Shown: piece after piece, positions 1-56,901 of the stretch | How the letters are laid out: every line of letters starts with the position of its first letter | How positions within the stretch are numbered: position 1 is the first letter of the stretch | DNA from: Sedimentisphaerales bacterium | Lineage (GTDB): Bacteria; Planctomycetota; Phycisphaerae; Sedimentisphaerales; Anaerobacaceae | Assembly (NCBI GenBank): GCA_016927855.1 | Contig: JAFGLV010000163.1 | Span: 1-56,901 of the forward strand | Direction of reading: 5' to 3' | Length of the DNA: 56,901 bases | Made by a program: the position numbers and the translations under genes | The notes under the pieces: generated by a model | Databases searched by the model: none | Seen by the model: only the letters and a program-made list of their open reading frames with translations | What the model was told of the DNA's origin: nothing

Positions 1-591
1 CTGATGGGTATGCGCGTGTCCTTGAATTTGATCTTTGTGCTGATGCTTCATTTTCTGCCACGGAGCATAAGTGGTTTCTTAGGATTACCAGTCCTCTGGA
101 TCCTCCACAGCGCGATCAATTTCTTGGGTCAGCCCATGGGGATGGTTTCAGGCAAAACAGAATTCGCAACCCCACAAAGTGATACGCTTTGCGTGGAGAG
201 AAAGTTGAAAACATGGAGACATGGATTGTGTTGTACATGGTTACCCTCTATATACTATGCAGCAGGCCGGCGCTCAAGCAAAAAAGGGCTCCGGGCAGCA
301 AGGTCCGGGCGCCCCGCACAACTTGGCAGGGACGCCTCGCTACGAGAAGGTCCGTCTGCCTGGCAGTCAAGGCGTGGGTAGCCACACCTTCGAGCTGAAT
401 GGCGAGAGCTACCGCTTTCGCGAGTCGGTCAAGAAGAGGAAGCAGGCACAGAGATGTTCCCCTTGACGGCACCACAGCAGGGAATATGGTACGCCTCAGG
501 TGGGCCCAAATTCGGCGCCGAGGTGGGCCCCTTTTACATGCCGATTCCCAGTTGCTGGGGGCCGGGAACAGCAGATCTTCGATCCACTGCA

Positions 592-1023
592 CTACCTGCC
601 CTTGCCGTCCGGTCGTAGAATCGAGGCCCCGGTGCCGAAGTCCACCTGTGCCTGCTCGCCCGGCAGCACTTCCAGCCGGCGAAACGGCAGCGGGCGGCCC
701 TGATCCAGACGTTGGAGGAACCGGCGAACGCTGGAGTAGCTGGCGCTAAAGCCGTGCCCGGCCACCAGGTCCTGGTAGATCCGTTGGCCGGTCAAGCCCT
801 GCCTGAGTTTGTCCTCAACGATCGCACGAAACGGCTCACAGAGGCTCTCAGGCCCCGAACGCTTGTCCGGGCACGATGGCGCAGAAACCTCTGACCCGGG
901 GATCGGGTTCGTGGCTGGTTTTGCCTCCGCCGGCGGCGAATGGACATATCGGGCCACCGTCTCGCGGTCGACCCCCAGCTTGCTGGCGATCCTTCGCTGG
1001 GACCAGTCCAACCGATGGAGCAT
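592..1023 (-). pseudogene. istA: IS21-family transposase IstA, N-terminal ~143 aa only (truncated by stop after ...EVLPGEQAQVDFGTG)
   Basis: ORF 592..1257(-). From the internal Met (MLHRLDWSQRRIASKLGVDRETVARYV…) it shows the typical IstA N-terminal HTH. Full-length IstA is ~400-500 aa, so this is a fragment. Confidence 0.6.
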
Positions 1024-1089
1024 CAATATCGCATGCGCAACTGTGAAGGGCGGAGTGAAAGTGCAGCGCCTGGCGGACCAAAACTGTGA

Positions 1090-1473
1090 CACCCTTATGC
1101 GGTCAAGTTCTTCACGGCCTCGCGGCTGGTCAACACATACCTCGAGGCCCGCCAAGAACGAACGATCTTGAAGCTCGAGAAGAACATCCGACGTTGTGGT
1201 CTGATCATCGTCGATGAACTCGGCTATATCCCGCTGGATCGTATGGGGGCTGAGCATCTGTTCGGCTTCTTCAGCCAGTGCTACGAGCAGACGAGCTTGA
1301 TTGTGACGACGAACCTGCCGTTCGCGGATTGGCCGCAGGTGTTTGCCGATGACGAGCGGCTCGCTGGGGCGTTACTGGACCGGCTGACGCACCACGTGCA
1401 CATCCTGGAGATCGTCGCCGACAGCTACCGGCTCAAGTCCAGCCTCGCCAAAGGCAAGGACGAACCGCAGTAG
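1090..1473 (+). pseudogene. istB: IS21-family helper ATPase IstB, C-terminal fragment (frame opens after stop at 1087; no Walker A region present)
   Basis: In-frame translation …FTASRLVNTYLEARQERTILKLEKNIRRCGLIIVDELGYIPLDRMGAEHLFGFF…VTTNLPFADWPQVF…LLDRLTHHVHILE matches the IstB C-terminal half. Confidence 0.6.
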
Positions 1474-1486
1474 AGATTATAGGACC

Positions 1487-1506
1487 GTCCACCCTTAAGG
1501 GTGGAC
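1487..1506. repeat. Perfect 20-bp palindrome GTCCACCCTTAAGGGTGGAC immediately downstream of the istB' stop
   Basis: Read directly from the sequence. Could be a terminator-like hairpin or a transposase binding site. Confidence 0.6.
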
Positions 1507-1560
1507 CTGGAGGATCTTGTTGACAGCGTCCTATCCGGCGCCATTGTTTGTGACTCAGGT

Positions 1561-1607
1561 GGCCCCCTTTTAGGCGCTTCTCCTGGCCCCCCATTGGGCG
1601 CTTTTCA
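1561..1607 (+). repeat. Two ~22-nt imperfect direct repeats (GGCCCCCTTTTAGGCGCTTCTC / GGCCCCCCATTGGGCGCTTTTC) ending ...CACCA; resemble the multiple terminal repeats of an IS21 right end
   Basis: Read directly. Secretin-coding sequence resumes in frame immediately afterwards (~1608). Confidence 0.4.
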
Positions 1608-1742
1608 CCACTGGTCGCGCTGGCTGAGGAGCTTGAGACGGTACCCATTACCATCGACGCCGAGCCACAAGGTGCTCTGACCGGTTCGTCGGGAGGAGGC
1701 GTCTCGCCGGCAGTTCTTCAGCCGCAAAGACCCAGGCCACCT

Positions 1743-3608
1743 GTGAGCGGGCAGTCGGCACGCCAGCCTACTATCTATCTCGATGCCGATGAAAGAACGA
1801 ACCGCATCCTGATGATAGGATACGAAGAGCAGTTGAACGTCGTCGAGAGACTGGTAGATGCACTGGACGTGGCTCCGAGGAGTCTGCAACGCCTTGAGGT
1901 TTACCCGATCAGGTACGTCAAAGCCGAGGTCGTGAAGAAGACACTGGAAGAACTCGAAGGTACCGGCCAGTCTACCGAGGCCGCACGCGTGGCGCCCCGA
2001 GCGACACCCGCCAGCGCGGGGACTCCGGAAACAACGGGTTGGGTGTTCAGTGTCGATCGCGGGCTGGTTGAGCAGCCCCGGGTAGTCGTCCCAGAGGGTG
2101 TGAATGCGTTGCTAGTTGACGCTACACCCGAGCAACACATCCGAGTTGCAGCGATTATCAACCGCGTTGATGTCGCGCCCCAAGACCCGAAGACGCTCAG
2201 GACGTATCAGATCAAGTATACAGACGCCGAAGAGGCAGAGACGAAACTGGTCCAGTTGGGGATCATCTCTCAAGGCACTCAGCCTCGTCCGGCCGTGCCG
2301 GACCCCGCCAGGGTCGGGCAACCGGATTCGGTGAGGGTTATGACTTCGGGCGTGTCTGAAGGACCTCAGGCCGTGGTCGTGGAGTCGACCAACTGCTTGG
2401 TTGTGAGCGCAACCGAATCCCAGCATGTGCTAATAGCCGGTGCCATTGAACAAATCGACCGCAGGGCAAATGAGAACGATATTCCATACAGGATCTACCC
2501 GCTGGAGAATTCGTCGCCCGAGCATCTGGCGGAGATTCTGGAAAGCCTGATTCAAGAGAAGACGCAGGACGAGCAGGACAAGATCTCCGAGGTGGCCAGG
2601 AGCGCGGAACGCATCACGATTGTGCCAGACCCCAATACCTATTCGTTGATCGTATACGCCAGCATGAAGAACCAGGAGTGGATATCGACTCTGGTCCAAC
2701 AATTGGACAAACGTCGACCGCAGGTTCTCATCGATGTGACACTGGTGGAAATAACCGAAACCGAGGCCTTCACAAGTGATCTTGATCTGATTCAGAGTCG
2801 CCCTGATCTTGCCAGTACGTCAGACATATCGGGGACAGACCCGAGTCTGACGGGGAGACTCCTTCAGTCAAGCAGCGGGCTACTTAGAGGCTTCTACGGC
2901 GATCGCCATATCCAGGCCCTCTTGCAGACCGTGCAGTCAAAGAGCTACGGACGGGTACTCGCAAAAACCAAGATCTTGGTCAATGACAATGAAGCGGGTA
3001 CCATCAAGACCACGGATACCACGTACGTTGAGAAGAAGTCGTCGGTGCCAATTACGTCCGGGGGAGCAGGCAACCAGCAGAACCTGATTGAGACGGCGGT
3101 AGACTACGAGCCATACGAAGCGGGTATTACTCTGGATATTACGCCTCACATCAGTGAAGGGGAGTTGCTTCGCTTGGACATTGCGTTGACTCGGTCTGAC
3201 TTCCTGGAGACAGCCGATAGTGCAAAGCCACCGAATACGACGGCAAGCGAAGTCCACACCGCCGTAACAGTACCCGATGGCAGCACCATAATCCTTGGCG
3301 GCTTGCTGAAACTCAACCAGGCCAAAGGAGGCACAAAGACTCCGCTCCTGGGCGACGTTCCGCTCATAGGAGGGTTATTTCGTGGGATCAGCAACTCGGA
3401 CCGACAGAGCAAGTTGTATGTCTTCGTCAAAGCCGAAGTCATTCGTCCCACGGGGACCACCGCCAAGGGAATGGAGCAGTTAGATGCTCTGTCAGAGAGG
3501 AGCCGCACCGCATTTGAGAGCCATGAGGAGAGCTTCCAGAGTTATCAAGACTGGCCAGGGATCAAGCCAAGACGTGTGGAACCCGAAAAGGTGCTTGAAG
3601 CGCAGTAA
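1743..3608 (+). CDS. GspD/PilQ-family secretin (type II secretion / type IV pilus outer-membrane channel); N-terminus missing. The frame is open upstream to ~1554 and abuts the IS21 end, with no signal peptide or N0 domain, so the gene is probably disrupted by the IS
   Basis: C-terminal secretin domain signature …GGLLKLNQAKGGTKTPLLGDVPLIGGLFRGISNSDRQSKLYVFVKAEVIRP, preceded by repeated secretin N-domain-like modules (…IYLDADERTNRILMIGYEEQLNVVERLVDALD…). The ORF starts with GTG directly after the IS remnants. Confidence 0.8.
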   Translation: MSGQSARQPTIYLDADERTNRILMIGYEEQLNVVERLVDALDVAPRSLQRLEVYPIRYVKAEVVKKTLEELEGTGQSTEAARVAPRATPASAGTPETTGWVFSVDRGLVEQPRVVVPEGVNALLVDATPEQHIRVAAIINRVDVAPQDPKTLRTYQIKYTDAEEAETKLVQLGIISQGTQPRPAVPDPARVGQPDSVRVMTSGVSEGPQAVVVESTNCLVVSATESQHVLIAGAIEQIDRRANENDIPYRIYPLENSSPEHLAEILESLIQEKTQDEQDKISEVARSAERITIVPDPNTYSLIVYASMKNQEWISTLVQQLDKRRPQVLIDVTLVEITETEAFTSDLDLIQSRPDLASTSDISGTDPSLTGRLLQSSSGLLRGFYGDRHIQALLQTVQSKSYGRVLAKTKILVNDNEAGTIKTTDTTYVEKKSSVPITSGGAGNQQNLIETAVDYEPYEAGITLDITPHISEGELLRLDIALTRSDFLETADSAKPPNTTASEVHTAVTVPDGSTIILGGLLKLNQAKGGTKTPLLGDVPLIGGLFRGISNSDRQSKLYVFVKAEVIRPTGTTAKGMEQLDALSERSRTAFESHEESFQSYQDWPGIKPRRVEPEKVLEAQ

Positions 3609-3900
3609 CCGCAGGTTGCAGAGATAGAAGGAAGATTCTCGAGGCCAGTCGGTCGTAACCGGCCACGCTGTGTGAGCCTCCGCGCCGACGCTGCTCCCCT
3701 GATAGGGACGGGGAGGACAAGCTCTTGCCGCCGCTGTCCCTCCGCCCGTGGGGTAGCCCTCCGACGAGAACCAGGTGTCCGGGTCCTGGCTGGCCCCGCC
3801 CCTTTACTTGGAGACCATCTTCACAATTGCAGTCCGCAGTTCGGGTGAGATCTCGGGCCAGCGGTCGACGACAGCCTTGAGGTCTGCGTCAATTTCTGAT

Positions 3901-3960
3901 TCAAAAAACAAGCCACAAACAAGCCTCTGACTCTCTGCCGAATCAGGCTTGTTTCTGGCT
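3901..3960 (-). terminator. Rho-independent terminator-like hairpin plus U-tract downstream of the tRNA (- strand)
   Basis: On the - strand: AAACAAGCCTGA-TTCGGCAGAGAG-TCAGAGGCTTGTTT (stem with a 2-nt bulge), followed by GGCTTGTTTTTTG. Confidence 0.4.
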
Positions 3961-3994
3961 TTCGTAAGTGCTGTGCTTCCAGCACTTTGAAAAA

Positions 3995-4068
3995 CGAGGC
4001 CGAAGGGACTCGAACCCTCAACCTTCGGATCGACAGTCCGATGCTCTAACCAATTGAGCTACGGCCCC
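3995..4068 (-). tRNA. tRNA-Asp (anticodon GTC), 74 nt, CCA not encoded
   Basis: Reverse complement GGGGCCGTAGCTCAATTGGTTAGAGCATCGGACTGTCGATCCGAAGGTTGAGGGTTCGAGTCCCTTCGGCCTCG. It folds as 7-bp acceptor, D-arm GCTC/GAGC, anticodon stem TCGGA/TCCGA with loop CTGTCGA (GTC at positions 34-36), T-arm GAGGG-TTCGAGT-CCCTT, discriminator G. Confidence 0.75.
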
Positions 4069-4443
4069 AGATCTTGCAGAAATTCCAACTATAGCGATTC
4101 CGTGGCATCGCTGTCAACGGCTTTCGCGTCGAAATCGGACAAATTCTTGCCCCCGACCCGCGCCAGCAGTCCCGGCAACACAGAGGCAGGGGGCGTCGTG
4201 CGGCAGCCGCCTTGCGTCAAGCGGATGGAGAGGGAGCCGTCTTGACATGTTCCCGCCTGGGGCAGGGAGATTCGTGACAGAAACCACTTGCTTTCTGGGG
4301 CAGATTCCTCAAACTGGAGGGTTGAGCATCCGTCTCTGGAGGAGGGCCGTGCCGAGAGGTGCCTCGCTGTGTGTCTGCCTGCGGGCCGGACTGTCGGTCC
4401 TCGGTGACGGGATGTGTCTACGTTCGTTTGGAGTGCCTGGAAG

Positions 4444-5913
4444 ATGAAGGTCGTAGTGGCTGTCGGGTGGCGAGTGTCAGTCTTGGTTGCGGTGTCGGTC
4501 GTTGTAAGTGGTTGCATGATGGGTCCCGACTACTCCCGGCCGCAGACACCAGCCGATACCGCACACGGTTTCGTGAACGCTCCACCCCAGCCGGCGGAGG
4601 TCAATGAGGTCACCACGTATGACCAGTGGTGGGAGCGATTCGGCGACGCTGTGACCGCCGAACTGGTGCGCGAAGCACTGGCCAACAACTATGACCTCAA
4701 AGCTGCCGCGGCGCGCGTGCTTCAGTCGCAAGAGGCGCTGGCGCAGGCACGTGGACAGCTTTGGCCCGACGTTTCGTATGACATCTCGCGGCTCCGCAGC
4801 AAGCAATACTTCAACGTCGACCTCCCCGGCTTCCCCCCGGGGGGATTCAACTTCCTGAATACGACGTGGACCCAGGGGTTCAACGTTTCATACATGGTGG
4901 ACTTCTGGGGGCAACTGCGGCGCTCGGAGAAGGCGGCTTGGGCCGACCTGCTGGCGGCCGAGTTCAACCGACAGGCACTCATCAACTCGGTCGTCGCGAC
5001 AGTGATCGAGGCTAGGACGAATATCGCGGCGATACAGAACCGTCTGGCGATCGTCAGAGCCAGCACCGAGAGCCGAGTCCGGACGGTAGAGATTACTGAG
5101 CGGCGCTACGAAGCAGGGCTCGTCAGTCCGGTCGATGCGAAGCTGGCTCGCGCCGCGTTGGAAGGCGCACGAGCGCAGGAGCCGGCGCTCGAGCTGTCCC
5201 TGGTGACGGCGCGGCACGCCTTAGATGTGCTGCTCGCGCGTGCGCCGGGTACCTCGGCGAGCCTGCCGGAGACGCTCGACGATCTACCGAGCCTGGAGCC
5301 GGTCCCGGCGGGTATGCCGGCGGCGCTGATCGAGCGCAGACCCGACGTGAGAGCGGCGGAGTTCTCCCTGCGGGCGGCTAACGAGCGCATCGGCGCCAGC
5401 ATCGCTCAACTGTATCCGGGACTTGTTCTCAGCGCCAGCTACGGATCCAGCAGTGACGCGTGGGCGGACCTCTGGCAGGGTTTCTCGGAGACCTATTCAG
5501 CGCTGTTCACCCTGACCCAACCGGTCTTCCAGGGGGGACGGCTGCGCGCCCAGGTGCGCGCCGCCAAGGCGGCCTACGAGGCGCAGGCCGCCGATTACGG
5601 CAATACCGTCCTTACGGCGATGCGCGAGGTGGAGGATGCGCTGGTGAGCGAGAAGTACCTGCGAGCGCAACTGGAGCACGCCGAGCGCCAACTGGCGGAA
5701 TCCCGCGAGGCCGAGACGCTCTCACGTCGTCGCTACGACCAAGGCGTCGAAGGTATTCTGACGGTGCTCGAATCCGAGCGCCAGCGCTTAGTGGCCGAGG
5801 AACAGGTCGCGATGCTCAGAGGGCAGATTTGGAGCACGCGCGTCAGCCTGCACCTGGCCTTGGGAGGGGACTGGGCCGAAGCGAGCCCGACTCGGGAAGT
5901 TGCCAGGCGGTGA
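4444..5913 (+). CDS. Outer-membrane efflux lipoprotein, NodT/OprM/TolC family; outer-membrane factor of an RND-type efflux system
   Basis: Signal peptide with lipobox …VVSGCMMGP. Family-typical N-terminal region (TTYDQWWERFGD…LANNYDLKAAAARVLQSQEAL…) and two coiled/barrel repeats. No adjacent RND or membrane-fusion genes, so it is an orphan. The ORF track offers an alternative start at 4414. Confidence 0.85.
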   Translation: MKVVVAVGWRVSVLVAVSVVVSGCMMGPDYSRPQTPADTAHGFVNAPPQPAEVNEVTTYDQWWERFGDAVTAELVREALANNYDLKAAAARVLQSQEALAQARGQLWPDVSYDISRLRSKQYFNVDLPGFPPGGFNFLNTTWTQGFNVSYMVDFWGQLRRSEKAAWADLLAAEFNRQALINSVVATVIEARTNIAAIQNRLAIVRASTESRVRTVEITERRYEAGLVSPVDAKLARAALEGARAQEPALELSLVTARHALDVLLARAPGTSASLPETLDDLPSLEPVPAGMPAALIERRPDVRAAEFSLRAANERIGASIAQLYPGLVLSASYGSSSDAWADLWQGFSETYSALFTLTQPVFQGGRLRAQVRAAKAAYEAQAADYGNTVLTAMREVEDALVSEKYLRAQLEHAERQLAESREAETLSRRRYDQGVEGILTVLESERQRLVAEEQVAMLRGQIWSTRVSLHLALGGDWAEASPTREVARR

Positions 5914-6187
5914 GAATTCGGACGGTCTGCTTGGATGTGCTCATAGCATTTGTCGGACCGAAGGATTTTCCTGGCAACCGGCTGGCCGGCAAGCCATAAT
6001 GGAAGCGATCTTGACCGGTGAACGAAAGCGGCGGGATATGAGTGCACGACCGACTGCTATTTCACGTCCAAGTACGATCTTACGCCGGGGGGCTGAGACG
6101 TCCACGCGGCCTGCCCAATCCCGCTGTATGCCAACGGATGGCGGTTGACGTCTGTCCTTCTGCGACTCTTTTAGGAGCGGTACAGCC

Positions 6188-6943
6188 ATGGAGACTACCG
6201 CGAAATACCGACCCAATATCGAAGTGGCCGCCGACGGCGAGGACCTGGCGCATCGCGCGGCCGACCTTTTCGTCTGGACGGCCCGCGAGGCGATCGAGGC
6301 CAGAGGCCGGTTCTACGCGGCTCTGTCCGGCGGGCGCACGCCCAGGCGGTCCTTTGAAGTCCTCGCGTCCAGTCCGGCGGCGCGGGTGCTTCCCTGGGAG
6401 AAGATCGACATATTCTGGGTGGACGAGCGTTACGTCCCACCCGATTCGCCTGAGAGCAACTATCGACTGGCGGCTGAGGCATTGCTGAAGAAAGTGCCGA
6501 TCCCGCCGGACAACGTGCATAGGATTCCCACCGAGCACGAGGATATCGGAGCCGCCGCTCGGGCCTACGAAGAGACGATCCGCGACGTGCTCGCTCTCAA
6601 GGGCAACGAGATGCCGCAGTTCGATCTGATCGTGCTCGGGATGGGAGCGGACGGCCACACGGGTTCGCTGCTGCCGAATTCCTATGCACCACTTGACACC
6701 GACGACCTGGCCTGTGCCGTCTACACGGGAGGCGAGATGCTCAACCGTATTACCCTGACGCATCCCGTGATGCAGGCCGCGCGCCACCTGGCGGTGCTGG
6801 TCTCCGGCGCCGATAAGGCTCAGACCCTGAAGGAGGTGTTCACCGAGGAGCCTGACGAAGTCCGCTTCCCGATCCACCTGCTCTGGCCGGTGCTGGACAA
6901 AATCCTCTGGTTGGTGGACCGCGCTGCCGCTCAAGGAATTTGA
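6188..6943 (+). CDS. pgl: 6-phosphogluconolactonase
   Basis: Motifs ALSGGRTP…, IDIFWVDERYVPPDSPESNY…, and FDLIVLGMGADGHTGSLLP are characteristic of Pgl in the NagB/RpiA superfamily. Confidence 0.9.
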   Translation: METTAKYRPNIEVAADGEDLAHRAADLFVWTAREAIEARGRFYAALSGGRTPRRSFEVLASSPAARVLPWEKIDIFWVDERYVPPDSPESNYRLAAEALLKKVPIPPDNVHRIPTEHEDIGAAARAYEETIRDVLALKGNEMPQFDLIVLGMGADGHTGSLLPNSYAPLDTDDLACAVYTGGEMLNRITLTHPVMQAARHLAVLVSGADKAQTLKEVFTEEPDEVRFPIHLLWPVLDKILWLVDRAAAQGI

Positions 6944-6993
6944 TTCGGACCGGCGCAGATCGGCCTTGTCTCCTCGTCGTTCCGCGCACGGGA

Positions 6994-7494
6994 TCAGTCG
7001 GGGATGGTCAGTTTGGTGCCAGGCGTGATCTTATTGGCGTCCTTGATGACGTCGCGATTAGCCTGGAGGATTTTCTGCCAGCGGTTGGGGGTCCCGTAGT
7101 ACTGCTGAGAGATCGACGACAAGGTTTCGTCCTTCTGCACGATGTGGAATTTTGTCGTCCTGATCTTCTCCGCCTGCTCGTAAACCGTCAGGTCCGGGAC
7201 GTTGGCCCCAGTGGTGACAGAGGGCAGTGACTCGATCGATCCGGGCGACGGCACACGCGACGTTGCGGGTTCGGCGGGGACCAAGTCCGGCAGCAGGTTC
7301 TCTCGCGCCGGTTGGCTTTCCCGTGGGGGTCGGGCAATCGTCCCGGACGGAGAAGACGCTTCTCGAGATGCGTTCTGCGGCGTTCTAAGCAGCCGAGCCT
7401 GGGGACTCAGACTCGGTCGCGTCGCCACCCAGATCAGGGCGGCAATCACGAGGACGAGTCCGCCGATCAGTCCGATTCTGAAGTCCTTGCCCAC
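6994..7494 (-). CDS. LysM-domain membrane-anchored protein (N-terminal TM segment, Pro/Ser-rich linker, C-terminal LysM)
   Basis: C-terminus …HIVQKDETLSSISQQYYGTPNRWQKILQANRDVIKDANKITPGTKLTIP is a canonical LysM fold motif. N-terminus GLIGGLVLVIAALIWV is hydrophobic. Confidence 0.75.
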   Translation of the reverse strand: MGKDFRIGLIGGLVLVIAALIWVATRPSLSPQARLLRTPQNASREASSPSGTIARPPRESQPARENLLPDLVPAEPATSRVPSPGSIESLPSVTTGANVPDLTVYEQAEKIRTTKFHIVQKDETLSSISQQYYGTPNRWQKILQANRDVIKDANKITPGTKLTIPD

Positions 7495-7603
7495 TTGCGA
7501 AACCGCCGCAGCTTGCAGGACAGGGGACCATGGGAACGCACCGCGCGGGACACACCCTTCATGTCCCGCACCGCCTTCGTCGCAAGCCTGCCCCTCCTGC
7601 GAG

Positions 7604-10600
7604 TTACGATTTCTGTTTGCCTTGCTGAGCTTTCATGCCGAACAGCAGCAGCGGCGACGCGATCGCGATGGACGAATACGTACCGATGACGACGCCAAAG
7701 CCGATGGCGAAGGTGAAGCCTCGCAGGCCGGGACCGCCCCAGATGTACATCACCAGCACCACGATGAACGTCGTGAACGATGTCATGATGGTTCGCGATA
7801 GCGTCTGGTTGATGCTGTTCGTGATCGTCTGCGGCGTCAGTTGAGCCTTGTGCCGGTTCTCGCGAATCCGGTCGAACACGACGATCGTATCGTTGAGCGA
7901 GTAACCGATCAGCGTCAGCAGCGCCGCGATCATCGCCAGGTTGATCTTGAAGTCGCCGATTAGCAGGAACGAACCGATCGGAGTGGTCGCGATGTAGGCG
8001 CAGGCGGTCACCGCGCCCAGGGTAATGATCACATCGTGGACGAGAGCGACAATGGCTGCCACGCCGTAGCGGAAGTTGCCGAATCGCACCCAGACATATC
8101 CGACAATGGCCGACAACGACAGGAAGATCGCAATCAGAGCACGCGTCTTCTGCTCGGAACCGACGGACGGATCGATCTGAGTGACGCGCGGCAGTGTCGC
8201 CTCGAGTTGCGTTGCCGCCAGGACACGGCTCTTCTCATTGGCGACGAAACGATCCCATTCCTCCTCGGTCAGCTCGCGCAGGCCAGCTTCCGGCTCAGTG
8301 CTGACGTACACGAAGCTCTCGAGCGGCTGGTTGGCGTCGACGGGCTTGAGGTCGGGACCGAACAGAGCGTATGGATACCACGTGAGACCCTGCGTGTCAG
8401 GCTTGAACCGCAACTCCTTGAGGCGGCTGTCGATCTCGTCCAGCGACGCCGGCGTCCCCAGACGGACTTCGATCTGGATGCCGCCGATGTACTGGGCCAA
8501 CTCGGGATACGTGTCGACTTGTGCGTCGGTGATCCGCGTTTGCGCGACGATGACGGGTTCGAGGTTCTGTTGAATCTCCAGTTGCCCCTCGAATGCCTCT
8601 CGCACCGCGTTGCTGACGACCTCGTCGATCTCGGGTTCAGCCACCTGGGCGGTGGGGAAAGCCTTCTCGAGGATGTTCCTCATCACCGAAGGATTGACGC
8701 GAGTCGTCGAGACGACGAAGGAGTCGGCTCCGCCGGCGGCGGGGCCGACGCTCAGGTTGCTCAGATCCCGGTTGGACTCCGCCTGAGCCTCCCGGATAGC
8801 GGCGGTCATGCTGTCGATGCTCTGGGCCGCTCCGGGTGAGAAAGTGACAACCGCGCGGGTCATGTTGGTGGCCGTCGTGGTGATCTCGTATTGGCCGAAA
8901 GTGCTCTCGCCGCTCGACGTCGTGCCGGTGGGCTCACCCAGGCTGTATACGTTGGCGGCCTGGAGGGCGGGATTGCCCAGCTCCTGGCCCTTCAGGATGA
9001 TCCGGTCCTCGACGTCCTGGCGCGTGAGCGCCACATCGGGCTTGAGATTGATCTGAACGCTGGTGCCGCCGGTGAACTCGATGTCGTACTTGTTGTTCTC
9101 GGCATCGTCACGGGTGAAGAAGACCAGCAGGCCGAGGACGATCAGCGCGCCCGAGATGGCCAGGAACACCTTTCGCAACCCCATCCAGTTGATGTTGGGC
9201 TCGCGGATGAGGCGGAGCATCTTGATCTGGTCTTTGATGACGCGTTTCGAGACGAGGAAGTCGAAGACGACGCGAGTGACGAAAAGGGCGGTGAACATAC
9301 TCGAAGCGATGCCGAGCATCAGCACGATGGCGAAGCCCTTGATCTCTTCCGACGCGACGTAGTACAAGATGGCGGCGGTGATGAACGTCGTCAGGTTCGA
9401 GTCGAAGATAGCGCGGAAGGCTCTTTGATAGCCGTTCTTGATGGCGACGGCGAGGCCCGAGCCCTTCTGCTGCTCTTCACGAATTCTCTCGAAGATCAGC
9501 ACGTTCGCGTCCACGCTCATGCCGATCGTCAGGATGATACCGGCGATCCCGGGCAGGGTGAAGGTGGCTCGCAGTCCGGCCATGATGGCCAGGACGAACA
9601 GGATGTTCAATACGAGCGCGACGTCGGCAATCGCTCCGGCGCGGATGTAGTAGCCCAACATGACGGCCATCACCACGATCAGGCCGATGATCCCGGCAGT
9701 GATGCCCTGGTCGCGGTTCTCGGCGCCGATGGACGGGCCGATCGTCTTCTCGGAGATGGGCTGCTCGATGAGCCGGCCGGGCAGGGAGCCGGCGTTGAGC
9801 TTATTGACCATGTCGTTGACTTGTTGCTGAGTGAACGAGCCGGTGATGAGGCCTTCGCTACCGATGGGCCGTTCGGGGTTGATTTCCGGAGCCGAAATGG
9901 CGATTTTGTCGAGCAGGATACACAGGGGACGTCCCGGATTGCGCTGGGTCAGATTCCAGAAGAGCGAGCCCCCTTTGTCGTCGAGGCGGAAGGCGATGGC
10001 CCGCCGTCCCGTGGTGTCCGTGGAGGGGTTTGCCTTCTCCAGCGACCAGTCGGGACTGCCAGCCTCGTGCAGCATCGTTTCATTGGGCTGATTGCTGGCC
10101 AGCACGTAGTACTTGTCCCCGAAAGGCGCCACGACGGCGCCCTCGACAGCCCACTCTTCGATGTTCTCGATCTCGCACCAGACGTGGTTGTTGTCCAGCC
10201 GATAGCCGGGCCCTTTCTCCATTAGGGTTTGGACGTAGCGTTCCATCTCGACGGTGCTCAACTCCGAGCGCTCCTGCGTGGGCAGGATGCGGAATTCCAG
10301 GATGCCGGCGCCCTTGAGCATGCGCTGAAGGTCGCGCGGGTCGTCGAGCTGGCCTTGGAAGGGACTATAGGCATCAAAGGCCTCGACGACGCGGTCAATT
10401 TCGGCAACGCGATCGGGGAACTGCGCCTTGAGTGCCTCCAAGCGCTCGGTGCGCTGCGCCGAATTCGCGCGAAGCTGAAGGGCATAGGTGATCTGGTCCT
10501 GGGTGAGGTTGAGCTGATCGAGGTGCCGCTTGGCCTCCTCATACCGGTCGTTCAGGCCGCCGGCGCGGGTCAGCCGGTCGAGGACGTCAACCTGCTGTTT

Positions 10601-11299
10601 GTAGGTGTTGACATACTCGGTCAGTATCGGCAGCGGATCGTTCGGGTCCAGGAAATCGGTCAGCGTCTCGGTTAGCGTGTCGCCTTCGAGGTTCATCCAG
10701 TCGCGCCGGTTGGCCTCGACGCGCTCCACGTCCACACCCGCCTCGGAGAGCTTTTCCTTGAGACTGTCGAGCGCAGCGGTGAGTGTGTCACGCTGGTTCT
10801 GCGCTTCGGCGCGCTCGTCGTAGATGGAGGCCAGATCGGTGAGGATCTCCAGTCGATTGGGATCGTTCATCGCGTAGGCGCGGAGGTCCTCCATGCGCTG
10901 CTCCTCCGGCTGCTGCAAGGCGCGCATGATCGTCGCCGGATTGACGTTCTTACGCAGCAGGGCGTCCAGCGCGTCGTCATAGGCCTGGCGTCGCTCCTGC
11001 GTCTCCTTGCTGGCCAGCGGCATTTGGATCTCGAAACGCGTGTTGCCCTGCGGCCGCCAGATCAGGTTCTGGATATTGGCTGGGTCGATGCGCCGGCGCA
11101 GGACGGTGATCATGCGCTGAGCGAGGTCCTTTTCTTCATCGGGGGTCATTCCCTCGGTGTCAATGGCGTAAATCATGCTTGTGCCGCCGGCCAGGTCGAT
11201 GCCCTGCTTGAGGGTCTCGCTCGGGGGATACAGGGTCCACAACGCGAGGGCCACCAGAACGACAACTAAGACGCTTTTCGGCACCAGATTCTTGTTCAT
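7604..11299 (-). CDS. secDF: Protein translocase SecD-SecF fusion (1231 aa) with a very long periplasmic P1 domain
   Basis: N-terminus MNKNLVPKSVLVVVLVALALWTLYPPSETLKQGIDLAGGTSMIY is a SecD signature. Two RND-like 6-TM bundles (…IGPSIGAENRDQGITAGIIGLIVV…; …SINQTLSRTIMTSFTTFIVVLVMYIWGG…). Lies in the conserved tgt-yajC-secDF context. Confidence 0.9.
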   Translation of the reverse strand: MNKNLVPKSVLVVVLVALALWTLYPPSETLKQGIDLAGGTSMIYAIDTEGMTPDEEKDLAQRMITVLRRRIDPANIQNLIWRPQGNTRFEIQMPLASKETQERRQAYDDALDALLRKNVNPATIMRALQQPEEQRMEDLRAYAMNDPNRLEILTDLASIYDERAEAQNQRDTLTAALDSLKEKLSEAGVDVERVEANRRDWMNLEGDTLTETLTDFLDPNDPLPILTEYVNTYKQQVDVLDRLTRAGGLNDRYEEAKRHLDQLNLTQDQITYALQLRANSAQRTERLEALKAQFPDRVAEIDRVVEAFDAYSPFQGQLDDPRDLQRMLKGAGILEFRILPTQERSELSTVEMERYVQTLMEKGPGYRLDNNHVWCEIENIEEWAVEGAVVAPFGDKYYVLASNQPNETMLHEAGSPDWSLEKANPSTDTTGRRAIAFRLDDKGGSLFWNLTQRNPGRPLCILLDKIAISAPEINPERPIGSEGLITGSFTQQQVNDMVNKLNAGSLPGRLIEQPISEKTIGPSIGAENRDQGITAGIIGLIVVMAVMLGYYIRAGAIADVALVLNILFVLAIMAGLRATFTLPGIAGIILTIGMSVDANVLIFERIREEQQKGSGLAVAIKNGYQRAFRAIFDSNLTTFITAAILYYVASEEIKGFAIVLMLGIASSMFTALFVTRVVFDFLVSKRVIKDQIKMLRLIREPNINWMGLRKVFLAISGALIVLGLLVFFTRDDAENNKYDIEFTGGTSVQINLKPDVALTRQDVEDRIILKGQELGNPALQAANVYSLGEPTGTTSSGESTFGQYEITTTATNMTRAVVTFSPGAAQSIDSMTAAIREAQAESNRDLSNLSVGPAAGGADSFVVSTTRVNPSVMRNILEKAFPTAQVAEPEIDEVVSNAVREAFEGQLEIQQNLEPVIVAQTRITDAQVDTYPELAQYIGGIQIEVRLGTPASLDEIDSRLKELRFKPDTQGLTWYPYALFGPDLKPVDANQPLESFVYVSTEPEAGLRELTEEEWDRFVANEKSRVLAATQLEATLPRVTQIDPSVGSEQKTRALIAIFLSLSAIVGYVWVRFGNFRYGVAAIVALVHDVIITLGAVTACAYIATTPIGSFLLIGDFKINLAMIAALLTLIGYSLNDTIVVFDRIRENRHKAQLTPQTITNSINQTLSRTIMTSFTTFIVVLVMYIWGGPGLRGFTFAIGFGVVIGTYSSIAIASPLLLFGMKAQQGKQKS

Positions 11300-11364
11300 A
11301 GGTTTTCCTGCTCAGTCTGTTTCTATCGAGGACTATTTTTTCTCCGACCGTTTGCGGCCGAGGT

Positions 11365-11796
11365 CTATTCCTTGCCGCCTTCCTGGGTGAGGTTGCGGCC
11401 GATCGCGGAGGTGGTGACCTTGATCTTGGTGTTGTTCGACTCGTCGATTTTGAGCGTCACCTCGTCGCCCTTGATGTCCACGACCGTTCCGAGGATGCCC
11501 CCAATGGTCCGGACACGGTCGTTCTTGGCGAGCGCCTGCACCATCTGCTTGTGTTTCTGCTGCTGTTTGCGTGGGCCGCGCAGCATGAAAACGTACATAA
11601 TCACGAATATGACCGCCAGGAAGATCAACTGCGTGGGAAATTGCGGGCCAGAGGGGGCGCCCGTCTGGTTGGGGTCCGGGGGGGCCTGGGTCTGCGAAGT
11701 GGTCTGGTCCTGGCCCTGTCCCTCCAGCGGCAGGTCGTTGACCTGCGAAGGCGCTCCATTGCCTTCCGCCCAGGCGATTATCCACGTATACTCCAT
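11365..11796 (-). CDS. yajC: Preprotein translocase subunit YajC with a Q/P-rich N-terminal extension
   Basis: …LIFLAVIFVIMYVFMLRGPRKQQQKHKQMVQALAKNDRVRTIGGILGTVVDIKGDEVTLKIDE… is the YajC core. Position between tgt and secDF is as expected. Confidence 0.85.
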   Translation of the reverse strand: MEYTWIIAWAEGNGAPSQVNDLPLEGQGQDQTTSQTQAPPDPNQTGAPSGPQFPTQLIFLAVIFVIMYVFMLRGPRKQQQKHKQMVQALAKNDRVRTIGGILGTVVDIKGDEVTLKIDESNNTKIKVTTSAIGRNLTQEGGKE

Positions 11797-11909
11797 AATT
11801 AGGTTCCTTTCAGGTCCTCAAGTATATTCGCGGTAGCGTATCCAGCGAGGGGAGAATTGTCAAATTCAAATGGCAGTTAGCCGCCGAAAACCCGGCTCGA
11901 TCAGGGGCG

Positions 11910-13022
11910 TTATCGGACGCGGCTTGGCCGGGCCAACTCCTGCGCGGCCCAGACGTCGAAATCACCTGACTCGATGTGCCGGCGGATCTCGGCCATCAGA
12001 CGCTGGTAGAACCTCAGGTTGTGCAGCGACAGCAGGATGGGACCGAGCATTTCCGAGCAGTTGAAGAAATGGCGGATCGCGCCGCGCGTGAAGTGACGGC
12101 AGGCGTAGCAATCGCAATCGGCTTCGAGCGGATCGCCCGAGTCGATATGGACGTTGTTGCGCAACCGCAGGGGTCCCTCCCGAGTGAAGGCGAAGGCGTT
12201 TCGTCCGTTGCGCGTGGGCAGGACGCAGTCGAACATGTCGACGCCGGCCCGGACCGCCGCGATGATGTCGATCGGCATACCGACACCCATGAGATAGCGC
12301 GGTCGGTCGGTCGGCAGCAGGGCGGCGGTGTGCTCGACGGTCCGGCGCATGTGCTCGTGACCTTCACCGACGCTCAGACCGCCGACGGCATAACCGTCAA
12401 AACCGATATTGACGATCTGTCCTGCGCAGTATCGACGCAACTCGAGATCGATCCCTCCCTGGACGATGCCGAACAGCAACTGGTCGGACCTGCGGTGCGC
12501 CGCCTTGCAGCGTTTCGCCCACTCGATGGTCCGCGCGACCGCGGTCTTCAGGCGGTCCGGCTCGACCGGGAAGGGCGTGCATTCGTCGAAGCACATGATG
12601 ATATCGGCGCCGAGGCGGTTCTGAATCTCGGTGGCCCTCTCGGCGCTCAGGTGGACTTTCGCGCCGTCGACGTGGCTGGCGAACTCGACCCCTTCGTCGT
12701 CGATGCGAGTCAGCGCGCTGAGCGAGAAGACCTGGTAGCCACCGCTGTCGGTCAGGATCGGACGGTCCCAGGCCATGAAGCGGTGCAGCCCTCCAAGCCT
12801 CTCGACGACCTCAGCGCCCGGCCGGAGCATGAGATGGTAGGTGTTGGCCAGGACGATGTCCGGCCCGGTGGCCTGAAGCTGGTCGGGCGTAATGCCCTTG
12901 ACCGCGCCGGCGGTCCCGACCGGCATGAACGCCGGGGTCTGGACGTTTCCGTGGGCGGTAGTGAGCACGCCGCGCCGAGCGGCGCTGTGCAGGTCGTTGT
13001 GGGTTATGCGAAAATGCGACAT
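11910..13022 (-). CDS. tgt: Queuine tRNA-ribosyltransferase (tRNA-guanine transglycosylase)
   Basis: MSHFRITHNDLHSAARRGVLTTAHGNVQTPAFMPVGTAGAVKGITPDQL…VLANTYHLMLRPG… plus the zinc-site CxCxxC…H near the C-terminus. Start placed at Met 13022 rather than the long ORF-track extension. Confidence 0.9.
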   Translation of the reverse strand: MSHFRITHNDLHSAARRGVLTTAHGNVQTPAFMPVGTAGAVKGITPDQLQATGPDIVLANTYHLMLRPGAEVVERLGGLHRFMAWDRPILTDSGGYQVFSLSALTRIDDEGVEFASHVDGAKVHLSAERATEIQNRLGADIIMCFDECTPFPVEPDRLKTAVARTIEWAKRCKAAHRRSDQLLFGIVQGGIDLELRRYCAGQIVNIGFDGYAVGGLSVGEGHEHMRRTVEHTAALLPTDRPRYLMGVGMPIDIIAAVRAGVDMFDCVLPTRNGRNAFAFTREGPLRLRNNVHIDSGDPLEADCDCYACRHFTRGAIRHFFNCSEMLGPILLSLHNLRFYQRLMAEIRRHIESGDFDVWAAQELARPSRVR

Positions 13023-13066
13023 GCGTGATTTGTCGATAGGCTCATTCGGACCTATTCTCCGTCTCC

Positions 13067-14365
13067 TCAGTAGACATTCACGATCTGGGCGCCGGGGTAG
13101 TAATACCGCAGGATCTCTCGGGCGTTCTTGCCGAGCCGAGCCAGTCCCTCGGCTCCGTACTGGCACATGCCGACGCCGTGCCCCCAACCGCGGCCGGAGA
13201 GAAAGGCCCAGCCGTTGCCCCAGGGAACGACCTGGCAGATCGTGCTCTGAAGCTTGCGGCCACTCGGGTCGAGTGTCAGACGCAGGTCTTCGCCGCGCAG
13301 GGTGTCGGTCTTGCCGGTCGAACCGACCAGCCGGACCCGGGTCAGCCGCGACGACGCGCCGTAGTCGCTTTTGTCCTCGACGATGATCTCCCTGATCTCT
13401 CCCAACGCCTTGAGGCTCGGGTACTTCCCGATCAAGCGCCGCGTCACGGTGTCACGATCGAACTGAGCCATCGGCCAGAAGTACAACCCCAATCGCGCCA
13501 CCTCCTTGCAGTAGGGACAGGCAACGCCGCTCAGCGGTGCGAACGTATCGCCGAAGACGCGCTCGCTGGACTCGGTATGGCCTCCGCAGATCGCGCTATA
13601 GTAGGCTGGGAAGAGCCCCGAAGCCGAGCCTGGTTGGCCGCCGGTGGTCAGCACCATTCCGTACGTGGCGTTGACCGCGTTCCAGATCGGCGTCGATTCG
13701 GCGCTGATCCCGCCATACACCTGGCTGGCCTGCGTGCTGCTGACGTCCCAAGTGCGGTTGGCACCGAAGCGGTTCTTGATGTAGAGGCAGTAAGTCCGCG
13801 CCGCAATGGTCTGGGCCTTTAACGCCTCCGGCTCCCAGTAGTCGGGCATCTCGGCGCCGACGACGCCGGCCAGATACGGCTCCAAAGGCACGAGGTTGAT
13901 CGCGGTGAAGGTGCGGCCGTCATTGTTGGCGGCCAGTTCGAGCTTGCCGCGGTAGTCCCGGCCGTTCAGCGTGAAGACATAGGGTTTCTCCGCGCTGACG
14001 AGGAAGCGAGTGCCCGCTATGGGGGTGTTGCCGAAGACGAACTGGCCACCGCCCAGCGTGACCTTCGCTGGTACGTTCGGCGGTAGCACGGCTTGTGCCA
14101 CTGAGATCTCGGGACCCAGAGTCGGCCGGCCCGCTCGCAGGGCCGCCGGCGCCTTGAGCGTACATTCCGTCGCGTTCGAAAGCAGCAGGACACGGACCCA
14201 GAACCGCGATTCAATGCCCATCTGGGGTGTCGGTCGCACGATCTCGCGCTGCTCGCAACCACCCAGAAGCGCCGCCAGCAGGACTATGCACGCGCGAACC
14301 CACGGAACGCTGGAATGGCGGAACAGTGGAATACGGGGATGTCGCGCGACGGTCCTACCCAACAT
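13067..14365 (-). CDS. SpoIID/LytB-domain protein (peptidoglycan lytic transglycosylase / amidase-enhancer family), lipoprotein-like N-terminus
   Basis: SpoIID core motifs …AQTIAARTYCLYIKNRFG…WDVSSTQASQVYGG… and …AYYSAICGGHTESS…; N-terminal hydrophobic stretch ending LLGGC. Confidence 0.8.
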   Translation of the reverse strand: MLGRTVARHPRIPLFRHSSVPWVRACIVLLAALLGGCEQREIVRPTPQMGIESRFWVRVLLLSNATECTLKAPAALRAGRPTLGPEISVAQAVLPPNVPAKVTLGGGQFVFGNTPIAGTRFLVSAEKPYVFTLNGRDYRGKLELAANNDGRTFTAINLVPLEPYLAGVVGAEMPDYWEPEALKAQTIAARTYCLYIKNRFGANRTWDVSSTQASQVYGGISAESTPIWNAVNATYGMVLTTGGQPGSASGLFPAYYSAICGGHTESSERVFGDTFAPLSGVACPYCKEVARLGLYFWPMAQFDRDTVTRRLIGKYPSLKALGEIREIIVEDKSDYGASSRLTRVRLVGSTGKTDTLRGEDLRLTLDPSGRKLQSTICQVVPWGNGWAFLSGRGWGHGVGMCQYGAEGLARLGKNAREILRYYYPGAQIVNVY

Positions 14366-14404
14366 TCCATCGTTCCATCATTCCACTGTCCCAGTGCGGT
14401 AAGA

Positions 14405-15715
14405 CTAATCGAGATTGCGGAGCGAGAGGCCCAGACCGCCCAGCGCCTTCTTGATCTCGTTGAGACTGGTCACGCCGAAGTTCTTGCAGCCCAGCAGCTC
14501 CGCTTCCGTAGTGCGCGTCAGTTCGCCAACAGTGTGCAGATTGAGCTTCTGGAGGCACTTGCGGGCTCGCACCGACAGTTGAAGGTCGTCAACGGTCTTG
14601 TTGAGCAATCCCTGGTCTTCCGGTGTACCCAGATCCAGGGCTTCGCCGGACTGGAGTTGCTTATCCTCCAAGGCCATCCCCAACCGGAGTCCTTTCGAGT
14701 CGAGGATCGTCTTGATCTCCCGCAGCGAGGTCTCGCCGAAGTTCTTATAGCTGAGCAGTTCGGCCTCGGTGATATTGAGCAGGTCGCCCAGTGTGCGAAT
14801 ATTCATCTTGCGCAAGCAGTTGCGGCTGCGCACCGAAAGCTCGAAGTCGGAAATGGGTGTCTCGAGGATCTGATTCTTGCGGCTGCGCTTCTTCTCGCGC
14901 TCCTCGTCGTAGTACATGGTTTTGGAACTGTCGACGTCCTTCTTGAACAAAGCCGCCCGCGCGTGGTTGGGGTGACATTCCAGCACCTTGTCGATACAGC
15001 GTGCTGCCTTCTCGAACTCGCCTCGATCCTCGTAGAGGACCGCCAGGTTCAGTAGAGCGCTGACGTAGGCCGGCGAGCCCTGCACGATCTGCTTATAGTA
15101 CTCGATCGCATGGCTCTCATGGCCCGAGAGATCGCAACGGTATGCCAGGTGAAACAGGGCCTGGTGGTGCTCCGGCGCCAGTTCCAACGCGGTCTGGTAA
15201 TCAGTGACAGCCTTGTCGTATTCGCCCAGGCTCTCGCGCAGGCGGGCGCGTTGATAGTGATACTCGGCGCTGACGTTCTCGAAATTGGCGCAACCTTGAA
15301 GCTCGTTCCGGGCGCCTTGAAGGTCGCCGGCCTGGCGGAGCAAAGCCGTCTTCTCCAGGCGCACGGCCAACGGCTCAGCGCCGAAGTCCAACGTTCGCCG
15401 GAGGCAGTCCATAGCCTCCTGGTATCGCCTACGCTTGCAGTACGCGGCGGCCAGGTAGCTGAACTTCTCCCGGCAATCCTGAGCCTTCTGAAGCTTCTCG
15501 ACCGCTTGGTCATAGTGCCTGAGCATGAACAACCCGATCCCCACCGCCAGGGCGGCGCCGGCTGAGGCCGACTCGGCCTGGGAGCGGACCTCTTCGGCGA
15601 ACCTCAGGCGGGTCGTTTCGCTGGAGTTGACGAAGCGAGACAGTGCTTGTAGCTGCTGCATCGACGGCAGTTGCGCTCCAAACAAACGAACGTCCATCTC
15701 GGCAGTTTGATCCAT
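14405..15715 (-). CDS. TPR-repeat protein fused to two tandem C-terminal domains resembling the RNA polymerase alpha-subunit C-terminal domain
   Basis: N-terminal ~270 aa carry TPR-like repeats (…AIEYYKQIVQGSPAYVSALLNLAVLYEDRGEFEKAARCIDKVLECHPNHA…). Two copies of an RpoA-CTD-like motif follow: …ISDFELSVRSRNCLRKMNIRTLGDLLNITEAELLSYKNFGETSLREIKTILDSKGLRLGM… and …VDDLQLSVRARKCLQKLNLHTVGELTRTTEAELLGCKNFGVTSLNEIKKALGGLGLSL…. Confidence 0.7.
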   Translation of the reverse strand: MDQTAEMDVRLFGAQLPSMQQLQALSRFVNSSETTRLRFAEEVRSQAESASAGAALAVGIGLFMLRHYDQAVEKLQKAQDCREKFSYLAAAYCKRRRYQEAMDCLRRTLDFGAEPLAVRLEKTALLRQAGDLQGARNELQGCANFENVSAEYHYQRARLRESLGEYDKAVTDYQTALELAPEHHQALFHLAYRCDLSGHESHAIEYYKQIVQGSPAYVSALLNLAVLYEDRGEFEKAARCIDKVLECHPNHARAALFKKDVDSSKTMYYDEEREKKRSRKNQILETPISDFELSVRSRNCLRKMNIRTLGDLLNITEAELLSYKNFGETSLREIKTILDSKGLRLGMALEDKQLQSGEALDLGTPEDQGLLNKTVDDLQLSVRARKCLQKLNLHTVGELTRTTEAELLGCKNFGVTSLNEIKKALGGLGLSLRNLD

Positions 15716-15934
15716 GAATCGTGTCTCCCAAAGGACCTGTTCTTGGCTATCCCATGTGAATGCCAGCTATTTGACAAACTGGCATTATAGGCATCCCTGA
15801 GAGTTCTGCAACAGGTTTTTGCATGCCCTCGGGGGTCGACCGGAGCACGCGCCCAGGGCCTGCCACGAGTCGGGGCCTCCCATCGCGTGGATGGAAGGCC
15901 CCGGAAAGACTGTAAGCAGAGCGCTGCTGCGCCG

Positions 15935-18874
15935 CTACGGCGTGGGAATCGGATGACCGAAAGCGAGGTCGTCGATATACAACAGCCCGGCGGCGTCCCG
16001 GCTCGGCTTGGTCTTGTCACCGACGCCGAGGTACACCTTCTTGATGCTCTTGGTGTTCACACCGGCCGCGGCCAGATCGCTCAAGGGCACTTGCCATTGT
16101 TGCCATGTGCCCAGTCCGATGGCGGCCGCGTCGGGATGGCTCACCGTGGCTTTCCTGCCGTTGCTGTCTTCCACCGCCAGATACAGCACGTCGATTCCGT
16201 TGCCGGCCGGCTGCTCGGCCTCGATATCTGCCGACTGCCATTGACCCGAAACGGTACCGCCGGTGGCGATACCGGAGAACTCCGCTCCCGTCGCTACCGT
16301 CGTGCTGACGCTACACACCGCCAGACCTACGTACACGTCGGACGCCATCGTGATATCCACGGTGGAGGCTATTGCTGTGACCGGCGCCCAAGTAACTCCG
16401 TCGGCGGAATGCTCGGCGGTGAATGTGTTGCCTTGCCGAGTGATCCTCACCCAGTAGGGCGCCGCCAGACCGGCCTGCGTCCCCACGGTGGCGGCGCTGC
16501 CGTTGGTGACGGAGCGATACTGGAAGGAAATGCCGTTCCTCGGCGAAACCAGGTTAAGGGCGTACGCCGAAGCGGGGTCAAGGCTCTCGCGGATCATCAC
16601 GCCGGCCTTGGCCCACTGATGGGTGTCGACGAGACTGTCGACGCGAGCGGTGATGGAGCCGTTGCCACTGAGGCGCTTGTAGACGAAACGGAACTGATCG
16701 GCGGTATACCAGATGTCGGCGCCGATGCCGTTCATGAGGATGTTGCTCTCAGACTTGACGAAGAAGCCGGCCGGAACGCCGCGGAAATAGACAGACAGCA
16801 CGTCGGCTCCGTTGATCGTCCAGTCTTGAGCAGGGGCTAGGGTCCGCTCGATTTCGGAGTTGGCAACGCCGCCGGTATTTTCATAGTAGAAAGGCATGGA
16901 CTGGCGGCCGCCGTGGACGATGGTCTTCTCTGCATAGGGGGGATTGTCGTGACCGACCTGCGAGCCGTTGCCGGTTACCTCGAACCCGTCGAGCCAGGTC
17001 TCATAGACCAGGCTGCCGGTCTCGTCCGTGTAGCCCTCAAAGCCATCGATGGTAATATACTCGGTGGTGCTGAAACTCCAGACGTCGCTTTCCCAGGCGC
17101 CGGGGACTTCTGCTTCGTTGACCTCATTGATCTTCCAGTAGTACGTGGTCCCGAGATTCAGAGGCCCGGGATCGTAGGCGCTGGCTGCGACGCTGTCGAC
17201 GATGGCGGTTCCGTTCACGACGGCCTCTTCGTCCGTGCCGAAATAGACCTCGTGCGTCGCCGCCTCCCGGCCGGTACGCCAATCCAGCGTGGCATTTGCA
17301 CTCACGTCGGTGGCGCCGGATGCCGGTTTCGGCTCACGGGCAAGCACGGGGACGTGGTAGAAGCGGACTTCGCTCAGGCCGTACCAGGTCCGCCCACCCC
17401 AGTTGCTCTGGACGTTGATCCTGAGGGACTTCGCCGCGATGCCGCCAAGGTCGATCGGCACGCCGACGTAGTCGGGCAGCCCGGGCGCCCGAGGTACCTG
17501 GAAGTCACCCAGGGTCATCCAGTCGTCCGCCTCCGTGCTGTACTCGACGGTGATGTCCTTCAACCCGAATCCGATGAGCGATTCGTACACGGTGTTGAAG
17601 TTCCAGACATGCATCTCATGGAGCTTGTAGACCGCGTCGAAATCGTACTGAATCCACACCGGTCCGCCTGTAGTGGCATCGACCTGCCACATGTCGCCGT
17701 CCGCGGTGGAATGCCGTCCGTCAGCGTCGAGTCCCGAGCCGTCGAGGGTCTTTTCGGGTCCGCCTGCTTCACCTGTGGAAGGAATCGAGGCCGAGGCGGT
17801 GACGTTGACGATCGGATACCCAAACGGCTCCGCGGTGAAGCTCCAGACTTCGCCAGGGAAGGGGGTATAGTCCGGCGGCCCGTTGACCTCGTCGACGCGC
17901 CAGTAGTAGGTCGTGCCGAATTCGAGCAGGCCGTCCGGGTCGAACGTGTTGGCGTCCTGTCCCGGGCCGACCAGAACGTCCAGCGGATTGGCGATGCTGG
18001 CGGTGTTGACGTCCTCAAAGCTCGTTCCGAAATAGACATCGTGAGTCGCGGCAAACTCGCCCGGTGCCCATGCCAGAACGACATCGCGAGGCACATCGGT
18101 GGCCTCGTCGTCGGGCACGGGTGAGCCGGCCGTGCCGGAGGTTGGTCCACGGCCTGCCATGACGCTCAGGACTTCCGCTTGGCTCAGGGGCGAATCATAC
18201 AGACGCAGGTCGTCGATCGTGCCGTTAAAGTAGTACTGGGCGGTGGGCGTATCGGCGCCGATGTAGAAATCGTGAGTCGAGGCCGCCATTCCCTGCGTGA
18301 CGGTCAGCAACCTGTCGACCGCGCCGTCGAGATAAATCGTCATGGTATCACCTGCGTCGTCGAAGACCACCGCGATGTGATACCACGTGTTCGTCGCCAT
18401 CAGGGTTCCGAGCGGCGGCGTTGTGTCATCCCGGCTGAAGTAACGCTGGTCACTGTCTCTCAGGTCGACTTCGAGGCGGTTGTTGTAGATGGCCGCTTTG
18501 ATGCCGCCGCCATTGGTCCACCCGGAGTTGTCGAGATCACTGCACACTTTGTGGTCGCCGGCCGCGGCGCGGTTCACCCAGAAGGCCATCGTGAATCCGG
18601 TCAAAGTCCCGCCGTCCCCCAGACTGGTAGAGGTGATGCCCTGGCCGCAGTTGAGATACTGGTTGCTGCCGCTGAGGGTGAGGGCCTGGCCGTACAGGCC
18701 GTCGGCGAAACCCGGAGTGCCAACAGCGACACCGGGATGGTCGTTGCCCGATGCATCATCAAAGTTACCATCGAACGTCCACCAGGCCACCATCCCGCCG
18801 CGGGCCGGACCAGCCAGGCCTGAGCCCAGTAGCAGAAACAGGGCCAGGCAAACCAGCTTCTTACACATGACCAT
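15935..18874 (-). CDS. Large secreted multidomain protein: signal peptide, LamG/concanavalin-like domain, two FN3-like ~80-aa repeats (…THDVYFGT…GTTYYWRVDEVN…), F5/8-type-C (discoidin)-like domain, and a C-terminal jelly-roll domain
   Basis: Signal peptide MVMCKKLVCLALFLLLGSGLAGPARG. LamG motifs (WWTFDGNFDDASGN…LTLSGSNQYLN…FTMAFWVN…IYLDGAVD…DDLRLYD). Repeat motif YYW[RK][VI][DN]E twice. Discoidin-like …WIQYDFDAVYKLHEMHVWN…RTWYGLSEVRFY. Confidence 0.75.
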   Translation of the reverse strand: MVMCKKLVCLALFLLLGSGLAGPARGGMVAWWTFDGNFDDASGNDHPGVAVGTPGFADGLYGQALTLSGSNQYLNCGQGITSTSLGDGGTLTGFTMAFWVNRAAAGDHKVCSDLDNSGWTNGGGIKAAIYNNRLEVDLRDSDQRYFSRDDTTPPLGTLMATNTWYHIAVVFDDAGDTMTIYLDGAVDRLLTVTQGMAASTHDFYIGADTPTAQYYFNGTIDDLRLYDSPLSQAEVLSVMAGRGPTSGTAGSPVPDDEATDVPRDVVLAWAPGEFAATHDVYFGTSFEDVNTASIANPLDVLVGPGQDANTFDPDGLLEFGTTYYWRVDEVNGPPDYTPFPGEVWSFTAEPFGYPIVNVTASASIPSTGEAGGPEKTLDGSGLDADGRHSTADGDMWQVDATTGGPVWIQYDFDAVYKLHEMHVWNFNTVYESLIGFGLKDITVEYSTEADDWMTLGDFQVPRAPGLPDYVGVPIDLGGIAAKSLRINVQSNWGGRTWYGLSEVRFYHVPVLAREPKPASGATDVSANATLDWRTGREAATHEVYFGTDEEAVVNGTAIVDSVAASAYDPGPLNLGTTYYWKINEVNEAEVPGAWESDVWSFSTTEYITIDGFEGYTDETGSLVYETWLDGFEVTGNGSQVGHDNPPYAEKTIVHGGRQSMPFYYENTGGVANSEIERTLAPAQDWTINGADVLSVYFRGVPAGFFVKSESNILMNGIGADIWYTADQFRFVYKRLSGNGSITARVDSLVDTHQWAKAGVMIRESLDPASAYALNLVSPRNGISFQYRSVTNGSAATVGTQAGLAAPYWVRITRQGNTFTAEHSADGVTWAPVTAIASTVDITMASDVYVGLAVCSVSTTVATGAEFSGIATGGTVSGQWQSADIEAEQPAGNGIDVLYLAVEDSNGRKATVSHPDAAAIGLGTWQQWQVPLSDLAAAGVNTKSIKKVYLGVGDKTKPSRDAAGLLYIDDLAFGHPIPTP

Positions 18875-19501
18875 CCTCCTTCAGTCAAGACAAGAACGAA
18901 GTCGCATTCTGCCCCACGCCGGGACAAAGATCCTCGGTCGTTCCCCACGAATCAACGCTGTAGTCGGCGCATCAGACGGCCTGCTTGCTCCCGATCAGCC
19001 AGGAATTGGTGGCTCGCGCACGCTTGCGGTCGGGATCTCCAGGTATGCCGACGTCCAGGTCACTTTCCTCCAACGAACCTGTGATCGCTGTGCGCCAACC
19101 GACGTTACCTCTCTGGTGCCCCAAGGGCCGTCTTTCCAGGCGCTGATGCGTTTTCACACGTTTGATATAACGTTAGAAATACCCCTGCCCCGGACGCCTG
19201 TCAAGAAGATTCTCCCTGGGGGGGCACTTCACCACTTCACCTGTGGGTACCACCCAGCTTGCCTCGGGCGCTCCGACCGGAGTCGATACCGGCCAGTGGG
19301 CCCCTACAGGGTTCTATCGTCCCATTCATCGCCGGTCTGAACTACAAGGGATGGATTGGGTCCCGGCAAGGATATTCCTCATTTGGGGCAGGCAAAACGC
19401 TTGTGCCCATTGAGCGCGAGAGCCGTATAGTGTGGGTACGCTGTATCCCTGATCCACGAGGTTTTTACTTGCCAGACTCAGGTTTCCATAGCAAGATCGG
19501 G

Positions 19502-21184
19502 CGAATGGACGCAACCGGTGGGGTTGCTCTGGGCACACGCCGGAGGTCTGATACGGATATGGGTGTCTGGTTCACAGACTCTGAGTACAGGCATTCGGGG
19601 CCCCTCACGAGAGTGTTTCTCGGCGCCTGTGGCGTCGCGGCTGTGGCCGGCCTGTATCTCCTCAGCCGCCAAGCCTTCTTGCTGTTCCACACGCTGGCCG
19701 AGCTGTTCAGCGTCAGCGTGGCCTTTGCCATCTTCATGATCGTCTGGAACAGCCGGCACTTCATGCAGAACAGCTACATGCTGTTCATCGGCATTGCCTA
19801 CTTCTTCGTCGGTGGTTTCGATCTGCTTCACACGTTGGCTTATGAGGGGATGGGCGTCTTTCCCGAGCATGGGGCCAATCTCGCGACGCAGCTCTGGATC
19901 GGGGCGCGCTACATGGAGGGCCTCTCGTTTCTCCTGGCGTCGCTGCTTATCCGGCGCCGGTTGAGGGCCGATCTGGTCGTCCTGGTCTATGCATTCGTGT
20001 CGGGGTTGCTGCTACTGGCGATCTTCCAGTGGAAGGTGTTCCCGGTCTGCTTCGGCGAAACGGGTCTGACCGCCTTCAAGAGCATCAGCGAGTACGTCAT
20101 CATGGCCGTTCTCCTGGCCTCTCTGGTCGTCCTGCGGAGAAGAGCCGGTGCTTTCGACTCTCGCGTGATACGCTGGGTGAGCCTGTCTATCGTTCTGACG
20201 ATCGTCTCGGAGTTCATGTTCACGCTCTACCGCGACCCCGAGGGTCAGCTAAACACCATCGGCCACCTGCTGAAGCTGGCCTCGTTCTTCGTCGTGTACA
20301 AGGCGTTGATCGAGACTGGGCTGCGGGAACCGTACCACCTGATGTACCGAGACCTCAAACAGCACGAGACAGACCTGGAGAAAGCGCGGGACCAGTTGGA
20401 GGCGCGCGTGCGGCAGCGCACGGGCGAGCTTTCGCAGACGGTCCAGGCCCTGCGCGAGGAGGTGCAGGCCCGGATGCGTGCCGAGCAGCGGATTCTCGCC
20501 GACAAGCAGCAGCTTCGCGTCCTGACGGGCCAGTTGCTCGGCACTGAGGACAAGGAGCGGCGCGCGATCGCCACGGAGCTGCACGACTCGGTGGGCCAGA
20601 TCCTCGCCTTCGTCAAGATGGAGCTGGGCGAGGTCCTGCGGTCGCAACTGCCGGAGAATGTGCTGAGGGCTGTCCGTCGCATTCGCGAGCAGATCGACGA
20701 GGCCATTACGCGGACGCGCAGCCTTACTTTCGAGATCAGCCCGCCCGAACTCTACACGCTCGGACTGGAATCCGCCATCGAAGAGCTGGCCCAGCGCTTC
20801 GGTCGTGAAAGGCGGCTCGAATGCCGCGTCCACGACTCGGAAGAGGACAAACCGCTGAATGAAGAGGTCAAGACGCTCCTCTACCGGTCGGTTCGTGAGC
20901 TTCTCATCAATGCCGCCAAGCATGCCCAGGCCAAGGTCATCGACATCACGCTGTCCAGGGTGGACGGCTGCCTCCAGGTCGTGGTGGAAGATGACGGGGT
21001 GGGATTCGACCCGGATCGGCTCGCCGCAGGGGCAGGCCGCAAGGCCGCCGGTTTCGGGCTTTTTAGTATCCGAGAACGCTTGACACATTTGGGGGGCAAG
21101 GTCTATATTGAGTCCAACAACGGAAGAGGAACTCGGGTCACTCTGTTGGCGCCTTTGTGCCGGACGGATGAGACTCTACAATAG
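19502..21184 (+). CDS. Sensor histidine kinase: polytopic membrane sensor domain plus HisKA_3 dimerisation/phosphoacceptor and HATPase_c domains (NarX/LiaS/DesK type); start uncertain (alternatives 19259, 19559)
   Basis: About 6 TM helices (…LFHTLAELFSVSVAFAIFMIVWN…). HisKA_3 H-box …RRAIATELHDSVGQILAFVKMELG…. HATPase N/G boxes (…LLINAAKHAQA…VEDDGVGFD…GFGLFSIRERL…). Confidence 0.8.
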   Translation, partial: RMDATGGVALGTRRRSDTDMGVWFTDSEYRHSGPLTRVFLGACGVAAVAGLYLLSRQAFLLFHTLAELFSVSVAFAIFMIVWNSRHFMQNSYMLFIGIAYFFVGGFDLLHTLAYEGMGVFPEHGANLATQLWIGARYMEGLSFLLASLLIRRRLRADLVVLVYAFVSGLLLLAIFQWKVFPVCFGETGLTAFKSISEYVIMAVLLASLVVLRRRAGAFDSRVIRWVSLSIVLTIVSEFMFTLYRDPEGQLNTIGHLLKLASFFVVYKALIETGLREPYHLMYRDLKQHETDLEKARDQLEARVRQRTGELSQTVQALREEVQARMRAEQRILADKQQLRVLTGQLLGTEDKERRAIATELHDSVGQILAFVKMELGEVLRSQLPENVLRAVRRIREQIDEAITRTRSLTFEISPPELYTLGLESAIEELAQRFGRERRLECRVHDSEEDKPLNEEVKTLLYRSVRELLINAAKHAQAKVIDITLSRVDGCLQVVVEDDGVGFDPDRLAAGAGRKAAGFGLFSIRERLTHLGGKVYIESNNGRGTRVTLLAPLCRTDETLQ

Positions 21185-21196
21185 GAGCAGTGAAGG

Positions 21197-21850
21197 ATGA
21201 GCACTCGCGTTATCATCGCAGACGATCACACGATCGTACGTCACGGGTTGATAAACCTGCTCCAGCGGGAAGAGGACTTCGACGTGGTCGGCGAAGCGCA
21301 GAACGGCCAGGCTACCGTTCAGCTTGCCCGGGACCTGCTGCCGGATATTGTCGTGATGGATGTCGGCATGCCGGACCTTAACGGCATCGACGCGACGCAG
21401 CAAATCATCCGGGACAACCCAAAAGTCAAGGTGCTGGCCCTCTCCATGCATTCCGGCAAGAAGTTCGTCATGGCTATGCTTAAAGCGGGCGCCTCCGGCT
21501 ATCTGCTGAAAGACTGCGCGCTCGAGGAGCTGACCAATGCGCTGCGGACCATCGTGGACGGCAAGACCTACCTGAGTCCGTCCATCACCGATGTGGTCAT
21601 CCAGAACTACGTCCATCCGTCCCCCGGGGAGGACCAGTCGGCGTTTTCCATTCTCTCGCAGCGCGAGCGCGAGGTGCTTCAGCTCATGAGCGAAGGCAAC
21701 ACCACCAAGCAGATTGCCATGCAGCTCCACATCAGTCCCAAGACCGTGGAAGGGCATCGGCTGCGACTGATGACCAAGCTCGATATCGACAACGTGGCGC
21801 AATTGACCAAGTACGCGATTCAGGAGGGGCTCACCTCCGTCGAGCCGTGA
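21197..21850 (+). CDS. Response regulator, NarL/FixJ/LiaR family (REC domain + LuxR-type HTH)
   Basis: REC: RVIIADDHTIVRHGL…DIVVMDVGMPDLNGIDA…KVLALSMH…. LuxR HTH: …LSQREREVLQLMSEGNTTKQIAMQLHISPKTVEGHRLRLMTKLDI. Starts 13 nt after the kinase stop. Confidence 0.9.
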   Translation: MSTRVIIADDHTIVRHGLINLLQREEDFDVVGEAQNGQATVQLARDLLPDIVVMDVGMPDLNGIDATQQIIRDNPKVKVLALSMHSGKKFVMAMLKAGASGYLLKDCALEELTNALRTIVDGKTYLSPSITDVVIQNYVHPSPGEDQSAFSILSQREREVLQLMSEGNTTKQIAMQLHISPKTVEGHRLRLMTKLDIDNVAQLTKYAIQEGLTSVEP

Positions 21851-22023
21851 ATTCGCGCCGGCGCGGTCGTTCGCGGTCCGTGCTTTGCCCTGCGGTTTCT
21901 TCTCTTCCTTTTTGTCTTCTCACGACGTTTTTCTTTCGATTTTTCTCCCGTTTCGAGCGTCCGTCCCCGTAGAGATGCAGGTCACCCGCCGGCCAGGGCG
22001 CATGATTAGTTGTACCTACCGGC

Positions 22024-22052
22024 TTGACAACCGCACGAAGTGGCGGTAGTTG
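22024..22052 (+). promoter_or_regulatory. Candidate sigma70-type promoter TTGACA-17nt-TAGTTG upstream of pspA-1, overlapping a partial inverted repeat CAACCGC…GCGGTAGTTG (possible NarL-type regulator site)
   Basis: Read directly from the sequence. The -10 match is weak; no computational support. Confidence 0.25.
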
Positions 22053-22171
22053 TGCCAGTGTCTCACCCCGGATGTGTTCCGTGCCTCCTGTGGAGGGAGG
22101 GTCGTGGCGGAGCACGAAGGACGATCAGAGGGGTCCACCCAGCCCCTCGTCGTCGGTCATTCCGGAAGTAG

Positions 22172-22212
22172 CACGGGCATCTTGCCCGTGATTCATGGGC
22201 GAGACGCCCATG
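22172..22212 (+). promoter_or_regulatory. Two back-to-back perfect hairpins in the pspA-1 leader (CACGGGCA-TCT-TGCCCGTG and CATGGGCG-AGA-CGCCCATG)
   Basis: Read directly; both are 8-bp stems with 3-nt loops, 34 nt upstream of the pspA-1 ATG. A 60-nt pyrimidine-rich tract lies at 21896-21955. Confidence 0.35.
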
Positions 22213-22245
22213 CTACGAGCCGGAAGCCTGGAAAGGAGTACCACC

Positions 22246-22929
22246 ATGGGACTTTTCAAACGTCTGCACCGTATCACCGTCGGCAGGATCGAGGCCTTCC
22301 TCAGCCGGGTCGAGGACCCGGAAATGGTCTTCCCTGTCCTGATTAAGGAGATGGAAGAGCAGTTGCAGGCCGCCACCGAAGCCGAAGCCAAGGCCCGCGC
22401 GACGCTGGCAAGCTGCAAGCGGGAAATCGGCCGGCATCAGGACACGATCGAGCGGTACGGCCGCGGCGCGCTGCTGGCGCTCGAGAAAGGCGACGAGGAG
22501 ACCGCTCGCCAGTCGGTCAAGGCCCAGATCGAAGCCGAGAAGGCCTCCGAACTGTCGCGACGTAACCTGGAGATCGCCGAGCACTCGCTCGACCGCGCCA
22601 AGGCCAGCCGCGAGCAGATCCAGCGGCAGCTTGACGAGCTGCGCGTCAAAAAGAGCGAGATCCTCACCCGCGCCCGCGTCGCCAAGGTCCAGAAGAAGAT
22701 CCAGGCCAGTGTCAGCGGCACCGTGGGATCGAGTGACAGCATTCTCGACGCCGTCGCTCGCCTGGAGGCACAGGTCGAGGAAACCGAAGCCGAGCTGGAG
22801 ATCCAGGCGAACCTTACGGGTGAGGGAACCGCCAGCGCCTCCCTCGAACGCAAGCTTGACGCGTTGGACGAGGAGGCCGTCGTCGAAGAACGCCTGGCGG
22901 AGCTGAAGCGACAGGTAGGCGGTTTGTAG
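22246..22929 (+). CDS. pspA: PspA/IM30 (Vipp1, ESCRT-III-like) family protein, paralog 1
   Basis: MGLFKRLHRITVGRIEAFLSRVEDPEMVFPVLIKEMEEQLQAATEAEAKARAT… is the canonical PspA N-terminus, and the body is long coiled-coil. SD GGAAAGGAG lies upstream of the ATG at 22246. Confidence 0.85.
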   Translation: MGLFKRLHRITVGRIEAFLSRVEDPEMVFPVLIKEMEEQLQAATEAEAKARATLASCKREIGRHQDTIERYGRGALLALEKGDEETARQSVKAQIEAEKASELSRRNLEIAEHSLDRAKASREQIQRQLDELRVKKSEILTRARVAKVQKKIQASVSGTVGSSDSILDAVARLEAQVEETEAELEIQANLTGEGTASASLERKLDALDEEAVVEERLAELKRQVGGL

Positions 22930-23031
22930 TGTCCCCCGTTTGTAGGGTGCCCGTAAGGGCATTTGTAGGGGCGGGCCCCCGTGCCCGCCCAGGGCAACCA
23001 CAGGGGGTTGCCCCTACGACGCCACTACAAG
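22923..23031. repeat. Intergenic GC-rich composite palindromic element between pspA-1 and pspA-2
   Basis: Nested inverted repeats TTGTAGTG…CACTACAA and TTGTAGGGGC…GCCCCTACGA. Internal hairpins TGCCC-GTAA-GGGCA (GNRA-type loop), GGGCGGGC-CCCCGTG-CCCGCCC and GGGCAAC-CACAGGGG-GTTGCCC. Confidence 0.55.
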
Positions 23032-23078
23032 CGAACGCCCCACGGCGTCACGACGAACCAGGTCTAAGGAGAACAACC

Positions 23079-23750
23079 ATGTCGATATTCGATAGAATCC
23101 GAAGAATCGCCGGCGCCAATATCAACTGGTTACTGGATAAGGTCGAGGTCCCCGAACAGGAACTGGAATCGAAGATCAAGGAGTTGGGCGAGACCATCCA
23201 GGAAGGGCGCGAGAGTGCCGCCGCGTACGGTGCGACGTTCCGGCGGTTGGAGCACGAGTACGAAGCGCTCGGACAACGACAGCAGGAACTGACGCAGCGC
23301 GCCGAGCAGGCGCTCAAGGCCGGTGACGAAGCCACGGCGCGACAGGCGCTGACCGAGAAGGTCGGTATCGCCGAGCGGGCCGCCCAGATCCAGCCCGGCA
23401 TCGAGAAGGGGCGCAAGACCTTCGAGATGCTGCGTGACAACCTGATGCGGCTCCAGGAGCAGCTCAAGAGCGCCAAGCTGAGACTGGCGGACCTGAAGGC
23501 GCGCAAGCGGACCGCCGAGGCGCAGAAGGCGTTCGATCAGCACCTGAGCAAGACGATGGGTCTCAGCGGCGAGAACGTCGCGTTCGACCGTCTGGAGGAC
23601 GATGTCCTGCAAACCGAAGCCGAGGTGGAGATTCGCCAGGAAATGCACGGCGACGCTCTCAGTGACGTCGAGCTGGCGCAACGCTCGCGCGAGCTTCAGA
23701 TCGAAGCGGAGCTCCAGGCGATGAAAGATCAGCTTGCCGATAAGTCGTAA
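23079..23750 (+). CDS. PspA/IM30 family protein, paralog 2
   Basis: MSIFDRIRRIAGANINWLLDKVEVPEQELESKIKELGETIQEGRESAA… with a coiled-coil body. SD AAGGAG precedes the ATG. Confidence 0.85.
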   Translation: MSIFDRIRRIAGANINWLLDKVEVPEQELESKIKELGETIQEGRESAAAYGATFRRLEHEYEALGQRQQELTQRAEQALKAGDEATARQALTEKVGIAERAAQIQPGIEKGRKTFEMLRDNLMRLQEQLKSAKLRLADLKARKRTAEAQKAFDQHLSKTMGLSGENVAFDRLEDDVLQTEAEVEIRQEMHGDALSDVELAQRSRELQIEAELQAMKDQLADKS

Positions 23751-23773
23751 AGGGCCTTGGAAAGGGCACGAAG

Positions 23774-24439
23774 ATGGCAGAGTTCATTACCGCCGCTTTC
23801 TCGCCGGTCAACGTCCTCTTCACGGCGTTGCTGCTCCTGATTGGGCTCTACTGGATCACAGTGATTCTGGGTGTGCTCGACGTCAACCTCTTCGACATCG
23901 ATCTACCCGATTCAGGCCTGGAAGGCGACCTCGACGCGGACGCAGGTGCAGACGTCGACGCGGAAGGCCTGGGCATCTTCCGCTCGATCCTGCACTTCTT
24001 CTACATCGGCGAAGTCCCCACGATGCTGCTGATCAGCGTTCTGGTCTTGAGTCTCTGGGCCTTTTCGATGCTGGGCAACTACTACTTCAACCCCAGCGGC
24101 TCGCTCCTGGTCGCGCTGCCGATCTTCCTGGTCAACTTGGTCGTCAGCGCGTTCGTGATGAAGGTGTGTGGGCTGCCGCTACAAAGGCTATATGCGATGC
24201 TGAACAAGGACTACAACGCGCCCGGCGACGTCATCGGGCGGATCTGCAAGGTCACAACCCTCCACGTGACCCAAGACAGAATGGGACAGGCCGAGGTCCC
24301 CACGAAAGGGGCGCCGATCGTCCTGAACGTCCTGTCCCAGGACGACCATGAATTCGTTCGTGGCGAAGAAGCGGTGGTTGTTGCTAAGGACAGCGAAAGA
24401 GGAACGTATCTAATTGCACCTGTGGATTTGGAGAAATAG
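23774..24439 (+). CDS. NfeD/YqiJ-like membrane protein (N-terminal TM helices + acidic linker + C-terminal OB-fold-like beta domain), the usual partner of SPFH/flotillin proteins
   Basis: Three or four TM segments (…LFTALLLLIGLYWITVILGVL…; …VPTMLLISVLVLSLWAFSML…; …LLVALPIFLVNLVVSAFVM…) and an acidic DLDADAGADVDAEG linker. C-terminal …GRICKVTTLHVTQDRMGQAEVPTKGAPIVLNVLSQDDHEFVRGEEAVVVA… resembles the NfeD OB-fold. Sits immediately upstream of the flotillin (3-nt gap). Confidence 0.6.
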   Translation: MAEFITAAFSPVNVLFTALLLLIGLYWITVILGVLDVNLFDIDLPDSGLEGDLDADAGADVDAEGLGIFRSILHFFYIGEVPTMLLISVLVLSLWAFSMLGNYYFNPSGSLLVALPIFLVNLVVSAFVMKVCGLPLQRLYAMLNKDYNAPGDVIGRICKVTTLHVTQDRMGQAEVPTKGAPIVLNVLSQDDHEFVRGEEAVVVAKDSERGTYLIAPVDLEK

Positions 24440-24441
24440 TC

Positions 24442-26424
24442 ATGAGCGATGCCGTGGTCGCCACCGTTATCGTGTTCGTCGTTCTCATCGGCATGGGCTT
24501 TCTGGCCCTGCTGGTCAAGTGCTACCGCAAAGTCCTGCAGGGTCAGGCGCTGATCCGCAATGGGGTCGGCGGGACGCGCGTCAGCTTCTCCGGCATGTTC
24601 ATCATCCCGGTCTTGCACCGCGCCGAGTATATGGACGTCTCGGTCAAGCGCATCGAGATCGACCGGCGCGCGCTGCAGGGATTGATCTGCAAGGACAACC
24701 TGCGCGCCGATATCGTCGTCGCCTTCTTCGTGCGCGTCAACAACACCGTCGACGATGTGATCAAAGTCGCCCAGTCACTAGGCTGCGAGCGTGCGTCAGA
24801 CCGCCAAGCGCTCGTCGAGCTGTTCGACGCGAAGTTCTCCGAGGCGCTCAAGACGGTCGGCAAGCAGTTCGATTTCTCCGAGCTGTACACCAACCGGATG
24901 CGCTTCCGCGAGCAGATCCTCGAAGTGATCGGGACCGACCTGAGCGGCTACGTTCTCGAAGACGCGGCCATCGATTACCTCGAACAGACCGACAAGAAGC
25001 TGCTGAATCCCGACAACATCCTCGATGCCGAAGGTATCAAGAAGATCACTGTCCTGACCGCCGAGCAGTTCGAACTGGCGAATGCTCGTGAGCGCGAGAA
25101 GGACAAGACCATCACGCAGCAGAATGTTGAGGCCCAGGAGGCCATTCTCGAACTCAACCGGCAACTGGCGGAAGCGGAAGCCAAGCAGAAACGGGAGGTG
25201 GTCAGTGTGCAAGCCCGCGAGGAGGCGGAGACCAAGAAGGTCCAGCAAGAAGAGCGCGAGAAGGGTGAGAAAGCACGCATCACCGCCGAAGAAGAGATCG
25301 CGGTGGCGGAGGAGAACCGTCAGCGGCAGATCATCGTAGCCTGCCGCAACAAGGAGCGCACCGACGCCGTTGAGACCGAACGGGTCGAGCGCGACAGAGG
25401 ATTGGAGGCGACGGAGCGCGAGCGGGTCGTCACCATCGCGCAGGTCGAGAAGGACAAGACCGTCGAAGCGGAGAAGAAGGAGTTGCAGTCGGTCATCCGC
25501 GAGCGTGTGATCGTCGAGAAATCGGTCGCGACCGAAGAGGAGCGTATCAAGGACGTACGGGAATTCGCCGGCGCCGACCGTAGCAAGCGCGTGCAGATCA
25601 CCAAAGCCGAAGAGGAAGCCGAGCAGGCGCTGGTCAAGGACATCAAGCAGGCGGAAGCCGCCAAGAAGGCACAGGAATTCTACGCCGAGCAAGCGGTGAT
25701 TGAGGCTCAGGCCAACCAGGACGCCGCGGTCAAGAACGCGGAGGCCAAAAAGACCCTCGCGGCCGCGTCGGTCAAAGAGCAAGCCGTCGAAGGCACCGCG
25801 GAGGCGGAAGTCATGGAGATCAAGGCGGCTGCGGTCGAGAAGTACGGCACCGCGGAAGCCAAGGTCATGGAGCTCAAGTACCACGCCGATGCCGACGGTA
25901 TCCGCGACAAGGCCGACGCGATGAAGATCTTCGACGCCGTTGGCAAGGAGCACGAAGAATTCAAGCTCCAGCTCAACAAGGACAAGGACATCGAGCTGGC
26001 CGAGATCGACGTCAGACGGCAGATTGCCGCCGAGCAGGCCAAGATCGTTGGCGAGGCGCTCAAGTCCGCCAAGATCGACATCGTCGGTGGTGAGAACCGC
26101 TTCTTCGAGCGGCTCGTCAATTCCATCGCGACCGGCAAGAGCGTCGATCATCTGGTCAAGCACAGCGAGGTGCTCACCGACGTCAAGGACAACCTGCTCG
26201 GTCCCGATATGGACGCCACGCGGAACCAGATTCAGAAGTTCGTCTCGCAGTTCGGACTCAGCTCCGAAGACATCAAGAACCTGACGATCTCGGCGCTGGT
26301 CCTGAAACTGATGGGCCAGGCGGACAAAGGCCAGAAGGGAATCCTCAGCGGAATCCTCAATACGGTCAAGGAGCTGGGAATCGCCGAGATGCCCGTCAAG
26401 AAGCTGGGGCTCGAAGCGAAGTAA
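24442..26424 (+). CDS. Flotillin-like SPFH/band-7 protein (YqiK/FloT-like) with a long EA-rich coiled-coil tail
   Basis: N-terminal TM anchor plus SPFH domain (…KCYRKVLQGQALIRNGVGGTRVSFSGMFIIPVLHRAEYMDVSVKRIEIDRRALQGLICKDNLRADIVVAFFVRVN…), then ~350 aa of heptad-rich E/A/K repeats typical of flotillins. Confidence 0.85.
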   Translation: MSDAVVATVIVFVVLIGMGFLALLVKCYRKVLQGQALIRNGVGGTRVSFSGMFIIPVLHRAEYMDVSVKRIEIDRRALQGLICKDNLRADIVVAFFVRVNNTVDDVIKVAQSLGCERASDRQALVELFDAKFSEALKTVGKQFDFSELYTNRMRFREQILEVIGTDLSGYVLEDAAIDYLEQTDKKLLNPDNILDAEGIKKITVLTAEQFELANAREREKDKTITQQNVEAQEAILELNRQLAEAEAKQKREVVSVQAREEAETKKVQQEEREKGEKARITAEEEIAVAEENRQRQIIVACRNKERTDAVETERVERDRGLEATERERVVTIAQVEKDKTVEAEKKELQSVIRERVIVEKSVATEEERIKDVREFAGADRSKRVQITKAEEEAEQALVKDIKQAEAAKKAQEFYAEQAVIEAQANQDAAVKNAEAKKTLAAASVKEQAVEGTAEAEVMEIKAAAVEKYGTAEAKVMELKYHADADGIRDKADAMKIFDAVGKEHEEFKLQLNKDKDIELAEIDVRRQIAAEQAKIVGEALKSAKIDIVGGENRFFERLVNSIATGKSVDHLVKHSEVLTDVKDNLLGPDMDATRNQIQKFVSQFGLSSEDIKNLTISALVLKLMGQADKGQKGILSGILNTVKELGIAEMPVKKLGLEAK

Positions 26425-26427
26425 GAC

Positions 26428-26454
26428 GTGTCGCGGGCAAGATGCCCGCGACAC
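26428..26454 (+). terminator. Perfect 12-bp-stem hairpin (GTGTCGCGGGCA-AGA-TGCCCGCGACAC) 4 nt after the flotillin stop; no U-tract, so it may be an attenuator or processing site rather than a full terminator
   Basis: Read directly from the sequence. Confidence 0.35.
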
Positions 26455-26516
26455 GAGAGCGCCCAACGTAACCTCAACCGATGAACGGTTTATAAGTTGA
26501 TAGGACTGACAAAGGC

Positions 26517-29500
26517 GTGACGATGGAGGAAAACGCAGTCCAGAACGGGACCGACTCAACGAACGCTGCGCCGGAGCAGACGGAGCTGCGCGGCGGGACG
26601 TACGAGATCCTCCGTTCCAGGCTCACCAACCACGGCAAGGAGCTTCGCAGCCGGCTGGGCAAGCTCAACGAAGCGCGCAAGCAGGTCTTCGGCGCCGTCG
26701 AGAGCAAGCTGCTCTCCAGCGAGCGGATTTCGACGGACAACAACTGCGTCCCTCGGGACATGGTCCCGATCGGCGACAAGTTCATCTTCGGGTACAACGT
26801 GTTTGTAGGCCTCCGCGCCGAGACGGTATTGGAGGACGTCTTCGCGATCTACCAGTGGAAGGACGGCACGTTCACCTCGCGTCCGCTCGATCTGATTCGC
26901 AACGCCGAGTTCGAGGCGGACTTCAAGAATCTCTATCGCTACTACCGCAAGACGGTGTTCGCGAAGTTCTCGGTGATCGGGCCGCACCTGTTCATGGTCT
27001 TTCGTGTCGGCCGCGATGTCGCGGACATCAAGACGTTCAAATGGCTCATCCGCGGCGGCGCGCTGGAGTACCAGGGCAACCGCAGCGACCATGAGTTCAT
27101 CTTCCCGCCGCAGCACGAGTTTGAGTGGCAGCGGGTCACGCAGGACATGTTCCGGCAGGGCAAGAACCCTCATATTTCCATCCAAGACCGCGTCTTCGTC
27201 GAGACCATCGGCGGCGATCTGACGATCAAGATAGAGGACAACACCGAGACCGGCGAAGGCATCTACGCCGAGCCGGTGGACAACCCCGACCAGATGCTCA
27301 GCGACGCCGAGATACGGTATGCGATTGTCGGTAGTCTGATCGTCTTGAAAATCCGGCCGTACGAAGAACAGCAATTCAGGTATTTCGTCTACAACGAGAA
27401 GATTCAGAAGGCCATCCGGCTCGACGCGATCGAGCAGGCCTGCATCCTGTTGCCCGAAGACCACGGTTTCGTCTTCCCCAAGGGCTACTACCTCAAGACG
27501 GGCGAGCTCAAGCAGTTCGAGACCCAGATGGATGACATGGTCTTCGAGAAGCGGCTCGATTCGCCCAATGGCGAAGACTGTCTTTACGTCTTTCACAACC
27601 GCGACAGCGGCGTTTACGTCCTGCTCTCGTACAACATCATCGAGCAGAAGATCAGCACGCCGGTCGTCTGCAACGGCTATTCTTTCTTCGAAGACGGCAC
27701 GCTGATCTACTTCCGCGCCAACGACGAGCCGAAGAAGCACCACGCGATCCAGGTCTGGCAGACGCCGTACTACGGCCCCGACTTCGTGATCCCGGTCAAG
27801 ACCGACTCGCAGCTCTACAAGATCGGCAACAAGGACATCGTGCGCTGCATGGCCGAGTGTACCGAGATCATCACGCTACTCGGCCAGGAGGAGACCTACG
27901 TCAACCTCTACCTCGACCTTGCCCGCAAGGCGGAGGAGGTTCAGGATGCCTACTTCTGGATCGACTCGGCGGAGCTATTCAACCTGGCCGAGCCGCTGGG
28001 CGCCATCCGTGACGCGGCCCGTGCGGCCGTGGACGAGTACGAGAAGGTCGTCCGCACGAAGGAGAACACGCGCGCCCAGATTGCCGAAGTCACGCAGCAG
28101 GTGCGCGAGATCGTCACGGCTATCGACTACAGCGGTTTGAACGAGATACACGAGTACGTCGAGCACCTGGCGCAGCTTCGTTCCATTCGGGGTCAGGTCA
28201 TATCGCTACGCGACCTGCGCTACGCCGATACGGAGATGATCGCATCGCTCGAAACAGAAGTGGCCGAGCATACCGACAAGCTCTCTCGCCAGTGCGTGGA
28301 GTTCCTGCTCAAGCCCGAGTCGCTCGATCCGTATCGCGCGAAGGCCGAGGGCTTTGGGCGACAGGTGCCTGAACTGGGGAAGGTGGCCGACGCCAGGCAG
28401 TTGCAGGAGCAGGTGGCTGAGACTGCCTCCAGCCTGGAAATGCTCACCGAGATCGTGAGCAATCTCAAGATCGAGGATGCGACGCAGACCATCGCGATCA
28501 TCGACAATATCTCCCTGGTCTATGCCGAAGTGAACCAGGTCAAGTCGGCGCTGAAGAACAAGCTCAACGAGATCGGCAAGATCGAAGGGCAGGCGGAGTT
28601 CAGCTCGCAGCTCAAGCTTATCGACCAGTCGGTCGTCAACTACCTCGACGTGTGCGACACGCCGGACAAGTGCGACGAATACCTCACCAAGGCGATGGTC
28701 CAGATCGAAAACCTCGAGAGCCGCTTTGCTGACTTCGAGGAGTTCGTCGTCCAGCTTGCCGACAAGCGCGAGGAATTGTACGACGCGTTCAACTCGCGTA
28801 AGGTCCAGCTCGTCGCCGCGCGCAACCAGCGCGCGTCCGCGCTGATGGCGTCCGCCGAGCGGATTCTCAAGGGCATCGAGAACCGCGTTCGCAACCTCAC
28901 CGACATCAATGAGATCAATGGCTACTTCGCGTCCGACCTGATGATCGACCGGATTCGTCAGACGATCGAGCAGCTCAAGCAGTTGGGCGACACCGTTAAG
29001 GCTCAAGATGCCGAGAGCCGGCTCAAGACCATCCACCAGGACGCGGTCCGCCAGCTCAAGGACAGGCAAGCGCTCTACGAGGAAGGCGAGAATGTCATCC
29101 GCCTGGGCAACCAGAAGTTTGCGGTCAACCGTCAGGCGCTGGAAGGCACGATCGTTCGCAAGGAAGGCAGGCTATTCTTCCACCTGACCGGCACCGGCTT
29201 TTTCGAGGCTATCGAAGACGAGTTGTTGGAGCAGACCAAGGACGTCTGGGACCTCGACGTGCTGTCGGAATCGCCTGGCGTCTACCGCGCCGAGTATCTG
29301 GCTTTCAAGATGCTCGAAAACCTACGCGCCGGTTCGCTGGTAGGGGCGACCCCCCGTGGCCGCCCTGGGCAGGCACAGAGACCTGACCCTACGCTTTCGG
29401 ACGTGCAGGCCTTCATGAGCCCGCGCTACAACGAGGGCTACGTCAAAGGCGTTCACGATCGCGACGCGGCCGCGATTCTCGAAGCCTTGTTGCAGCTTGA

Positions 29501-31853
29501 GTCGGCGATCGGCCTGTTACGCTACGGCACCGCTGCCCGCGCGCTGGCGACGGTATTCTGGCACGCGCGCCGAGACGACCACGACGCGCTGGCGGCGAGA
29601 ATCACCGGCATGGGCCGTGTCAATCGCCTGTTCGGTCCCAGTCCCGCACAGGCCGGGTACGTTACCGAAATCGAGACCCGTCTCATGACCTTTGTCAAAG
29701 AGACCCAACTCTTCGACCCCGGCCTTGTCAGCGAAGCGGCCGAGTACTTGTTCCACCAGCTCTCGAGTGAGGGCGGGTTCGTGGTCAGCCAAGTGGCTGT
29801 CGGCCTGAAGGAGGGATTCGAGAGACACCTGGAGCAGAGCCACTTCGGCGAGGAATTCGCCCAATCGAGACACGCCCTGGTGGGCGATCCGCTCAGTTGC
29901 TTCAGGCTGGTTCGGGATTGGGTGCGCTCGTATCTGCGCGGTGCCGACGGGCAGGATCGCGACGAATACGCCGATGAAGTGGCGACCTTGCTGTTGCCTG
30001 AGCTTGCGGAAGGCAGAGAAGTCGTGACCGCGAGCGTGGAGCAGGAACTGACCGGGCTCGTCGGTTCGCACCCGCTGATCGAGCAAGGCAATTATCGGCT
30101 CAATTACTGTCATTTCATGGCCAGGCTCCGTCACCACGAGCAGTGTATCGTCCCGAAGTTCACGCGGTACCAGGCGGCGCGCAACGCGCATGTCGAGTGT
30201 TACAGCAAGCAACTGCACCTGGAGGAGTTCCAGCCGCACGTGCTCACGACGTTCGTGCGCAACCGGCTCATCGACAAGATCTACCTGCCGCTGATCGGCC
30301 AGAACCTCGCCAAGCAGATCGGCGCCGAAGGCGAATCGAAACGGACCGACCGGCAGGGATTGCTGCTGTTGATCTCGCCGCCGGGCTATGGCAAGACCAC
30401 GCTGATGGAATACGTCGCCAACCGGCTCGGTTTGACCTTCGTGAAGGTCAACGGCCCGGCCGTCGGCAATCGCGTCACGTCGCTCGATCCGAACGAAGCG
30501 CCCAACGCCGCGGCGCGCCAGCAGCTCAAGAAGCTCAATCTCGCCTTCGAGATGGGCGACAACGTCATGATCTATGTCGACGACATTCAGCACACCAGCC
30601 CTGAGTTTCTCCAGAAGTTCATCTCGCTCTGCGACGCGCAACGCCGCATCGAAGGCGTTTACCGGGACCAGACGAGAACGTACGATCTGCGTGGCAAGCG
30701 CGTCTGCGTCGTGATGGCTGGCAATCCCTATACCGAGAGCGGCCAGCGCTTCCGCATTCCGGACATGCTCGCCAACCGCGCCGACACCTACAACATCGGC
30801 GACATCGTCGGCGACAACTACGACCAGTTCGCGCTGAGCTACATCGAGAACTGCCTGACGTCGAACCCGGTGCTGGAGACGTTGACGCGACGCAGCCAGA
30901 ACGACGCCTACGCCGTGATGAAGATGGCGGAGACCGACCAGCAGGAGGGCATCGATTTCGAGGGCAACTACACGGTCGAGGAAATCCACGAATACGTCGC
31001 AACAATGAAAAAGCTTCTGACGGTGCGCGACGTCGTGCTGAGGGTCAACCAGGAGTACATCCGCTCGGCCGGCCAGGCGAAGGAGTATCGCACGGAGCCG
31101 CCCTTCCTGCTACAGGGGTCGTACCGCAACATGAACCGGATCGCCGCGCGCGTATTGCCCATCATGAACGACCAGGAGCTCTGGACGTTGATTCACTCGG
31201 CCTACGAGCAAGACGCGCAGACGCTCACGACCGGCGCCGAGAACAACCTGCTCAAGTTCCGCGAGCTGACGGGCCGACTGACCGACGAGCAGGCCGCACG
31301 CTGGGCCGAAATCAAGCGCACCTTCCAGCGCAACGTCCTGTTGGGCGACGACACGGAAGACAAAGTCGGCAAGATGATCCGCCAGCTCAATGCTTTCTCG
31401 GCCGGTCTGGATTCGATCAAGGACGTCCTGGCACAGGGTGTCACGACGATGGCGCAAAGCCGAGCGGCAGAGCCTGCGTTGCGCGAAACCGACACGTTCA
31501 AAACCGCGGCCGACGACATCCTTGCCAAGATGGGACAACTGATCGCCGAGATCAAGCAGCAGCGCACCGTCGAGAGTGTGCGAGAGACGGCGCAACGCGC
31601 CGAGCAGACCAAGAGCGATTCGCGCACGCTCGTGTCGGTCCTAGAAGAGCAATTTAAGGCAATGGAGACCTGGCTGCTGCCGATGTCGCACGGCGACAAG
31701 GACGAGCGGGATCGCGTCATCGACCAACTGGCCGAACGGTTCGAGACGATGGTGCGCGGCTACACCAAGCTGATCGACGTACTCAAGAGCAAACGCGTCG
31801 GCGCAGATGCGCCGCCGAAGAAGACGACACGAAAGCCCCGCAGCGGGGAATAA
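26517..31853 (+). CDS. Giant (1778-aa) multidomain protein: beta-rich N-terminal region, extended coiled-coil middle, C-terminal AAA+ ATPase domain; function unknown
   Basis: Walker A …LLLISPPGYGKTTLMEY… (~30381-30404). Walker-B-like …DNVMIYVDDIQH… (~30568-30594). Sensor-like …VCVVMAGNPYT… and arginine-rich …RIPDMLANRADTYNIG…. No TM segments. In operon-like order after the flotillin and before pspA-3. Confidence 0.8.
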   Translation: MTMEENAVQNGTDSTNAAPEQTELRGGTYEILRSRLTNHGKELRSRLGKLNEARKQVFGAVESKLLSSERISTDNNCVPRDMVPIGDKFIFGYNVFVGLRAETVLEDVFAIYQWKDGTFTSRPLDLIRNAEFEADFKNLYRYYRKTVFAKFSVIGPHLFMVFRVGRDVADIKTFKWLIRGGALEYQGNRSDHEFIFPPQHEFEWQRVTQDMFRQGKNPHISIQDRVFVETIGGDLTIKIEDNTETGEGIYAEPVDNPDQMLSDAEIRYAIVGSLIVLKIRPYEEQQFRYFVYNEKIQKAIRLDAIEQACILLPEDHGFVFPKGYYLKTGELKQFETQMDDMVFEKRLDSPNGEDCLYVFHNRDSGVYVLLSYNIIEQKISTPVVCNGYSFFEDGTLIYFRANDEPKKHHAIQVWQTPYYGPDFVIPVKTDSQLYKIGNKDIVRCMAECTEIITLLGQEETYVNLYLDLARKAEEVQDAYFWIDSAELFNLAEPLGAIRDAARAAVDEYEKVVRTKENTRAQIAEVTQQVREIVTAIDYSGLNEIHEYVEHLAQLRSIRGQVISLRDLRYADTEMIASLETEVAEHTDKLSRQCVEFLLKPESLDPYRAKAEGFGRQVPELGKVADARQLQEQVAETASSLEMLTEIVSNLKIEDATQTIAIIDNISLVYAEVNQVKSALKNKLNEIGKIEGQAEFSSQLKLIDQSVVNYLDVCDTPDKCDEYLTKAMVQIENLESRFADFEEFVVQLADKREELYDAFNSRKVQLVAARNQRASALMASAERILKGIENRVRNLTDINEINGYFASDLMIDRIRQTIEQLKQLGDTVKAQDAESRLKTIHQDAVRQLKDRQALYEEGENVIRLGNQKFAVNRQALEGTIVRKEGRLFFHLTGTGFFEAIEDELLEQTKDVWDLDVLSESPGVYRAEYLAFKMLENLRAGSLVGATPRGRPGQAQRPDPTLSDVQAFMSPRYNEGYVKGVHDRDAAAILEALLQLESAIGLLRYGTAARALATVFWHARRDDHDALAARITGMGRVNRLFGPSPAQAGYVTEIETRLMTFVKETQLFDPGLVSEAAEYLFHQLSSEGGFVVSQVAVGLKEGFERHLEQSHFGEEFAQSRHALVGDPLSCFRLVRDWVRSYLRGADGQDRDEYADEVATLLLPELAEGREVVTASVEQELTGLVGSHPLIEQGNYRLNYCHFMARLRHHEQCIVPKFTRYQAARNAHVECYSKQLHLEEFQPHVLTTFVRNRLIDKIYLPLIGQNLAKQIGAEGESKRTDRQGLLLLISPPGYGKTTLMEYVANRLGLTFVKVNGPAVGNRVTSLDPNEAPNAAARQQLKKLNLAFEMGDNVMIYVDDIQHTSPEFLQKFISLCDAQRRIEGVYRDQTRTYDLRGKRVCVVMAGNPYTESGQRFRIPDMLANRADTYNIGDIVGDNYDQFALSYIENCLTSNPVLETLTRRSQNDAYAVMKMAETDQQEGIDFEGNYTVEEIHEYVATMKKLLTVRDVVLRVNQEYIRSAGQAKEYRTEPPFLLQGSYRNMNRIAARVLPIMNDQELWTLIHSAYEQDAQTLTTGAENNLLKFRELTGRLTDEQAARWAEIKRTFQRNVLLGDDTEDKVGKMIRQLNAFSAGLDSIKDVLAQGVTTMAQSRAAEPALRETDTFKTAADDILAKMGQLIAEIKQQRTVESVRETAQRAEQTKSDSRTLVSVLEEQFKAMETWLLPMSHGDKDERDRVIDQLAERFETMVRGYTKLIDVLKSKRVGADAPPKKTTRKPRSGE
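29339..29393 (+). repeat. In-frame intragenic copy of a GC-rich palindromic repeat (GGTAGGGGCGACCCCCCGTGGCCGCCCTGGGCAGGCACAGAGACCTGACCCTACG), encoding …GATPRGRPGQAQRPDPTL… inside the giant ATPase gene
   Basis: Nucleotide similarity to the intergenic elements at 22923-23031 and 35567-35649 (GTAGGGGC…CCCCGTG…GCCC…ACAG…CCCTAC). Confidence 0.5.
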
Positions 31854-31898
31854 CCATTCGTCCTGACCTCGGGTTTGTACAGACCATAGGCGACCACG

Positions 31899-32579
31899 AT
31901 GGGACGCATCGAGCGATTGAAAGCGGTGACCATGGCGCGGATCGAAGCCTTTCTGGCGTCGCTGGAAGAGCCTGAGACCGTCATTGGTCAACTGGTTCGC
32001 GAGATGGCAGACAAGGTGACGGAGGCGGCTCGCGCGGAGGCCAAGGCTCTCAGCGCCGTCAAAGCGGATCGTCGCCGGCTCGATGCCGCCAGCGGCCGGG
32101 TCGAACGCCTCGGCAAAGGTGCGACGCTCGCGGTCAAAGCCGACGAGCTCGACACAGCGCGCCAGGCCATCGCCGCCCAGATCGAGGCGGAGCGCGAGGT
32201 CGAGAAGTGCCGTGCGAGGCTGGAAACGTCCGAGTCGGCGTATCATTCAGCCGGAGGGGTACGCGCACAACTTCGGCGACAGCTCGACGAGCTCAGACTC
32301 CGCAAGGACGACATCCTTGCGCGCGTACGGGCTGTCCGACAGCGGGCGGAGACGCAAAATGTTGCGTCTCTACACGAGGGGGCTGGCGGTATTCTGGAGG
32401 CCATTGCCCGAATGGAGATGAAGGTTGACGAAGAGGAAGCCCAGATCGAAATACAGGACCAGATCAGGCAGACACTGGGCGCGACCTTCCAACACGAGCG
32501 GGCGGTCGAACTGGAAAACGACGCGGAAGTCAACCGCCGACTGGATGAGCTAAAGACGCGCGTCCGCCGGGACGAATGA
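31899..32579 (+). CDS. PspA/IM30 family protein, paralog 3
   Basis: MGRIERLKAVTMARIEAFLASLEEPETVIGQLVREMADKVTEAARAEAKAL… parallels paralog 1, with a coiled-coil body. Starts 46 nt after the giant ATPase stop. Confidence 0.85.
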   Translation: MGRIERLKAVTMARIEAFLASLEEPETVIGQLVREMADKVTEAARAEAKALSAVKADRRRLDAASGRVERLGKGATLAVKADELDTARQAIAAQIEAEREVEKCRARLETSESAYHSAGGVRAQLRRQLDELRLRKDDILARVRAVRQRAETQNVASLHEGAGGILEAIARMEMKVDEEEAQIEIQDQIRQTLGATFQHERAVELENDAEVNRRLDELKTRVRRDE

Positions 32580-33992
32580 AGCCGCGCTCTCGCTGTCAGC
32601 GGTGGGCCGCAAATTCAAACATGCCTGCAACCGCGCGCGGAAGAACGGACTGAGGAATCCCAGAAGCATATAGGGCGCACTCAGCGCATAAAGACAGAGA
32701 CCGATGATCGCCCCTGCTACAATGGCCTGCAAGATCACCCCTGGAATCTCCGAGGCGCTTGGCCCAGAAGGAAGCACAGACAGAAGCACGGCGAACGCGA
32801 CCAGCATGGCAGCCACACCAGCGACGATCATCCACACAGCCAGCCACAGCATGAAGGGACCGGGCCGATAGAGTGTTCGACACAAGCGGGAGGCAGCGGC
32901 CGGTGCGAGAATCAGCACTCCACCTATAGTGCCGAGAAAGACCATGAAGACGGTTGTTTCTTCCGAAGACGCCGTGCCGTATGAAATGACGCTCAGACCG
33001 GCAACCGCCAGGAATAGGACAAACGCAGCAGCCATGCGCACGACGCCGCGCCGTCCGAGCGCGGGAACCACCAGCCACAGCAACGTCACCCCGACGACCA
33101 GTGACTGAAGAAGCGCGTCGAACTGTATCGCGGATGACGAAGACATGTCCAGCATCGCCCTGAGCAAGAGATAGGCCAAGTTTACGACAGCCAGAGGGAT
33201 GAGAAGCAGCAGTACGCGGCGATTTCGATTGGCCTTGAGCCCCACTGCCGCCACAATCAAGACCAGCCAGACGAGCAGTCCGGACGCCGTGTCGTACCAG
33301 CGCCATTCGAAGAGCGACGCCTGGCCTTGGTGGGGTCCCAAGTCGCCGATATTCGCCGAGGGGACAATCCGGAACTGCCCGAATGCGGTTAGCGGTACTC
33401 GCCACGAGTACGAACAGGTGCTAGCGCCTCAGCCATACTCGAAGTCGTCGTTCGCGATGGCCCTGTCCCCTCGGTACACGGTAAAAGTGGCCCGATTGTC
33501 TGCCCGTCTCGGTGCGGCATACTCCTCGCCGCCGATTCCCCGCAACTGGTAGTTCAGAACCAGTACACGTCCCTGGCGCTTGATCTGGATTGTCTGTTGT
33601 AGCGGGCCGCCTGCTTTCAGCACGGCCGTCTTGTCTGGGGCTACCTCAAGATGGCGCAATTTTGTCAGGCCTTGGGCTTGGCACGTGTAGTCGTCCCTCA
33701 GGGTCAACTGCTTGACGCGGTACGTGCCAACCGGCAGTTCGATGGTCCCGCGGAGGTTGCTCCATTCCTCGGTATGGCCGTCGTCGCGTTCCAGCAGGAG
33801 CCGCGCGATGTGCGTTCCCTCGATCTTCAACTTGCCCTTCGGCTGGTCCGCGTCCTGCGCCCGGGCGGCGGAAACGGCCCCGCCCAAGGCCATCAGGCCA
33901 GCCGCCAACAGCCGACAGACGACTTTTTTTGAAATCCGGCCAGATTTCATGTCCCCTTTTCCGCTAGTGCGCACTGTAAGTAGAGACGCCAC
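32550..33992 (-). CDS. Candidate selenoprotein, paralog A: signal peptide + ~150-aa beta domain ending …DFEYG, in-frame TGA (33429-33431), …GASTCSYSWRVP…, then fused in frame to a ~260-aa polytopic (about 8 TM) membrane domain
   Basis: ORFs 33429..33992(-) and 32550..33341(-) share one frame across the TGA (…DFEYG*GASTCSYSWRVPLTAFGQFRIVPSANIGDLGPHQGQASLFEWRW…). A SECIS-like hairpin lies 17 nt downstream of the TGA. selA and selB are on the same strand nearby. Confidence 0.5.
33394..33412 (-). promoter_or_regulatory. SECIS-like hairpin for paralog A (mRNA GUACUCG-UGG-CGAGUAC)
   Basis: Seven-bp stem, 3-nt loop, beginning 17 nt 3' of the in-frame UGA. Confidence 0.45.
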
Positions 33993-34043
33993 GAGGGGTC
34001 CATGTTAGCCGAAAGCACGCTCGGATGCCAGAACCCTGCGGTG

Positions 34044-35545
34044 TCAATGGCGATAGATCGTGAGCGTCCGCGTTCCCGTCACCGTGCCGTAGAGTCTGCC
34101 GGTCTCGTAAGTGGCGGTGATCGTGAAGGTCTCCTCGTTGCCGTTCAGTTCCAGGTCTTGTGGTACTCGCCACGAGTACCCGCAGGTGCCGCCTCAGCCG
34201 AAGGGCATCGGGCCCTCCGCGACAGTCTTGCCGGACGCGTTTGTGATCTTGATCGTCGGCGCGACGGACTCGAACATATCCATTTCGCGACCGCTGGGCA
34301 GGTTCGCCGAGCCTGTCTTCTTCGTGGTATCCTCCAAAGCGGAGATCATCATACCATTAGCGAGGTCACAGAGCATCGCTTCGACCTTTAGCGTCTGGCC
34401 TGTCTTGACACGCTGGCCGCCGGTCGGACTCTTGAAGACTACTTCAGGTTTGGCCGAGAAATCGAGCACGAAGGGCGTGTCCTCTCGGATCGTGATGAAG
34501 AAGCTGATCGGGGTGGCGTCTGGCTTGCCTAGCTGCGCGGTGTCCACCCCCAAGCCGATGCGCCGTTGATCGTAGCGTACCGCCATCCGAAACGGTCGGT
34601 AGTCACCGACCGGCAGGCTTAGTTTGCCATCCTTATGCGGGCATTCGTCGACATCGATCAAGGCGTCCCTGCTGTAGACCCAGCCGAATTCGAGCGTCGG
34701 CGCCGCCATATCCCGGCCGCCCGCGCCGGTTTCGAGCACGCCGAACGGGCCTGCATACGGTGCCACCGTCACTTTGTCTCCCGCCGGTGTCGCCGAGAGG
34801 CGGTAGAACGTACCTTTCACGGACCGCCAGTACCCGGCCAAGGGAAGGGACTCGGTGGTGCCGTTCAGAAAGGTGCCGGTCATCGGCGTGTCGTACCGAC
34901 CTGCAATCGTGTGAGCCTGGCCGAGCACCAACTCCACTTCGCGCGAGCCGAGCATGATCTTGCCCTTGCGCGCGGTAGGCGCCGCGAAGAACATGTAGGT
35001 GGTTTCTCCCATACCCCGCAGGCGAGGCATGACGGTCTGCGTGAACGTGCCCTGGCCGGGGCCGTAGTCCATCTCGATTTGGATGTTCTCGAAGAGGATG
35101 TCTCCCGACCGGTTTTGCATGCCGTCAGAAGTTCCATCGGCTCGACCGAGGAAGGGATCGTTGGTCAAGTCGCCGTCGCGGTTCACGTCGAAGTAGAGAC
35201 GGTCATAGTCTGTACCCGCCGACCTGTCGAGCGCGAAATTGTAGCGCAGTCCCGCCTGTGGGTCGAACAAGCTCATGGCGAACGTAACGGCGCCATAGAT
35301 GGGCTCGTCGGACTTGAACGCCGGGTAGGTGACGCCCTCGATCGGCGTGCGGCCGCATTCGGTCGTCGGCTGGCCGGACATGAGCTGCATTTGACGCGGT
35401 CGGGACAGTCAAAGATGGAAACCTCTTCCATCGCATAGACCTTCCCGGCCGCTGCCGGGCTTTCCGCGGCCCCGATCGGCACCGCCTGCGAAAGGCCGAG
35501 CAGCGCCACGCTCAGCAGAGCGAAGGCCATTGCGTTGTCCTTCAT
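34044..35545 (-). pseudogene. Candidate selenoprotein paralog B: …PMPFG, TGA (34194-34196), then GGTCGYSWRVPQDLELNGNEETFTITATYETGRLYGTVTGTRTLTIYRH. A 1-nt frameshift near 35390-35410 separates the signal-peptide exon (35400-35545) from the body, so it is a pseudogene or a sequencing error
   Basis: N-terminal MKDNAMAFALLSVALLGLSQA…VSIFDCPDRV is in a different frame from …MQLMSGQPTTECGRTPIEGVTYPAFKSDEPIYG…. Alignment to paralogs C, D and E restores continuity with a single-base indel in an AAA run. Confidence 0.45.
34162..34180 (-). promoter_or_regulatory. SECIS-like hairpin, paralog B (GGUACUCG-UGG-CGAGUACC)
   Basis: Eight-bp stem starting 13 nt 3' of the UGA. Confidence 0.45.
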
Positions 35546-35566
35546 GTTCGACCTCCTTCAGCAACA

Positions 35567-35649
35567 TCGTAGGGGCAACCCCCCGTGGTTGCCCCTTCGA
35601 CAAGCTCAGGGCAAGCTCAGGGCGGGCACAGGGGCCCGCCCCTACAGGG
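35567..35649. repeat. Intergenic GC-rich palindromic element (GTAGGGGCAACC-CCCCGTG-GTTGCCCC … CAAGCTCAGGGC x2 … GGGCGGGC-ACAGGGG-CCCGCCC-CTACAGGG)
   Basis: Same hairpin modules as the element at 22923-23031 with the loops exchanged, plus a 12-nt tandem duplication. Confidence 0.55.
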
Positions 35650-35671
35650 CACACTGAAAACGCACACAATG

Positions 35672-37249
35672 CTATTGTCCTGACGCACCTCGGTATATGG
35701 TAATCTCGCGCTGGCCGATGACGGTTCCGTACAGGGCCTTGGTGTCATAGGTAGCCGTGATGGTGAAGGTCTCTTCGTTGCCGCCGAGCTGCAGGTCTTG
35801 CGGTACTCGCCACGAGTACCCACAGGTGCTGTCTCAGCCGAACGGCATGACGCCGTCAGCGACGACCTGACCGTTGGCGCGAGCAATCGTGACTTTCGGA
35901 TTCAATTGGTCTCGCTCGCGGATCGCGCGAAACATGATGTCCAGCGCCGGGTCGATCAGCACCGCTTTGACGTCCAACTGCTCGCCTGCCCGAACGCGAC
36001 AGTCCTTGGCGGGTGAGGCAAACAGGACCTGCGGCTTGCCTGAAAAGTCCAGCACGAAAGGCGCGTCCTCGCGGATCTTGATGGCATAAACCGCCGGGCC
36101 GGCCTGCGCGCGGCCGCCGGGCTGGCCATCGGCGTGGTTGTTACGTAGAGTCAGGCAGTTCAGCTTGTCGTAGGTTACGTTGAGCATCTGGATCGCGTAG
36201 TCTCCTACCGGCACGCGAAAGGAGTTGGAGCGATTCGCGGTCTGGCTTCCCAACCCTTCGGTCAGGCTGACCGCGATGTCTTCCGAGGCCAGCGAACCCG
36301 TTGCCTGCACGCGCTCGACGCTGCGCTGTCCTGCCTTGACCTCCAGCGTGCCGAAAGCTCCCTGGTAAGGCCATACGAAGAGCTTGTCGCCGCTCGGTGT
36401 CGCTCCAAGGCGATAGTAGGTGTCACCCTTGCGATGCATAGCCATGAGTTGCTCGCCGCCGTACCATGAGACCGTCGGCCGGCCGCTCGGATCACCTGGC
36501 GCAAGCAGAAAAAGACCGGTGGCGGGATGATCGAACCGGCCGGGGATTCCGCGCGTGTGGCACAGCACGGCCGTGAAGCGTTCGCCGCCGATTTCTATTT
36601 CGCCCATCCACGCCTTCGTCGTGGTGAGTATGGCAAAGCTCCGGCTGCCTGGATAGCGGAGGAAACGCGGCATGACTTCCAGTTGGTGCTGAGGATCGTC
36701 ACCCGGTGCTACCCGCAGTTTCAAGGGCTCGAAACACCTTTCAGATACTCCTGAATTCGATGCACCGGGATTCATCAGGGCTTTGTTTGGAACGTCCTTC
36801 GTCGGCGACAGACAGGTGTCGTCGGTCAGATCGCCGTTGCGGTTCGTGTCAAGGTAGAGACGGTCGTAGCCCTGGCCGGTGCCTTCGGATTCGTCGAAGG
36901 CAAACGCATAGTGGTACGGTGTATCGGGCTCTGTAGTCGCGCCGCCAACCTGGAGCGAGCCATACAGCGGCTTGTCCGATTTGAACGAAGGGTAGGCCTC
37001 AACGTTTTTGTCCGCTTCCGTCTGGCATTCACAGTAGGCGCCGACGAGCAGCCGGCTGCGCAGAACCTCAGGCGCATCGAAGGTGGAGATCTCCTTGAGC
37101 TCGAACGCGGCCGCGTCTGCTGGTGGAGACGAGGACTCCGCTCCCATCGTCGCGGCGGCGAAGCTCCCGAAAAGCAGCAGAATCACAAGACCTCGTCGGA
37201 CTGCTTTTCCGCTTGCCCGCTGCCTCGTAGTGGCTCTTTCCTGGCACAT
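35672..37249 (-). CDS. Candidate selenoprotein paralog C (secreted, 471 aa + Sec + 53 aa): …GVMPFG, TGA (35834-35836), DSTCGYSWRVPQDLQLGGNEETFTITATYDTKALYGTVIGQREITIYRGASGQ
   Basis: Signal peptide. CxC motif (CECQTE). EF-hand/dockerin-like loop YLDTNRNGDLTDD. The post-UGA frame is conserved at protein level relative to B, D and E, with synonymous nucleotide differences. Confidence 0.55.
35802..35820 (-). promoter_or_regulatory. SECIS-like hairpin, paralog C
   Basis: GGUACUCG-UGG-CGAGUACC, 13 nt 3' of the UGA. Confidence 0.45.
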
Positions 37250-37280
37250 AATCGTTCCTTTCTCGTATTGAGGTCCGTGT

Positions 37281-38855
37281 TCAATTCCGAGTGACAGTGA
37301 ACGTGCGTTTGCCGACGACCGTCCCGTAAAGCTCCCGGGTATCGTAGGTTACGGTAATGGTGGAGGTTTCTTCGTCGCCGTCGAGGGGCAGATCGTTCGG
37401 TACTCGCCACGAGTACCCGCAGGTGCCGTCTCAGCCGAAGGGCAGGACGCCTTCAGCCACCGTCGTGCCGTCGGCGCGCGCGATTACGACGCTGGGGTCG
37501 AGCGAGGTCGACTCTCCTGATTCGGACTGATGGTGCAGTTCGCGAATCATGAAGTCCAGGACTGGGTCGATCAGAACAGCCTTGACCATCAGCTCCTCAC
37601 CTCGCTTGATCCGGCACTCCTTGCCCGGCAGCGCGAACATCACTTCCGGTGGGTTGGAGAAATCGAAGACGAACGGCTTGTCCGTCCGAATTCTGATTCC
37701 ATAGACGGGCGGTCTATTTACCGCGGCGCGAGGTTGACCGTCGGCATGGTAGTTGTTTGAAAGGCCGATGCGCAGGCTTCCATAGTCGAGACGGACGAAG
37801 CTGGGATGGTAATCGCCCACCGGCAGACGAGAGGTTCGAACGGCATACTGGAGGCCGCTACTCAATACGTCCCCTATCGGGACAGCGGTGTCCTCCGACT
37901 GCAACGATCCCTCGATCGCCATCGTTTCGAGACTACGTCCGCCTGCGCCCACCTCCAACGTCCCGAGCGGGCCATCGTAGGAGCGGACGGTCAGCTTGTC
38001 ACCGGCCGGCGTCGCTGCAAAGCGATAGAAGGTGTCCCCGATCTTATGCGTGGCCATCAGACGGTCGCCACCCCACCAACTGGCGCCTGAGCCGCGCTCC
38101 GGCATCAGGTGCAGCGCAGTCCAGGGCTGGTCGAACCAGCCGGTGACGCCGTAGTTGTGTCCCAGCAGGACGGTGAACTTCTTGCCGGCGATGGTGACTT
38201 GACCGCGTCTGGCTCTGGTGGTGACGAACGCCACGTGGCCGCATCCACCTGCCGCCAGATATAGGCGCGGCATGACCTCCAGCGGGTGGGCGCCTTCCGA
38301 TCCGAACGGCAGCGGGACATCGGCATACTCGAAACAGACTTGCTGTCGGGCCGGCAACCCATCGAGCGTGGCTCCGTCGGGAGGGTCCTTCAAGCGTTTG
38401 CACGCAGGGTCGTTGGTCAGATCAAGGTCTCGATTCGAATCGAAGTACAGCCGATCGTATCCCTGTCCCGTACCGCCGGACTCATCGAGCGCGAAGCAGA
38501 AGCGCAAGCCTGAATCCGCCTGGTAGGCGCTCCCGGCGAAGGAGGCGGAGCCATAGATGGGCTTGTCCGACTTGAAGCTAGGGTAAGTCGTCACGTTAGG
38601 GTCCGCTGTCTCGCTGCAAGGACAACGCTGGCCGATTCCGAAAGAGGATAGTCCCTGGGCCAGATCGAAAGCCGAGACCTCTTTGAGGTTAGAAGCTGTC
38701 GCGCGGATCCAGAACATCAGGATCGCTGCGACCAGGAACAGGACGAGCGCGCCCACTACGGACAACCCCAGTAGTCGCTTTGGATGTTTCATGCCTGAGT
38801 CCCTCGTGATCCGGGCGGCTGTCTCTTGTTCACTCTTATAAAGGTGTCCGAACAC
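37281..38855 (-). CDS. Candidate selenoprotein paralog D (474 aa + Sec + 49 aa): …GVLPFG, TGA (37431-37433), DGTCGYSWRVPNDLPLDGDEETSTITVTYDTRELYGTVVGKRTFTVTRN
   Basis: N-terminal TM/signal anchor. CPCSETAD motif. YFDSNRDLDLTNDP loop. Same C-terminal module as the other paralogs. Confidence 0.55.
37399..37417 (-). promoter_or_regulatory. SECIS-like hairpin, paralog D
   Basis: GGUACUCG-UGG-CGAGUACC, 13 nt 3' of the UGA. Confidence 0.45.
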
Positions 38856-38867
38856 TGTGTCCTCACG

Positions 38868-40424
38868 CTAGCGACCGAGAGACCGCGTCGCTTTGTCGGG
38901 CGACGCCTCGGGTCGACAGATCACGACCTGACGCTCGGCAGTCACTGCACCATACAACTGACGGGTGTCATAGGTCACGGTGATGGTGAAGGTCTCTTCG
39001 TTGCCGTCGAGTGGCAGATCGTCCGGTACCCGCCACGAGTACCCGCAGGTGCCGTCTCAGCCGAAGGGCAAGGCGCCTTCGGCCACCGCCGTGCCGTTGG
39101 CGCGGGCAATCGTGACCTTGGGAGCGAGCGAGACGGAAGGCCCTCCTTCGCGCCGATAAGAGAGGCCGCGAATCATGAAGTCCAGGACCGGGTCGATCAG
39201 GACGGCTTTGATCGTGAGTTGCTCGCCGCGCCGGACGCGCTGGCCTTTGGCGGGCTGGGCGAACATCACCTCCGGCGTGTTGAAGAAATCGAAGACGAAA
39301 GGCTTGTCCGCGCGAATCTCGATCCCATAGACAGGTGGTCGGGTCGTCCCGCCGCGTGGCCGGCCATCGGCGTGGTAGTTGTTCGAAAGCGTGATGCGCA
39401 GATCCCCGTATTCGAGATCGAGCAGCCTGGGAGCATAGTCGCCCACCGGCAGGCGCCACAGGCGGGTGGGTTCCTGAGTCCCGTTGTTCAGGACGTTGCC
39501 TACCGGGACGGCGGTATCCTCCGATTGCAGCGATCCTCTCATTGCCATCGTTCGGACATTGCGGTCGGCCGGACCGACTTCCAGCGTCCCCAGCGGCCCA
39601 TCGTGGGGACGGACCGTCAGCTTGTCTCCGGCCGGCGTCGCTGCGAAGCGATAGAAAGTGTGACCGATCTTGTGTATCGCCATCAGCCGGTCGCCACTCC
39701 ACCAGGTGTAGCCTCGGTCGCGGTTGCTGGGACCGATCAGGTGCAGTGCCGTCTGGGGGTGGTCGAACCAGCCGGCGATGAGGTTGTTGTGTCCCAGCAG
39801 GACATCGAACGTCTGGCCGGCCACCGTGATCTTTCCGAACCTGCCTTTGGTGGTGACGAACGCAACATAGCGGCGGTCGCCTTCGTATACGATCAGTCTC
39901 GGCATGACCTCCAACGGACGTGTGCCTTCCGACCCGAACGTCAGCGGGATGCCGATGCACTCGAAACAAGCCTGCTGCTGGATCGACGCGCCGCTCAGGA
40001 GCATCTGTCCCGGCGGGTCTGGTACCCGTGCCAGCACACCGTCGTCAGTCAGATCGAGGTTCCGGTTCGCATCGAAGTAGAGCCGGTCGTAACCCTTGTC
40101 TGTGCCGCCGGACTCATCCACTGCGAAACAGAAGCGCGTACCTGAGTCTGCCTTGTGAGGATCGCTGCCGAAGCGGACGGAGCCATAGAGCGGCTTCTGT
40201 GACGCGAATACTGGGTAAGCTGTTACCTCAGCATCCGCGGCCTCGCTGCACAAACACCGCAGGCCGGTACGGAAGGCGGATTTCAATTTGGCCAGATCGA
40301 CGGCCGATGCTTCCTCAAGGTCGAAGACCAACGCCTCACTGCCATGCACCGACACCGCCGCAAGCAGGATCAATGCGAACCCGCTTGTCACGATTCTCTC
40401 CGAAACGCGCCTTGGCCGGTTCAT
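38868..40424 (-). CDS. Candidate selenoprotein paralog E (455 aa + Sec + 62 aa): …GALPFG, TGA (39057-39059), DGTCGYSWRVPDDLPLDGNEETFTITVTYDTRQLYGAVTAERQVVICRPEASPDKATRSLGR
   Basis: Signal peptide MNRPRRVSERIVTSGFALILLAAVSVHG. CLCSEAAD motif. YFDANRNLDLTDD loop. Confidence 0.55.
39025..39043 (-). promoter_or_regulatory. SECIS-like hairpin, paralog E (GGUACUCG-UGG-CGGGUACC; an A-to-G change gives a U-G wobble that preserves the stem)
   Basis: Read directly from the sequence. Confidence 0.45.
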
Positions 40425-40664
40425 GCGAGTTTCCCTCCATTTTCATATCTCCACGGATTCTCGCGATGCCATACCGGCACGAAATATAACACATCGGCGT
40501 GCGAAAATCAAAACAATACCCAAGAAAGTGCGGAATTTCATGGTAGCCGACGCCGGTGGGCTTGTCTCACGCGAGAGTTTTATCGGCAAAAGACTGTATC
40601 GGTAGCGCAATGAATCACACTTTCATGCGTCCAAATAAGAGGAACCTTTTTGGGAGGTAATGCT

Positions 40665-40829
40665 ATGGCTGCTCGAAGTGTGAAACGAAAGGTCACTGTC
40701 TGGGGCATTCTCGTCGTCCTGTTCGCCGGGCTGATGCTGTCGGGCTGCGGCAAGAACAACGAGCCGGCGCCCCAGCCCGACAACGAGCCCAATGCGGCGA
40801 TGTCCACGCCGGCTGACGCGAACAACTGA
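40665..40829 (+). CDS. Small (54-aa) putative lipoprotein, MAARSVKRKVTVWGILVVLFAGLMLSGCGKNNEPAPQPDNEPNAAMSTPADANN
   Basis: Strong SD GGGAGG 8 nt upstream of the ATG, lipobox LSGC, in an AT-richer intergenic region. Below the 60-aa cutoff of the ORF track. Confidence 0.35.
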   Translation: MAARSVKRKVTVWGILVVLFAGLMLSGCGKNNEPAPQPDNEPNAAMSTPADANN

Positions 40830-40871
40830 TCCGCCGCGCCAACGGCGCCGAGCGCGAGGACGTTGGCGCTT

Positions 40872-41141
40872 TCAGCGGCAGAGCATCGCGACGCCGACCG
40901 TCGAGAGATAAAGAGCGATCAAACCGCCCGCGATCAGCGTGCAGATCACCGCCAGGGTCCGGGGCCGATCGTAGCGGATGCCGATCGCGCCGAAGAGCAT
41001 CGCCAGCGGAAAACACAGGACTATCAGCAGCCCTCCAAGGGCTGCGGTCGGATCGCCTCAGCCAGGCTGGAGCACCATCATCAAGCCGATGGTCGCTCCG
41101 GCCGTGACGAGAAATGTCGCTGCTATCTTGCCGTACCGCAT
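40872..41141 (-). CDS. Candidate small (89-aa) integral-membrane selenoprotein directly downstream of selB: MRYGKIAATFLVTAGATIGLMMVLQPG, TGA (41058-41060), GDPTAALGGLLIVLCFPLAMLFGAIGIRYDRPRTLAVICTLIAGGLIALYLSTVGVAMLCR
   Basis: ATG lies 16 nt after the selB stop, preceded by AAAGGA. In-frame UGA is followed after 12 nt by the hairpin GCAGCCC-UUGGA-GGGCUGC. Hydrophobic TM-like segments lie on both sides of the UGA. Confidence 0.45.
41027..41045 (-). promoter_or_regulatory. SECIS-like hairpin for the small membrane protein (7-bp stem, UUGGA apical loop)
   Basis: Read directly. Spacing and the G/U-containing apical loop fit bacterial SECIS criteria. Confidence 0.45.
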
Positions 41142-41157
41142 GGCGTGTGTCCTTTGT

Positions 41158-43083
41158 CTATTCGTCGGCGTTGACCTTGTTCAAGTGCCGCGTGTATCCC
41201 ACGCGGCGCGTCACGCCGATCTTGTCGAAGTAGTCGAGCAACGGGATGGCATATTTGCGCGTCGTATCGAGCAGGTATTTGAACTTGACGCTCTCCAGGT
41301 TGCCGTGCTCGCGGATGTAAGCGATCAGGCGCGCGCGGGCGTCCGCCAGCGCCTCGGCGTGAACGTACATGTCCTGCTCGATCCGCACGATTCTCTGCTG
41401 TTCGACCAGGATACGCAGGGCCTTGCGAATCTCCGGCTCGCTCGCCCCGGTACCGGCCATCAGCTCCGCGGAGCCAGGCGGACTGAACGGCTGTTGCTTG
41501 AAGAGCGCTTCGATCTTCGTGAGCAGTTCCCACTCGGCCTGCTTGAATTGCTCGCGATGTTGAGGCAGCGCCAGGTGATTTTTTCTCTCGGCCAGCAGGC
41601 CGTTCGACAGCAGGCGCTCCAGCACAGGGTCGAACACGCTCCTGTGAATTCCGGAGGCGGTCAGAAGCTGCTCGGGCCGGATACCGGGACTTTCAGGCTG
41701 ACGACGGTGCGTCTCGGCGACCAATTCCAGCAGTCGCTGCTCGATGCGCCGGACCGTGTCAGTGTGTGCGTACAACCTGGCGCCGAGCCGGATGGCGGAG
41801 TCCTCGTCCTGTAACCCCGCTAGAGTCTTGGTCACCTCCGGCTCGGGTATCTTGGTGCGCAGCGAGATTTGTCTTTCATCGACCGCCAGCGACTCGGCGG
41901 TCCTGACGCAATACGCGATGAAGTCTCGCGGCGTCTTGACCGCCTCGGCCCGCGCGCGGATATCGTCGAGTATCTCCGGGCGGCTGCGCTTCAGTCGCCT
42001 GGGAATCGCCTCGACGATCAGGCCGCCGCCGATGGTGCGGGCAGGGGAGGGCAGTCGCAAGATGAAATGGTCTCCCGGCCCGGCCACGACCGGCTGGTTC
42101 AGACACACCTGGATCAGGCACGTCTCGCCGGGCTTGAGCGGCGCGTCCTCGAAGAGATACGCGCTGGCGGGTGTCTCGGAAGTCCCGGTGTGGAACTTGA
42201 CCTGGGCGCCGTTCTTGAGACTGCTCTTCTCTTGCGCCAGCAGCTTCAGCTCGCACACGTACCATGATTCAGGCGAAAAATAGTCTCCAATGGTGACGAC
42301 GTTGCCTCGCTTGATGTCTTTGGGGTCCCACTGGGGGACGTTCAGCGCCGCGCATTGACCGACCATGGCGCCGTCGCTTTCGTGATTGTAGACCTGCACC
42401 GCGCGGAGCCGGCCTTTCCTGCCCTGGGGCAGGAGCACGAGCTCATCGCCGATCTTGATCGATCCGGACACCGGAATGCCGGCGACGATGGTCCCGTAGC
42501 CCTTAGCGGAGAAGGCGCGCTCCAGCGGGACACGGAAGACGCCGTCGGCGCGTTTGGGCTCGATCGCTTCGACCAATGCCTTGAGCGCGTCGTAGAACTC
42601 GCCAAAGCCGTCGCCTGTGATGCTGGAGACCGGCAGGACCGGTGCGCCTTCGAGGAAGGTCCCGAGCAGGAAGGCCGCGATCTCCTGCGTCACCGCTTCG
42701 ACGCGCTCGGGACGGACGCAATCGACTTTCGTCAGCGCCACGATACCATGTTCGACGCCCAGCAGGGTGAGGATGTCCAGGTGCTCGCGCGTCTGCGGCA
42801 TGACGCCGTCGTCGGCCGCGATGACGAGGATCGCGCCGTCGATGCCGGTCGCACCGGCCACCATCGTCTTGACGAAGTTCTCGTGGCCCGGCACGTCCAC
42901 CACGCCGATTTCCGTCCCCGAGATCAGGCACGGCGCAAAGCCCAGCTCGATGGACATGCCGCGTTCCTTCTCCTCTTTGAGCCGGTCCGTCTCGCAGCCG
43001 GTCAGGAGGCGGATCAGCGCGGTCTTGCCGTGGTCGATGTGACCGGCCGTGCCGAGCGTGATGTTTCGCTGCTGCGCACCCAC
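41158..43083 (-). CDS. selB: Selenocysteine-specific translation elongation factor SelB
   Basis: GTP-binding N-terminus …ITLGTAGHIDHGKTALIRLLTGCETDRLKEEKERGMSIELGFAPC…VVDVPGHENFVKTMVAGATGIDGAILVIAADDGVMPQTREHL…. C-terminal winged-helix extension (641 aa total, longer than EF-Tu) as expected for SECIS binding. Confidence 0.9.
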   Translation of the reverse strand: MGAQQRNITLGTAGHIDHGKTALIRLLTGCETDRLKEEKERGMSIELGFAPCLISGTEIGVVDVPGHENFVKTMVAGATGIDGAILVIAADDGVMPQTREHLDILTLLGVEHGIVALTKVDCVRPERVEAVTQEIAAFLLGTFLEGAPVLPVSSITGDGFGEFYDALKALVEAIEPKRADGVFRVPLERAFSAKGYGTIVAGIPVSGSIKIGDELVLLPQGRKGRLRAVQVYNHESDGAMVGQCAALNVPQWDPKDIKRGNVVTIGDYFSPESWYVCELKLLAQEKSSLKNGAQVKFHTGTSETPASAYLFEDAPLKPGETCLIQVCLNQPVVAGPGDHFILRLPSPARTIGGGLIVEAIPRRLKRSRPEILDDIRARAEAVKTPRDFIAYCVRTAESLAVDERQISLRTKIPEPEVTKTLAGLQDEDSAIRLGARLYAHTDTVRRIEQRLLELVAETHRRQPESPGIRPEQLLTASGIHRSVFDPVLERLLSNGLLAERKNHLALPQHREQFKQAEWELLTKIEALFKQQPFSPPGSAELMAGTGASEPEIRKALRILVEQQRIVRIEQDMYVHAEALADARARLIAYIREHGNLESVKFKYLLDTTRKYAIPLLDYFDKIGVTRRVGYTRHLNKVNADE

Positions 43084-43088
43084 CGGCT

Positions 43089-44513
43089 CTACTGACCTCC
43101 ACCCAGAATCCTGCCGAGCGCTGCGATGACGACCGGGTCGTCCCCGTCGCGCAGCGTGCGCGTATCGATCAGCACGCGATCGTCCTGAATCCGCGCGAAG
43201 ATCGGCGGCTCGTTCAGCCGCAGCCGTTTCGCCAGTGCCTCGGCGTCGCCTCCTTTGGCTTCGACAGTCACCAGCGTCGTCGCCAGATTTTGCGTCGGCA
43301 ACGACCCACTGCCCATCTGCGAAAAGCCGGGCGTCGTCGTCACCGGCGCATCAGGAACCTTCTCGCGAACCTGCGCGACAAGGCGCTCGGCGTGCTGCTT
43401 GATGTCCTCGGCGGTGCGCCGCAGCATTTGCAGCGTCGGCACCTCACGCAAGGCAACGGTCTCGTCGAGGAACAGTTTCAGTGTCGCCTCCAACGCCGCG
43501 AGGGTGAGCTTGCCCACGCGGACGATCCTGGCAAACTGGTTCTTGCGGATCGCGTCGATCCATCGTTTCCGGCCCAGGATGATGCCGCCTTGCGAGGCGC
43601 CGATGAGCTTGTCGGCGCTCGAGGTCACGATGTCGGCGCCGCGGCAGATCGATTCAGGCAGCGTCGGCTCCGGCGCGAAACCGAACTGCGAAAAGTCGAT
43701 CAGCGCACCCGCACCCACGTCGTCGATCAGAGGCAGGTCGTGTTCGTGAGCGATCTTGACCATCACGTCCAGCGGGACCTCGGACGAGAAGCCTTGAATC
43801 TTGTAGTTGCTCGGATGGACGCGGAGGATCGCGGCGGTATTCTCGGTGATCGCGTTTTCGTAGTCCCGCGCGTGCGTTTTGTTGGTCGTGCCGACCTCGA
43901 CCAGCTTGGCGCCGCTGAAGGCCATCACGTCGGGCAAGCGGAACGATCCGCCGATTTCGACGAGCTGACCGCGCGAGACGATCACCTCTTTGCCCGCCGC
44001 AACGGTGTTGAGCACGATAGCCGTCGCGGCCGCGTTGTTGTTGACCACTGTCGCCGCCTCGGCGCCGGTCAATCGCTGAAGCAGCGCTTCGATGCACTCG
44101 TCCCGCCAGGAGCGTTTGCCGGTCTCTCGATCCGCCTGGAGCAGGGAGTAGCCGCCTAGTGTTTCCTGAATCTGTTCCAGCGCCTTGCCCGCGAGGACCG
44201 CCCGGCCCAGCGCCGTGTGCAGGACGATCCCTGTCCCGTTGACGACCCTGCCGTAGAAAGGCCTCTCGAGGCTCTCCAGGCGGCTGGTCGCGGCCGAGAC
44301 GACCCATTGCTGAATCTGACCTTCGCTCGGGTCGTCGGCCGCTCCGGCCAGCAGGCGCTGCCTAACCTCTTCGACAGACGCTCGTACTGCCTCGGCCACC
44401 GGCGACCGGCCCAATTGTCCCTCAAGGGCCTGCAACGCTGGGTTCTTCAGAATCACGTCGACCGACGGCAACCGGCGCAACAACTGGTTCGTCTGCTTTT
44501 CCATAACCAGCAT
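43089..44513 (-). CDS. selA: L-seryl-tRNA(Sec) selenium transferase SelA
   Basis: N-terminal …LLRRLPSVDVILKNPALQAL… and core …VVNGTGIVLHTALGRAVL…NNNAAATAIVLNT… with a PLP-fold body. Typical SelA length (474 aa), 5 nt upstream of selB. Confidence 0.9.
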   Translation of the reverse strand: MLVMEKQTNQLLRRLPSVDVILKNPALQALEGQLGRSPVAEAVRASVEEVRQRLLAGAADDPSEGQIQQWVVSAATSRLESLERPFYGRVVNGTGIVLHTALGRAVLAGKALEQIQETLGGYSLLQADRETGKRSWRDECIEALLQRLTGAEAATVVNNNAAATAIVLNTVAAGKEVIVSRGQLVEIGGSFRLPDVMAFSGAKLVEVGTTNKTHARDYENAITENTAAILRVHPSNYKIQGFSSEVPLDVMVKIAHEHDLPLIDDVGAGALIDFSQFGFAPEPTLPESICRGADIVTSSADKLIGASQGGIILGRKRWIDAIRKNQFARIVRVGKLTLAALEATLKLFLDETVALREVPTLQMLRRTAEDIKQHAERLVAQVREKVPDAPVTTTPGFSQMGSGSLPTQNLATTLVTVEAKGGDAEALAKRLRLNEPPIFARIQDDRVLIDTRTLRDGDDPVVIAALGRILGGGQ

Positions 44514-44567
44514 TTTACCGCTTCGGCGTACAAAATCCCACGCAAAACCTTGCCTTGTTCGTCGTGG

Positions 44568-44653
44568 GTGGGTAGGGGCGAATAACCATTCGCCCTTGTC
44601 CGGACGCCGGCAGGGTGTCTCGAACCGTCCGAGGGCGAATGATTATTCGCCCC
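44568..44653. repeat. Divergent selA / paralog-F intergenic region with two near-identical perfect hairpins (GGGCGAAT-AACC-ATTCGCCC and GGGCGAAT-GATT-ATTCGCCC), a partial third copy, and flanking GTAGGGG / GGACGCC…GGCGTCC inverted repeats
   Basis: Read directly. Related in style to the GTAGGGGC-hairpin repeat family. Not foldable as tRNA-Sec. Confidence 0.5.
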
Positions 44654-44775
44654 CACAGGCGTCCCCATGGGCGAATGCAGATCGAAAACCATGTAACGTC
44701 CCGACCGCCGAGGCGTCTAACGTTGACAGAGGCCCCTGCCGGCGATAGAATCTCGGCTCAAAGGCGGATCAGATC

Positions 44776-45420
44776 ATGAAAAGACGGGATATCCTGATTT
44801 CTCTCGCAATCATCGCGGCCGCGCTGGTCGCCTGCTATCTCGTGTTCCAACAGGAAGGCAATGTGGAGATCGTGACCCCTGGCGTTTTGCTGACCCTGAA
44901 TCGGCCCTTCTTTGGCGAGATGACCCTGACGTCGGCCCAGGGGCCCGTTCGCGTGCCGGCCCGCGCCTATTTCCCGCGCTCGCTCGGGTTGACGGCGCAC
45001 GCCAACGGCAGTACATGGTCCCTGAGCAGCACCGGCCCCTGGGGCGATCTTGCCAGGGTCAAAGTCAAGCCGGGCCGCACCACGTCTCTGGCCGTCGGGC
45101 CTCCCCTACGGATCGTGCCGAAGGTCGATATCGGTCCCTACCAGGCCTACATTGACCTGCAGATCTTCGGTGGCGCAGGCGAGAGATACCGCAACGTGAT
45201 TGTCAAAGATGGGCGCAGCCTGCCTGCTCCGGAATTGAAGATCGTCAATGAGGAAGGAAGCGTGCTCGTCACAGACAAGTTCCAGTATGGCTGAGGTGGC
45301 ACCTGCCGGTACTCGTGGCGAGTGCCAGAAGGGTTCAAAGGCAAGTTCCAGGTGCAGATCGATCTCGACCTGGGGCCCCTCGAAGTGACCCATGAAAGGA
45401 GTTGGCACTCCATCGAGTAG
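44776..45420 (+). CDS. Candidate selenoprotein paralog F (small form): N-terminal TM anchor + ~150-aa beta domain …VTDKFQYG, TGA (45292-45294), GGTCRYSWRVPEGFKGKFQVQIDLDLGPLEVTHERSWHSIE
   Basis: Same [FY]G-UGA-xxTCxYSWRVP junction, and the hairpin GGUACUCG-UGG-CGAGUGCC at 45308-45326 as in the - strand paralogs. The N-domain resembles paralog A. Confidence 0.5.
45308..45326 (+). promoter_or_regulatory. SECIS-like hairpin, paralog F
   Basis: Stem has one U-G wobble. Lies 13 nt 3' of the UGA. Confidence 0.45.
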
Positions 45421-45520
45421 TAGCGGATATCGCGCGCGTGTACCGGCGGGTTCAGAGACGTCTCTGGACCCGCCTTTTTTGTTGGTAGGGGAGAATGACG
45501 GTAAGGGGAAAGGGCAGGAA

Positions 45521-46369
45521 ATGGGAAAGGCAACATCAGCACACGTCCTGGGAGGGAGTCTGGTTCTGATGATGAGTGCGGTCGCTTCGATTGCCGCGGA
45601 GGCGCCGGCATTAGACCCGTGGGTCGGCAAGTACCCCATGAGTCTCTTCACCAAGACGCGCAGCGCGAACACCGTGGGCAAAGGACACTTGTCGGCCTCT
45701 TTCAAGGTCCAGCACTTCGACTGGGACGAACTGCGCTCCACCAGCGGCGATTACTTCAGTCGCCCATCGGCCGATACGAAGCGCAAGCTTACGTCCGTGC
45801 TGTGCATGAAGTACGGCTGGGCGGAAAACCACCATCTCGCGCTCGGCATTCCGTACTTCTTCAACGACTTCAACGTCAACGGCAGGCTCAACGACAACGA
45901 TGGTTTCGGCAATCTCTATCTGTTCGAGAAATGGAAGGCGATTTCCGAAACGAACACGCGCCCGGCCGTCGCCTTCGATGCCTGGGTCTACCTACCCACC
46001 GGTGACGCCGACCGCAAGCTGGGCGACGACGACTGGGCCTTCAAGCTGACCACCGAGGTCTCCAAGGCCTGGGAACACTTCTCGCTGCACTTCAACCCGG
46101 GCTACACCTGGGGCGAAGACTCAGACGTCCGGACCGGCGAGATCAACATCTGCGCCATCTGGAACCTGTACAAGGATTTCACCCCGGCCATCGAGTACAA
46201 CTACACCGACAAGAAGGGGATCGGCAATTGTCACGATATCGTGCCCGGATTTATCTGGAAGTTCGCGAAGGGCTGGTCGTTCAAGCTGGCCGCGGTGATC
46301 AACGTCGACACGATACTGCCCGAAAAGGATGCAGTCGGTGTGGTCGGCAAGCTGTTTTACCGCTGGTAG
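45521..46369 (+). CDS. Outer-membrane beta-barrel protein (MetA-pathway/transporter-type OMP-like), signal peptide, C-terminal aromatic residue
   Basis: Signal peptide MGKATSAHVLGGSLVLMMSAVASIAAEA. Alternating amphipathic beta-strand pattern. C-terminal …VGKLFYRW typical of a beta-barrel OMP terminus. Confidence 0.55.
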   Translation: MGKATSAHVLGGSLVLMMSAVASIAAEAPALDPWVGKYPMSLFTKTRSANTVGKGHLSASFKVQHFDWDELRSTSGDYFSRPSADTKRKLTSVLCMKYGWAENHHLALGIPYFFNDFNVNGRLNDNDGFGNLYLFEKWKAISETNTRPAVAFDAWVYLPTGDADRKLGDDDWAFKLTTEVSKAWEHFSLHFNPGYTWGEDSDVRTGEINICAIWNLYKDFTPAIEYNYTDKKGIGNCHDIVPGFIWKFAKGWSFKLAAVINVDTILPEKDAVGVVGKLFYRW

Positions 46370-46425
46370 CCAAGCGCCTCCTGTTCAAGATGACTGGCAA
46401 CCCGGGGGGCAAGAGGATTTTTGCC

Positions 46426-47571
46426 ATGAACAAACGAACCTTCAGCATCATCTGTATATTGGTCGCCGCGCTGCTGTCGACCGGGTGCAAGCAGGAAGAT
46501 CAGGGTACGCCCGAGGCTCAGCAGCCGGTGAGCATCAAGCTCGGTCACGTTGGCCACGACCATCACAGCGCGCTGTACGTTGCGCTCGACAACGCCGCCG
46601 ATTACCTTCCACGAACCGGCATTGACGTCAAGACGGTGGAGGATCGCAAGCTCTATCAACTCTGGCGGGGCAACAAGAAGGTTGCCGACGTTGAAGTCGT
46701 CAAGGTGGGCGGCGGGTCGGAGATGCCCACCGCGCTGGCGCAGGGCGTGATCGACGTGGGCTTGGGCGGCGTCGCGCCGGTGTTGGCCAGTATCGACAAC
46801 GGCGCGCCGATCCGACTGATCGCTCCTCTGCACCATAAGGGTGACATGTTCGTGGTCCGGCCCGACTTCCCGGCCCAGACCTGGGCGGAGTTCGTCACCG
46901 TCGCCAAGGCGGCGGATAAGCCGTTGCGCATCGGCTATAAGGATCCTGTGGCCTGCGCCAAGGTGATCTTCGAAGAGGCGCTACGCCATGAGGGCCTTGC
47001 CTTCGCCGGCGATCCGTCGCAGACCGGGATCAAGGTTCACATGGTGAACGTGCAGGGCGGCGGTAAGCTGAACGTTGCGCTGTCCGGAGAACTGGTCGAC
47101 GGCTATGTGGGCAACAACCCGTTTCCTGCGATTGCCGTCGAGAAAGGCATGGGGCGCGTGCTCTGCGACCTGGAGGACCTGCCGCCAGGGACGTTCCGCA
47201 ACCATCCCTGCTGCTGCATCGCCGCCCGCGCCGATGTCGTCACGCAGAAGAGCGCGGCTGTGACTGATCTGCTCGCGTTGTTCCTGGAGGCTACTGGCAC
47301 GATCAACAGCGATTTCGACAAGGTGGTCACGGCGACCGTGCGCTGGATCGGCACCAGCGAAACCGTCGAGCGGATGAGCATCCCCACCAGCGGCTATGCG
47401 ATGGACCCGTCTGAGCAGTGGCACGAGGCGATGGCTCAATGGGCGTCCGTGATGGACGGGCTCGGTGTGTTTCGAGACAAGCTCAAAGGCAAGTCGCCGC
47501 AAGAGGTGGCGGAAATTGCCTATGATTTCTCGCTACTGGTAAAGGCTAAGCAGAAGGTTGGAGACCGCTAA
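46426..47571 (+). CDS. ABC transporter periplasmic substrate-binding lipoprotein, NitT/TauT (SsuA/NMT1-like) family
   Basis: Lipoprotein signal MNKRTFSIICILVAALLSTGC. …KLGHVGHDHHSALYVALDNA… and the overall SsuA/TauA-like pattern. Confidence 0.8.
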   Translation: MNKRTFSIICILVAALLSTGCKQEDQGTPEAQQPVSIKLGHVGHDHHSALYVALDNAADYLPRTGIDVKTVEDRKLYQLWRGNKKVADVEVVKVGGGSEMPTALAQGVIDVGLGGVAPVLASIDNGAPIRLIAPLHHKGDMFVVRPDFPAQTWAEFVTVAKAADKPLRIGYKDPVACAKVIFEEALRHEGLAFAGDPSQTGIKVHMVNVQGGGKLNVALSGELVDGYVGNNPFPAIAVEKGMGRVLCDLEDLPPGTFRNHPCCCIAARADVVTQKSAAVTDLLALFLEATGTINSDFDKVVTATVRWIGTSETVERMSIPTSGYAMDPSEQWHEAMAQWASVMDGLGVFRDKLKGKSPQEVAEIAYDFSLLVKAKQKVGDR

Positions 47572-48415
47572 GCATACAGAAAATCGAAGCGGGCGACTGA
47601 TCTCGCTGCTGACGGCGGCCGCTCCGCTGCTTGTGTTGCTGCTAGTCTGGCAACTGGCGGCCGTGCGGCTGGGCCGACCCTGGATCTTTCCGCCGGTCAC
47701 GCGGGTGCTTGAGCAGCTCGCGCACCCGCTGCGGACGCACTACGCCTCCGGCTCGCTGCTGGGCAACACTTCCGTCAGCCTCCTGCGCGTACTGATCGGC
47801 TTCGTCTTGGCGGCTGTGGTTGGCATCAGTCTGGGCGTGCTCATGGGCTCGGCGCGGTTCGTCCGGCGCACAGTCGAGCCGCTGATCGAGATTCTGCGCC
47901 CCCTATGCCCGATCGCGTGGCTGCCGTTCGCCATCGCGGTCTTCAAGCTCAGGACGGTGCCGCAGTTGTTCGGCCTGGCCTACACGCGGACGGTGTGGGA
48001 CCAGGTCCAGCTTGGGATGATCTTCGTCATCTTCGTCGGCGGGTTCTTTCCCATCCTGACGAACACGCTCGACGGTGTCACAGGCGTGCGGCGTAGCTAC
48101 GTCTTGCTCGCGCGGACACTGGGCGCTTCGCCTGCGCAGGTCTTCCGGCACGTCTACCTGCCGGCAGCCATGCCTCAAATCCTCACCGGCCTGCGGCAGG
48201 GGCTCGGCCTGTGCTGGTTCGTCATCATCGCGGCCGAGATGATGATCGGCAGCGACAGCGGGATCGGCTATCTGCTGATGTATGCGGCCGACAACGCCGC
48301 CATGGACCTCGTGGTCGCCGCGATGTTCATCATCGGCATCGTGGGAGCATCTCTGAATTTCCTGATGCGCCGGGTGATGCACCGTTTCGTCAGTTGGAAG
48401 GGAAGGGAGGTCTGA
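47558..48415 (+). CDS. ABC transporter permease, NitT/TauT (SsuC-like) family
   Basis: Six TM segments. EAA-loop …ARTLGASPAQVFRHVYLPAAMPQILTGLRQG…. Confidence 0.85.
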   Translation: METAKHTENRSGRLISLLTAAAPLLVLLLVWQLAAVRLGRPWIFPPVTRVLEQLAHPLRTHYASGSLLGNTSVSLLRVLIGFVLAAVVGISLGVLMGSARFVRRTVEPLIEILRPLCPIAWLPFAIAVFKLRTVPQLFGLAYTRTVWDQVQLGMIFVIFVGGFFPILTNTLDGVTGVRRSYVLLARTLGASPAQVFRHVYLPAAMPQILTGLRQGLGLCWFVIIAAEMMIGSDSGIGYLLMYAADNAAMDLVVAAMFIIGIVGASLNFLMRRVMHRFVSWKGREV

Positions 48416-48419
48416 CCCG

Positions 48420-49199
48420 ATGCGGCCGGAGTTCGCCAGCGACGCGAACCATACGATACTGCAGCTCGACGATGTCGGGAAAACCTTCCGCTCGGATGCC
48501 GGCGCCGATGTCACGGCGCTGGCGAGCGTCGATCTCACGATCCGACAGGGCGAGTTCGTGACGCTGGTCGGCGCCACCGGCTGCGGCAAAACCACGCTAC
48601 TGGACCTAGCGGCGGGAATCACTGAGCCTTCTGCGGGACATCTGCGGCGCGGTTCGGGTGTGCGGCTCGGCCAGAGCGTCGCCTATGTCTTCCAACACTA
48701 CACGCTCTTTCCGTGGCGGACGACGCTGACGAACGTGGCGTTCGGTCTCCAGATGCGCGGTATCGGCCGACGGCAGGCGCGGACGTGCGCCATGGAGTTG
48801 CTGGCGCGAGTGGGCTTGGCGGGTTTTGAGAAAGGCCGGCCCCACGAGTTATCCGGCGGCATGCGCCAGCGAGCCGCTATCGCCCAGGCGCTGGCCATCG
48901 AACCGGTGCTGTTGTTGATGGATGAGCCCTTCGGTGCGGTCGATGATGCCACCCGTGCGGAATTGCAGCGAATGCTGGTCGATCTCTGGCAGGATCGAGG
49001 CATGACCATCCTGTTCGTTACTCACAACATCGACGAAGCCATCCTCTTGGGCACTCGTGTCGTCGTCTTCGGCGGCCCCCCTGGCCGAGTCGTCCGTCAG
49101 TTCGACATCGATCTGCCCCGACCGAGGGACAGAAACATGAAACCCTTCACGAATCTGTTCCTCGATGTCCGACAAGCTCTCGCGGGAGGGCTGGATTGA
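48420..49199 (+). CDS. ABC transporter ATP-binding protein (SsuB/TauB-like)
   Basis: Walker A GATGCGKTTLL, signature LSGGMRQRAAIAQAL, Walker B LLLMDEPFGAVD. Confidence 0.9.
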   Translation: MRPEFASDANHTILQLDDVGKTFRSDAGADVTALASVDLTIRQGEFVTLVGATGCGKTTLLDLAAGITEPSAGHLRRGSGVRLGQSVAYVFQHYTLFPWRTTLTNVAFGLQMRGIGRRQARTCAMELLARVGLAGFEKGRPHELSGGMRQRAAIAQALAIEPVLLLMDEPFGAVDDATRAELQRMLVDLWQDRGMTILFVTHNIDEAILLGTRVVVFGGPPGRVVRQFDIDLPRPRDRNMKPFTNLFLDVRQALAGGLD

Positions 49200-49304
49200 G
49201 GCGAAACAGAAGGCAGTGGCAGCGCAGGAAACGTTGCGAAAACGCAGAATGAGAGCAAGTGCCGGGCGAGACGAAACGATCCGGCGGGAAAGGAGAAACA
49301 GCAC

Positions 49305-49718
49305 ATGGTGATTCCACAAGAGGCCAAGACAATTCTGAACCGGCAAACACTCATGGCGTTCGCGACATGTTCGAAGGAAGGTGCCCCGAACGTGGTGTAC
49401 ATGCTTCAATACTGGTGGCTCAGTGAAGGCGAGCTCGTTGTCGGTGACCTCTTCATGAATGCCACGCGCCGGAACGTAGAAGAGACGGGCCAGGTCTCGT
49501 TTTGCGTATGGGACGAGCAGGCGGATCGCTCGTACAAGTTCAAGGGCACTGCGCGCTACGAAACCAGCGGCGCCGCCTACGAACTGGCCAACAGCGCCCT
49601 GCACGAGAAGAAGCCCGACAAGAACTTCAAAGGTGTGATCGTTGTCAGAATCACGGAGGTCTACGATGCCTCGCGTGGGCCTAATGCCGGCAAGCTCATA
49701 GCGACCTCGCAGGCATGA
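49305..49718 (+). CDS. Pyridoxamine 5'-phosphate oxidase-like FMN-binding split-barrel protein
   Basis: …ILNRQTLMAFATCSKEGAPNVVYMLQYWWLSEGELVVGDLFMNATRRNVEETGQVSFCVWD… matches the general flavin-binding split-barrel pattern. Confidence 0.55.
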   Translation: MVIPQEAKTILNRQTLMAFATCSKEGAPNVVYMLQYWWLSEGELVVGDLFMNATRRNVEETGQVSFCVWDEQADRSYKFKGTARYETSGAAYELANSALHEKKPDKNFKGVIVVRITEVYDASRGPNAGKLIATSQA

Positions 49719-49782
49719 TTGGGACCGGTACGGGAGACCGCCGCACGGTCGGGTACAGGCACGTTCTGAAAGGAAGTCCAGC

Positions 49783-50592
49783 ATGAAGAGTACGAGCAAC
49801 ATTGGTCTCAAGGAAGTGCAAGCGGTCTACAGCGGTCCGGAAGGGGACTTGTGGGAACTGATTATGGGCGAGCAGATTCACATCGGGGGATTCACTTCCT
49901 CAATGGACCTCGCCGAGAAAGCCAGCGTCGGCGCCGGCATGAAAGGCGTGGATCTGTGCTGCTGCAACGGCGCGGGCATGCGATTTCTCGTGCGTTTTCG
50001 CGACGTCACGCACATGCAGGGCGTCGACGCGACCGAGACCGTTATCGAGCGCTGCCGCGAGCGTTGCCAGGAACCGGGAATCGCCGGCCGGGTCGAATGC
50101 ATTTTGGCGGACGTCTGCGACAGCGGTCTGCCCGCTGGGAGCGCCGATTTCGTCTGGGGTGAAGACGCCTGGTGCTACGTCGTGGACAAGGACAAGCTTA
50201 TCGCTGAAGCGGCGCGTATCGTCAAGCCGGGCGGGACGATCGCCTTCACCGACTGGGTCGAAGGTCCGTCCGGGCTGAGCGAGCAGGAGGCCGAGCGCTT
50301 CCTGCGTTTCATGAAGTTCCCCAACATCCAGGATATTCAGGGCTATCGCGCGCTATTGGAGGCCAATGGCTGCGACGTCGTCATGGCGCAGGATACCGGC
50401 CGCTTCGCGCCGTACGTGGACCTGTACCTGAACATGCTCAACATGCAGCTCACCTACGACGCCTTGAGGATCATCGGCTTCGACATGGACCTGCTGCAGG
50501 CGATGGGCGCGGAAATGAAATTCATGCAAGGGTTGGCCCATGCCGGTAAAATTGCCCAGGGGCTGTTCATCGCCTATAAGAGTGGCTCGTAG
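49783..50592 (+). CDS. Class I SAM-dependent methyltransferase
   Basis: Motif I …GVDLCCCNGAGMRFL…, post-I acidic residue, and motif …IVKPGGTIAFTDW…. Confidence 0.8.
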   Translation: MKSTSNIGLKEVQAVYSGPEGDLWELIMGEQIHIGGFTSSMDLAEKASVGAGMKGVDLCCCNGAGMRFLVRFRDVTHMQGVDATETVIERCRERCQEPGIAGRVECILADVCDSGLPAGSADFVWGEDAWCYVVDKDKLIAEAARIVKPGGTIAFTDWVEGPSGLSEQEAERFLRFMKFPNIQDIQGYRALLEANGCDVVMAQDTGRFAPYVDLYLNMLNMQLTYDALRIIGFDMDLLQAMGAEMKFMQGLAHAGKIAQGLFIAYKSGS

Positions 50593-50613
50593 AGACGCAA
50601 TATCTTGCGTCTC
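50592..50613 (+). promoter_or_regulatory. Perfect hairpin GAGACGCAA-TATC-TTGCGTCTC overlapping the methyltransferase stop, 20 nt before the dehydratase-operon start; no U-tract
   Basis: Read directly from the sequence. Confidence 0.35.
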
Positions 50614-50632
50614 CTACCCCAAGGAGAAGACA

Positions 50633-51964
50633 ATGACCAAATGCTGCGGCAAGCCCTCGGAAGAACCCAAACCGAGCACCTGCCAGTCTACATCGAAGGA
50701 ATTGGCTGTACCGAATGGCCCGGTGGCCTGGTTCAAGAATATGATCCCGAATTGCTACCAGTATGCCGTCGCGGCGCAGGCCCAGGGCAAGCACATCGTG
50801 GGGATCATGTGCGAATACACGCCGCGCGAGCTGATCATGGCAGCCGACAGCGTTCCGGTGTGCCTGTGCGGTGGCTCCGCGGAGACCATCGGGCCGGCCG
50901 AGGAGCACCTGCCGGCCAACCTGTGCCCGCTCATCAAGTCCACCTACGGTTACAGCGTCAAGAAGTCCAATCCCTTCCTGGAGATGGCGGACCTGCTCGT
51001 GGCCGAGACGACCTGCGACGGCAAGAAGAAGATGTATGAATTGTTGTCTGAAACCAAGCCGATGGTCGTGCTCGAGCTGCCACAGAAGGCCGGCGACAGT
51101 GACGCGTTCGAGCACTGGGTTAAGGAGCTGCGCAAGCTCCGCGCCGAATTGGAGACGCGCTTCGGCGTGAAGCTGACTGACGCGAAGATCCGTCAGGCGA
51201 TCCGCACCATGAATCGCGAACGGCAACTACGGCGGCAGTTGGCCGAGTTGATGAAGGCCGACGCGCCGCCGTTTACCGGAAGGCAATTGCTGGACTTCAA
51301 GAGCAGCATCTCCGGGATCGATGCGGACTTTCAACAGTACGAAGAGGCGCTTCGACTCTTGGCAGATTCGTCCAGCGGTGACCGTTGCGAGGCGAGTTAT
51401 GGTTGCGTGGAGCGTGCTGCGTCACAGCCGATGAGCCGCTCAACGCAACCCGTCGACCAAACGAGCCGCGCAACCGCAACCGAAGGACGATTTTCCCCGG
51501 TGCGCGTCCTCATGACAGGCGTGCCTATCGTTCACGGCGCTGAACGTGTGCTGGATATCGTCGAATCCTCCGGCGGGTTGACCGTCTGCATGGAGAATTG
51601 CACCGGGCTCAAACCGATCTGGGACGACGTGGACGAATCGATCGACGACCCGATTCTCGCCTTGGCGCAGAAGTACTTCCAGATTCCGTGCTCGGTCATG
51701 ACGCGCAACGATGCGCGTCTCGACCTGCTTCGCCAGATGGTCGAGGCATATCGTCCTGAGTGCGTCATCGACTTGATCTGGCAAGCATGTCTGACGTACG
51801 ACGTCGAGTCTCATCGCGTCAAGCGCTTCGTCGAGGAGGAGTTCGGTTTGCCTTATCTGCGGATCGAGACCGACTATTCCCCGTCGGATTCAGCGCGCAT
51901 CAGGCTGCGCGTCGAGGCGCTGTTCGAGACGGTCCGGCAACGACAGGAGTGCACCAGGCAATGA
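50633..51964 (+). CDS. 2-hydroxyacyl-CoA dehydratase / benzoyl-CoA reductase family subunit (HgdB/BcrC/BadD-like), with a low-complexity palindromic insertion around 51401-51450
   Basis: …HIVGIMCEYTPRELIMAADSVPVCLCGGSAE…LCPLIKSTYGYSV…LLVAETTCDGKKKMYELL… are family-typical Cys motifs. SD AAGGAGAAG upstream. The stop overlaps the next start (ATGA). Confidence 0.7.
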   Translation: MTKCCGKPSEEPKPSTCQSTSKELAVPNGPVAWFKNMIPNCYQYAVAAQAQGKHIVGIMCEYTPRELIMAADSVPVCLCGGSAETIGPAEEHLPANLCPLIKSTYGYSVKKSNPFLEMADLLVAETTCDGKKKMYELLSETKPMVVLELPQKAGDSDAFEHWVKELRKLRAELETRFGVKLTDAKIRQAIRTMNRERQLRRQLAELMKADAPPFTGRQLLDFKSSISGIDADFQQYEEALRLLADSSSGDRCEASYGCVERAASQPMSRSTQPVDQTSRATATEGRFSPVRVLMTGVPIVHGAERVLDIVESSGGLTVCMENCTGLKPIWDDVDESIDDPILALAQKYFQIPCSVMTRNDARLDLLRQMVEAYRPECVIDLIWQACLTYDVESHRVKRFVEEEFGLPYLRIETDYSPSDSARIRLRVEALFETVRQRQECTRQ

Positions 51965-52977
51965 CGCAGGTCCTCTACACATCGCCTTATGTGCCGGCGG
52001 AGTGGATTGCGGCGCATGGCCTGGAGCCGGTGCGCGTGACGCCCGCGCGAGCGCCCTGCGTAGGGCGAGCGTCCTCGCTCGCCTGTCGTGCGGGGACGCA
52101 CGACCCATCGACAGACTCAGGGCAGGCTCTACGGACGCCTACCGGGGCGCTGCAAACGTATCCGGCCGCGCTGGACCGGCAGGGCGTGTGTCCTTTCGTC
52201 CGGAATTTCGTGGCTGATGCGCTCGCCCGATCCGGTCCGGCGGCGCTCGTCATGACGACGGTGTGCGATCAAATGCGCCGAGCTTTCGACGTCGTGACGG
52301 GTGCCGGCGCGGTGCCGGCGTTCCTCTTGAACGTCCCGAGCACGTGGCAGAGTGTCGCGGTACGCCGCCTTTACCTGGACGAGCTGGATCGTCTTAGCGG
52401 CTTCCTGGTGCGCGCGGGCGGTGTACGGCCGTCGGACGGCCAGTTGATTGACATCATGATTGCGCGCGAGAGTGAACCGCATGGGCTAAAGCCCATCCTA
52501 CCTGTGGCGACGCGTGGGTTGAGAACCCACCCTACAATTCTTGTCGCGCTCGTGGGCGGGCCTTTGTGTCAGGAGGACATAGCGATACTCGATTTGGTCG
52601 CCGAGTTCGGTGGGTACGTGGTGCTGGACGCTACCGAGAGCGGTGCGGCCGGCACGCGCCGCAGGTTCGACCGTCGCCGGCTGCGCGAAGAGCCGCTGCT
52701 CGAACTGGCGGATGCTTACCTCGACGGGATTCACGACGTCGCGCGCCGACCCAACGATGAGTTCTATGCATGGCTGTTGCGCGAGCTGGCTGCAAGCGAC
52801 GCTCGCGCCGTCATCGTGTACCGGCACCTCTGGTGCGACCTCTGGCATGCAGAGGTCGAGCGCTTGCGCGAGAAGAGCGGTCTGCCCGTGCTCGATCTCG
52901 ACACCGGTGACGGAGACGCAATCGGCAGCGGCAGAACTCGCACTCGACTCGGGGCCTTCATGGAGATGCTGACGTGA
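51961..52977 (+). CDS. Second 2-hydroxyacyl-CoA dehydratase-family subunit; carries two in-frame GC-rich repeat insertions (~52100-52160, 52483-52537)
   Basis: …VLYTSPYVPAEWIAAHGLEPV…VCPFVRNFVADAL…VMTTVCDQMRRAFD… is family-like. Low-complexity segments …THDPSTDSGQALRTPTGALQTYPA… and …GLKPILPVATRGLRTHPTIL… coincide with the repeat-element sequence. Confidence 0.65.
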   Translation: MTQVLYTSPYVPAEWIAAHGLEPVRVTPARAPCVGRASSLACRAGTHDPSTDSGQALRTPTGALQTYPAALDRQGVCPFVRNFVADALARSGPAALVMTTVCDQMRRAFDVVTGAGAVPAFLLNVPSTWQSVAVRRLYLDELDRLSGFLVRAGGVRPSDGQLIDIMIARESEPHGLKPILPVATRGLRTHPTILVALVGGPLCQEDIAILDLVAEFGGYVVLDATESGAAGTRRRFDRRRLREEPLLELADAYLDGIHDVARRPNDEFYAWLLRELAASDARAVIVYRHLWCDLWHAEVERLREKSGLPVLDLDTGDGDAIGSGRTRTRLGAFMEMLT

Positions 52978-54356
52978 CCGAGGCGCCGCGACAATTGACG
53001 CTGGAGGAATGGGACCGGCGCTACGAGCAACTGGACCAGGCGGGTCTGATTCAGCCTCGCTACGGCGGTCGCCTGAGCCGGCATCTGCACGACGGCGACT
53101 ACCGCTTGGCCAAGCTACGCTATGACAACTCGCCCGCGGCGTTGCGCCTCTGGAACTTCCTGCTGACGGAGGAAGATCGCCTCCGCGAGGCCCGCGAGTG
53201 CGGTAAGCGCGTCGTCGGCACGATGAAGGACCTGGGGACTGTCCCCGTCATCGCGTATTCCTTCAGCAACTTGGTCGCTTTCTATCCCGACGGCGCCTGG
53301 TGGATTCCCTGCGTGATGGAGCTCAGCGCCGGTCTGCTGGAGATCGCCGATTCGCTGGGTATCGATGAATCCTTTTGTCCCGTGCGCGCGATGCTCGGCG
53401 CGTTCGTCACGCGCTGTCATTTTCCCGTCCCCGACCTGCTCGTATGCAGCGCCGGCGCCGTCTGCGACGACTTCTCCGCGATCGCTCAGCGGCTCGAAGA
53501 CCTGGGCCATCGCATCCTCTGGTGGGAGGTGCCGCACCGCCCCGTCCCGGAGCCGAACGAAGTTTCCGTCCTGTTGCCGGGGGGATTGCCCGCTCCAGAA
53601 CGGCAGGTCGATCTGGTCAAATCCGAACTCTTACGTGTCAAAGAAGCGCTCGAAGCACTCGCGGGCACATCACTCGATGAGACAGCCCTGCACGCAGGGA
53701 TCAAGAAGGCCAACGAAATTCGCCGGTGCTTGGCGGAACTGCGTCGGTTGGTTTACACTGCCCAGTGTTGTCCCATGCCTGCCCTGGAGATGCTGATTGC
53801 CGAGATGCTGGCCATTCACTACTGCAGCGACCGCGACGAGTGCCTTCGCGTTCTCGAAGCACTATTGTCGGAGGTGCGGCGGCGCATCGCGTCCGGCGTC
53901 GGCGTACTCGGCGCCGACGCAGCACGCGTCTTCTGGGTCAATCCGGTCGCGGACCTGCGCGCGATGAACCTGCTCGAAGCGTGTGGCGGGCGCATCTGCG
54001 GCACGGAGTACCTCTTCACGCACGCGCTGGATGCGATCCCGCAGGACAGGCCGCCGATGGAGGCGCTGGCGGCCACAGCGCTGGCCGATCCGATGGCCGG
54101 CTCCTCGCGCCAACGAGCCGAGCGCATCTGTCGTGACATCGGTGAATTCGGCGCCGAGGCGGTCGTGGTCTCGCGCATCCCCGGCGCGAGCCACTGCGCG
54201 CTGGAGGGCTGGACCATTCAGGAGGTCGTACGCAGCAAGATGGACATTCCCATTCTGGAGATCGAGGTGCCGCCGGTTGCTGACGCGGCGGGTCCCGGAT
54301 TGCGGACGCGTCTCGAAGCCCTCGTGGAAACGGTTAAGCGACGGAGAAGAACATGA
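52974..54356 (+). CDS. Third 2-hydroxyacyl-CoA dehydratase / BCR-family subunit (HgdA/BcrB-like)
   Basis: …KRVVGTMKDLGTVPVIAYSFSNLVAFYPDG…FCPVRAMLGAF…LLVCSAGAVCDDFSAI… Start overlaps the previous stop (GTGA) and the end overlaps the activase start (ATGA). Confidence 0.7.
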   Translation: MTEAPRQLTLEEWDRRYEQLDQAGLIQPRYGGRLSRHLHDGDYRLAKLRYDNSPAALRLWNFLLTEEDRLREARECGKRVVGTMKDLGTVPVIAYSFSNLVAFYPDGAWWIPCVMELSAGLLEIADSLGIDESFCPVRAMLGAFVTRCHFPVPDLLVCSAGAVCDDFSAIAQRLEDLGHRILWWEVPHRPVPEPNEVSVLLPGGLPAPERQVDLVKSELLRVKEALEALAGTSLDETALHAGIKKANEIRRCLAELRRLVYTAQCCPMPALEMLIAEMLAIHYCSDRDECLRVLEALLSEVRRRIASGVGVLGADAARVFWVNPVADLRAMNLLEACGGRICGTEYLFTHALDAIPQDRPPMEALAATALADPMAGSSRQRAERICRDIGEFGAEAVVVSRIPGASHCALEGWTIQEVVRSKMDIPILEIEVPPVADAAGPGLRTRLEALVETVKRRRRT

Positions 54357-55153
54357 TTTGCGCCGGAATCGACGCAGGTTCACGAACGATCAAGATGGTG
54401 TTGCTGGACAGCGACAGCGGCAAGGTTCTGGGCCGGGGTCTGTCCGACCAGGGTGTCGAGCAGTCGTCGCTGGCCCAGTCTCTCTTCGAGAGCATACTGA
54501 ACGAGACTGGCATCGTTCGCGACGAAGTGCGACGCGTGGTCGCTACCGGGTACGGGCGCAACGCGGTGGAGTTTGCCGATACCACGATCACCGAGATCAC
54601 GTGTCACGCGCGGGGTGTGCGGCACCTGGCGCCCGCGACGGCCACCATCGTCGATATCGGCGGCGAGGACAGCAAACTCATCCGCCTGGATGGTAACGGC
54701 AAGGTCCGCGATTTCGCGATGAACGACCGCTGCGCCGCCGGGACCGGACGCTTCCTGGAAGTCGTCGCGGAGCGCCTCGCGACGAGTCTCGACGACCTGG
54801 GCGCGATGGCCGCACGGAGCCGGACGCCCGCCGCGATCAGCAGCATGTGCGTGGTCTTCGCTGAGACCGAAATCATCGGTCTGCTGGCGGCGCACACGCC
54901 GCGCGAAGATATCGCCGCCGGCGTGCAGGCTGCAATCGCCGCGCGCGTAGCCGGCATGGCCGGACGCAAGGTGACGGTGCCCATCGTCTTCACCGGCGGC
55001 GTCGCGCTCGTATCCGGCATGAAGGGTGCCCTGGAATCCGTCCTCGAACAACCGGTCGAGATCGCGCCCGATCCGCAAATGACCGGAGCGCTGGGAGCGG
55101 CGTTGTTGGCCGCCAACAGTCTCGATCACAGCCCATTCTTAGGAGTCGATTGA
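54353..55153 (+). CDS. CoA-substrate-specific enzyme activase (HgdC/BcrA/BcrD ATPase family), the ATP-dependent electron-delivering activator of 2-hydroxyacyl-CoA dehydratase/BCR-type enzymes
   Basis: MICAGIDAGSRTIKMVLLD… (ASKHA phosphate-1), …ITEITCHARG…TIVDIGGEDSKLIRLDGNGKVRDFAMNDRCAAGTGRFLE… (cluster-ligating Cys and adenosine motifs). Confidence 0.85.
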   Translation: MICAGIDAGSRTIKMVLLDSDSGKVLGRGLSDQGVEQSSLAQSLFESILNETGIVRDEVRRVVATGYGRNAVEFADTTITEITCHARGVRHLAPATATIVDIGGEDSKLIRLDGNGKVRDFAMNDRCAAGTGRFLEVVAERLATSLDDLGAMAARSRTPAAISSMCVVFAETEIIGLLAAHTPREDIAAGVQAAIAARVAGMAGRKVTVPIVFTGGVALVSGMKGALESVLEQPVEIAPDPQMTGALGAALLAANSLDHSPFLGVD

Positions 55154-56745
55154 TGATAGACATGGAAAGACGTAAACGCGTAATGCAACGGTCGATCCGC
55201 CTGGGGCATTGCATCTGCAATCCGAAGCAGCCGTGTCCGTGCGAGTACTTCAAGGAGAAGAACATCTGTACCTGCGCGGGCGAGCGGGCCGAGAGCCCCA
55301 CCGGCAAGGTCGAGCTGACTAGGCTGGTCGAGAAGGCCGGTTGCGCCTCCAAGATCGACCAAGCATTTCTCAAGGAGGTTCTCAGGGACCTTCCCGAGGT
55401 CGAGGACCCGCGCGTGCTCGTGGGCGTGCCAGCCGGTGACGACGCCGGCATCTACGACCTCGGCAACGGTCAGGCGCTCGTGCAGACCGTGGACGTGTTC
55501 ACGCCATCGGTGGACGATCCATACATGTTTGGGCAGGTCGCCGCGGCCAATTCCGTCAGTGATATCTACGCGATGGGCGGGACGCCGATGACGGCGCTTT
55601 CAGTGATCGGCTTTCCCGCGCGGAAGATTCCCGACTACGCGATGAACGACATCCTGCGCGGCGGCATCGACAAGATGAAGGAGGCCGGCGTCGCGATCAT
55701 CGGAGGCCACAGCATCAACGACGACCAGATCAAGGCAGGCTTCGCGGTGACCGGGATGATCGATCCGGCCCGAATCGTCAGCAACGCGGGCGCGAAGCCC
55801 GGCGACTGCCTCATTCTCACCAAGCCGCTCGGGACCGGCATCGTGGCCTTCGCGTCCCAGATCGGCAAGGCGTCAGACGAGAGCGTCCGCGCGGCCGGTG
55901 AATCTATGGCGACACTGAACAAGGCGGCGTCCGAGCTGATGGTCGAGTTCGGCGCGCATGCAGCCACCGACGTGACGGGTTTCAGTCTGATGGGCCACCT
56001 CGCGGAAATGGCGCGTTGCAGTGGCGTGGACGTGGAAGTCATCTGGGACGACATTCCGCTGTTCGAGGGCGTGCTGGAGTACGCGGCCGGCGGCATCCTG
56101 CCCGGCGCGCTGGAGCGTAACAAAGAGTCGTGCGGCCGAGTCGTCACGGCCGACGAATCGCTGCCCCAGGAGATGGTCGACATCTGCTTCGACGCGCAGA
56201 CCTCCGGCGGCCTGCTCATCGCCATCGCCGCGTCAGATTGTGAGGAATTCCTCAAGGCCCTCCACGATGCAGGCGTAGAACATGCGGCCGTTGTCGGGAA
56301 AGTGCTGGAAAAAGGGACGGGTCGGATCTTTCTTCGCGCGACGGGTCGGCGGAGAATTCCAACGATCGACAAGGGTAAGCCCTCTGCGGCCGCTGTACCT
56401 GTGAAGCCTCAGGCCGCGACGGAAGAGGTCGCCTGCTGCGCCGATGCCGTGACATCAACATCGTCGGGCGACGGTAACGGATCGCCGATGGACGAGGTCA
56501 AGGCCAGGTTCAACGCCTTCCTCAGCGCCGCCTCCTCGCCTCATGGGCTCGATGCCTATACGAAACAGGCGATGGCTATCGCGCTGTCGGTCGCCACCCG
56601 CTGCGAGCCTTGCTTGAAGATGCACCTGGCCAACGCGCGCAAAAAGGGTTTCACCCAGGCCGAGATCGACGAAGCCGCCTGGATGGGCATCAGCTTCGCC
56701 GGCTCGCCCGCCATGGTCTTCTACGAGCAGACCAAAGGCCAGTGA
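55153..56745 (+). CDS. selD: Selenophosphate synthetase (selenide, water dikinase) as a three-domain fusion: Cys-rich N-terminal extension (HCICNPKQPCPCEYFKEKNICTCAG), SelD catalytic core (Cys form, …KAGCASKID…), and C-terminal AhpD-like/carboxymuconolactone-decarboxylase-like domain with CxxC (…VATRCEPCLKMHLANARKKGF…)
   Basis: PurM-fold SelD motifs (…VGVPAGDDAGIYDLGNGQALVQTVDVFTP…; …AIIGGHSINDDQIKAGFAVTGM…; …ATDVTGFSLMGHL…). The start overlaps the activase stop (TGATG) with SD AGGAG, so it is the last gene of the dehydratase operon. Confidence 0.85.
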   Translation: MIDMERRKRVMQRSIRLGHCICNPKQPCPCEYFKEKNICTCAGERAESPTGKVELTRLVEKAGCASKIDQAFLKEVLRDLPEVEDPRVLVGVPAGDDAGIYDLGNGQALVQTVDVFTPSVDDPYMFGQVAAANSVSDIYAMGGTPMTALSVIGFPARKIPDYAMNDILRGGIDKMKEAGVAIIGGHSINDDQIKAGFAVTGMIDPARIVSNAGAKPGDCLILTKPLGTGIVAFASQIGKASDESVRAAGESMATLNKAASELMVEFGAHAATDVTGFSLMGHLAEMARCSGVDVEVIWDDIPLFEGVLEYAAGGILPGALERNKESCGRVVTADESLPQEMVDICFDAQTSGGLLIAIAASDCEEFLKALHDAGVEHAAVVGKVLEKGTGRIFLRATGRRRIPTIDKGKPSAAAVPVKPQAATEEVACCADAVTSTSSGDGNGSPMDEVKARFNAFLSAASSPHGLDAYTKQAMAIALSVATRCEPCLKMHLANARKKGFTQAEIDEAAWMGISFAGSPAMVFYEQTKGQ

Positions 56746-56901
56746 CACACGCAGACGAAGGCCGCACATTCTCTGGGGTGCGCTGCGAGCAGGATTTTTA
56801 GCTTGCCCTATATATGTGAACTTTCGCAGTTTTTGAAGGGGTAATGTGGATGTGGTATCAAGAGAAGCATACCAACCTTCCGATGGGTGTTTTGGCAGAC
56901 A

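Follow-up and report, generated by a model that had tools for sequence, protein, structure and literature searches.

Six genes near selA and selB with an in-frame UGA: a probable, previously uncatalogued family of envelope selenoproteins

Six genes in the window, the 56,901-nt stretch of contig JAFGLV010000163.1 analysed here, each contain an internal UGA that is almost certainly translated as selenocysteine, as judged from sequence comparison with 76 related loci from other species. All family sequences are MAG-derived. We consider it highly probable that all six are genuine selenoprotein genes and belong to a single family not catalogued before, and that this reading, with the function proposed below, best explains the whole. 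The family is widespread in Planctomycetota and Verrucomicrobiota and apparently undescribed, and its members are predicted to be exported and membrane-anchored. No Pfam or NCBIfam family match was obtained beyond a weak one to Pfam MG2 (E = 0.011), and a 2026 inventory of 119 selenoprotein families lists neither the family nor anything comparable (PMC13188914). A preliminary description of this DNA had proposed both the novelty of the family, which these searches support, and the selenoprotein reading, every testable prediction of which held.

All six open reading frames (paralogs A-F, Table 1) end at [F/Y]G-TGA, where the preliminary description had placed them. The frame stays open past the TGA for 292 codons in paralog A (290 in that description) and for 49, 53, 49, 62 and 41 codons in B, C, D, E and F. 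The post-TGA peptide starts G-A-S-T-C-S-YSWRVP in A and xxTCxYSWRVP in B-F; the shared TCxYSWRVP had been recognised earlier, and the longer block DLxLxGxEETxTITxTY[DE]TxxLYGxV follows in the extensions of B-E. Two points of the earlier account need correction. A frameshift near 35400 interrupts paralog B, whose ortholog, L077:11692-13041, is one unbroken ORF, and the CxC motif described as conserved is present in C, D and E only, with just one of those cysteines conserved family-wide. The database entry for paralog C holds the truncated form only (P0001, 'hypothetical protein JW993_19460'). The ATG at 33950 is the likely start of paralog A, whose fusion, with an extension of 271-309 codons, is kept in 19 other copies among the related loci. 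Orthologues of paralog F were found in L041 and L077. In the window, paralog F adjoins genes for a MetA-like outer-membrane barrel and an SsuA-like ABC importer.

Table 1. Features of the window; Sec codons and SECIS hairpins are predicted.
Feature	Coordinates	Strand	Description
Paralog A (A-type)	32550..33992	-	N-terminal TM segment, Sec-bearing beta-sandwich and ~290 aa 7-TM membrane domain, one frame
UGA (Sec codon), paralog A	33429..33431	-	
SECIS hairpin, paralog A	33394..33411	-	7-bp stem, UGG loop; one codon farther from UGA than in B-F
Paralog B (big type)	34044..35545	-	Body and extension 34044-35390; signal/TM part 35273-35545 in different frame
UGA (Sec codon), paralog B	34194..34196	-	
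SECIS hairpin, paralog B	34162..34180	-	GGUACUCG-UGG-CGAGUACC
Paralog C (big type)	35672..37249	-	471 aa + U + 53 aa
UGA (Sec codon), paralog C	35834..35836	-	
SECIS hairpin, paralog C	35802..35820	-	
Paralog D (big type)	37281..38855	-	474 aa + U + 49 aa
UGA (Sec codon), paralog D	37431..37433	-	
SECIS hairpin, paralog D	37399..37417	-	
Paralog E (big type)	38868..40424	-	455 aa + U + 62 aa
UGA (Sec codon), paralog E	39057..39059	-	
SECIS hairpin, paralog E	39025..39043	-	U-G wobble variant
selB, Sec-specific elongation factor	41158..43083	-	TIGR00475, 362 bits (cutoff 242); SelB winged-helix Pfam domains
selA, selenocysteine synthase	43089..44513	-	TIGR00474, 541.6 bits
Paralog F (F-type)	44776..45420	+	N-terminal TM segment and single Sec-bearing beta-sandwich; 172 aa + U + 41 aa
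UGA (Sec codon), paralog F	45292..45294	+	
SECIS hairpin, paralog F	45308..45326	+	U-G wobble variant
selD, selenophosphate synthetase	55150..56745	+	TIGR00476, 363 bits, and TIGR00778

Across the related loci and the window, the in-frame stop at the site was TGA in 116 of 116 copies; where these genes truly terminate, the stop is TGA (37), TAA (29) or TAG (23). The frame stayed open in all 116 rather than simply ending at this position, with amino acids conserved and third positions varying. The extension was exactly 49 codons long in 70 of 89 cases, and its pN/pS was 0.48, compared with 0.60 in the upstream body. This protein-level conservation of the downstream frame bears out the earlier proposal that translation through the UGA is under selection. 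A few homologues with a sense codon at the site (CGA, CGG, TCA, CAA or TGG) also continued in frame, and the residues in sense variants were R, S, Q, G, W or L. Cys orthologs, which the preliminary description had hoped for, did not appear: none of 121 genomic copies or of the protein hits listed had Cys at the Sec site, and an exhaustive profile search across 1.84 billion representatives yielded no such form either. The lack of a Cys form makes the family atypical and does not weaken the decoding inference.

The 18-nt hairpin motif GTACTCGTGGCGRGTRCC was present in exactly six copies in the window (chance expectation 0.03), each just past one TGA and none elsewhere, a distribution that does not fit the mobile repeat considered earlier. 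The stem starts 13 nt past the UGA in B-F and 16 nt in A, within the 12-17 nt first described; the stem, described as 8 bp throughout, is 7 bp in A. The stem-preserving U-G wobbles noted in two copies belong to E and F. Local folding energy was unremarkable (z = -0.9 to +0.6), with stability not exceptional for this G+C content; the evidence for the hairpin is the comparison between species. In that comparison 94.7% of hairpin pair cells were paired, compared with 21-60% in slid controls, and there were seven double-sided compensations, a level reached by 0 of 500 shuffles. Tyr TAC to TAT was paired with Val GTA to Ile ATA in four of four cases, Ser to Ala (GCG) accompanied Arg CGC, and Ser to Thr accompanied CGT; an extra Ala/CGC case was seen in L083. 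Synonymous sites in the hairpin are forced to rare codons: Val was GTA or GTG in 112 of 112 copies (background 42%), Arg was CGA in 95 of 112 (background 16%) and Gly was GGG in 81 of the 85 Gly codons at its position (background 16%). The hairpin was absent from non-Sec relatives sharing the [YF]xWx[VI]P motif (2-4 of 7 pairs). As first proposed, the element agrees with published bacterial SECIS criteria in position, loop and stem, with pairing kept by compensatory or wobble changes; the consensus bSECIS model is that of Zhang and Gladyshev, summarised in PMC13188914.

The presence of selA, selB and selD in the window was confirmed by TIGR00474, TIGR00475 and TIGR00476. selD is the Cys form (AGCASK) with a C-terminal fusion to an AhpD/CMD CxxC domain. 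selB immediately precedes paralog E and has the same orientation, as does selA. Of the 48 loci whose flank was 3 kb or longer, 19 had selA and selB directly upstream. The window holds no tRNA-Sec gene; tRNA-Sec was at most 6 kb away in 8 of 60 loci scanned, where other tRNAs numbered one in total. In many genomes from three phyla, family genes are immediately downstream of selA-selB, often with selD, and next to tRNA-Sec. A NapH-like polyferredoxin clusters with the family in 13 loci, and in other genomes the module clusters with selD, tRNA-Sec and this polyferredoxin. The NapH-like protein and a CarboxypepD_reg protein, partners elsewhere, are absent from this window.

On the comparative evidence, SelB and Sec-tRNA(Sec) very probably decode the internal UGA as selenocysteine, directed by the 7-8-bp hairpin with its UGG apical loop that starts 13 nt downstream and lies within the codons for G-Y-S-W-R-V-P. 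Gene callers and the GenBank record do terminate the proteins at FG, and the block holds a stable G+C-rich hairpin, as if the TGAs were real stops followed by an inserted non-coding element (terminator, regulatory hairpin or mobile repeat). We give this virtually no credence. It is already contradicted by the conserved frame, the sense-codon homologues that read through and the restriction of the site to TGA, with TAA and TAG never used; 41-62 codons (~290 in A-type) stay open with conserved amino acids in the 116 copies, three strands of the last domain, modelled with confidence, come from the extension, no T run follows the hairpin, and the motif is absent elsewhere in the window. Read-through without Sec, by near-cognate Trp, Cys or Arg, hairpin-stimulated programmed read-through or lineage-specific reassignment, would accord with the lack of tRNA-Sec in the window, the failure to find Cys homologues, and the W, R, G and S of sense variants, which are near-cognate or single-mutation residues. 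It is nevertheless very unlikely: these lineages continue to use UGA as an ordinary stop, which ends 37 of 89 of the same genes, the hairpin matches a SelB-dependent model in position, loop and stem, and the sel-gene and tRNA-Sec neighbourhood in three phyla would be hard to explain.

Modelling of the products showed a predicted N-terminal transmembrane helix anchor, in place of the signal peptides of the preliminary description, and a chain of beta-sandwich (macroglobulin/Ig-like) domains. In the AlphaFold model (pLDDT 92.7, pTM 0.86) the U-site is predicted in loop 480-484, and the extension as strands 485-490, 501-511 and 518-528. On this model the extension is needed for three strands of the last beta-sandwich, and stopping at the UGA would therefore give an unfoldable fragment. 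The A-type membrane domain was modelled as 7 TM helices (pLDDT 76.5). Module architectures are big (~520 aa), short (F) and fused to the 7-TM membrane domain (A), and tandem arrays comprise 1-4 paralogues with Sec and 7 without. There is also a loop-less subfamily that has no Sec, suggesting that the scaffold also has a Sec-independent role.

The Sec lies in a tight turn, G-U-x-G-T-C-G, with a Cys four residues on. This Cys was at U+4 in 113 of 116 Sec forms and at U-1 in two more, where a rare C-U variant replaces U-x3-C (L055, L063). The U-x2-3-TC spacing first described is corrected to U-x3-C, and to U-x4-C in paralog A. The Cys was lost in about half of sense variants, and a U/C redox pair is plausible on this pattern. 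The Sec domain would be extracytoplasmic, with the exposed selenolate/thiolate pair as its working site, most likely through selenenylsulfide cycling or as a clamp on a soft ligand (chalcogen or metal). We infer an extracytoplasmic selenol/thiol redox or soft-ligand site at which sulfur may be unable to replace Sec, because no Cys form was found. Clustering with selD, tRNA-Sec and NapH-like polyferredoxin suggests an electron-fed envelope system, one that the Sec machinery of these bacteria would chiefly serve.

It is possible, though doubtful, that Sec and Cys serve to bind a soft metal or metalloid (Cu(I), Hg, As or selenium itself) instead of acting as a redox couple, in envelope chaperones or receptors that would pass their ligand to the 7-TM A-type, an outer-membrane channel or an ABC importer. 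The C-U variant is suggestive, since in the PMC13188914 table a CU motif is the mark of selenoproteins that handle metals, as are the barrel and importer genes beside paralog F. However, structural similarities were all generic and low-scoring, a conserved His/Met/Asp ligand set near the loop was not identified, the polyferredoxin clustering points to electron transfer, and transporter genes are unlinked to the family outside this lineage, except for a MetA-like barrel in L079. The chains of Ig/MG-like domains, S-layer proteins among the structural hits (7ptp, 8qox, 9g93, 8cka), the multi-copy tandem arrays and the loop-less subfamily, in which the scaffold works without Sec, could also indicate intermolecular Se-S or Se-Se cross-links in an envelope or S-layer-like array with the tandem paralogues as subunits. 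We regard this as improbable: a costly residue that is strictly retained and never Cys suggests chemistry over bonding, and the polyferredoxin association would be left unexplained. To our knowledge structural selenocysteine cross-links have no precedent in bacteria, which also counts against it.

Read as selenoprotein genes, the family resembles E. coli fdhF/fdnG-type in-ORF SECIS genes in its in-frame UGA and in the stem-loop, with an apical-loop G, that comes a short and constant distance after it, and canonical bacterial selenoproteins in its dependence on selA, selB, selD and tRNA-Sec. In Proteobacteria fdhA often adjoins selAB, and a client gene in that position is common to both systems. 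Unlike canonical selenoproteins, this family is unrelated to catalogued families, has no Cys orthologues found, lacks a thioredoxin-like or cofactor-binding fold, and occurs as tandem paralogues in three or four architectures. Its SECIS also hardly varies between phyla, since the nucleotides that form it encode part of a conserved beta-strand (GYSWRVP).

The family resembles the MG/Ig-like sandwiches of alpha-2-macroglobulin and complement C3/C5 (4u48, 2p9r, 6rpt) in its weak MG2 match, and bacterial alpha-2-macroglobulins are likewise envelope-anchored. The family differs in lacking the thioester domain, the CGEQ motif and A2M Pfam families; identity to MG-domain structures is 8-18% with a whole-chain TM-score of at most 0.17, and the reactive residue is Sec, within a sandwich loop. 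As in UxxC/CxxU thioredoxin-fold oxidoreductases and CU metal-handling proteins (HgcA, SaoL and MbdU are listed in PMC13188914), Sec is accompanied by a nearby Cys, the two being kept or lost together, and the C-U variant is shared with the CU proteins. Here, however, Sec and Cys are spaced U-x3-C and span a beta-turn, instead of forming a UxxC at the N-terminus of a helix, the scaffold is extracytoplasmic and all-beta, and NCBIfam and Pfam models of U/C-motif selenoproteins gave no match. CopC/YcnJ-type periplasmic copper-binding beta-sandwiches (5icu, 9c14) are small Ig-like sandwiches like the Sec domain, and the fusions of YcnJ and CopCD to a membrane domain are comparable to the A-type Sec domain with its 7 TM helices.

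Six open reading frames (ORFs) in the window were reported in the preliminary description to end at [F/Y]G-TGA with the same frame open beyond the TGA, and ORF listing with in-frame translation bore this out for every copy. The extension past the TGA starts with xxTCxYSWRVP, with one additional residue in paralog A (GASTCSYSWRVP), and in paralogs B-E DLxLxGxEETxTITxTY[DE]TxxLYGxV follows. In GenBank the paralogs appear as truncated 'hypothetical proteins' of a Sedimentisphaerales MAG (Planctomycetota). Paralog B is frameshifted: its signal/TM part (35273-35545) is out of frame with its body (34194-35399, both on the - strand). Its ortholog in a related locus (L077:11692-13041) is a single ORF with 76% identity from residue 49, and the split in paralog B reflects a pseudogene or else an error of assembly.

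Coordinates of the internal-TGA paralogs, the sel genes and neighbouring genes in the window
Feature	Coordinates	Strand	Remarks
Paralog A	33429-33992	-	annotated ORF; 292 codons open past TGA
Paralog B	34194-35390	-	annotated ORF; 49 codons open past TGA
Paralog C	35834-37249	-	annotated ORF; 53 codons open past TGA
Paralog D	37431-38855	-	annotated ORF; 49 codons open past TGA
Paralog E	39057-40424	-	annotated ORF; 62 codons open past TGA
Paralog F	44776-45294	+	annotated ORF; 41 codons open past TGA
selB	41158-43083	-	directly upstream of paralog E with selA, same strand
selA	43089-44513	-	upstream of paralog E, same strand
selD	55150-56745	+
MetA-like outer-membrane barrel (PF13557), then SsuA-like ABC importer	45392-49199	+	barrel overlaps end of paralog F
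Double-cubane-cluster anaerobic reductase (NF040772, 411 bits), two more HGD-D paralogues, acyl-CoA-dehydratase-type activase	50540-55153	+	between ABC importer and selD
Three PspA/IM30 paralogues around 1778-aa DUF3686/AAA ATPase	22195-23750, 26517-31853, 31899-32579	+	also flank a 660-aa protein without family match

Searching proteins with paralog C as the query gave 148 relatives; among the 120 matches listed, 108 end in ...FG and are thus cut at the same place as the window proteins. When one genome from each GTDB species was scanned, 146 matching stretches proved to be relatives, and the scan yielded 76 loci, in Phycisphaerae, Pirellulales, Thermoguttaceae, Planctomycetaceae, Verrucomicrobiota (Limisphaerales) and Lentisphaerae. 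Six-frame translations of these loci and the window yielded 121 family C-termini, and all 116 in-frame stops at the site were TGA, so the UGA is kept in orthologues across Planctomycetota, Verrucomicrobiota and Lentisphaerae. True stops of the big-type genes (the type of paralogs B-E) were TGA in 37, TAA in 29 and TAG in 23.

Coding conservation past the UGA, also claimed at the outset, was confirmed. The extension is exactly 49 codons long in 70 of 89 big-type genes and keeps the motif GYSWRVP...EETFTI.V.YDT.ELYG. Over the extension pN/pS was not higher than over the preceding 34 codons (0.48 vs 0.60), a comparison that lies near saturation at synonymous sites (pS ~0.67) and is supporting evidence only. 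A sense codon occupies the UGA site in five genomic copies and in a dozen database proteins, and in these the frame continues into the same downstream sequence. The residues replacing Sec were R (CGA/CGG), S (TCA), Q (CAA), W (TGG), G or L, the last two from the protein level only, or the loop was deleted. In L083, a locus from another species, a Ser (TCA) variant with an intact hairpin shares an operon downstream of selA-selB with a UGA paralogue, indicating that one paralogue lost Sec recently.

The preliminary description had named a mobile repeat, inserted after genuine stop codons and present elsewhere, as one of the findings that would overturn the selenoprotein interpretation. In the window the 18-nt hairpin core GTACTCGTGGCGRGTRCC has six copies, one after each of the six TGAs and none at any other position; 0.03 copies were expected by chance and none of 100 shuffles reached six. 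When each sequence was folded singly, the MFE structure included the hairpin in five of the six paralogs, and folding energies were ordinary for base composition (z = -0.9 to +0.6). Hairpin stability therefore proves nothing alone, and we relied on covariation instead.

With the T of the TGA as position 0, pairs 17-33 to 22-28 were all present in 104 of 112 sequences, while pair 16-34 formed in 89 and pair 23-27 in 96; 94.7% of pair cells were paired, vs 21-60% with the partners slid. Seven double-sided compensations were found, a level reached by none of 500 shuffles, and they are informative because one side alters the protein and the other is synonymous. Tyr TAC to TAT accompanies Val (GTA) to Ile (ATA) in four of four cases, Arg CGA to CGC accompanies Ser (TCG) to Ala (GCG) twice in L023 and independently in L083, and Arg CGT accompanies Ser to Thr (ACA). 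Codon choice followed the same pattern: the Val codon was GTA or GTG in 112/112 (same-gene background 42%; GTA alone 69% vs 9%), the Arg codon CGA in 95/112 (background 16%), the Gly codon GGG in 81 (background 16%) and the Ser codon TCG or TCA in 109/109. Synonymous sites in these aligned genes are forced to pairing-competent, otherwise rare codons, and the effect is near-total, with the proviso that binomial P values for codon bias overstate significance as the sequences are phylogenetically related. A subfamily without Sec served as a control: it keeps [YF]xWx[VI]P, forms only 2-4 of 7 pairs and has no hairpin (-1.5 to -3.0 kcal/mol), so the hairpin is not a by-product of the peptide.

The published bSECIS model has a 3-9-nt apical loop with G in its first two positions, a 4-16-bp upper stem, 16-37 nt from UGA to loop and an MFE of <= -7.5 kcal/mol (PMC13188914, Fig. 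2 legend). The family hairpin has a UGG (3 nt) or GUGGC (5 nt) loop with G within the first two positions, a stem of 7-8 bp and a UGA-to-loop spacing of 20-21 nt (23-24 nt in paralog A), and local MFE was <= -7.5 kcal/mol in 108/112. Its agreement with these constraints, together with stem covariation, upheld the earlier assignment as a bacterial SECIS element. An Rfam scan of the whole window matched a tRNA-Asp only and no Rfam family at the hairpins. In the spacer GAC GGC ACC TGC, 3-14 nt past the UGA (e.g. 35822-35833), third positions are C in 82-105 of 112 homologues, and this fixation exceeds the protein's requirement. GGCAC (6-10) is able to pair with GUGCC (30-34) if position 32 is G; the bias might reflect an extended SECIS, a spacer constraint or alternative pairing.

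As described previously, selA, selB and selD all lie in the window, which contains no tRNA-Sec. Of the 48 loci from other species with at least 3 kb of upstream sequence, 19 have selB upstream of the family genes and on their strand; selA is present in 16 loci. In 8 of 60 loci ARAGORN placed a tRNA-Sec no more than 6 kb from orthologues, and all 60 together had only one other tRNA. UGA conservation, the coding extension, hairpin covariation and sel linkage together support the selenoprotein interpretation, and the six genes are very probably real selenoprotein genes. Comparison across species makes SelB-dependent Sec insertion very probable, as read from aligned sequences, at a SECIS overlapping a conserved strand, and it shows that the extension is indispensable. 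The decoding mode is canonical.

Downstream of paralog F the gene order is MetA-like barrel, ABC importer, methyltransferase, the double-cubane-cluster reductase with its paralogues and activase, and a selD-AhpD fusion, an arrangement that is syntenic in L077. The double-cubane enzyme might be a low-potential reductase tied to selenium metabolism. The MetA-like barrel also stands beside family genes in L077 and the distant L079, and the PspA-DUF3686 part is syntenic beside the selenoprotein array in L077. The window SelD is a Cys form (AGCASK). It is extended at the N-terminus by a Cys-rich segment (CICNPKQPCPC...CTC) and carries CEPC in its C-terminal AhpD/CMD domain; this fusion also adjoins family genes in nine other loci, mostly Verrucomicrobiota, and is full-length in eight (L025, L028, L034, L036, L037, L040, L043, L069).

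Two further genes cluster with the family elsewhere. A NapH/MauN-like polyferredoxin, a Fer4_5 membrane protein, does so in 13 loci (L018, L021, L025, L027, L028, L032, L034, L036, L038, L040, L043, L057, L066), with tRNA-Sec in the same clusters, and a ~1100-aa protein of CarboxypepD_reg repeats in 11 loci. The NapH-like gene is often accompanied by tRNA-Sec, the CarboxypepD_reg protein and a ~400-aa 'long F-type' Sec protein. tBLASTn found no counterpart of these three proteins in the window, only a weak match of the long F type to paralog A.

Several architectures carry the Sec site. Big-type proteins comprise about 470 aa, U and 49 aa; the F-type (paralog F) has a TM segment and one Sec sandwich; the 'long F' type of other genomes has about 400 aa. 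In the A-type (paralog A) a single frame encodes a TM segment and one Sec sandwich followed by a membrane domain of seven helices, and the A-type extension of 271-309 codons is kept in 19 other copies. Modelled separately, the membrane domain reached pLDDT 76.5 with only weak fold matches. At L081:2120-12611 we observed seven tandem paralogues (356-526 aa) of a loop-deleted non-Sec subfamily, with no hairpin and no sel genes nearby; the scaffold therefore also has a role that does not depend on Sec. Giant repeat proteins (P0137, P0145, P0146, P0152, P0160) of up to 4147 aa match the extension profile over 9-28 stretches. In P0146, the one inspected, the match runs through the Y-x-W-x-V-P...G-x-x-T-I-T-V strand pattern of PKD-like Ig repeats. 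P0137, P0145 and P0146, among the top multi-stretch matches of the profile search, were rejected as family members, sharing only the Y-x-W-x-V-P...TITV pattern of such repeats; the C-terminal sandwich may have a remote origin there, or the resemblance may be convergent.

An AlphaFold2 model was built on P0049, a natural Ser variant from the databases, with 102 aligned relatives (pLDDT 92.7, pTM 0.86). It has an N-terminal helix (6-31) and thereafter beta structure only. Two strands flank the four-residue turn (480-484) that contains the Sec site, and the partner Cys opens the strand that comes next. Residues encoded past the UGA contribute three strands (485-490, 501-511, 518-528) to the last sandwich; on this model, a protein terminated at FG would be without a third of that domain. 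The preliminary description had raised the possibility that Sec and the next Cys form a U-x3-C redox pair; such a pair is plausible, its redox chemistry conjectural.

Cys is found at U+4 in 113 of 116 Sec forms, at U-1 (MPFC-U) in two and nowhere in one. The two exceptions, L055 (~nt 3660) and L063 (~nt 5870), have the variant loop MPFC-U-xxDGVRE-YSWRVP, in which a Cys at -1, forming a CU motif, stands in place of the one at +4. About half of the sense variants are without the Cys and more distant relatives are missing the whole loop. Retention of Cys with Sec and its loss in about half of the sense variants suggest that the two act as a functional pair. Cys orthologues aligning with the UGA, which had been proposed as the classic confirmation of Sec, did not appear: the site had no Cys in any of the 121 genomic copies, of the 120 protein matches listed from the word index or of the 144 matches from an exhaustive HMMER search of the extension profile against 1.84 billion representatives.

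The N-terminal TM helix of the model points to a probable extracytoplasmic location, where the exposed turn would offer a reactive pair of selenolate and thiolate. A redox role is a tentative possibility, and would consist of selenenylsulfide cycling, perhaps fed by polyferredoxin-type partners. Binding of a soft ligand by the same Sec/Cys pair is rather unlikely, and structural cross-linking highly improbable. These are rough estimates, and the evidence does not firmly discriminate among the three roles.

It is improbable that the family is the extracytoplasmic working part of a dedicated system for capture and reduction of selenium (or another chalcogen). Environmental selenium would attach to exposed Sec/Cys loops via Se-Se/Se-S bonds, NapH-like or double-cubane reductases would supply the electrons, and inward transfer of the product to the SelD-AhpD fusion would fall to the 7-TM A-type, the outer-membrane channel or the ABC importer. 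Such a system would explain the sel-operon embedding beside selD and tRNA-Sec, the non-substitution by Cys and the multiplication of paralogues. It would also supply the high-affinity prokaryotic selenium uptake system of which, according to a 2026 review, none has been identified so far.

Family genes, annotated throughout as truncated 'hypothetical proteins', occur in about a hundred or more species-level genomes of Planctomycetota, Verrucomicrobiota and Lentisphaerae, and the selenoproteomes of these carriers are therefore underestimated. Dual coding constraints are cleanly exemplified in nature by the nearly invariant hairpin, which overlaps a beta-strand that is itself conserved. Formate dehydrogenase is the gene beside selAB in Proteobacteria; the present family fills that place and may thereby keep the Sec trait alive in the PVC superphylum.

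The preliminary description did not recognise a known family, and our comparisons agree. NCBIfam (release 20, June 2026) gave no match at E <= 0.1, including the models for the families of Haft and Gwadz 2023 and Haft and Tolstoy 2025, and the sole Pfam (2025) match was a sub-threshold MG2 (16.5 bits vs a cutoff of 32.8). No motif resembling FG-U-x3-C is listed among the 119 prokaryotic selenoprotein families of May 2026 (PMC13188914, Table 1), which includes the Haft families with their NCBIfam ids, and full-text literature searches found no earlier description. The family is thus probably undescribed. Published discovery strategies rely on Sec/Cys pairs, in which a Sec form has a Cys counterpart; a family without one could plausibly be overlooked, and it reveals a gap in present methods.

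Alpha-2-macroglobulin and other thioester proteins have an MG chain and a thioester domain with a CGEQ motif, a combination that the family does not share. A thioredoxin-fold UxxC/CxxU selenoprotein was considered and rejected, the model being all-beta after the TM helix; in thioredoxin-fold redox selenoproteins U and C are two residues apart, whereas the present spacing is U-x3-C. The family offers a rare case of selenium appearing chemically irreplaceable, in the unusual setting of a membrane-anchored, exported, non-thioredoxin Ig-like scaffold, one form of which is fused to a 7-TM domain. Obligate Sec, this exported scaffold, multiple architectures and sel-operon residence across the PVC superphylum are the traits that set it apart.

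Follow-up and report, generated by a model that had tools for sequence, protein, structure and literature searches.

The window, the whole stretch of Sedimentisphaerales DNA that was analyzed (56,901 nt), carries on its reverse strand what is very probably a single gene, here called paralog A, whose public annotation consists of two proteins, JW993_19450 (173 aa) and JW993_19445 (234 aa). Translation of 33992..32550 reads ...DFEYG*GASTCSYSWRVPLTAFGQFRIVPSANIGDLGPHQGQASLFEWRW... and contains one stop only, a single TGA (33431..33429) in frame between an ORF at 33992..33429 and an ORF at 33341..32550. This confirmed the statement of an earlier note on this DNA that the TGA joins a signal-peptide/beta-domain ORF to a membrane ORF in one frame. 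The first ORF is given there as 187 aa long, but ATG 33950, with AAAAGGGGAC just 5' of it, is the more likely start of paralog A, and translation from it yields a pre-Sec part of 173 aa that is identical to NCBI protein JW993_19450. The signal peptide has a positively charged n-region, a hydrophobic core and an AxA site, with cleavage predicted between MKSGRISKKVVCRLLAAGLMALGGAVSAARA and QD. At its 3' end paralog A overlaps the convergent pspA (31899..32579, PF04012) by exactly 30 nt, which bears out the overlap given in the earlier note. The features of the locus are summarized in Table 1.

Table 1. Features of paralog A and of its neighborhood in the window
Feature	Position	Strand	Remarks
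Complete CDS of paralog A, with proposed recoding	32550..33950	-	466 aa + stop; ATG 33950, Sec codon 174, TAG 32552..32550
Signal peptide, MKSGRISKKVVCRLLAAGLMALGGAVSAARA before QD	33858..33950	-	Hydropathy and reading of the sequence
Pre-Sec periplasmic module, aa 32-173	33432..33857	-	Homology to the P0075 model
TGA, proposed selenocysteine codon Sec174	33429..33431	-	TGA in 25/25 orthologs
Cys179 codon TGT, proposed Sec174 partner (U-G-A-S-T-C)	33414..33416	-	Cys in 25/25 Sec-type orthologs
SECIS-like hairpin GUACUCG-UGG-CGAGUAC, 7-bp stem	33395..33411	-	17 nt after UGA; encodes Y-S-W-R-V
Post-Sec strands and linker, aa 180-222: SYSWRVPLTAFGQFRIVPSANIGDLGPHQGQASLFEWRWYDTA	33285..33413	-	Coding periodicity; P0075 model
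Seven-helix membrane bundle, aa 223-433	32652..33284	-	Hydropathy, homolog model
Cytoplasmic tail	32553..32651	-	Short amphipathic helix PFFRARLQACL (aa about 435-445), disordered end
Four tandem long-form paralogs B, C, D, E	34044..40424	-	Upstream of paralog A
TGA codons of paralogs B, C, D, E	34196..34194, 35836..35834, 37433..37431, 39059..39057		
selB	41158..43083	-	Directly upstream of the paralog array
selA	43089..44513	-	Likewise directly upstream of the array; match 2e-139
Paralog F, short form without membrane domain	44776..45420	+	TGA 45292..45294; divergent from selA

Each of the paralogs B-E contains PFG-TGA-xxTCGYSWRVP, a hairpin identical to that of paralog A, and a post-Sec extension of 49-62 aa without TM helices. 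The motif of paralog F is QYG-U-GGTCRYSWRVP; its post-Sec extension of 41 aa keeps the post-Sec strands. An apparent frameshift was observed in paralog B. The genes selC and selD were not seen within the 57-kb window; elsewhere, selB flanks the cluster in locus L001, and 5 of 19 related loci have tRNA-Sec no more than a few kb away. An ORF downstream of paralog F (45392..46369) was considered as a detached homolog of the membrane domain of paralog A and was rejected (BLASTP E = 0.93); it encodes an outer-membrane barrel of the Phenol_MetA_deg type.

The hairpin GTACTCG-TGG-CGAGTAC is present at six sites in the window, as compared to 0.2 expected, and in each case an in-frame TGA and the [FY]G-U-xx(x)[ST]C-x-YSWRVP motif come before it, a combination far beyond chance. 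All six copies fold. The hairpin of the family has a stem of 7-8 bp and a UGG apical loop and follows the TGA at a distance of 11, 14 or 17 nt. Every hairpin in any locus examined has an in-frame TGA upstream (51 TGA sites in the window and 27 related loci). Across 25 orthologs the hairpin codons are TAC (25/25), TCG (25/25), CGA (24/25) and GTA (23/25), for which the usage elsewhere in the same genes is 0.49, 0.25, 0.14 and 0.14, respectively. Three hairpin variants occur among the orthologs, all of them compatible with G-U wobble pairing, and the codons flanking the hairpin vary freely. Judging from this codon usage, the synonymous sites of the hairpin codons are frozen, as expected of a bacterial SECIS. 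Part of the conservation of the hairpin DNA is at the protein level, since the coding of YSWRV is conserved as well. Fold-energy z-scores of the 55-nt regions after the UGA were not significant, and the argument for a SECIS is one of conservation and synonymous-site constraint and not of stability. A search of Rfam at gathering thresholds returned tRNA as the sole match and no family for the hairpin.

E. coli fdhF is the paradigm for bacterial decoding by SelB and SECIS, with the hairpin located immediately 3' of the UGA. The present genes resemble this type in the in-frame UGA, in a short conserved hairpin that comes 11-17 nt later inside the coding sequence and has G/U in its apical loop, in the adjacent selA and selB, in the tRNA-Sec near the cluster in relatives, and in the conservation of the frame past the UGA. 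They differ from it in that the protein matches no catalogued selenoprotein family, in the six paralogs at one locus with almost identical SECIS, and in the polytopic membrane product with an extracytoplasmic Sec. Some uncultured bacteria reassign UGA, and such a precedent would permit the UGA to be read in this lineage as a standard amino acid (e.g., Trp or Gly) and not as Sec. Paralogs B and D of this array, however, end at an ordinary TGA stop, the in-frame TGAs are limited to one motif, each then followed by the hairpin, and selA, selB and tRNA-Sec are linked to the cluster; a reassigned codon is given next to no probability.

Thirty Sec-type genes from 28 sequences contain the module, the TGA, the U..C motif, the hairpin and the membrane domain in one frame, with membrane-domain identities down to 27%. 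The TGA junction was found at the matched gene in 23 of the 27 related loci, and second copies and the window complete the count of 30 genes. The junction of L012 is masked by Ns and L025 is 5'-truncated, both being uninformative or only indirectly informative; the P0021 contig likewise gave no or only indirect information on the junction. In the 30 genes, G(G/AS)xC-x-YSWRVP is followed by an open continuation of 281-312 aa with 5-8 hydrophobic segments. In addition, nine uninterrupted fusions of module and membrane domain, with no stop between them, were identified (P0075, P0076 (= L015), P0089, P0145, P0158, P0159, P0084, P0122 and P0182); their inclusion bridged the joint alignment of module and membrane rows. 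A fusion of the two parts through a UGA read as Sec, as proposed in the earlier note together with a comparison of homologs, is thus upheld by both groups of genes, whereas the Cys anticipated there at the junction of homologs was not found: the residue equivalent to Sec in the nine uninterrupted homologs is G/S/T/R/P/S/A/gap/P.

The in-frame TGA is conserved in 25 of 25 aligned orthologs. Codon-position entropies are 0.98/0.69/1.44 (linker), 1.05/0.86/1.54 (module) and 1.25/0.85/1.55 (TM part), and in the 50 codons past the TGA of the 25 orthologs there are no stops in frame vs. 34 and 30 in the other two frames. The motif and the strands encoded past the UGA are conserved as well. Judged by these patterns, the linker after the TGA is under coding selection. 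A nonsense mutation or sequencing artefact in a once continuous gene might be suspected, because the source is a metagenome-assembled genome (MAG) and the neighboring paralog B has an apparent frameshift; with the TGA in 25/25 orthologs and at 51 sites of independent assemblies, always with the hairpin, comparative data effectively refute a pseudogene or assembly error, whose probability is considered negligible.

The alternative of two separate genes, as annotated, would have the UGA end a secreted protein of 173 aa and the membrane protein start downstream at a non-ATG codon. It has on its side the current NCBI annotation, the database homologs, which are all called as distinct ORFs of 150-187 aa and 234-290 aa, and the presence of a TTG at 33341. 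According to the earlier note, the membrane protein would, if the UGA is not decoded, need a non-ATG start with no obvious RBS; paralog A indeed has no ATG between the TGA and TM1, and TTG 33341, the only start candidate upstream of TM1, is without a Shine-Dalgarno-like sequence. The independent start or promoter that the earlier note had named as counter-evidence did not appear: no start codon is conserved from the TGA to TM1 (at the best column, 14/25 orthologs have a possible start), and no promoter-like or terminator-like site was found at the junction. The starts chosen by gene callers for the membrane ORF are scattered over many positions, some of them, including that of NCBI, inside TM1. 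Also contrary to separate genes, the linker stretch 5' of all possible starts shows coding selection and is stop-free in 25/25 orthologs, the frame relation is kept in 30 genes, uninterrupted fusions exist, and a product ending at the UGA would be without three strands of its own beta-domain. Separate genes are considered very unlikely.

The geometry of the Sec region was taken from a model of P0075 (pLDDT 88.9, pTM 0.77), a non-Sec homolog 38% identical to paralog A that served as a stand-in for it. By homology, the pre-Sec part (aa 32-173) would comprise a first Ig-like beta-sandwich and most of a second one. In the model, strands 171-176, 183-190 and 204-208 come after the Sec-equivalent residue 167; the equivalent of aa 180-222 is accordingly predicted to form three beta-strands of the second Ig-like domain and a short aromatic helix, and Sec to be located in an interstrand turn of an Ig-like sandwich. 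The distance from Sec174 to TM1 is about 45 residues, so that the Sec/Cys motif is not positioned just before TM1, as had been supposed, but three beta-strands upstream. The membrane part consists of seven TM helices and a short C-terminal amphipathic helix in place of the eight TM helices first counted, and by the positive-inside rule the N-terminus of the bundle is outside and its C-terminus inside. Asn241 does not vary. Two cysteines are conserved, Cys357 in the TM5-6 loop and Cys444, and both are predicted to be in cytoplasmic loops, outside the TM helices. One homolog has a cytoplasmic TerB fusion.

No Pfam or NCBIfam match was obtained for the paralog A protein, and none better than E = 0.014 for the 22 members of the alignment. 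A sequence profile search of PDB gave nothing below E = 0.77, and Foldseek against PDB gave a best E of 1.4 with TM-scores below 0.35. The label "transporter-like" used in the earlier note is therefore unsupported. The MFS, MerT, DsbD/CcdA and other known transporter or redox-relay families were rejected, as the membrane domain is without sequence or fold similarity to them. Ig/FnIII-like ectodomains (cytokine receptors, alpha-2-macroglobulin MG domains, adhesin repeats) show a generic likeness of fold at 4-14% identity, and none of them has the Sec/Cys turn or a fused 7-TM bundle.

In bacteria, termination by RF2 competes with the insertion of Sec, which is usually incomplete, and some truncated product is to be expected from paralog A. 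It is conceivable that the UGA serves as a selenium-dependent switch, with the soluble module made when selenium is scarce and the membrane-fused form when it is available, both being functional; paralog F would then be a parallel as a membrane-free version of the module. The truncated product would, however, stop before three strands of its own domain, whereas paralog F keeps the post-Sec strands, and nothing in the sequence indicates a separate function for the fragment. A dual output of this kind is considered very unlikely.

In the reading preferred here, 33950..32550 is very probably one selenoprotein gene, in which the UGA at 33431..33429 is read as Sec and fuses the periplasmic module to the 7-TM bundle. 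SelB would be recruited by the hairpin 14-17 nt downstream and the UGA would be read as selenocysteine, whereby the ribosome would continue into the ORF annotated as a separate membrane gene. The 466-aa product would possess a signal peptide that is cleaved off and, in the periplasm, two Ig-like beta-sandwich domains. Two strands of the second sandwich would be connected by a tight turn with Sec174 and Cys179, and after three more strands would come the 7-TM bundle (N-terminus out, C-terminus in) and a short cytoplasmic helix. Among the secreted paralogs of the tandem family, which share a Sec loop, paralog A would then be the one tethered to the membrane.

Sec and Cys179 are each present in 25/25 of the Sec-type genes. 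None of the nine non-Sec homologs has Cys in place of Sec, and eight of them have lost Cys179; by this pattern of joint presence and loss the two residues behave as a pair. The spacing is UxxxC or UxxxxC in all orthologs but one, and the motifs seen in the family are U-GG-T-C, U-GAS-T-C and U-S-T-C. A thioredoxin-fold UxxC/CxxU oxidoreductase was rejected on the basis of this spacing and of the location of Sec in an Ig-like strand turn. No Cys-for-Sec homolog was found, the close homologs all ending at the TGA, and the support customary for a computational selenoprotein assignment is consequently missing; this criterion is a computational custom, not a biochemical requirement. A similar case is GrdA, the selenoprotein A of glycine reductase, for which no Cys-containing homologs are known (PMC1794560). 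GrdA has an unrelated fold and is a small catalytic subunit in the cytoplasm, and the present family differs from it in having non-Sec relatives, in which the whole U..C pair is lost.

DUF1573 is a beta-sandwich domain common in Planctomycetes and Bacteroidetes. The OS_HP2/DUF1573 selenoproteins (PF07610, NF041425), characterized in the available portions of the literature by a UGC (UxC) motif (PMC2398784, PMC9312934), are the only family with a hint of a match. The alignment of paralog F to NF041425 spanned the Sec position and scored 12 bits vs. a cutoff of 100 (E = 0.21); paralog A gave no match to NF041425, and PF07610 gave none at E <= 1. Membership was rejected because the score is below the curated cutoff and the UxC motif is absent, the motif here being U-x(2-4)-C followed by YSWRVP. 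The membrane-associated selenoproteins listed in the available part of a review are the MerT-like mercuric transport protein, an E1-E2 cation ATPase (UxxC), NqrE and YeeE/YedE (PMC9312934). In these, too, Sec is tied to a polytopic membrane protein, but there is no sequence or fold relation to them, and Sec is here in a periplasmic Ig-like domain vs. a membrane segment or metal-binding domain. A Sec/Cys site of chalcophilic character could be a binding site for soft metals or metalloids. It is possible, if doubtful, that on the outward-facing side of the membrane Sec174 and Cys179 are joined in a redox-active selenenylsulfide or act as a soft-metal/metalloid ligand site, and that the 7-TM bundle is more than an anchor.

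The family is absent from Pfam and NCBIfam and is not described in the available portions of the selenoprotein literature, including the deep-Sep paper, a 2022 review (membrane/periplasm terms) and a 2026 review. It is apparently an undescribed, Planctomycetota-wide family adjoining genes of the selenocysteine machinery. A broader reading, to which somewhat less than an even chance is given, is that of an extracytoplasmic selenoprotein superfamily of the Planctomycetota in arrays beside selA/selB/selC, with no Cys counterparts, of which paralog A would be a membrane-tethered member whose Ig-like Sec-Cys hairpin may be coupled to a new 7-TM domain as a selenium-dependent periplasmic redox or chalcogen/metal device, or perhaps as a transmembrane sensor or relay. 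The TerB fusion of one homolog and the envelope-stress neighborhood with PspA are weakly consistent with a device or sensor.

The membrane domain alone matches 1,087 representatives of clusters formed at 50% identity (E <= 1e-3). Of the best 150 of the 1,087, most align from the start of the profile onward, the pattern that ORFs cut at a UGA would give, and many such genes of the Planctomycetota have therefore probably been mis-split by annotation into two "hypothetical proteins", provided that the reading of paralog A as a selenoprotein gene is true. In that case the compact, nearly invariant SECIS and the new 7-TM domain family would also be a directly testable system. The majority of bacterial selenoproteins represent rare Sec forms of enzymes that are widespread with Cys (PMC1794560). 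An extracytoplasmic selenoprotein family that is rich in paralogs, lies inside a sel cluster and has no Cys versions would be unusual, and would suggest a selenium-specific function of the cell envelope in anaerobic sediment Planctomycetota.

On the minus strand, the TGA at 33431..33429 lies in frame between the ORF 33992..33429 and the membrane ORF 33341..32550 of paralog A. Translation of 33992..32550 gives a single stop, between ...DDFEYG and GASTCSYSWRVP..., which bears out the joined frame described in the earlier note; the overlap of 30 nt between the 3' end and a convergent pspA gene was also confirmed. The more likely start is the ATG at 33950, which has AAAAGGGGAC just upstream and opens a classical signal peptide (MKSGRISKK...AARA/QD). 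From this start the part ahead of the TGA agrees with the 173-aa NCBI protein JW993_19450. It is very probable that the UGA is recoded and that paralog A is a fusion of periplasmic module and membrane domain. Feature coordinates are shown in the table.

Coordinates of features in the window and in related loci
Feature	Location	Strand	Remarks
Paralog A, joined CDS	33950..32550	-	466 aa
Sec-Cys spacing U-G-A-S-T-C	33414..33431; L003 (position 5920)		17 nt to hairpin
Sec-Cys spacing U-G-G-T-C	most loci		14 nt to hairpin
Sec-Cys spacing U-S-T-C	L023 (position 8004)		11 nt to hairpin
Long-form paralogs B-E (four)	upstream of A, tandem	-	~400-500 aa pre-Sec, 49-62 aa post-Sec
Paralog B, main frame	34044..35390	-
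ORF overlapping paralog B	35273..35545	-	90 aa
Paralog F		opposite to A	short form
selB	within 41158..44513	-	641 aa; GTP_EFTU and SelB winged-helix domains
selA	within 41158..44513	-	474 aa; PF03841, 2e-139
Sensor kinase	19259..21184		MASE3/HisKA_3
Response regulator	21197..21850		LuxR-type
PspA/IM30, two adjacent genes	22195..22929; 22929..23750
ATPase	26517..31853		1778 aa; DUF3686/DUF7902/AAA
Third PspA	31899..32579		convergent with paralog A
tRNA-Sec	L011 11336..11430
tRNA-Sec	L014 13939..14033
tRNA-Sec	L021 16313..16407
tRNA-Sec	L023 16038..16131
tRNA-Sec	L024 10824..10919

All homologs of the membrane part are annotated as separate ORFs of 234-290 aa; the starts assigned to these ORFs vary widely in position, and conservation extends upstream of TM1. 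To check the junction, DNA was retrieved for 27 related loci. At 23 of them the matched gene has the full set, from module through in-frame TGA, motif and hairpin to membrane domain, in a single frame; the other four are L012 (Ns mask the junction), L025 (truncated), L015 (uninterrupted) and L023 (junction resolved on reanalysis). With the window and second copies counted, the fused Sec-type genes number 30, with membrane-domain identity down to 27% in Thermoguttaceae and Planctomycetaceae MAGs. The Sec codon is TGA in all 25 aligned orthologs. Entropy at the three codon positions in these orthologs is 0.98, 0.69 and 1.44 for the linker after the TGA, 1.05, 0.86 and 1.54 for the module, and 1.25, 0.85 and 1.55 for the TM domain; the 50 post-TGA codons contain no stop in frame and 34 and 30 stops in the other frames. 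A separate membrane gene with its own start or promoter was the alternative to be weighed: no start codon is conserved between TGA and TM1 (the best column is start-capable in 14/25 orthologs), and no promoter-like or terminator-like site was found at the junction. The fusion interpretation is supported.

The perfect hairpin GTACTCG-TGG-CGAGTAC is present 3' of the TGA of paralog A. The window contains six copies versus 0.2 expected by chance. Each is preceded by the motif [FY]G-U-x(2-3)-[ST]-C-x-YSWRVP (U = Sec) with its TGA in frame, and all six fold into a 7-8-bp stem with a UGG loop; folding-energy z-scores are unremarkable. Across the orthologs the hairpin codons are TAC (25/25), TCG (25/25), CGA (24/25) and GTA (23/25), compared with a usage of only 0.49, 0.25, 0.14 and 0.14 within the respective synonymous families in the rest of these genes. 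The sole variants, CGG and GTG, preserve pairing via G-U wobble, and codons beside the hairpin vary freely (four codons for Pro186; TGC or TGT for Cys179, the proposed partner of Sec). The hairpin is a candidate SelB-binding SECIS, under an RNA-level constraint added to the protein-level one. Its distance from the UGA is 14 nt (n=22), 17 nt (n=2, window included) or 11 nt (n=1), matching Sec-Cys gaps of 3, 4 and 2 residues. Because the spacer changes in step with this gap, the SECIS-like hairpin appears to tolerate a 6-nt spacing range.

Among the six window copies, only paralog A has a membrane domain after the TGA. The two ORFs immediately upstream of the selenoprotein array, and on its strand, are selB and selA, which places the Sec-decoding genes inside the cluster of this family; at the related locus L001, selB flanks the selenoprotein cluster. 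At 5 of 19 loci a tRNA-Sec gene (anticodon TCA) was found a few kb or less away from the fused gene. Paralogs B and D end at TGA as a normal terminal stop, thus UGA is not reassigned in the lineage. The main frame of paralog B is without a signal peptide; the overlapping ORF, in another frame, supplies a signal peptide and N-terminal homology to paralog C (E = 4e-5), and this homology changes frame near 35390-35400. This looks like a 1-nt frameshift, which may be an assembly error, a pseudogene or something programmed. The long-form paralogs (34194..40424) have no matching family in Pfam or NCBIfam; their common N-terminal motif, YDRLY(F/L)DxNR(N/D)xDLT(D/N)D, is similar to a calcium-binding DxNxD-type loop.

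When the membrane domain was searched as a profile against 1.84 billion representatives, 1,087 relatives were found at E <= 1e-3. Nine among the top 150 (P0075, P0076, which is L015, P0089, P0145, P0158, P0159, P0084, P0122 and P0182) carry module and membrane domain in one ORF without an intervening stop, so the two parts are indeed fused elsewhere. The Cys that the earlier note looked for at the junction of homologs was found in 0/9, the residues at the Sec position being G/S/T/R/P/S/A/gap/P; searches spanning the Sec site with short and long forms gave only TGA-terminated proteins and no Cys-for-Sec homologs. Cys179 is gone in 8/9 uninterrupted fusions and kept in 25/25 Sec-type genes; Sec and Cys thus come and go jointly, an argument for their functioning as a pair. 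L015 (CAYQXM010000001.1), from a Pirellulales MAG, holds two Sec-type fused genes with an uninterrupted paralog between them (positions 3281, 7242-8550 and 9165). The loop of this paralog, FERSSGFSYRWHVP, is without both Sec and Cys, and the locus looks like a natural with/without-selenium pair.

The post-TGA part of paralog A is predicted to form 7 TM helices (bundle pLDDT 70-92) and a short C-terminal helix, where eight TM helices had been proposed. Hydropathy and the positive-inside rule orient it N-out and C-in, with KANRNRR, GRRGVVR, SRLCRTLYRP and the FFRARL tail cytoplasmic. The description 'transporter-like' is unsupported, as the bundle has no match in Pfam, NCBIfam, PDB sequences or PDB folds (best E = 1.4). 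The geometry of the joined protein was taken from a confident model (pLDDT 88.9, pTM 0.77) of P0075, an uninterrupted homolog that is 38% identical with a junction loop of equal length; the two halves from the window were both part of the bridged alignment used. In this model residue 167, which corresponds to Sec, occupies a tight turn joining strands 156-162 and 171-176, followed ahead of TM1 by strands 183-190 and 204-208 and a short aromatic helix. About 45 residues separate Sec from TM1, which it had been thought to adjoin. Because strands 171-176, 183-190 and 204-208 follow the Sec-equivalent, a UGA-terminated product would have its own domain cut short by three strands.

The 7-TM domain keeps its invariant Asn (within KANR) and the conserved cytoplasmic Cys357 with or without Sec. 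In P0122 it is combined with a cytoplasmic TerB (tellurite-resistance) domain, and in P0130 GLUG-motif repeats replace the Ig module. Because of this conservation and these other partners, the domain behaves as an independent, mobile membrane module and is probably more than an anchor. P0118 is a further homolog listed with P0122 and P0130 in this context.

The convergent PspA and DUF3686-AAA genes next to the fused gene are conserved in the window, L001 and L003. Together with the nearby HisKA_3/LuxR/PspA genes they hint at an envelope-stress context, the synteny being confined to close relatives. In the segment 44776..48415 (+), genes for a Phenol_MetA_deg-type outer-membrane barrel, an NMT1-like solute-binding protein and an ABC permease lie downstream of paralog F; they may form a transport operon whose expression is shared with this family member. 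The favoured, though low-confidence, reading of the Sec-x(2-4)-Cys pair in an exposed periplasmic beta-turn is a selenenylsulfide redox centre or a soft-metal/metalloid ligand site.

In the public annotation both halves of paralog A are hypothetical, and neither has a model in Pfam or NCBIfam. The sole hint of a known selenoprotein family was a sub-threshold OS_HP2/DUF1573 match of paralog F only (12 bits versus a cutoff of 100), and membership was rejected; PMC2398784 and PMC9312934 give the motif of that family as UxC/UGC, in contrast to U-x(2-3)-[ST]-C-x-YSWRVP in the window. No similar family was found in the deep-Sep paper, the 2026 prokaryotic selenoproteome review or phylum-specific literature searches, nor in the 2022 prokaryotic selenoproteome review as searched for membrane- and periplasm-related terms. 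The mechanism of decoding is that already known from bacteria; new, as far as the literature was searched, are the protein family, the absence of Cys forms, the membrane-fused member and the tandem arrays beside sel genes.

Follow-up and report, generated by a model that had tools for sequence, protein, structure and literature searches.

A candidate Sec-containing membrane micro-protein encoded next to selB in Planctomycetota

Layout of the selA-selB operon

The window, by which we mean the whole stretch of DNA analysed (56,901 nt, or 57 kb, from a Sedimentisphaerales bacterium), carries on its minus strand a selA-selB operon followed by a small gene (Table 1). selA, coding for the L-seryl-tRNA(Sec) selenium transferase, is the first gene of the operon and is followed by selB, coding for the Sec-specific elongation factor. 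A preliminary description of this DNA had placed the small gene downstream of selB, and the TIGRFAM equivalog matches confirm the identity of both selB and selA. Among the 43 related loci fetched for comparison (see below), the SelB closest to the one in the window belonged to a Pirellulales MAG and had 83% identity to it. The ATG located 16 nt past the selB stop with its AAAGGA motif and the 89-codon frame with TGA at codon 28 were found just as described, on the minus strand, which had been left unstated. GGA or GGAGG-like motifs appear at an equal distance from the start in the upstream sequences of the homologues. No terminator-like site was found in the 16-nt gap between selB and the small gene, and the shortness of this gap suggests that the small gene is co-transcribed with selA and selB as the last member of a selA-selB-small-gene unit.

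Beyond the small gene, a GC-rich hairpin covers its real stop and occupies the gap that separates it from a convergent ORF. This hairpin has an MFE of -28.3 kcal/mol, a z-score of only -0.54 (not significant) and no U-tract, and by its position it is a candidate for the operon terminator. The convergent small ORF (40650-40829 of the window, plus strand), which ends 42 nt from the selenoprotein stop, has a signal-peptide-like start with an L-S-G-C lipobox and no Pfam match, and could code for a small lipoprotein. No tRNA-Sec gene was detected by ARAGORN in the 57-kb window and neither selC nor selD was seen in it; a tRNA-Sec gene is present in one of the related loci (L119).

Table 1. Features of the selA-selB-small-gene unit, with positions counted from the first letter of the window
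Feature	Position	Strand	Basis
selA, L-seryl-tRNA(Sec) selenium transferase, first gene of the operon	43089..44513	-	TIGR00474 equivalog, 541.6 bits (cutoff 267.9)
selB, Sec-specific elongation factor	41158..43083	-	TIGR00475 equivalog, 362 bits (cutoff 242)
Stop codon of selB, TAG	41160-41158	-	Read from the sequence
Shine-Dalgarno-like AAAGGA, 8 nt before the ATG of the small gene, within the 16-nt gap after selB	41150..41155	-	Read directly
Putative small selenoprotein gene, 89 codons and TGA stop	40872..41141	-	Translation, homologues, selection
Start codon of the small gene, ATG	41141	-	
In-frame UGA, codon 28, proposed Sec codon, motif Q/R-P-G-U-G	41058..41060	-	TGA kept in homologues
SECIS-like hairpin	41027..41045	-	RNAalifold, pair counts, bSECIS fit
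Letters of the hairpin: GCAGCCC, UUGGA, GGGCUGC	41045-41039, 41038-41034, 41033-41027	-	
Conserved stem of the hairpin	41044-41039 paired with 41033-41028	-	
Invariant closing pair U-A; apical loop U-G-G	U41038-A41034; 41037-41035	-	
Terminal stop of the small gene, TGA	40874-40872	-	
GC-rich hairpin over the real stop, reaching 41 nt past it, in the 42-nt gap before the convergent gene	40831..40878	-	

The in-frame UGA in related sequences

With SelB as the query we collected 43 loci from GTDB species genomes, nearly all of them Planctomycetota MAGs labelled Pirellulales, Phycisphaerae or Sedimentisphaerales. Comparison by tblastn with the small protein gave 24 full-length homologous ORFs in 17 of the 43 loci, each located downstream of selB and frequently present as a tandem pair, and the similarity at the protein level extended about 60 codons past the TGA. 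In all 24 genome-derived members the aligned codon is TGA and forms part of the motif (Q/R)-P-G-U-G. Metagenomes were scanned with a pattern spanning P-G-TGA and the core of the hairpin, which returned at least 120 stretches, and an HMM search over all the loci collected led to at least 146 distinct members (genome and metagenome matches listed). The homologous codon was TGA in 139 of the 146, TTA (Leu) in two and GGA (Gly) in one, with no Cys codon and four partial sequences; this count is biased because most of the metagenome members were retrieved through a TGA-containing pattern, and the unbiased support for TGA is that given by the genome loci, the tandem second copies and the protein searches. 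Reassignment of the code was considered and rejected, since TGA is also the usual terminal stop of these same genes (82 of 134 among the matches listed). The code is therefore standard, the codon has not been reassigned, and an internal TGA needs a local signal.

The three non-Sec codons (TTA, TTA and GGA) are each one base away from TGA, and each of these variants is found in tandem with a TGA-containing copy and has a degraded hairpin. The Leu and Gly paralogues, which are rare, were located at L044 6001-6261 (TTA), L046-L049 (TTA), L050 651-917 (GGA) and in P0014, and in L047 the Sec copy beside the variant is split by an IS200-like (Y1 transposase) insertion. They indicate that the fold is possible without a chalcogen at this site, which also leaves some room for a regulatory reading of the element.

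The preliminary description had proposed to look at whether relatives carry Cys or Sec at this position, and the answer is essentially always Sec and never Cys. No Cys homologue was found in the 1.84 billion representative proteins, in a 5.8-billion-sequence collection or among the 146 members, nor could a Sec/Cys homologue pair be established, and a word-indexed protein search with the U-to-C sequence gave no match. The exact 61 residues after the UGA, used as a phmmer query against the 1.84 billion representatives, had 12 matches in all. These included C-terminal fragments starting at internal Met, Leu or Val codons, two Leu variants, one Gly variant and two proteins with W at the Sec position that read through the terminal TGA, the latter confirmed on the DNA as code-4 miscalls of TGA; there was also one more distant, longer protein without the loop and one weak multi-stretch match on an unrelated 1011-residue protein. 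The 5.8-billion-sequence collection, searched with a profile via its word index, yielded nothing but fragments 46-72 residues long.

Gene calls in public databases err systematically around these loci. Antisense phantom ORFs have been called over the selenoprotein gene, e.g. L044 6282-6566 (minus strand), and miscalls affect many entries (P0001, P0002, P0006, P0011-P0024), with C-terminal fragments of 46-72 residues among the types of error. In entries P0003 and P0004, translated with code 4, TGA appears as W and the protein continues beyond the true stop.

Translation past the UGA

The frame that follows the UGA stays open for at least 50 codons in 98% of 134 distinct genes (matches listed), with a median of 62, and the other two frames of the same genes do so in only 3% and 50%. 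The codon-position entropy (positions 1/2/3) was 1.12/0.95/1.51 upstream of the UGA and 1.20/0.78/1.46 downstream, from codon 12 past the UGA onward, so that both sides have the order expected in coding sequences (position 2 < 1 < 3). Nei-Gojobori dN/dS values downstream of the UGA were 0.05-0.2 in close pairs, lower than those of the N-terminal helix. The part after the UGA is thus the best-conserved part of the protein and a 27-residue peptide is not its sole product. An unconserved downstream frame had been named in advance as an outcome that speaks against the gene, and both the open frames and the dN/dS values are the opposite of that. As judged from sequence comparison, recoding of the UGA and translation past it are well supported.

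The hairpin downstream of the UGA

The hairpin GCAGCCC-UUGGA-GGGCUGC, reported in the preliminary description as lying 12 nt past the UGA, is present on the minus strand, the 12-nt spacer being counted from the TGA to its outermost base. The outermost pair, G41045-C41027, is formed in the window as an eighth pair and is not conserved. On the two strands of the 57-kb window together there are just two perfect 6-bp stems enclosing a T[TG]GNA loop, and only the one in the small gene follows an in-frame TGA in an ORF at the 20-nt spacing of the family. Its rarity and this unique spacing argue against a chance occurrence.

The 24 genome-derived sequences gave an ungapped alignment (A1) that extends 9 nt upstream and 57 nt downstream of the TGA, with positions T32, T33, G34 and A36 invariant. 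RNAalifold, run unguided, predicted exactly one helix, formed by six variable pairs, all of them compensated, and the invariant U-A pair that closes the U-G-N loop, so that compensatory changes are found in 6/7 pairs. Paired cells amounted to 85.7% versus 68.9% in shuffled alignments, none of the 500 shuffles reaching the observed value, double-change cells were 33 versus 11.2, and slid controls were paired at 29-49%. The 29 sequences that fall outside the search pattern were still paired at 69-93% per pair, with several pair types. Besides, the third codon positions in the spacer and the hairpin are as constrained as the first two (0.84), a constraint confined to this region and exemplified by the GNA codon, which varies at the middle base alone. 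This is a signature of RNA-level selection on top of coding.

In the model of the bacterial SECIS (bSECIS) the apical loop has 3-9 nt and the upper stem 4-16 bp, at least one of the first two loop positions is a G, with G or U as the usual next base, the UGA is 16-37 nt from the loop and the MFE is at most -7.5 kcal/mol (PMC13188914). The hairpin of this family has a 3-nt U-G-N loop on a 7-bp covarying stem (8 bp in the window), with G34 invariant at loop position 2 and T or G as the next base in 23 of the 29 sequences outside the search pattern. The UGA-to-loop distance is 20 nt, identical in 24/24 sequences of alignment A1 and found in 90 motif matches over the window and the loci, and the energies obtained were -15.2 kcal/mol for the hairpin centroid and -17.4 kcal/mol for the MFE of 51 nt. 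In support of the term "SECIS-like" that had been applied to it, the hairpin covaries and agrees with every structural constraint of the bSECIS model. Its single-sequence folding z-score (-1.38) is unremarkable in GC-rich DNA; the support for the hairpin comes from covariation and fixed spacing. Rfam 15 gave no SECIS or other family at gathering thresholds, a local scan yielding chance matches only (E >=6), and a cross-check against known selenoproteins for other genes with the same type of SECIS, in the window and the loci, likewise gave chance matches only.

It had also been considered that the hairpin might simply be the selAB transcription terminator. It is followed by UGAUAGUCC, with no U-tract, and lies inside the conserved ORF, which does not correspond to an intrinsic terminator. 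An alternative weak stem with a terminator-like score, AGGGCUGCUGAUAGUCCU then GUGUUUUCC, overlaps the 3' arm of the SECIS-like hairpin (41017-41034 of the window, minus strand); it is not conserved in the homologues and is probably due to chance.

Predicted properties of the protein

The product would be a membrane protein of about 9 kDa with three predicted transmembrane helices. Hydropathy delimits three segments (residues 6-24, 32-55 and 63-87; mean Kyte-Doolittle 2.1-2.2), and an AF2 model, made on the Leu variant alone, has helices at 2-24, 31-55 and 59-85 with moderate confidence (pLDDT 68). The hydrophobic micro-protein with two transmembrane segments of the preliminary description is thus right in its membrane character, but hydropathy and model agree on three helices rather than two. 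Over 125 members the net charge is +1.5 at the N-terminus, +1.65 in the loop between helices 2 and 3 (D-R-R-K) and +0.5 in the Sec loop, a distribution that by the positive-inside rule favours an N-in topology with the Sec turn outward. Sec would occupy the tight turn that joins helices 1 and 2, where P-G-U-G-x-P is conserved, and this turn probably faces the outer side of the cytoplasmic membrane.

The residues conserved in at least 90% of the members are M1, G4, P26, G27, U28, L35, G54 and D58. Neither a CxxU nor a UxxC motif is found in the family protein, and no conserved resolving or partner Cys was found within the chain in 127 members. A selenenylsulfide with a conserved partner Cys was considered and dropped, as a C-terminal Cys is present in 38/127 and 28/127 have no Cys whatever. 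Nothing scored above the cutoffs of Pfam-A or NCBIfam 20.0 for the window protein and two homologues (best E 0.003-0.05), and a profile search of PDB sequences found nothing either (best match with E 0.14).

Genomic context of the family

The search for homologues downstream of selB, as the preliminary description had suggested, was successful both in the genome loci (17/43) and in the metagenomes, where among the matches listed the 3' end of selB was directly upstream on the same strand in 51 of the 92 evaluable loci (55%), mostly 14-200 nt away. In the remaining 41 evaluable loci the gene is found in diverse contexts not behind selB. Also among the matches listed, one copy was found in 88 loci, two in 35 and three in 2. 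Clustering of neighbour genes revealed no conserved partner gene besides selAB, the clusters being mostly selA/selB, their antisense shadow ORFs and lineage-specific genes, and a Pfam scan of the neighbours in the window was uninformative. In locus L100 (about 10695-13222) three copies of the family come directly after pstB-phoU-like genes, so named by the look of their sequences, and not after selB.

In related loci a conserved mini-ORF, absent from the window, closes many selAB-small-gene clusters. It was seen in at least nine (L002 ~8370-8490, L009 8478-8600, L019 8414-8540, L095 ~2070-2190, L100, L117, L155, L084 and L039) with the sequence MRYDKIxYxLLRV...LLLA(L/M)FQPG-TGA-(I/M)-x-TGA. 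Its hairpin, (C)GGTCC-TTGCA-GGATCG, has the loop 23 nt past the first TGA, and there is no conserved frame beyond. The mini-ORF may code for a selenopeptide of 30 residues with a single helix and Sec three residues before its end, represent a UxxU site, or serve as a SelB-binding hairpin that stands alone. The copy in L014 has its ORF broken by TAG TAG but keeps the hairpin.

Proposed mechanism and alternative explanations

We consider that the small gene is a genuine selenoprotein gene, in which binding of SelB to the hairpin makes the ribosome read UGA-28 as Sec and go on translating, and we give this reading a probability of about 85%. The gene would be transcribed with selA and selB, given the 16-nt gap, and translated from its own Shine-Dalgarno sequence. 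When the ribosome arrives at UGA-28, the conserved hairpin that starts 13 nt downstream (a 7-bp stem including the invariant U-A, with the U-G-N loop 20 nt from the UGA) would be bound as a bacterial SECIS by SelB-GTP-Sec-tRNA(Sec), selenocysteine would be inserted instead of termination, and translation would go on through two further transmembrane helices. That the residue is Sec rather than another one is suggested by the fit to the SECIS model together with the adjacent selAB genes. The Sec-containing membrane micro-protein next to selA-selB that had been proposed is thus supported by the comparative evidence, and none of the contrary results listed beforehand was found.

Instead, the UGA and the SelB-binding hairpin might act mainly in regulation, as a sensor or decoy for charged SelB on the selAB mRNA, with the protein as something secondary. 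The gene is within the selAB transcript in about 55% of the evaluable loci, and there is the precedent of E. coli, in which SelB binds its own mRNA (PMC13449736). Replacement of Sec by Leu or Gly and never by Cys, as if the codon outweighed the chemistry of the residue, the missing conserved partner Cys and the truncated mini-ORFs (helix 1, UGA and hairpin) kept at the 3' end of at least nine clusters point in the same direction. We nevertheless regard a mainly regulatory role as improbable, because purifying selection is stronger downstream than upstream of the UGA, the long open frame is kept in 98% of the genes and 41/92 evaluable genes are away from selB. Moreover, an element downstream of selB cannot block initiation of selA and selB as the E. 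coli element does, and regulation is compatible with real Sec insertion, so that it would be an added layer and not a true alternative.

The remaining explanations dispense with selenocysteine. If the UGA were a genuine stop, the only product would be a peptide of 27 residues with one helix, and the hairpin would terminate selAB transcription or stabilise the mRNA as a 3' structure, as could be thought from its GC-richness, its place close to where the operon ends, the weak terminator-like site that overlaps with its 3' arm (41034-41017) and the gene callers, which end there. This is very unlikely considering that the frame after the UGA is open and under purifying selection in about 130 homologues, that the UGA-hairpin spacing is fixed to the nucleotide, and that the conserved hairpin has no U-tract after it, the overlapping "terminator" stem is unconserved in the alignment and a separate hairpin comes after the real stop. 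Structures located 3' of a stop codon can stimulate read-through in general, and the UGA could hence be read by a near-cognate Trp or Cys tRNA or by a suppressor tRNA while the hairpin slows the ribosome; the Leu and Gly variants show that the position tolerates ordinary residues, and the window has no tRNA-Sec. The loop sequence and the spacing, however, fit the SelB-specific bSECIS model, selA and selB lie in physical linkage with the gene, TGA is the normal stop in these genomes, and sense codons would be expected to be common if any residue sufficed, yet TGA is found in 139/146, all of which leaves little credit to a read-through that does not insert Sec. A pseudogene or an error of sequencing or assembly, to which a single in-frame stop in a short unannotated ORF might be attributed, is hardly conceivable when 139 distinct sequences, taken from independent assemblies and free of frameshifts, all have TGA at that codon.

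Under selenocysteine insertion, expression of the small protein would be automatically coupled to the Sec machinery encoded with it. For its role we can only make a low-confidence guess: a function at the membrane, perhaps at its outer face, that is related to selenium or redox and requires selenium specifically. Cys never takes the place of Sec in the members found, and a partner Cys is not conserved. A further and rather doubtful step would be to see here a Sec-obligate membrane family carried with the Sec machinery (in some cases as two paralogues plus the 30-residue selenopeptide), whose selenol at the outer face works as a selenium-specific relay or sensor. Such a selenol might capture incoming selenium species via Se-Se chemistry or report the selenium or redox status, the output of protein would be an intrinsic read-out of the supply of Sec-tRNA and SelB, and a selenium-specific selenol at the outer face would explain why Cys never substitutes.

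Comparison with known systems

Canonical bacterial selenoprotein genes such as E. coli fdhF, which the bSECISearch consensus model describes, likewise carry an in-frame UGA with a hairpin after it inside the coding sequence. The small apical loop with G at position 2 (then mostly U/G) and the stable upper stem are shared, the 20-nt UGA-loop distance of this family is within their 16-37 nt, and decoding is presumably SelB-dependent alike. Unlike them, the family described here is a polytopic membrane protein of 80-95 residues with no recognisable redox fold or CxxU/UxxC motif, and its gene is inside the selAB operon.

Among eukaryotes, SELENOK and SELENOS are likewise tiny selenoproteins anchored in the membrane, each having one Sec and lacking a classical thioredoxin fold; they have one transmembrane helix, a C-terminal Sec and the SECIS in the 3' UTR. 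The mini-ORF, with its Sec three residues from the end, resembles this C-terminal placement. They are not known to be similar in sequence to the present family, they belong to another domain of life, and the Sec of the present family would be located in an inter-helix turn.

The selAB transcript of E. coli carries in its 5' UTR a SECIS-like element, so that both systems have a SelB-binding-type hairpin on the selA/selB transcript (PMC13449736). The E. coli element has no UGA, is 3 nt from the selA Shine-Dalgarno and represses initiation (PMC13449736), whereas the hairpin in the window is downstream of selB, after an in-frame UGA and in coding sequence under purifying selection. No SECIS-type hairpin was found upstream of selA in the window, and the window element does not fit a leader repressor of the E. 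coli type.

The table of a 2026 review on prokaryotic selenoproteins includes the VPGUxxT family NF041383, the KCU-star family, the selenobacteriocin TIGR04081 and the YedE/YeeE transporter selenoprotein PF04143. The small families in it are likewise short or membrane proteins with a single Sec, and one of them shares the tripeptide PGU; NCBIfam and Pfam scans gave no match of our family to any of these. The text of that review does not contain "membrane protein", "transmembrane" or "Planctomyc", and full-text literature searches had no match for the motif or for a small membrane selenoprotein beside selB. Almost all known selenoprotein families have Cys homologues (PMC12013277) and none was found for this one; selenoproteins without Cys homologues are missed by current methods according to the deep-Sep paper. 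The recoding mechanism is the one known in bacteria. What appears to be new is the family itself, its Sec-only character, its nature as a membrane micro-protein and its embedding in the selAB operon.

Implications

Bacterial selenoproteins have been found almost entirely via Cys homologues or known folds, and a family that is short, hydrophobic and Sec-only is invisible to gene callers and to methods based on Cys or folds. Databases hold it merely as fragments of 46-72 residues or as code-4 miscalls. If our reading is correct, it would be a warning that the annotations adjacent to selB in these MAGs, antisense phantom ORFs included, are wrong. It would also provide a natural UGA plus SECIS cassette of about 35 nt, with its covariation mapped, for the study of SelB recognition beyond Proteobacteria and Firmicutes.

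For the organisms themselves, the family would represent a widespread addition to the prokaryotic selenoproteome (at least 120 metagenome stretches) and, in Planctomycetota, a selenoprotein physically tied to selAB. It would be one of the rare cases in which Cys cannot take the place of Sec, and would bear on the old question of why organisms use Sec in the first place. Should the tentative sensor role also hold, the family would constitute a new functional class of selenoproteins and a built-in client of selAB in Planctomycetota.
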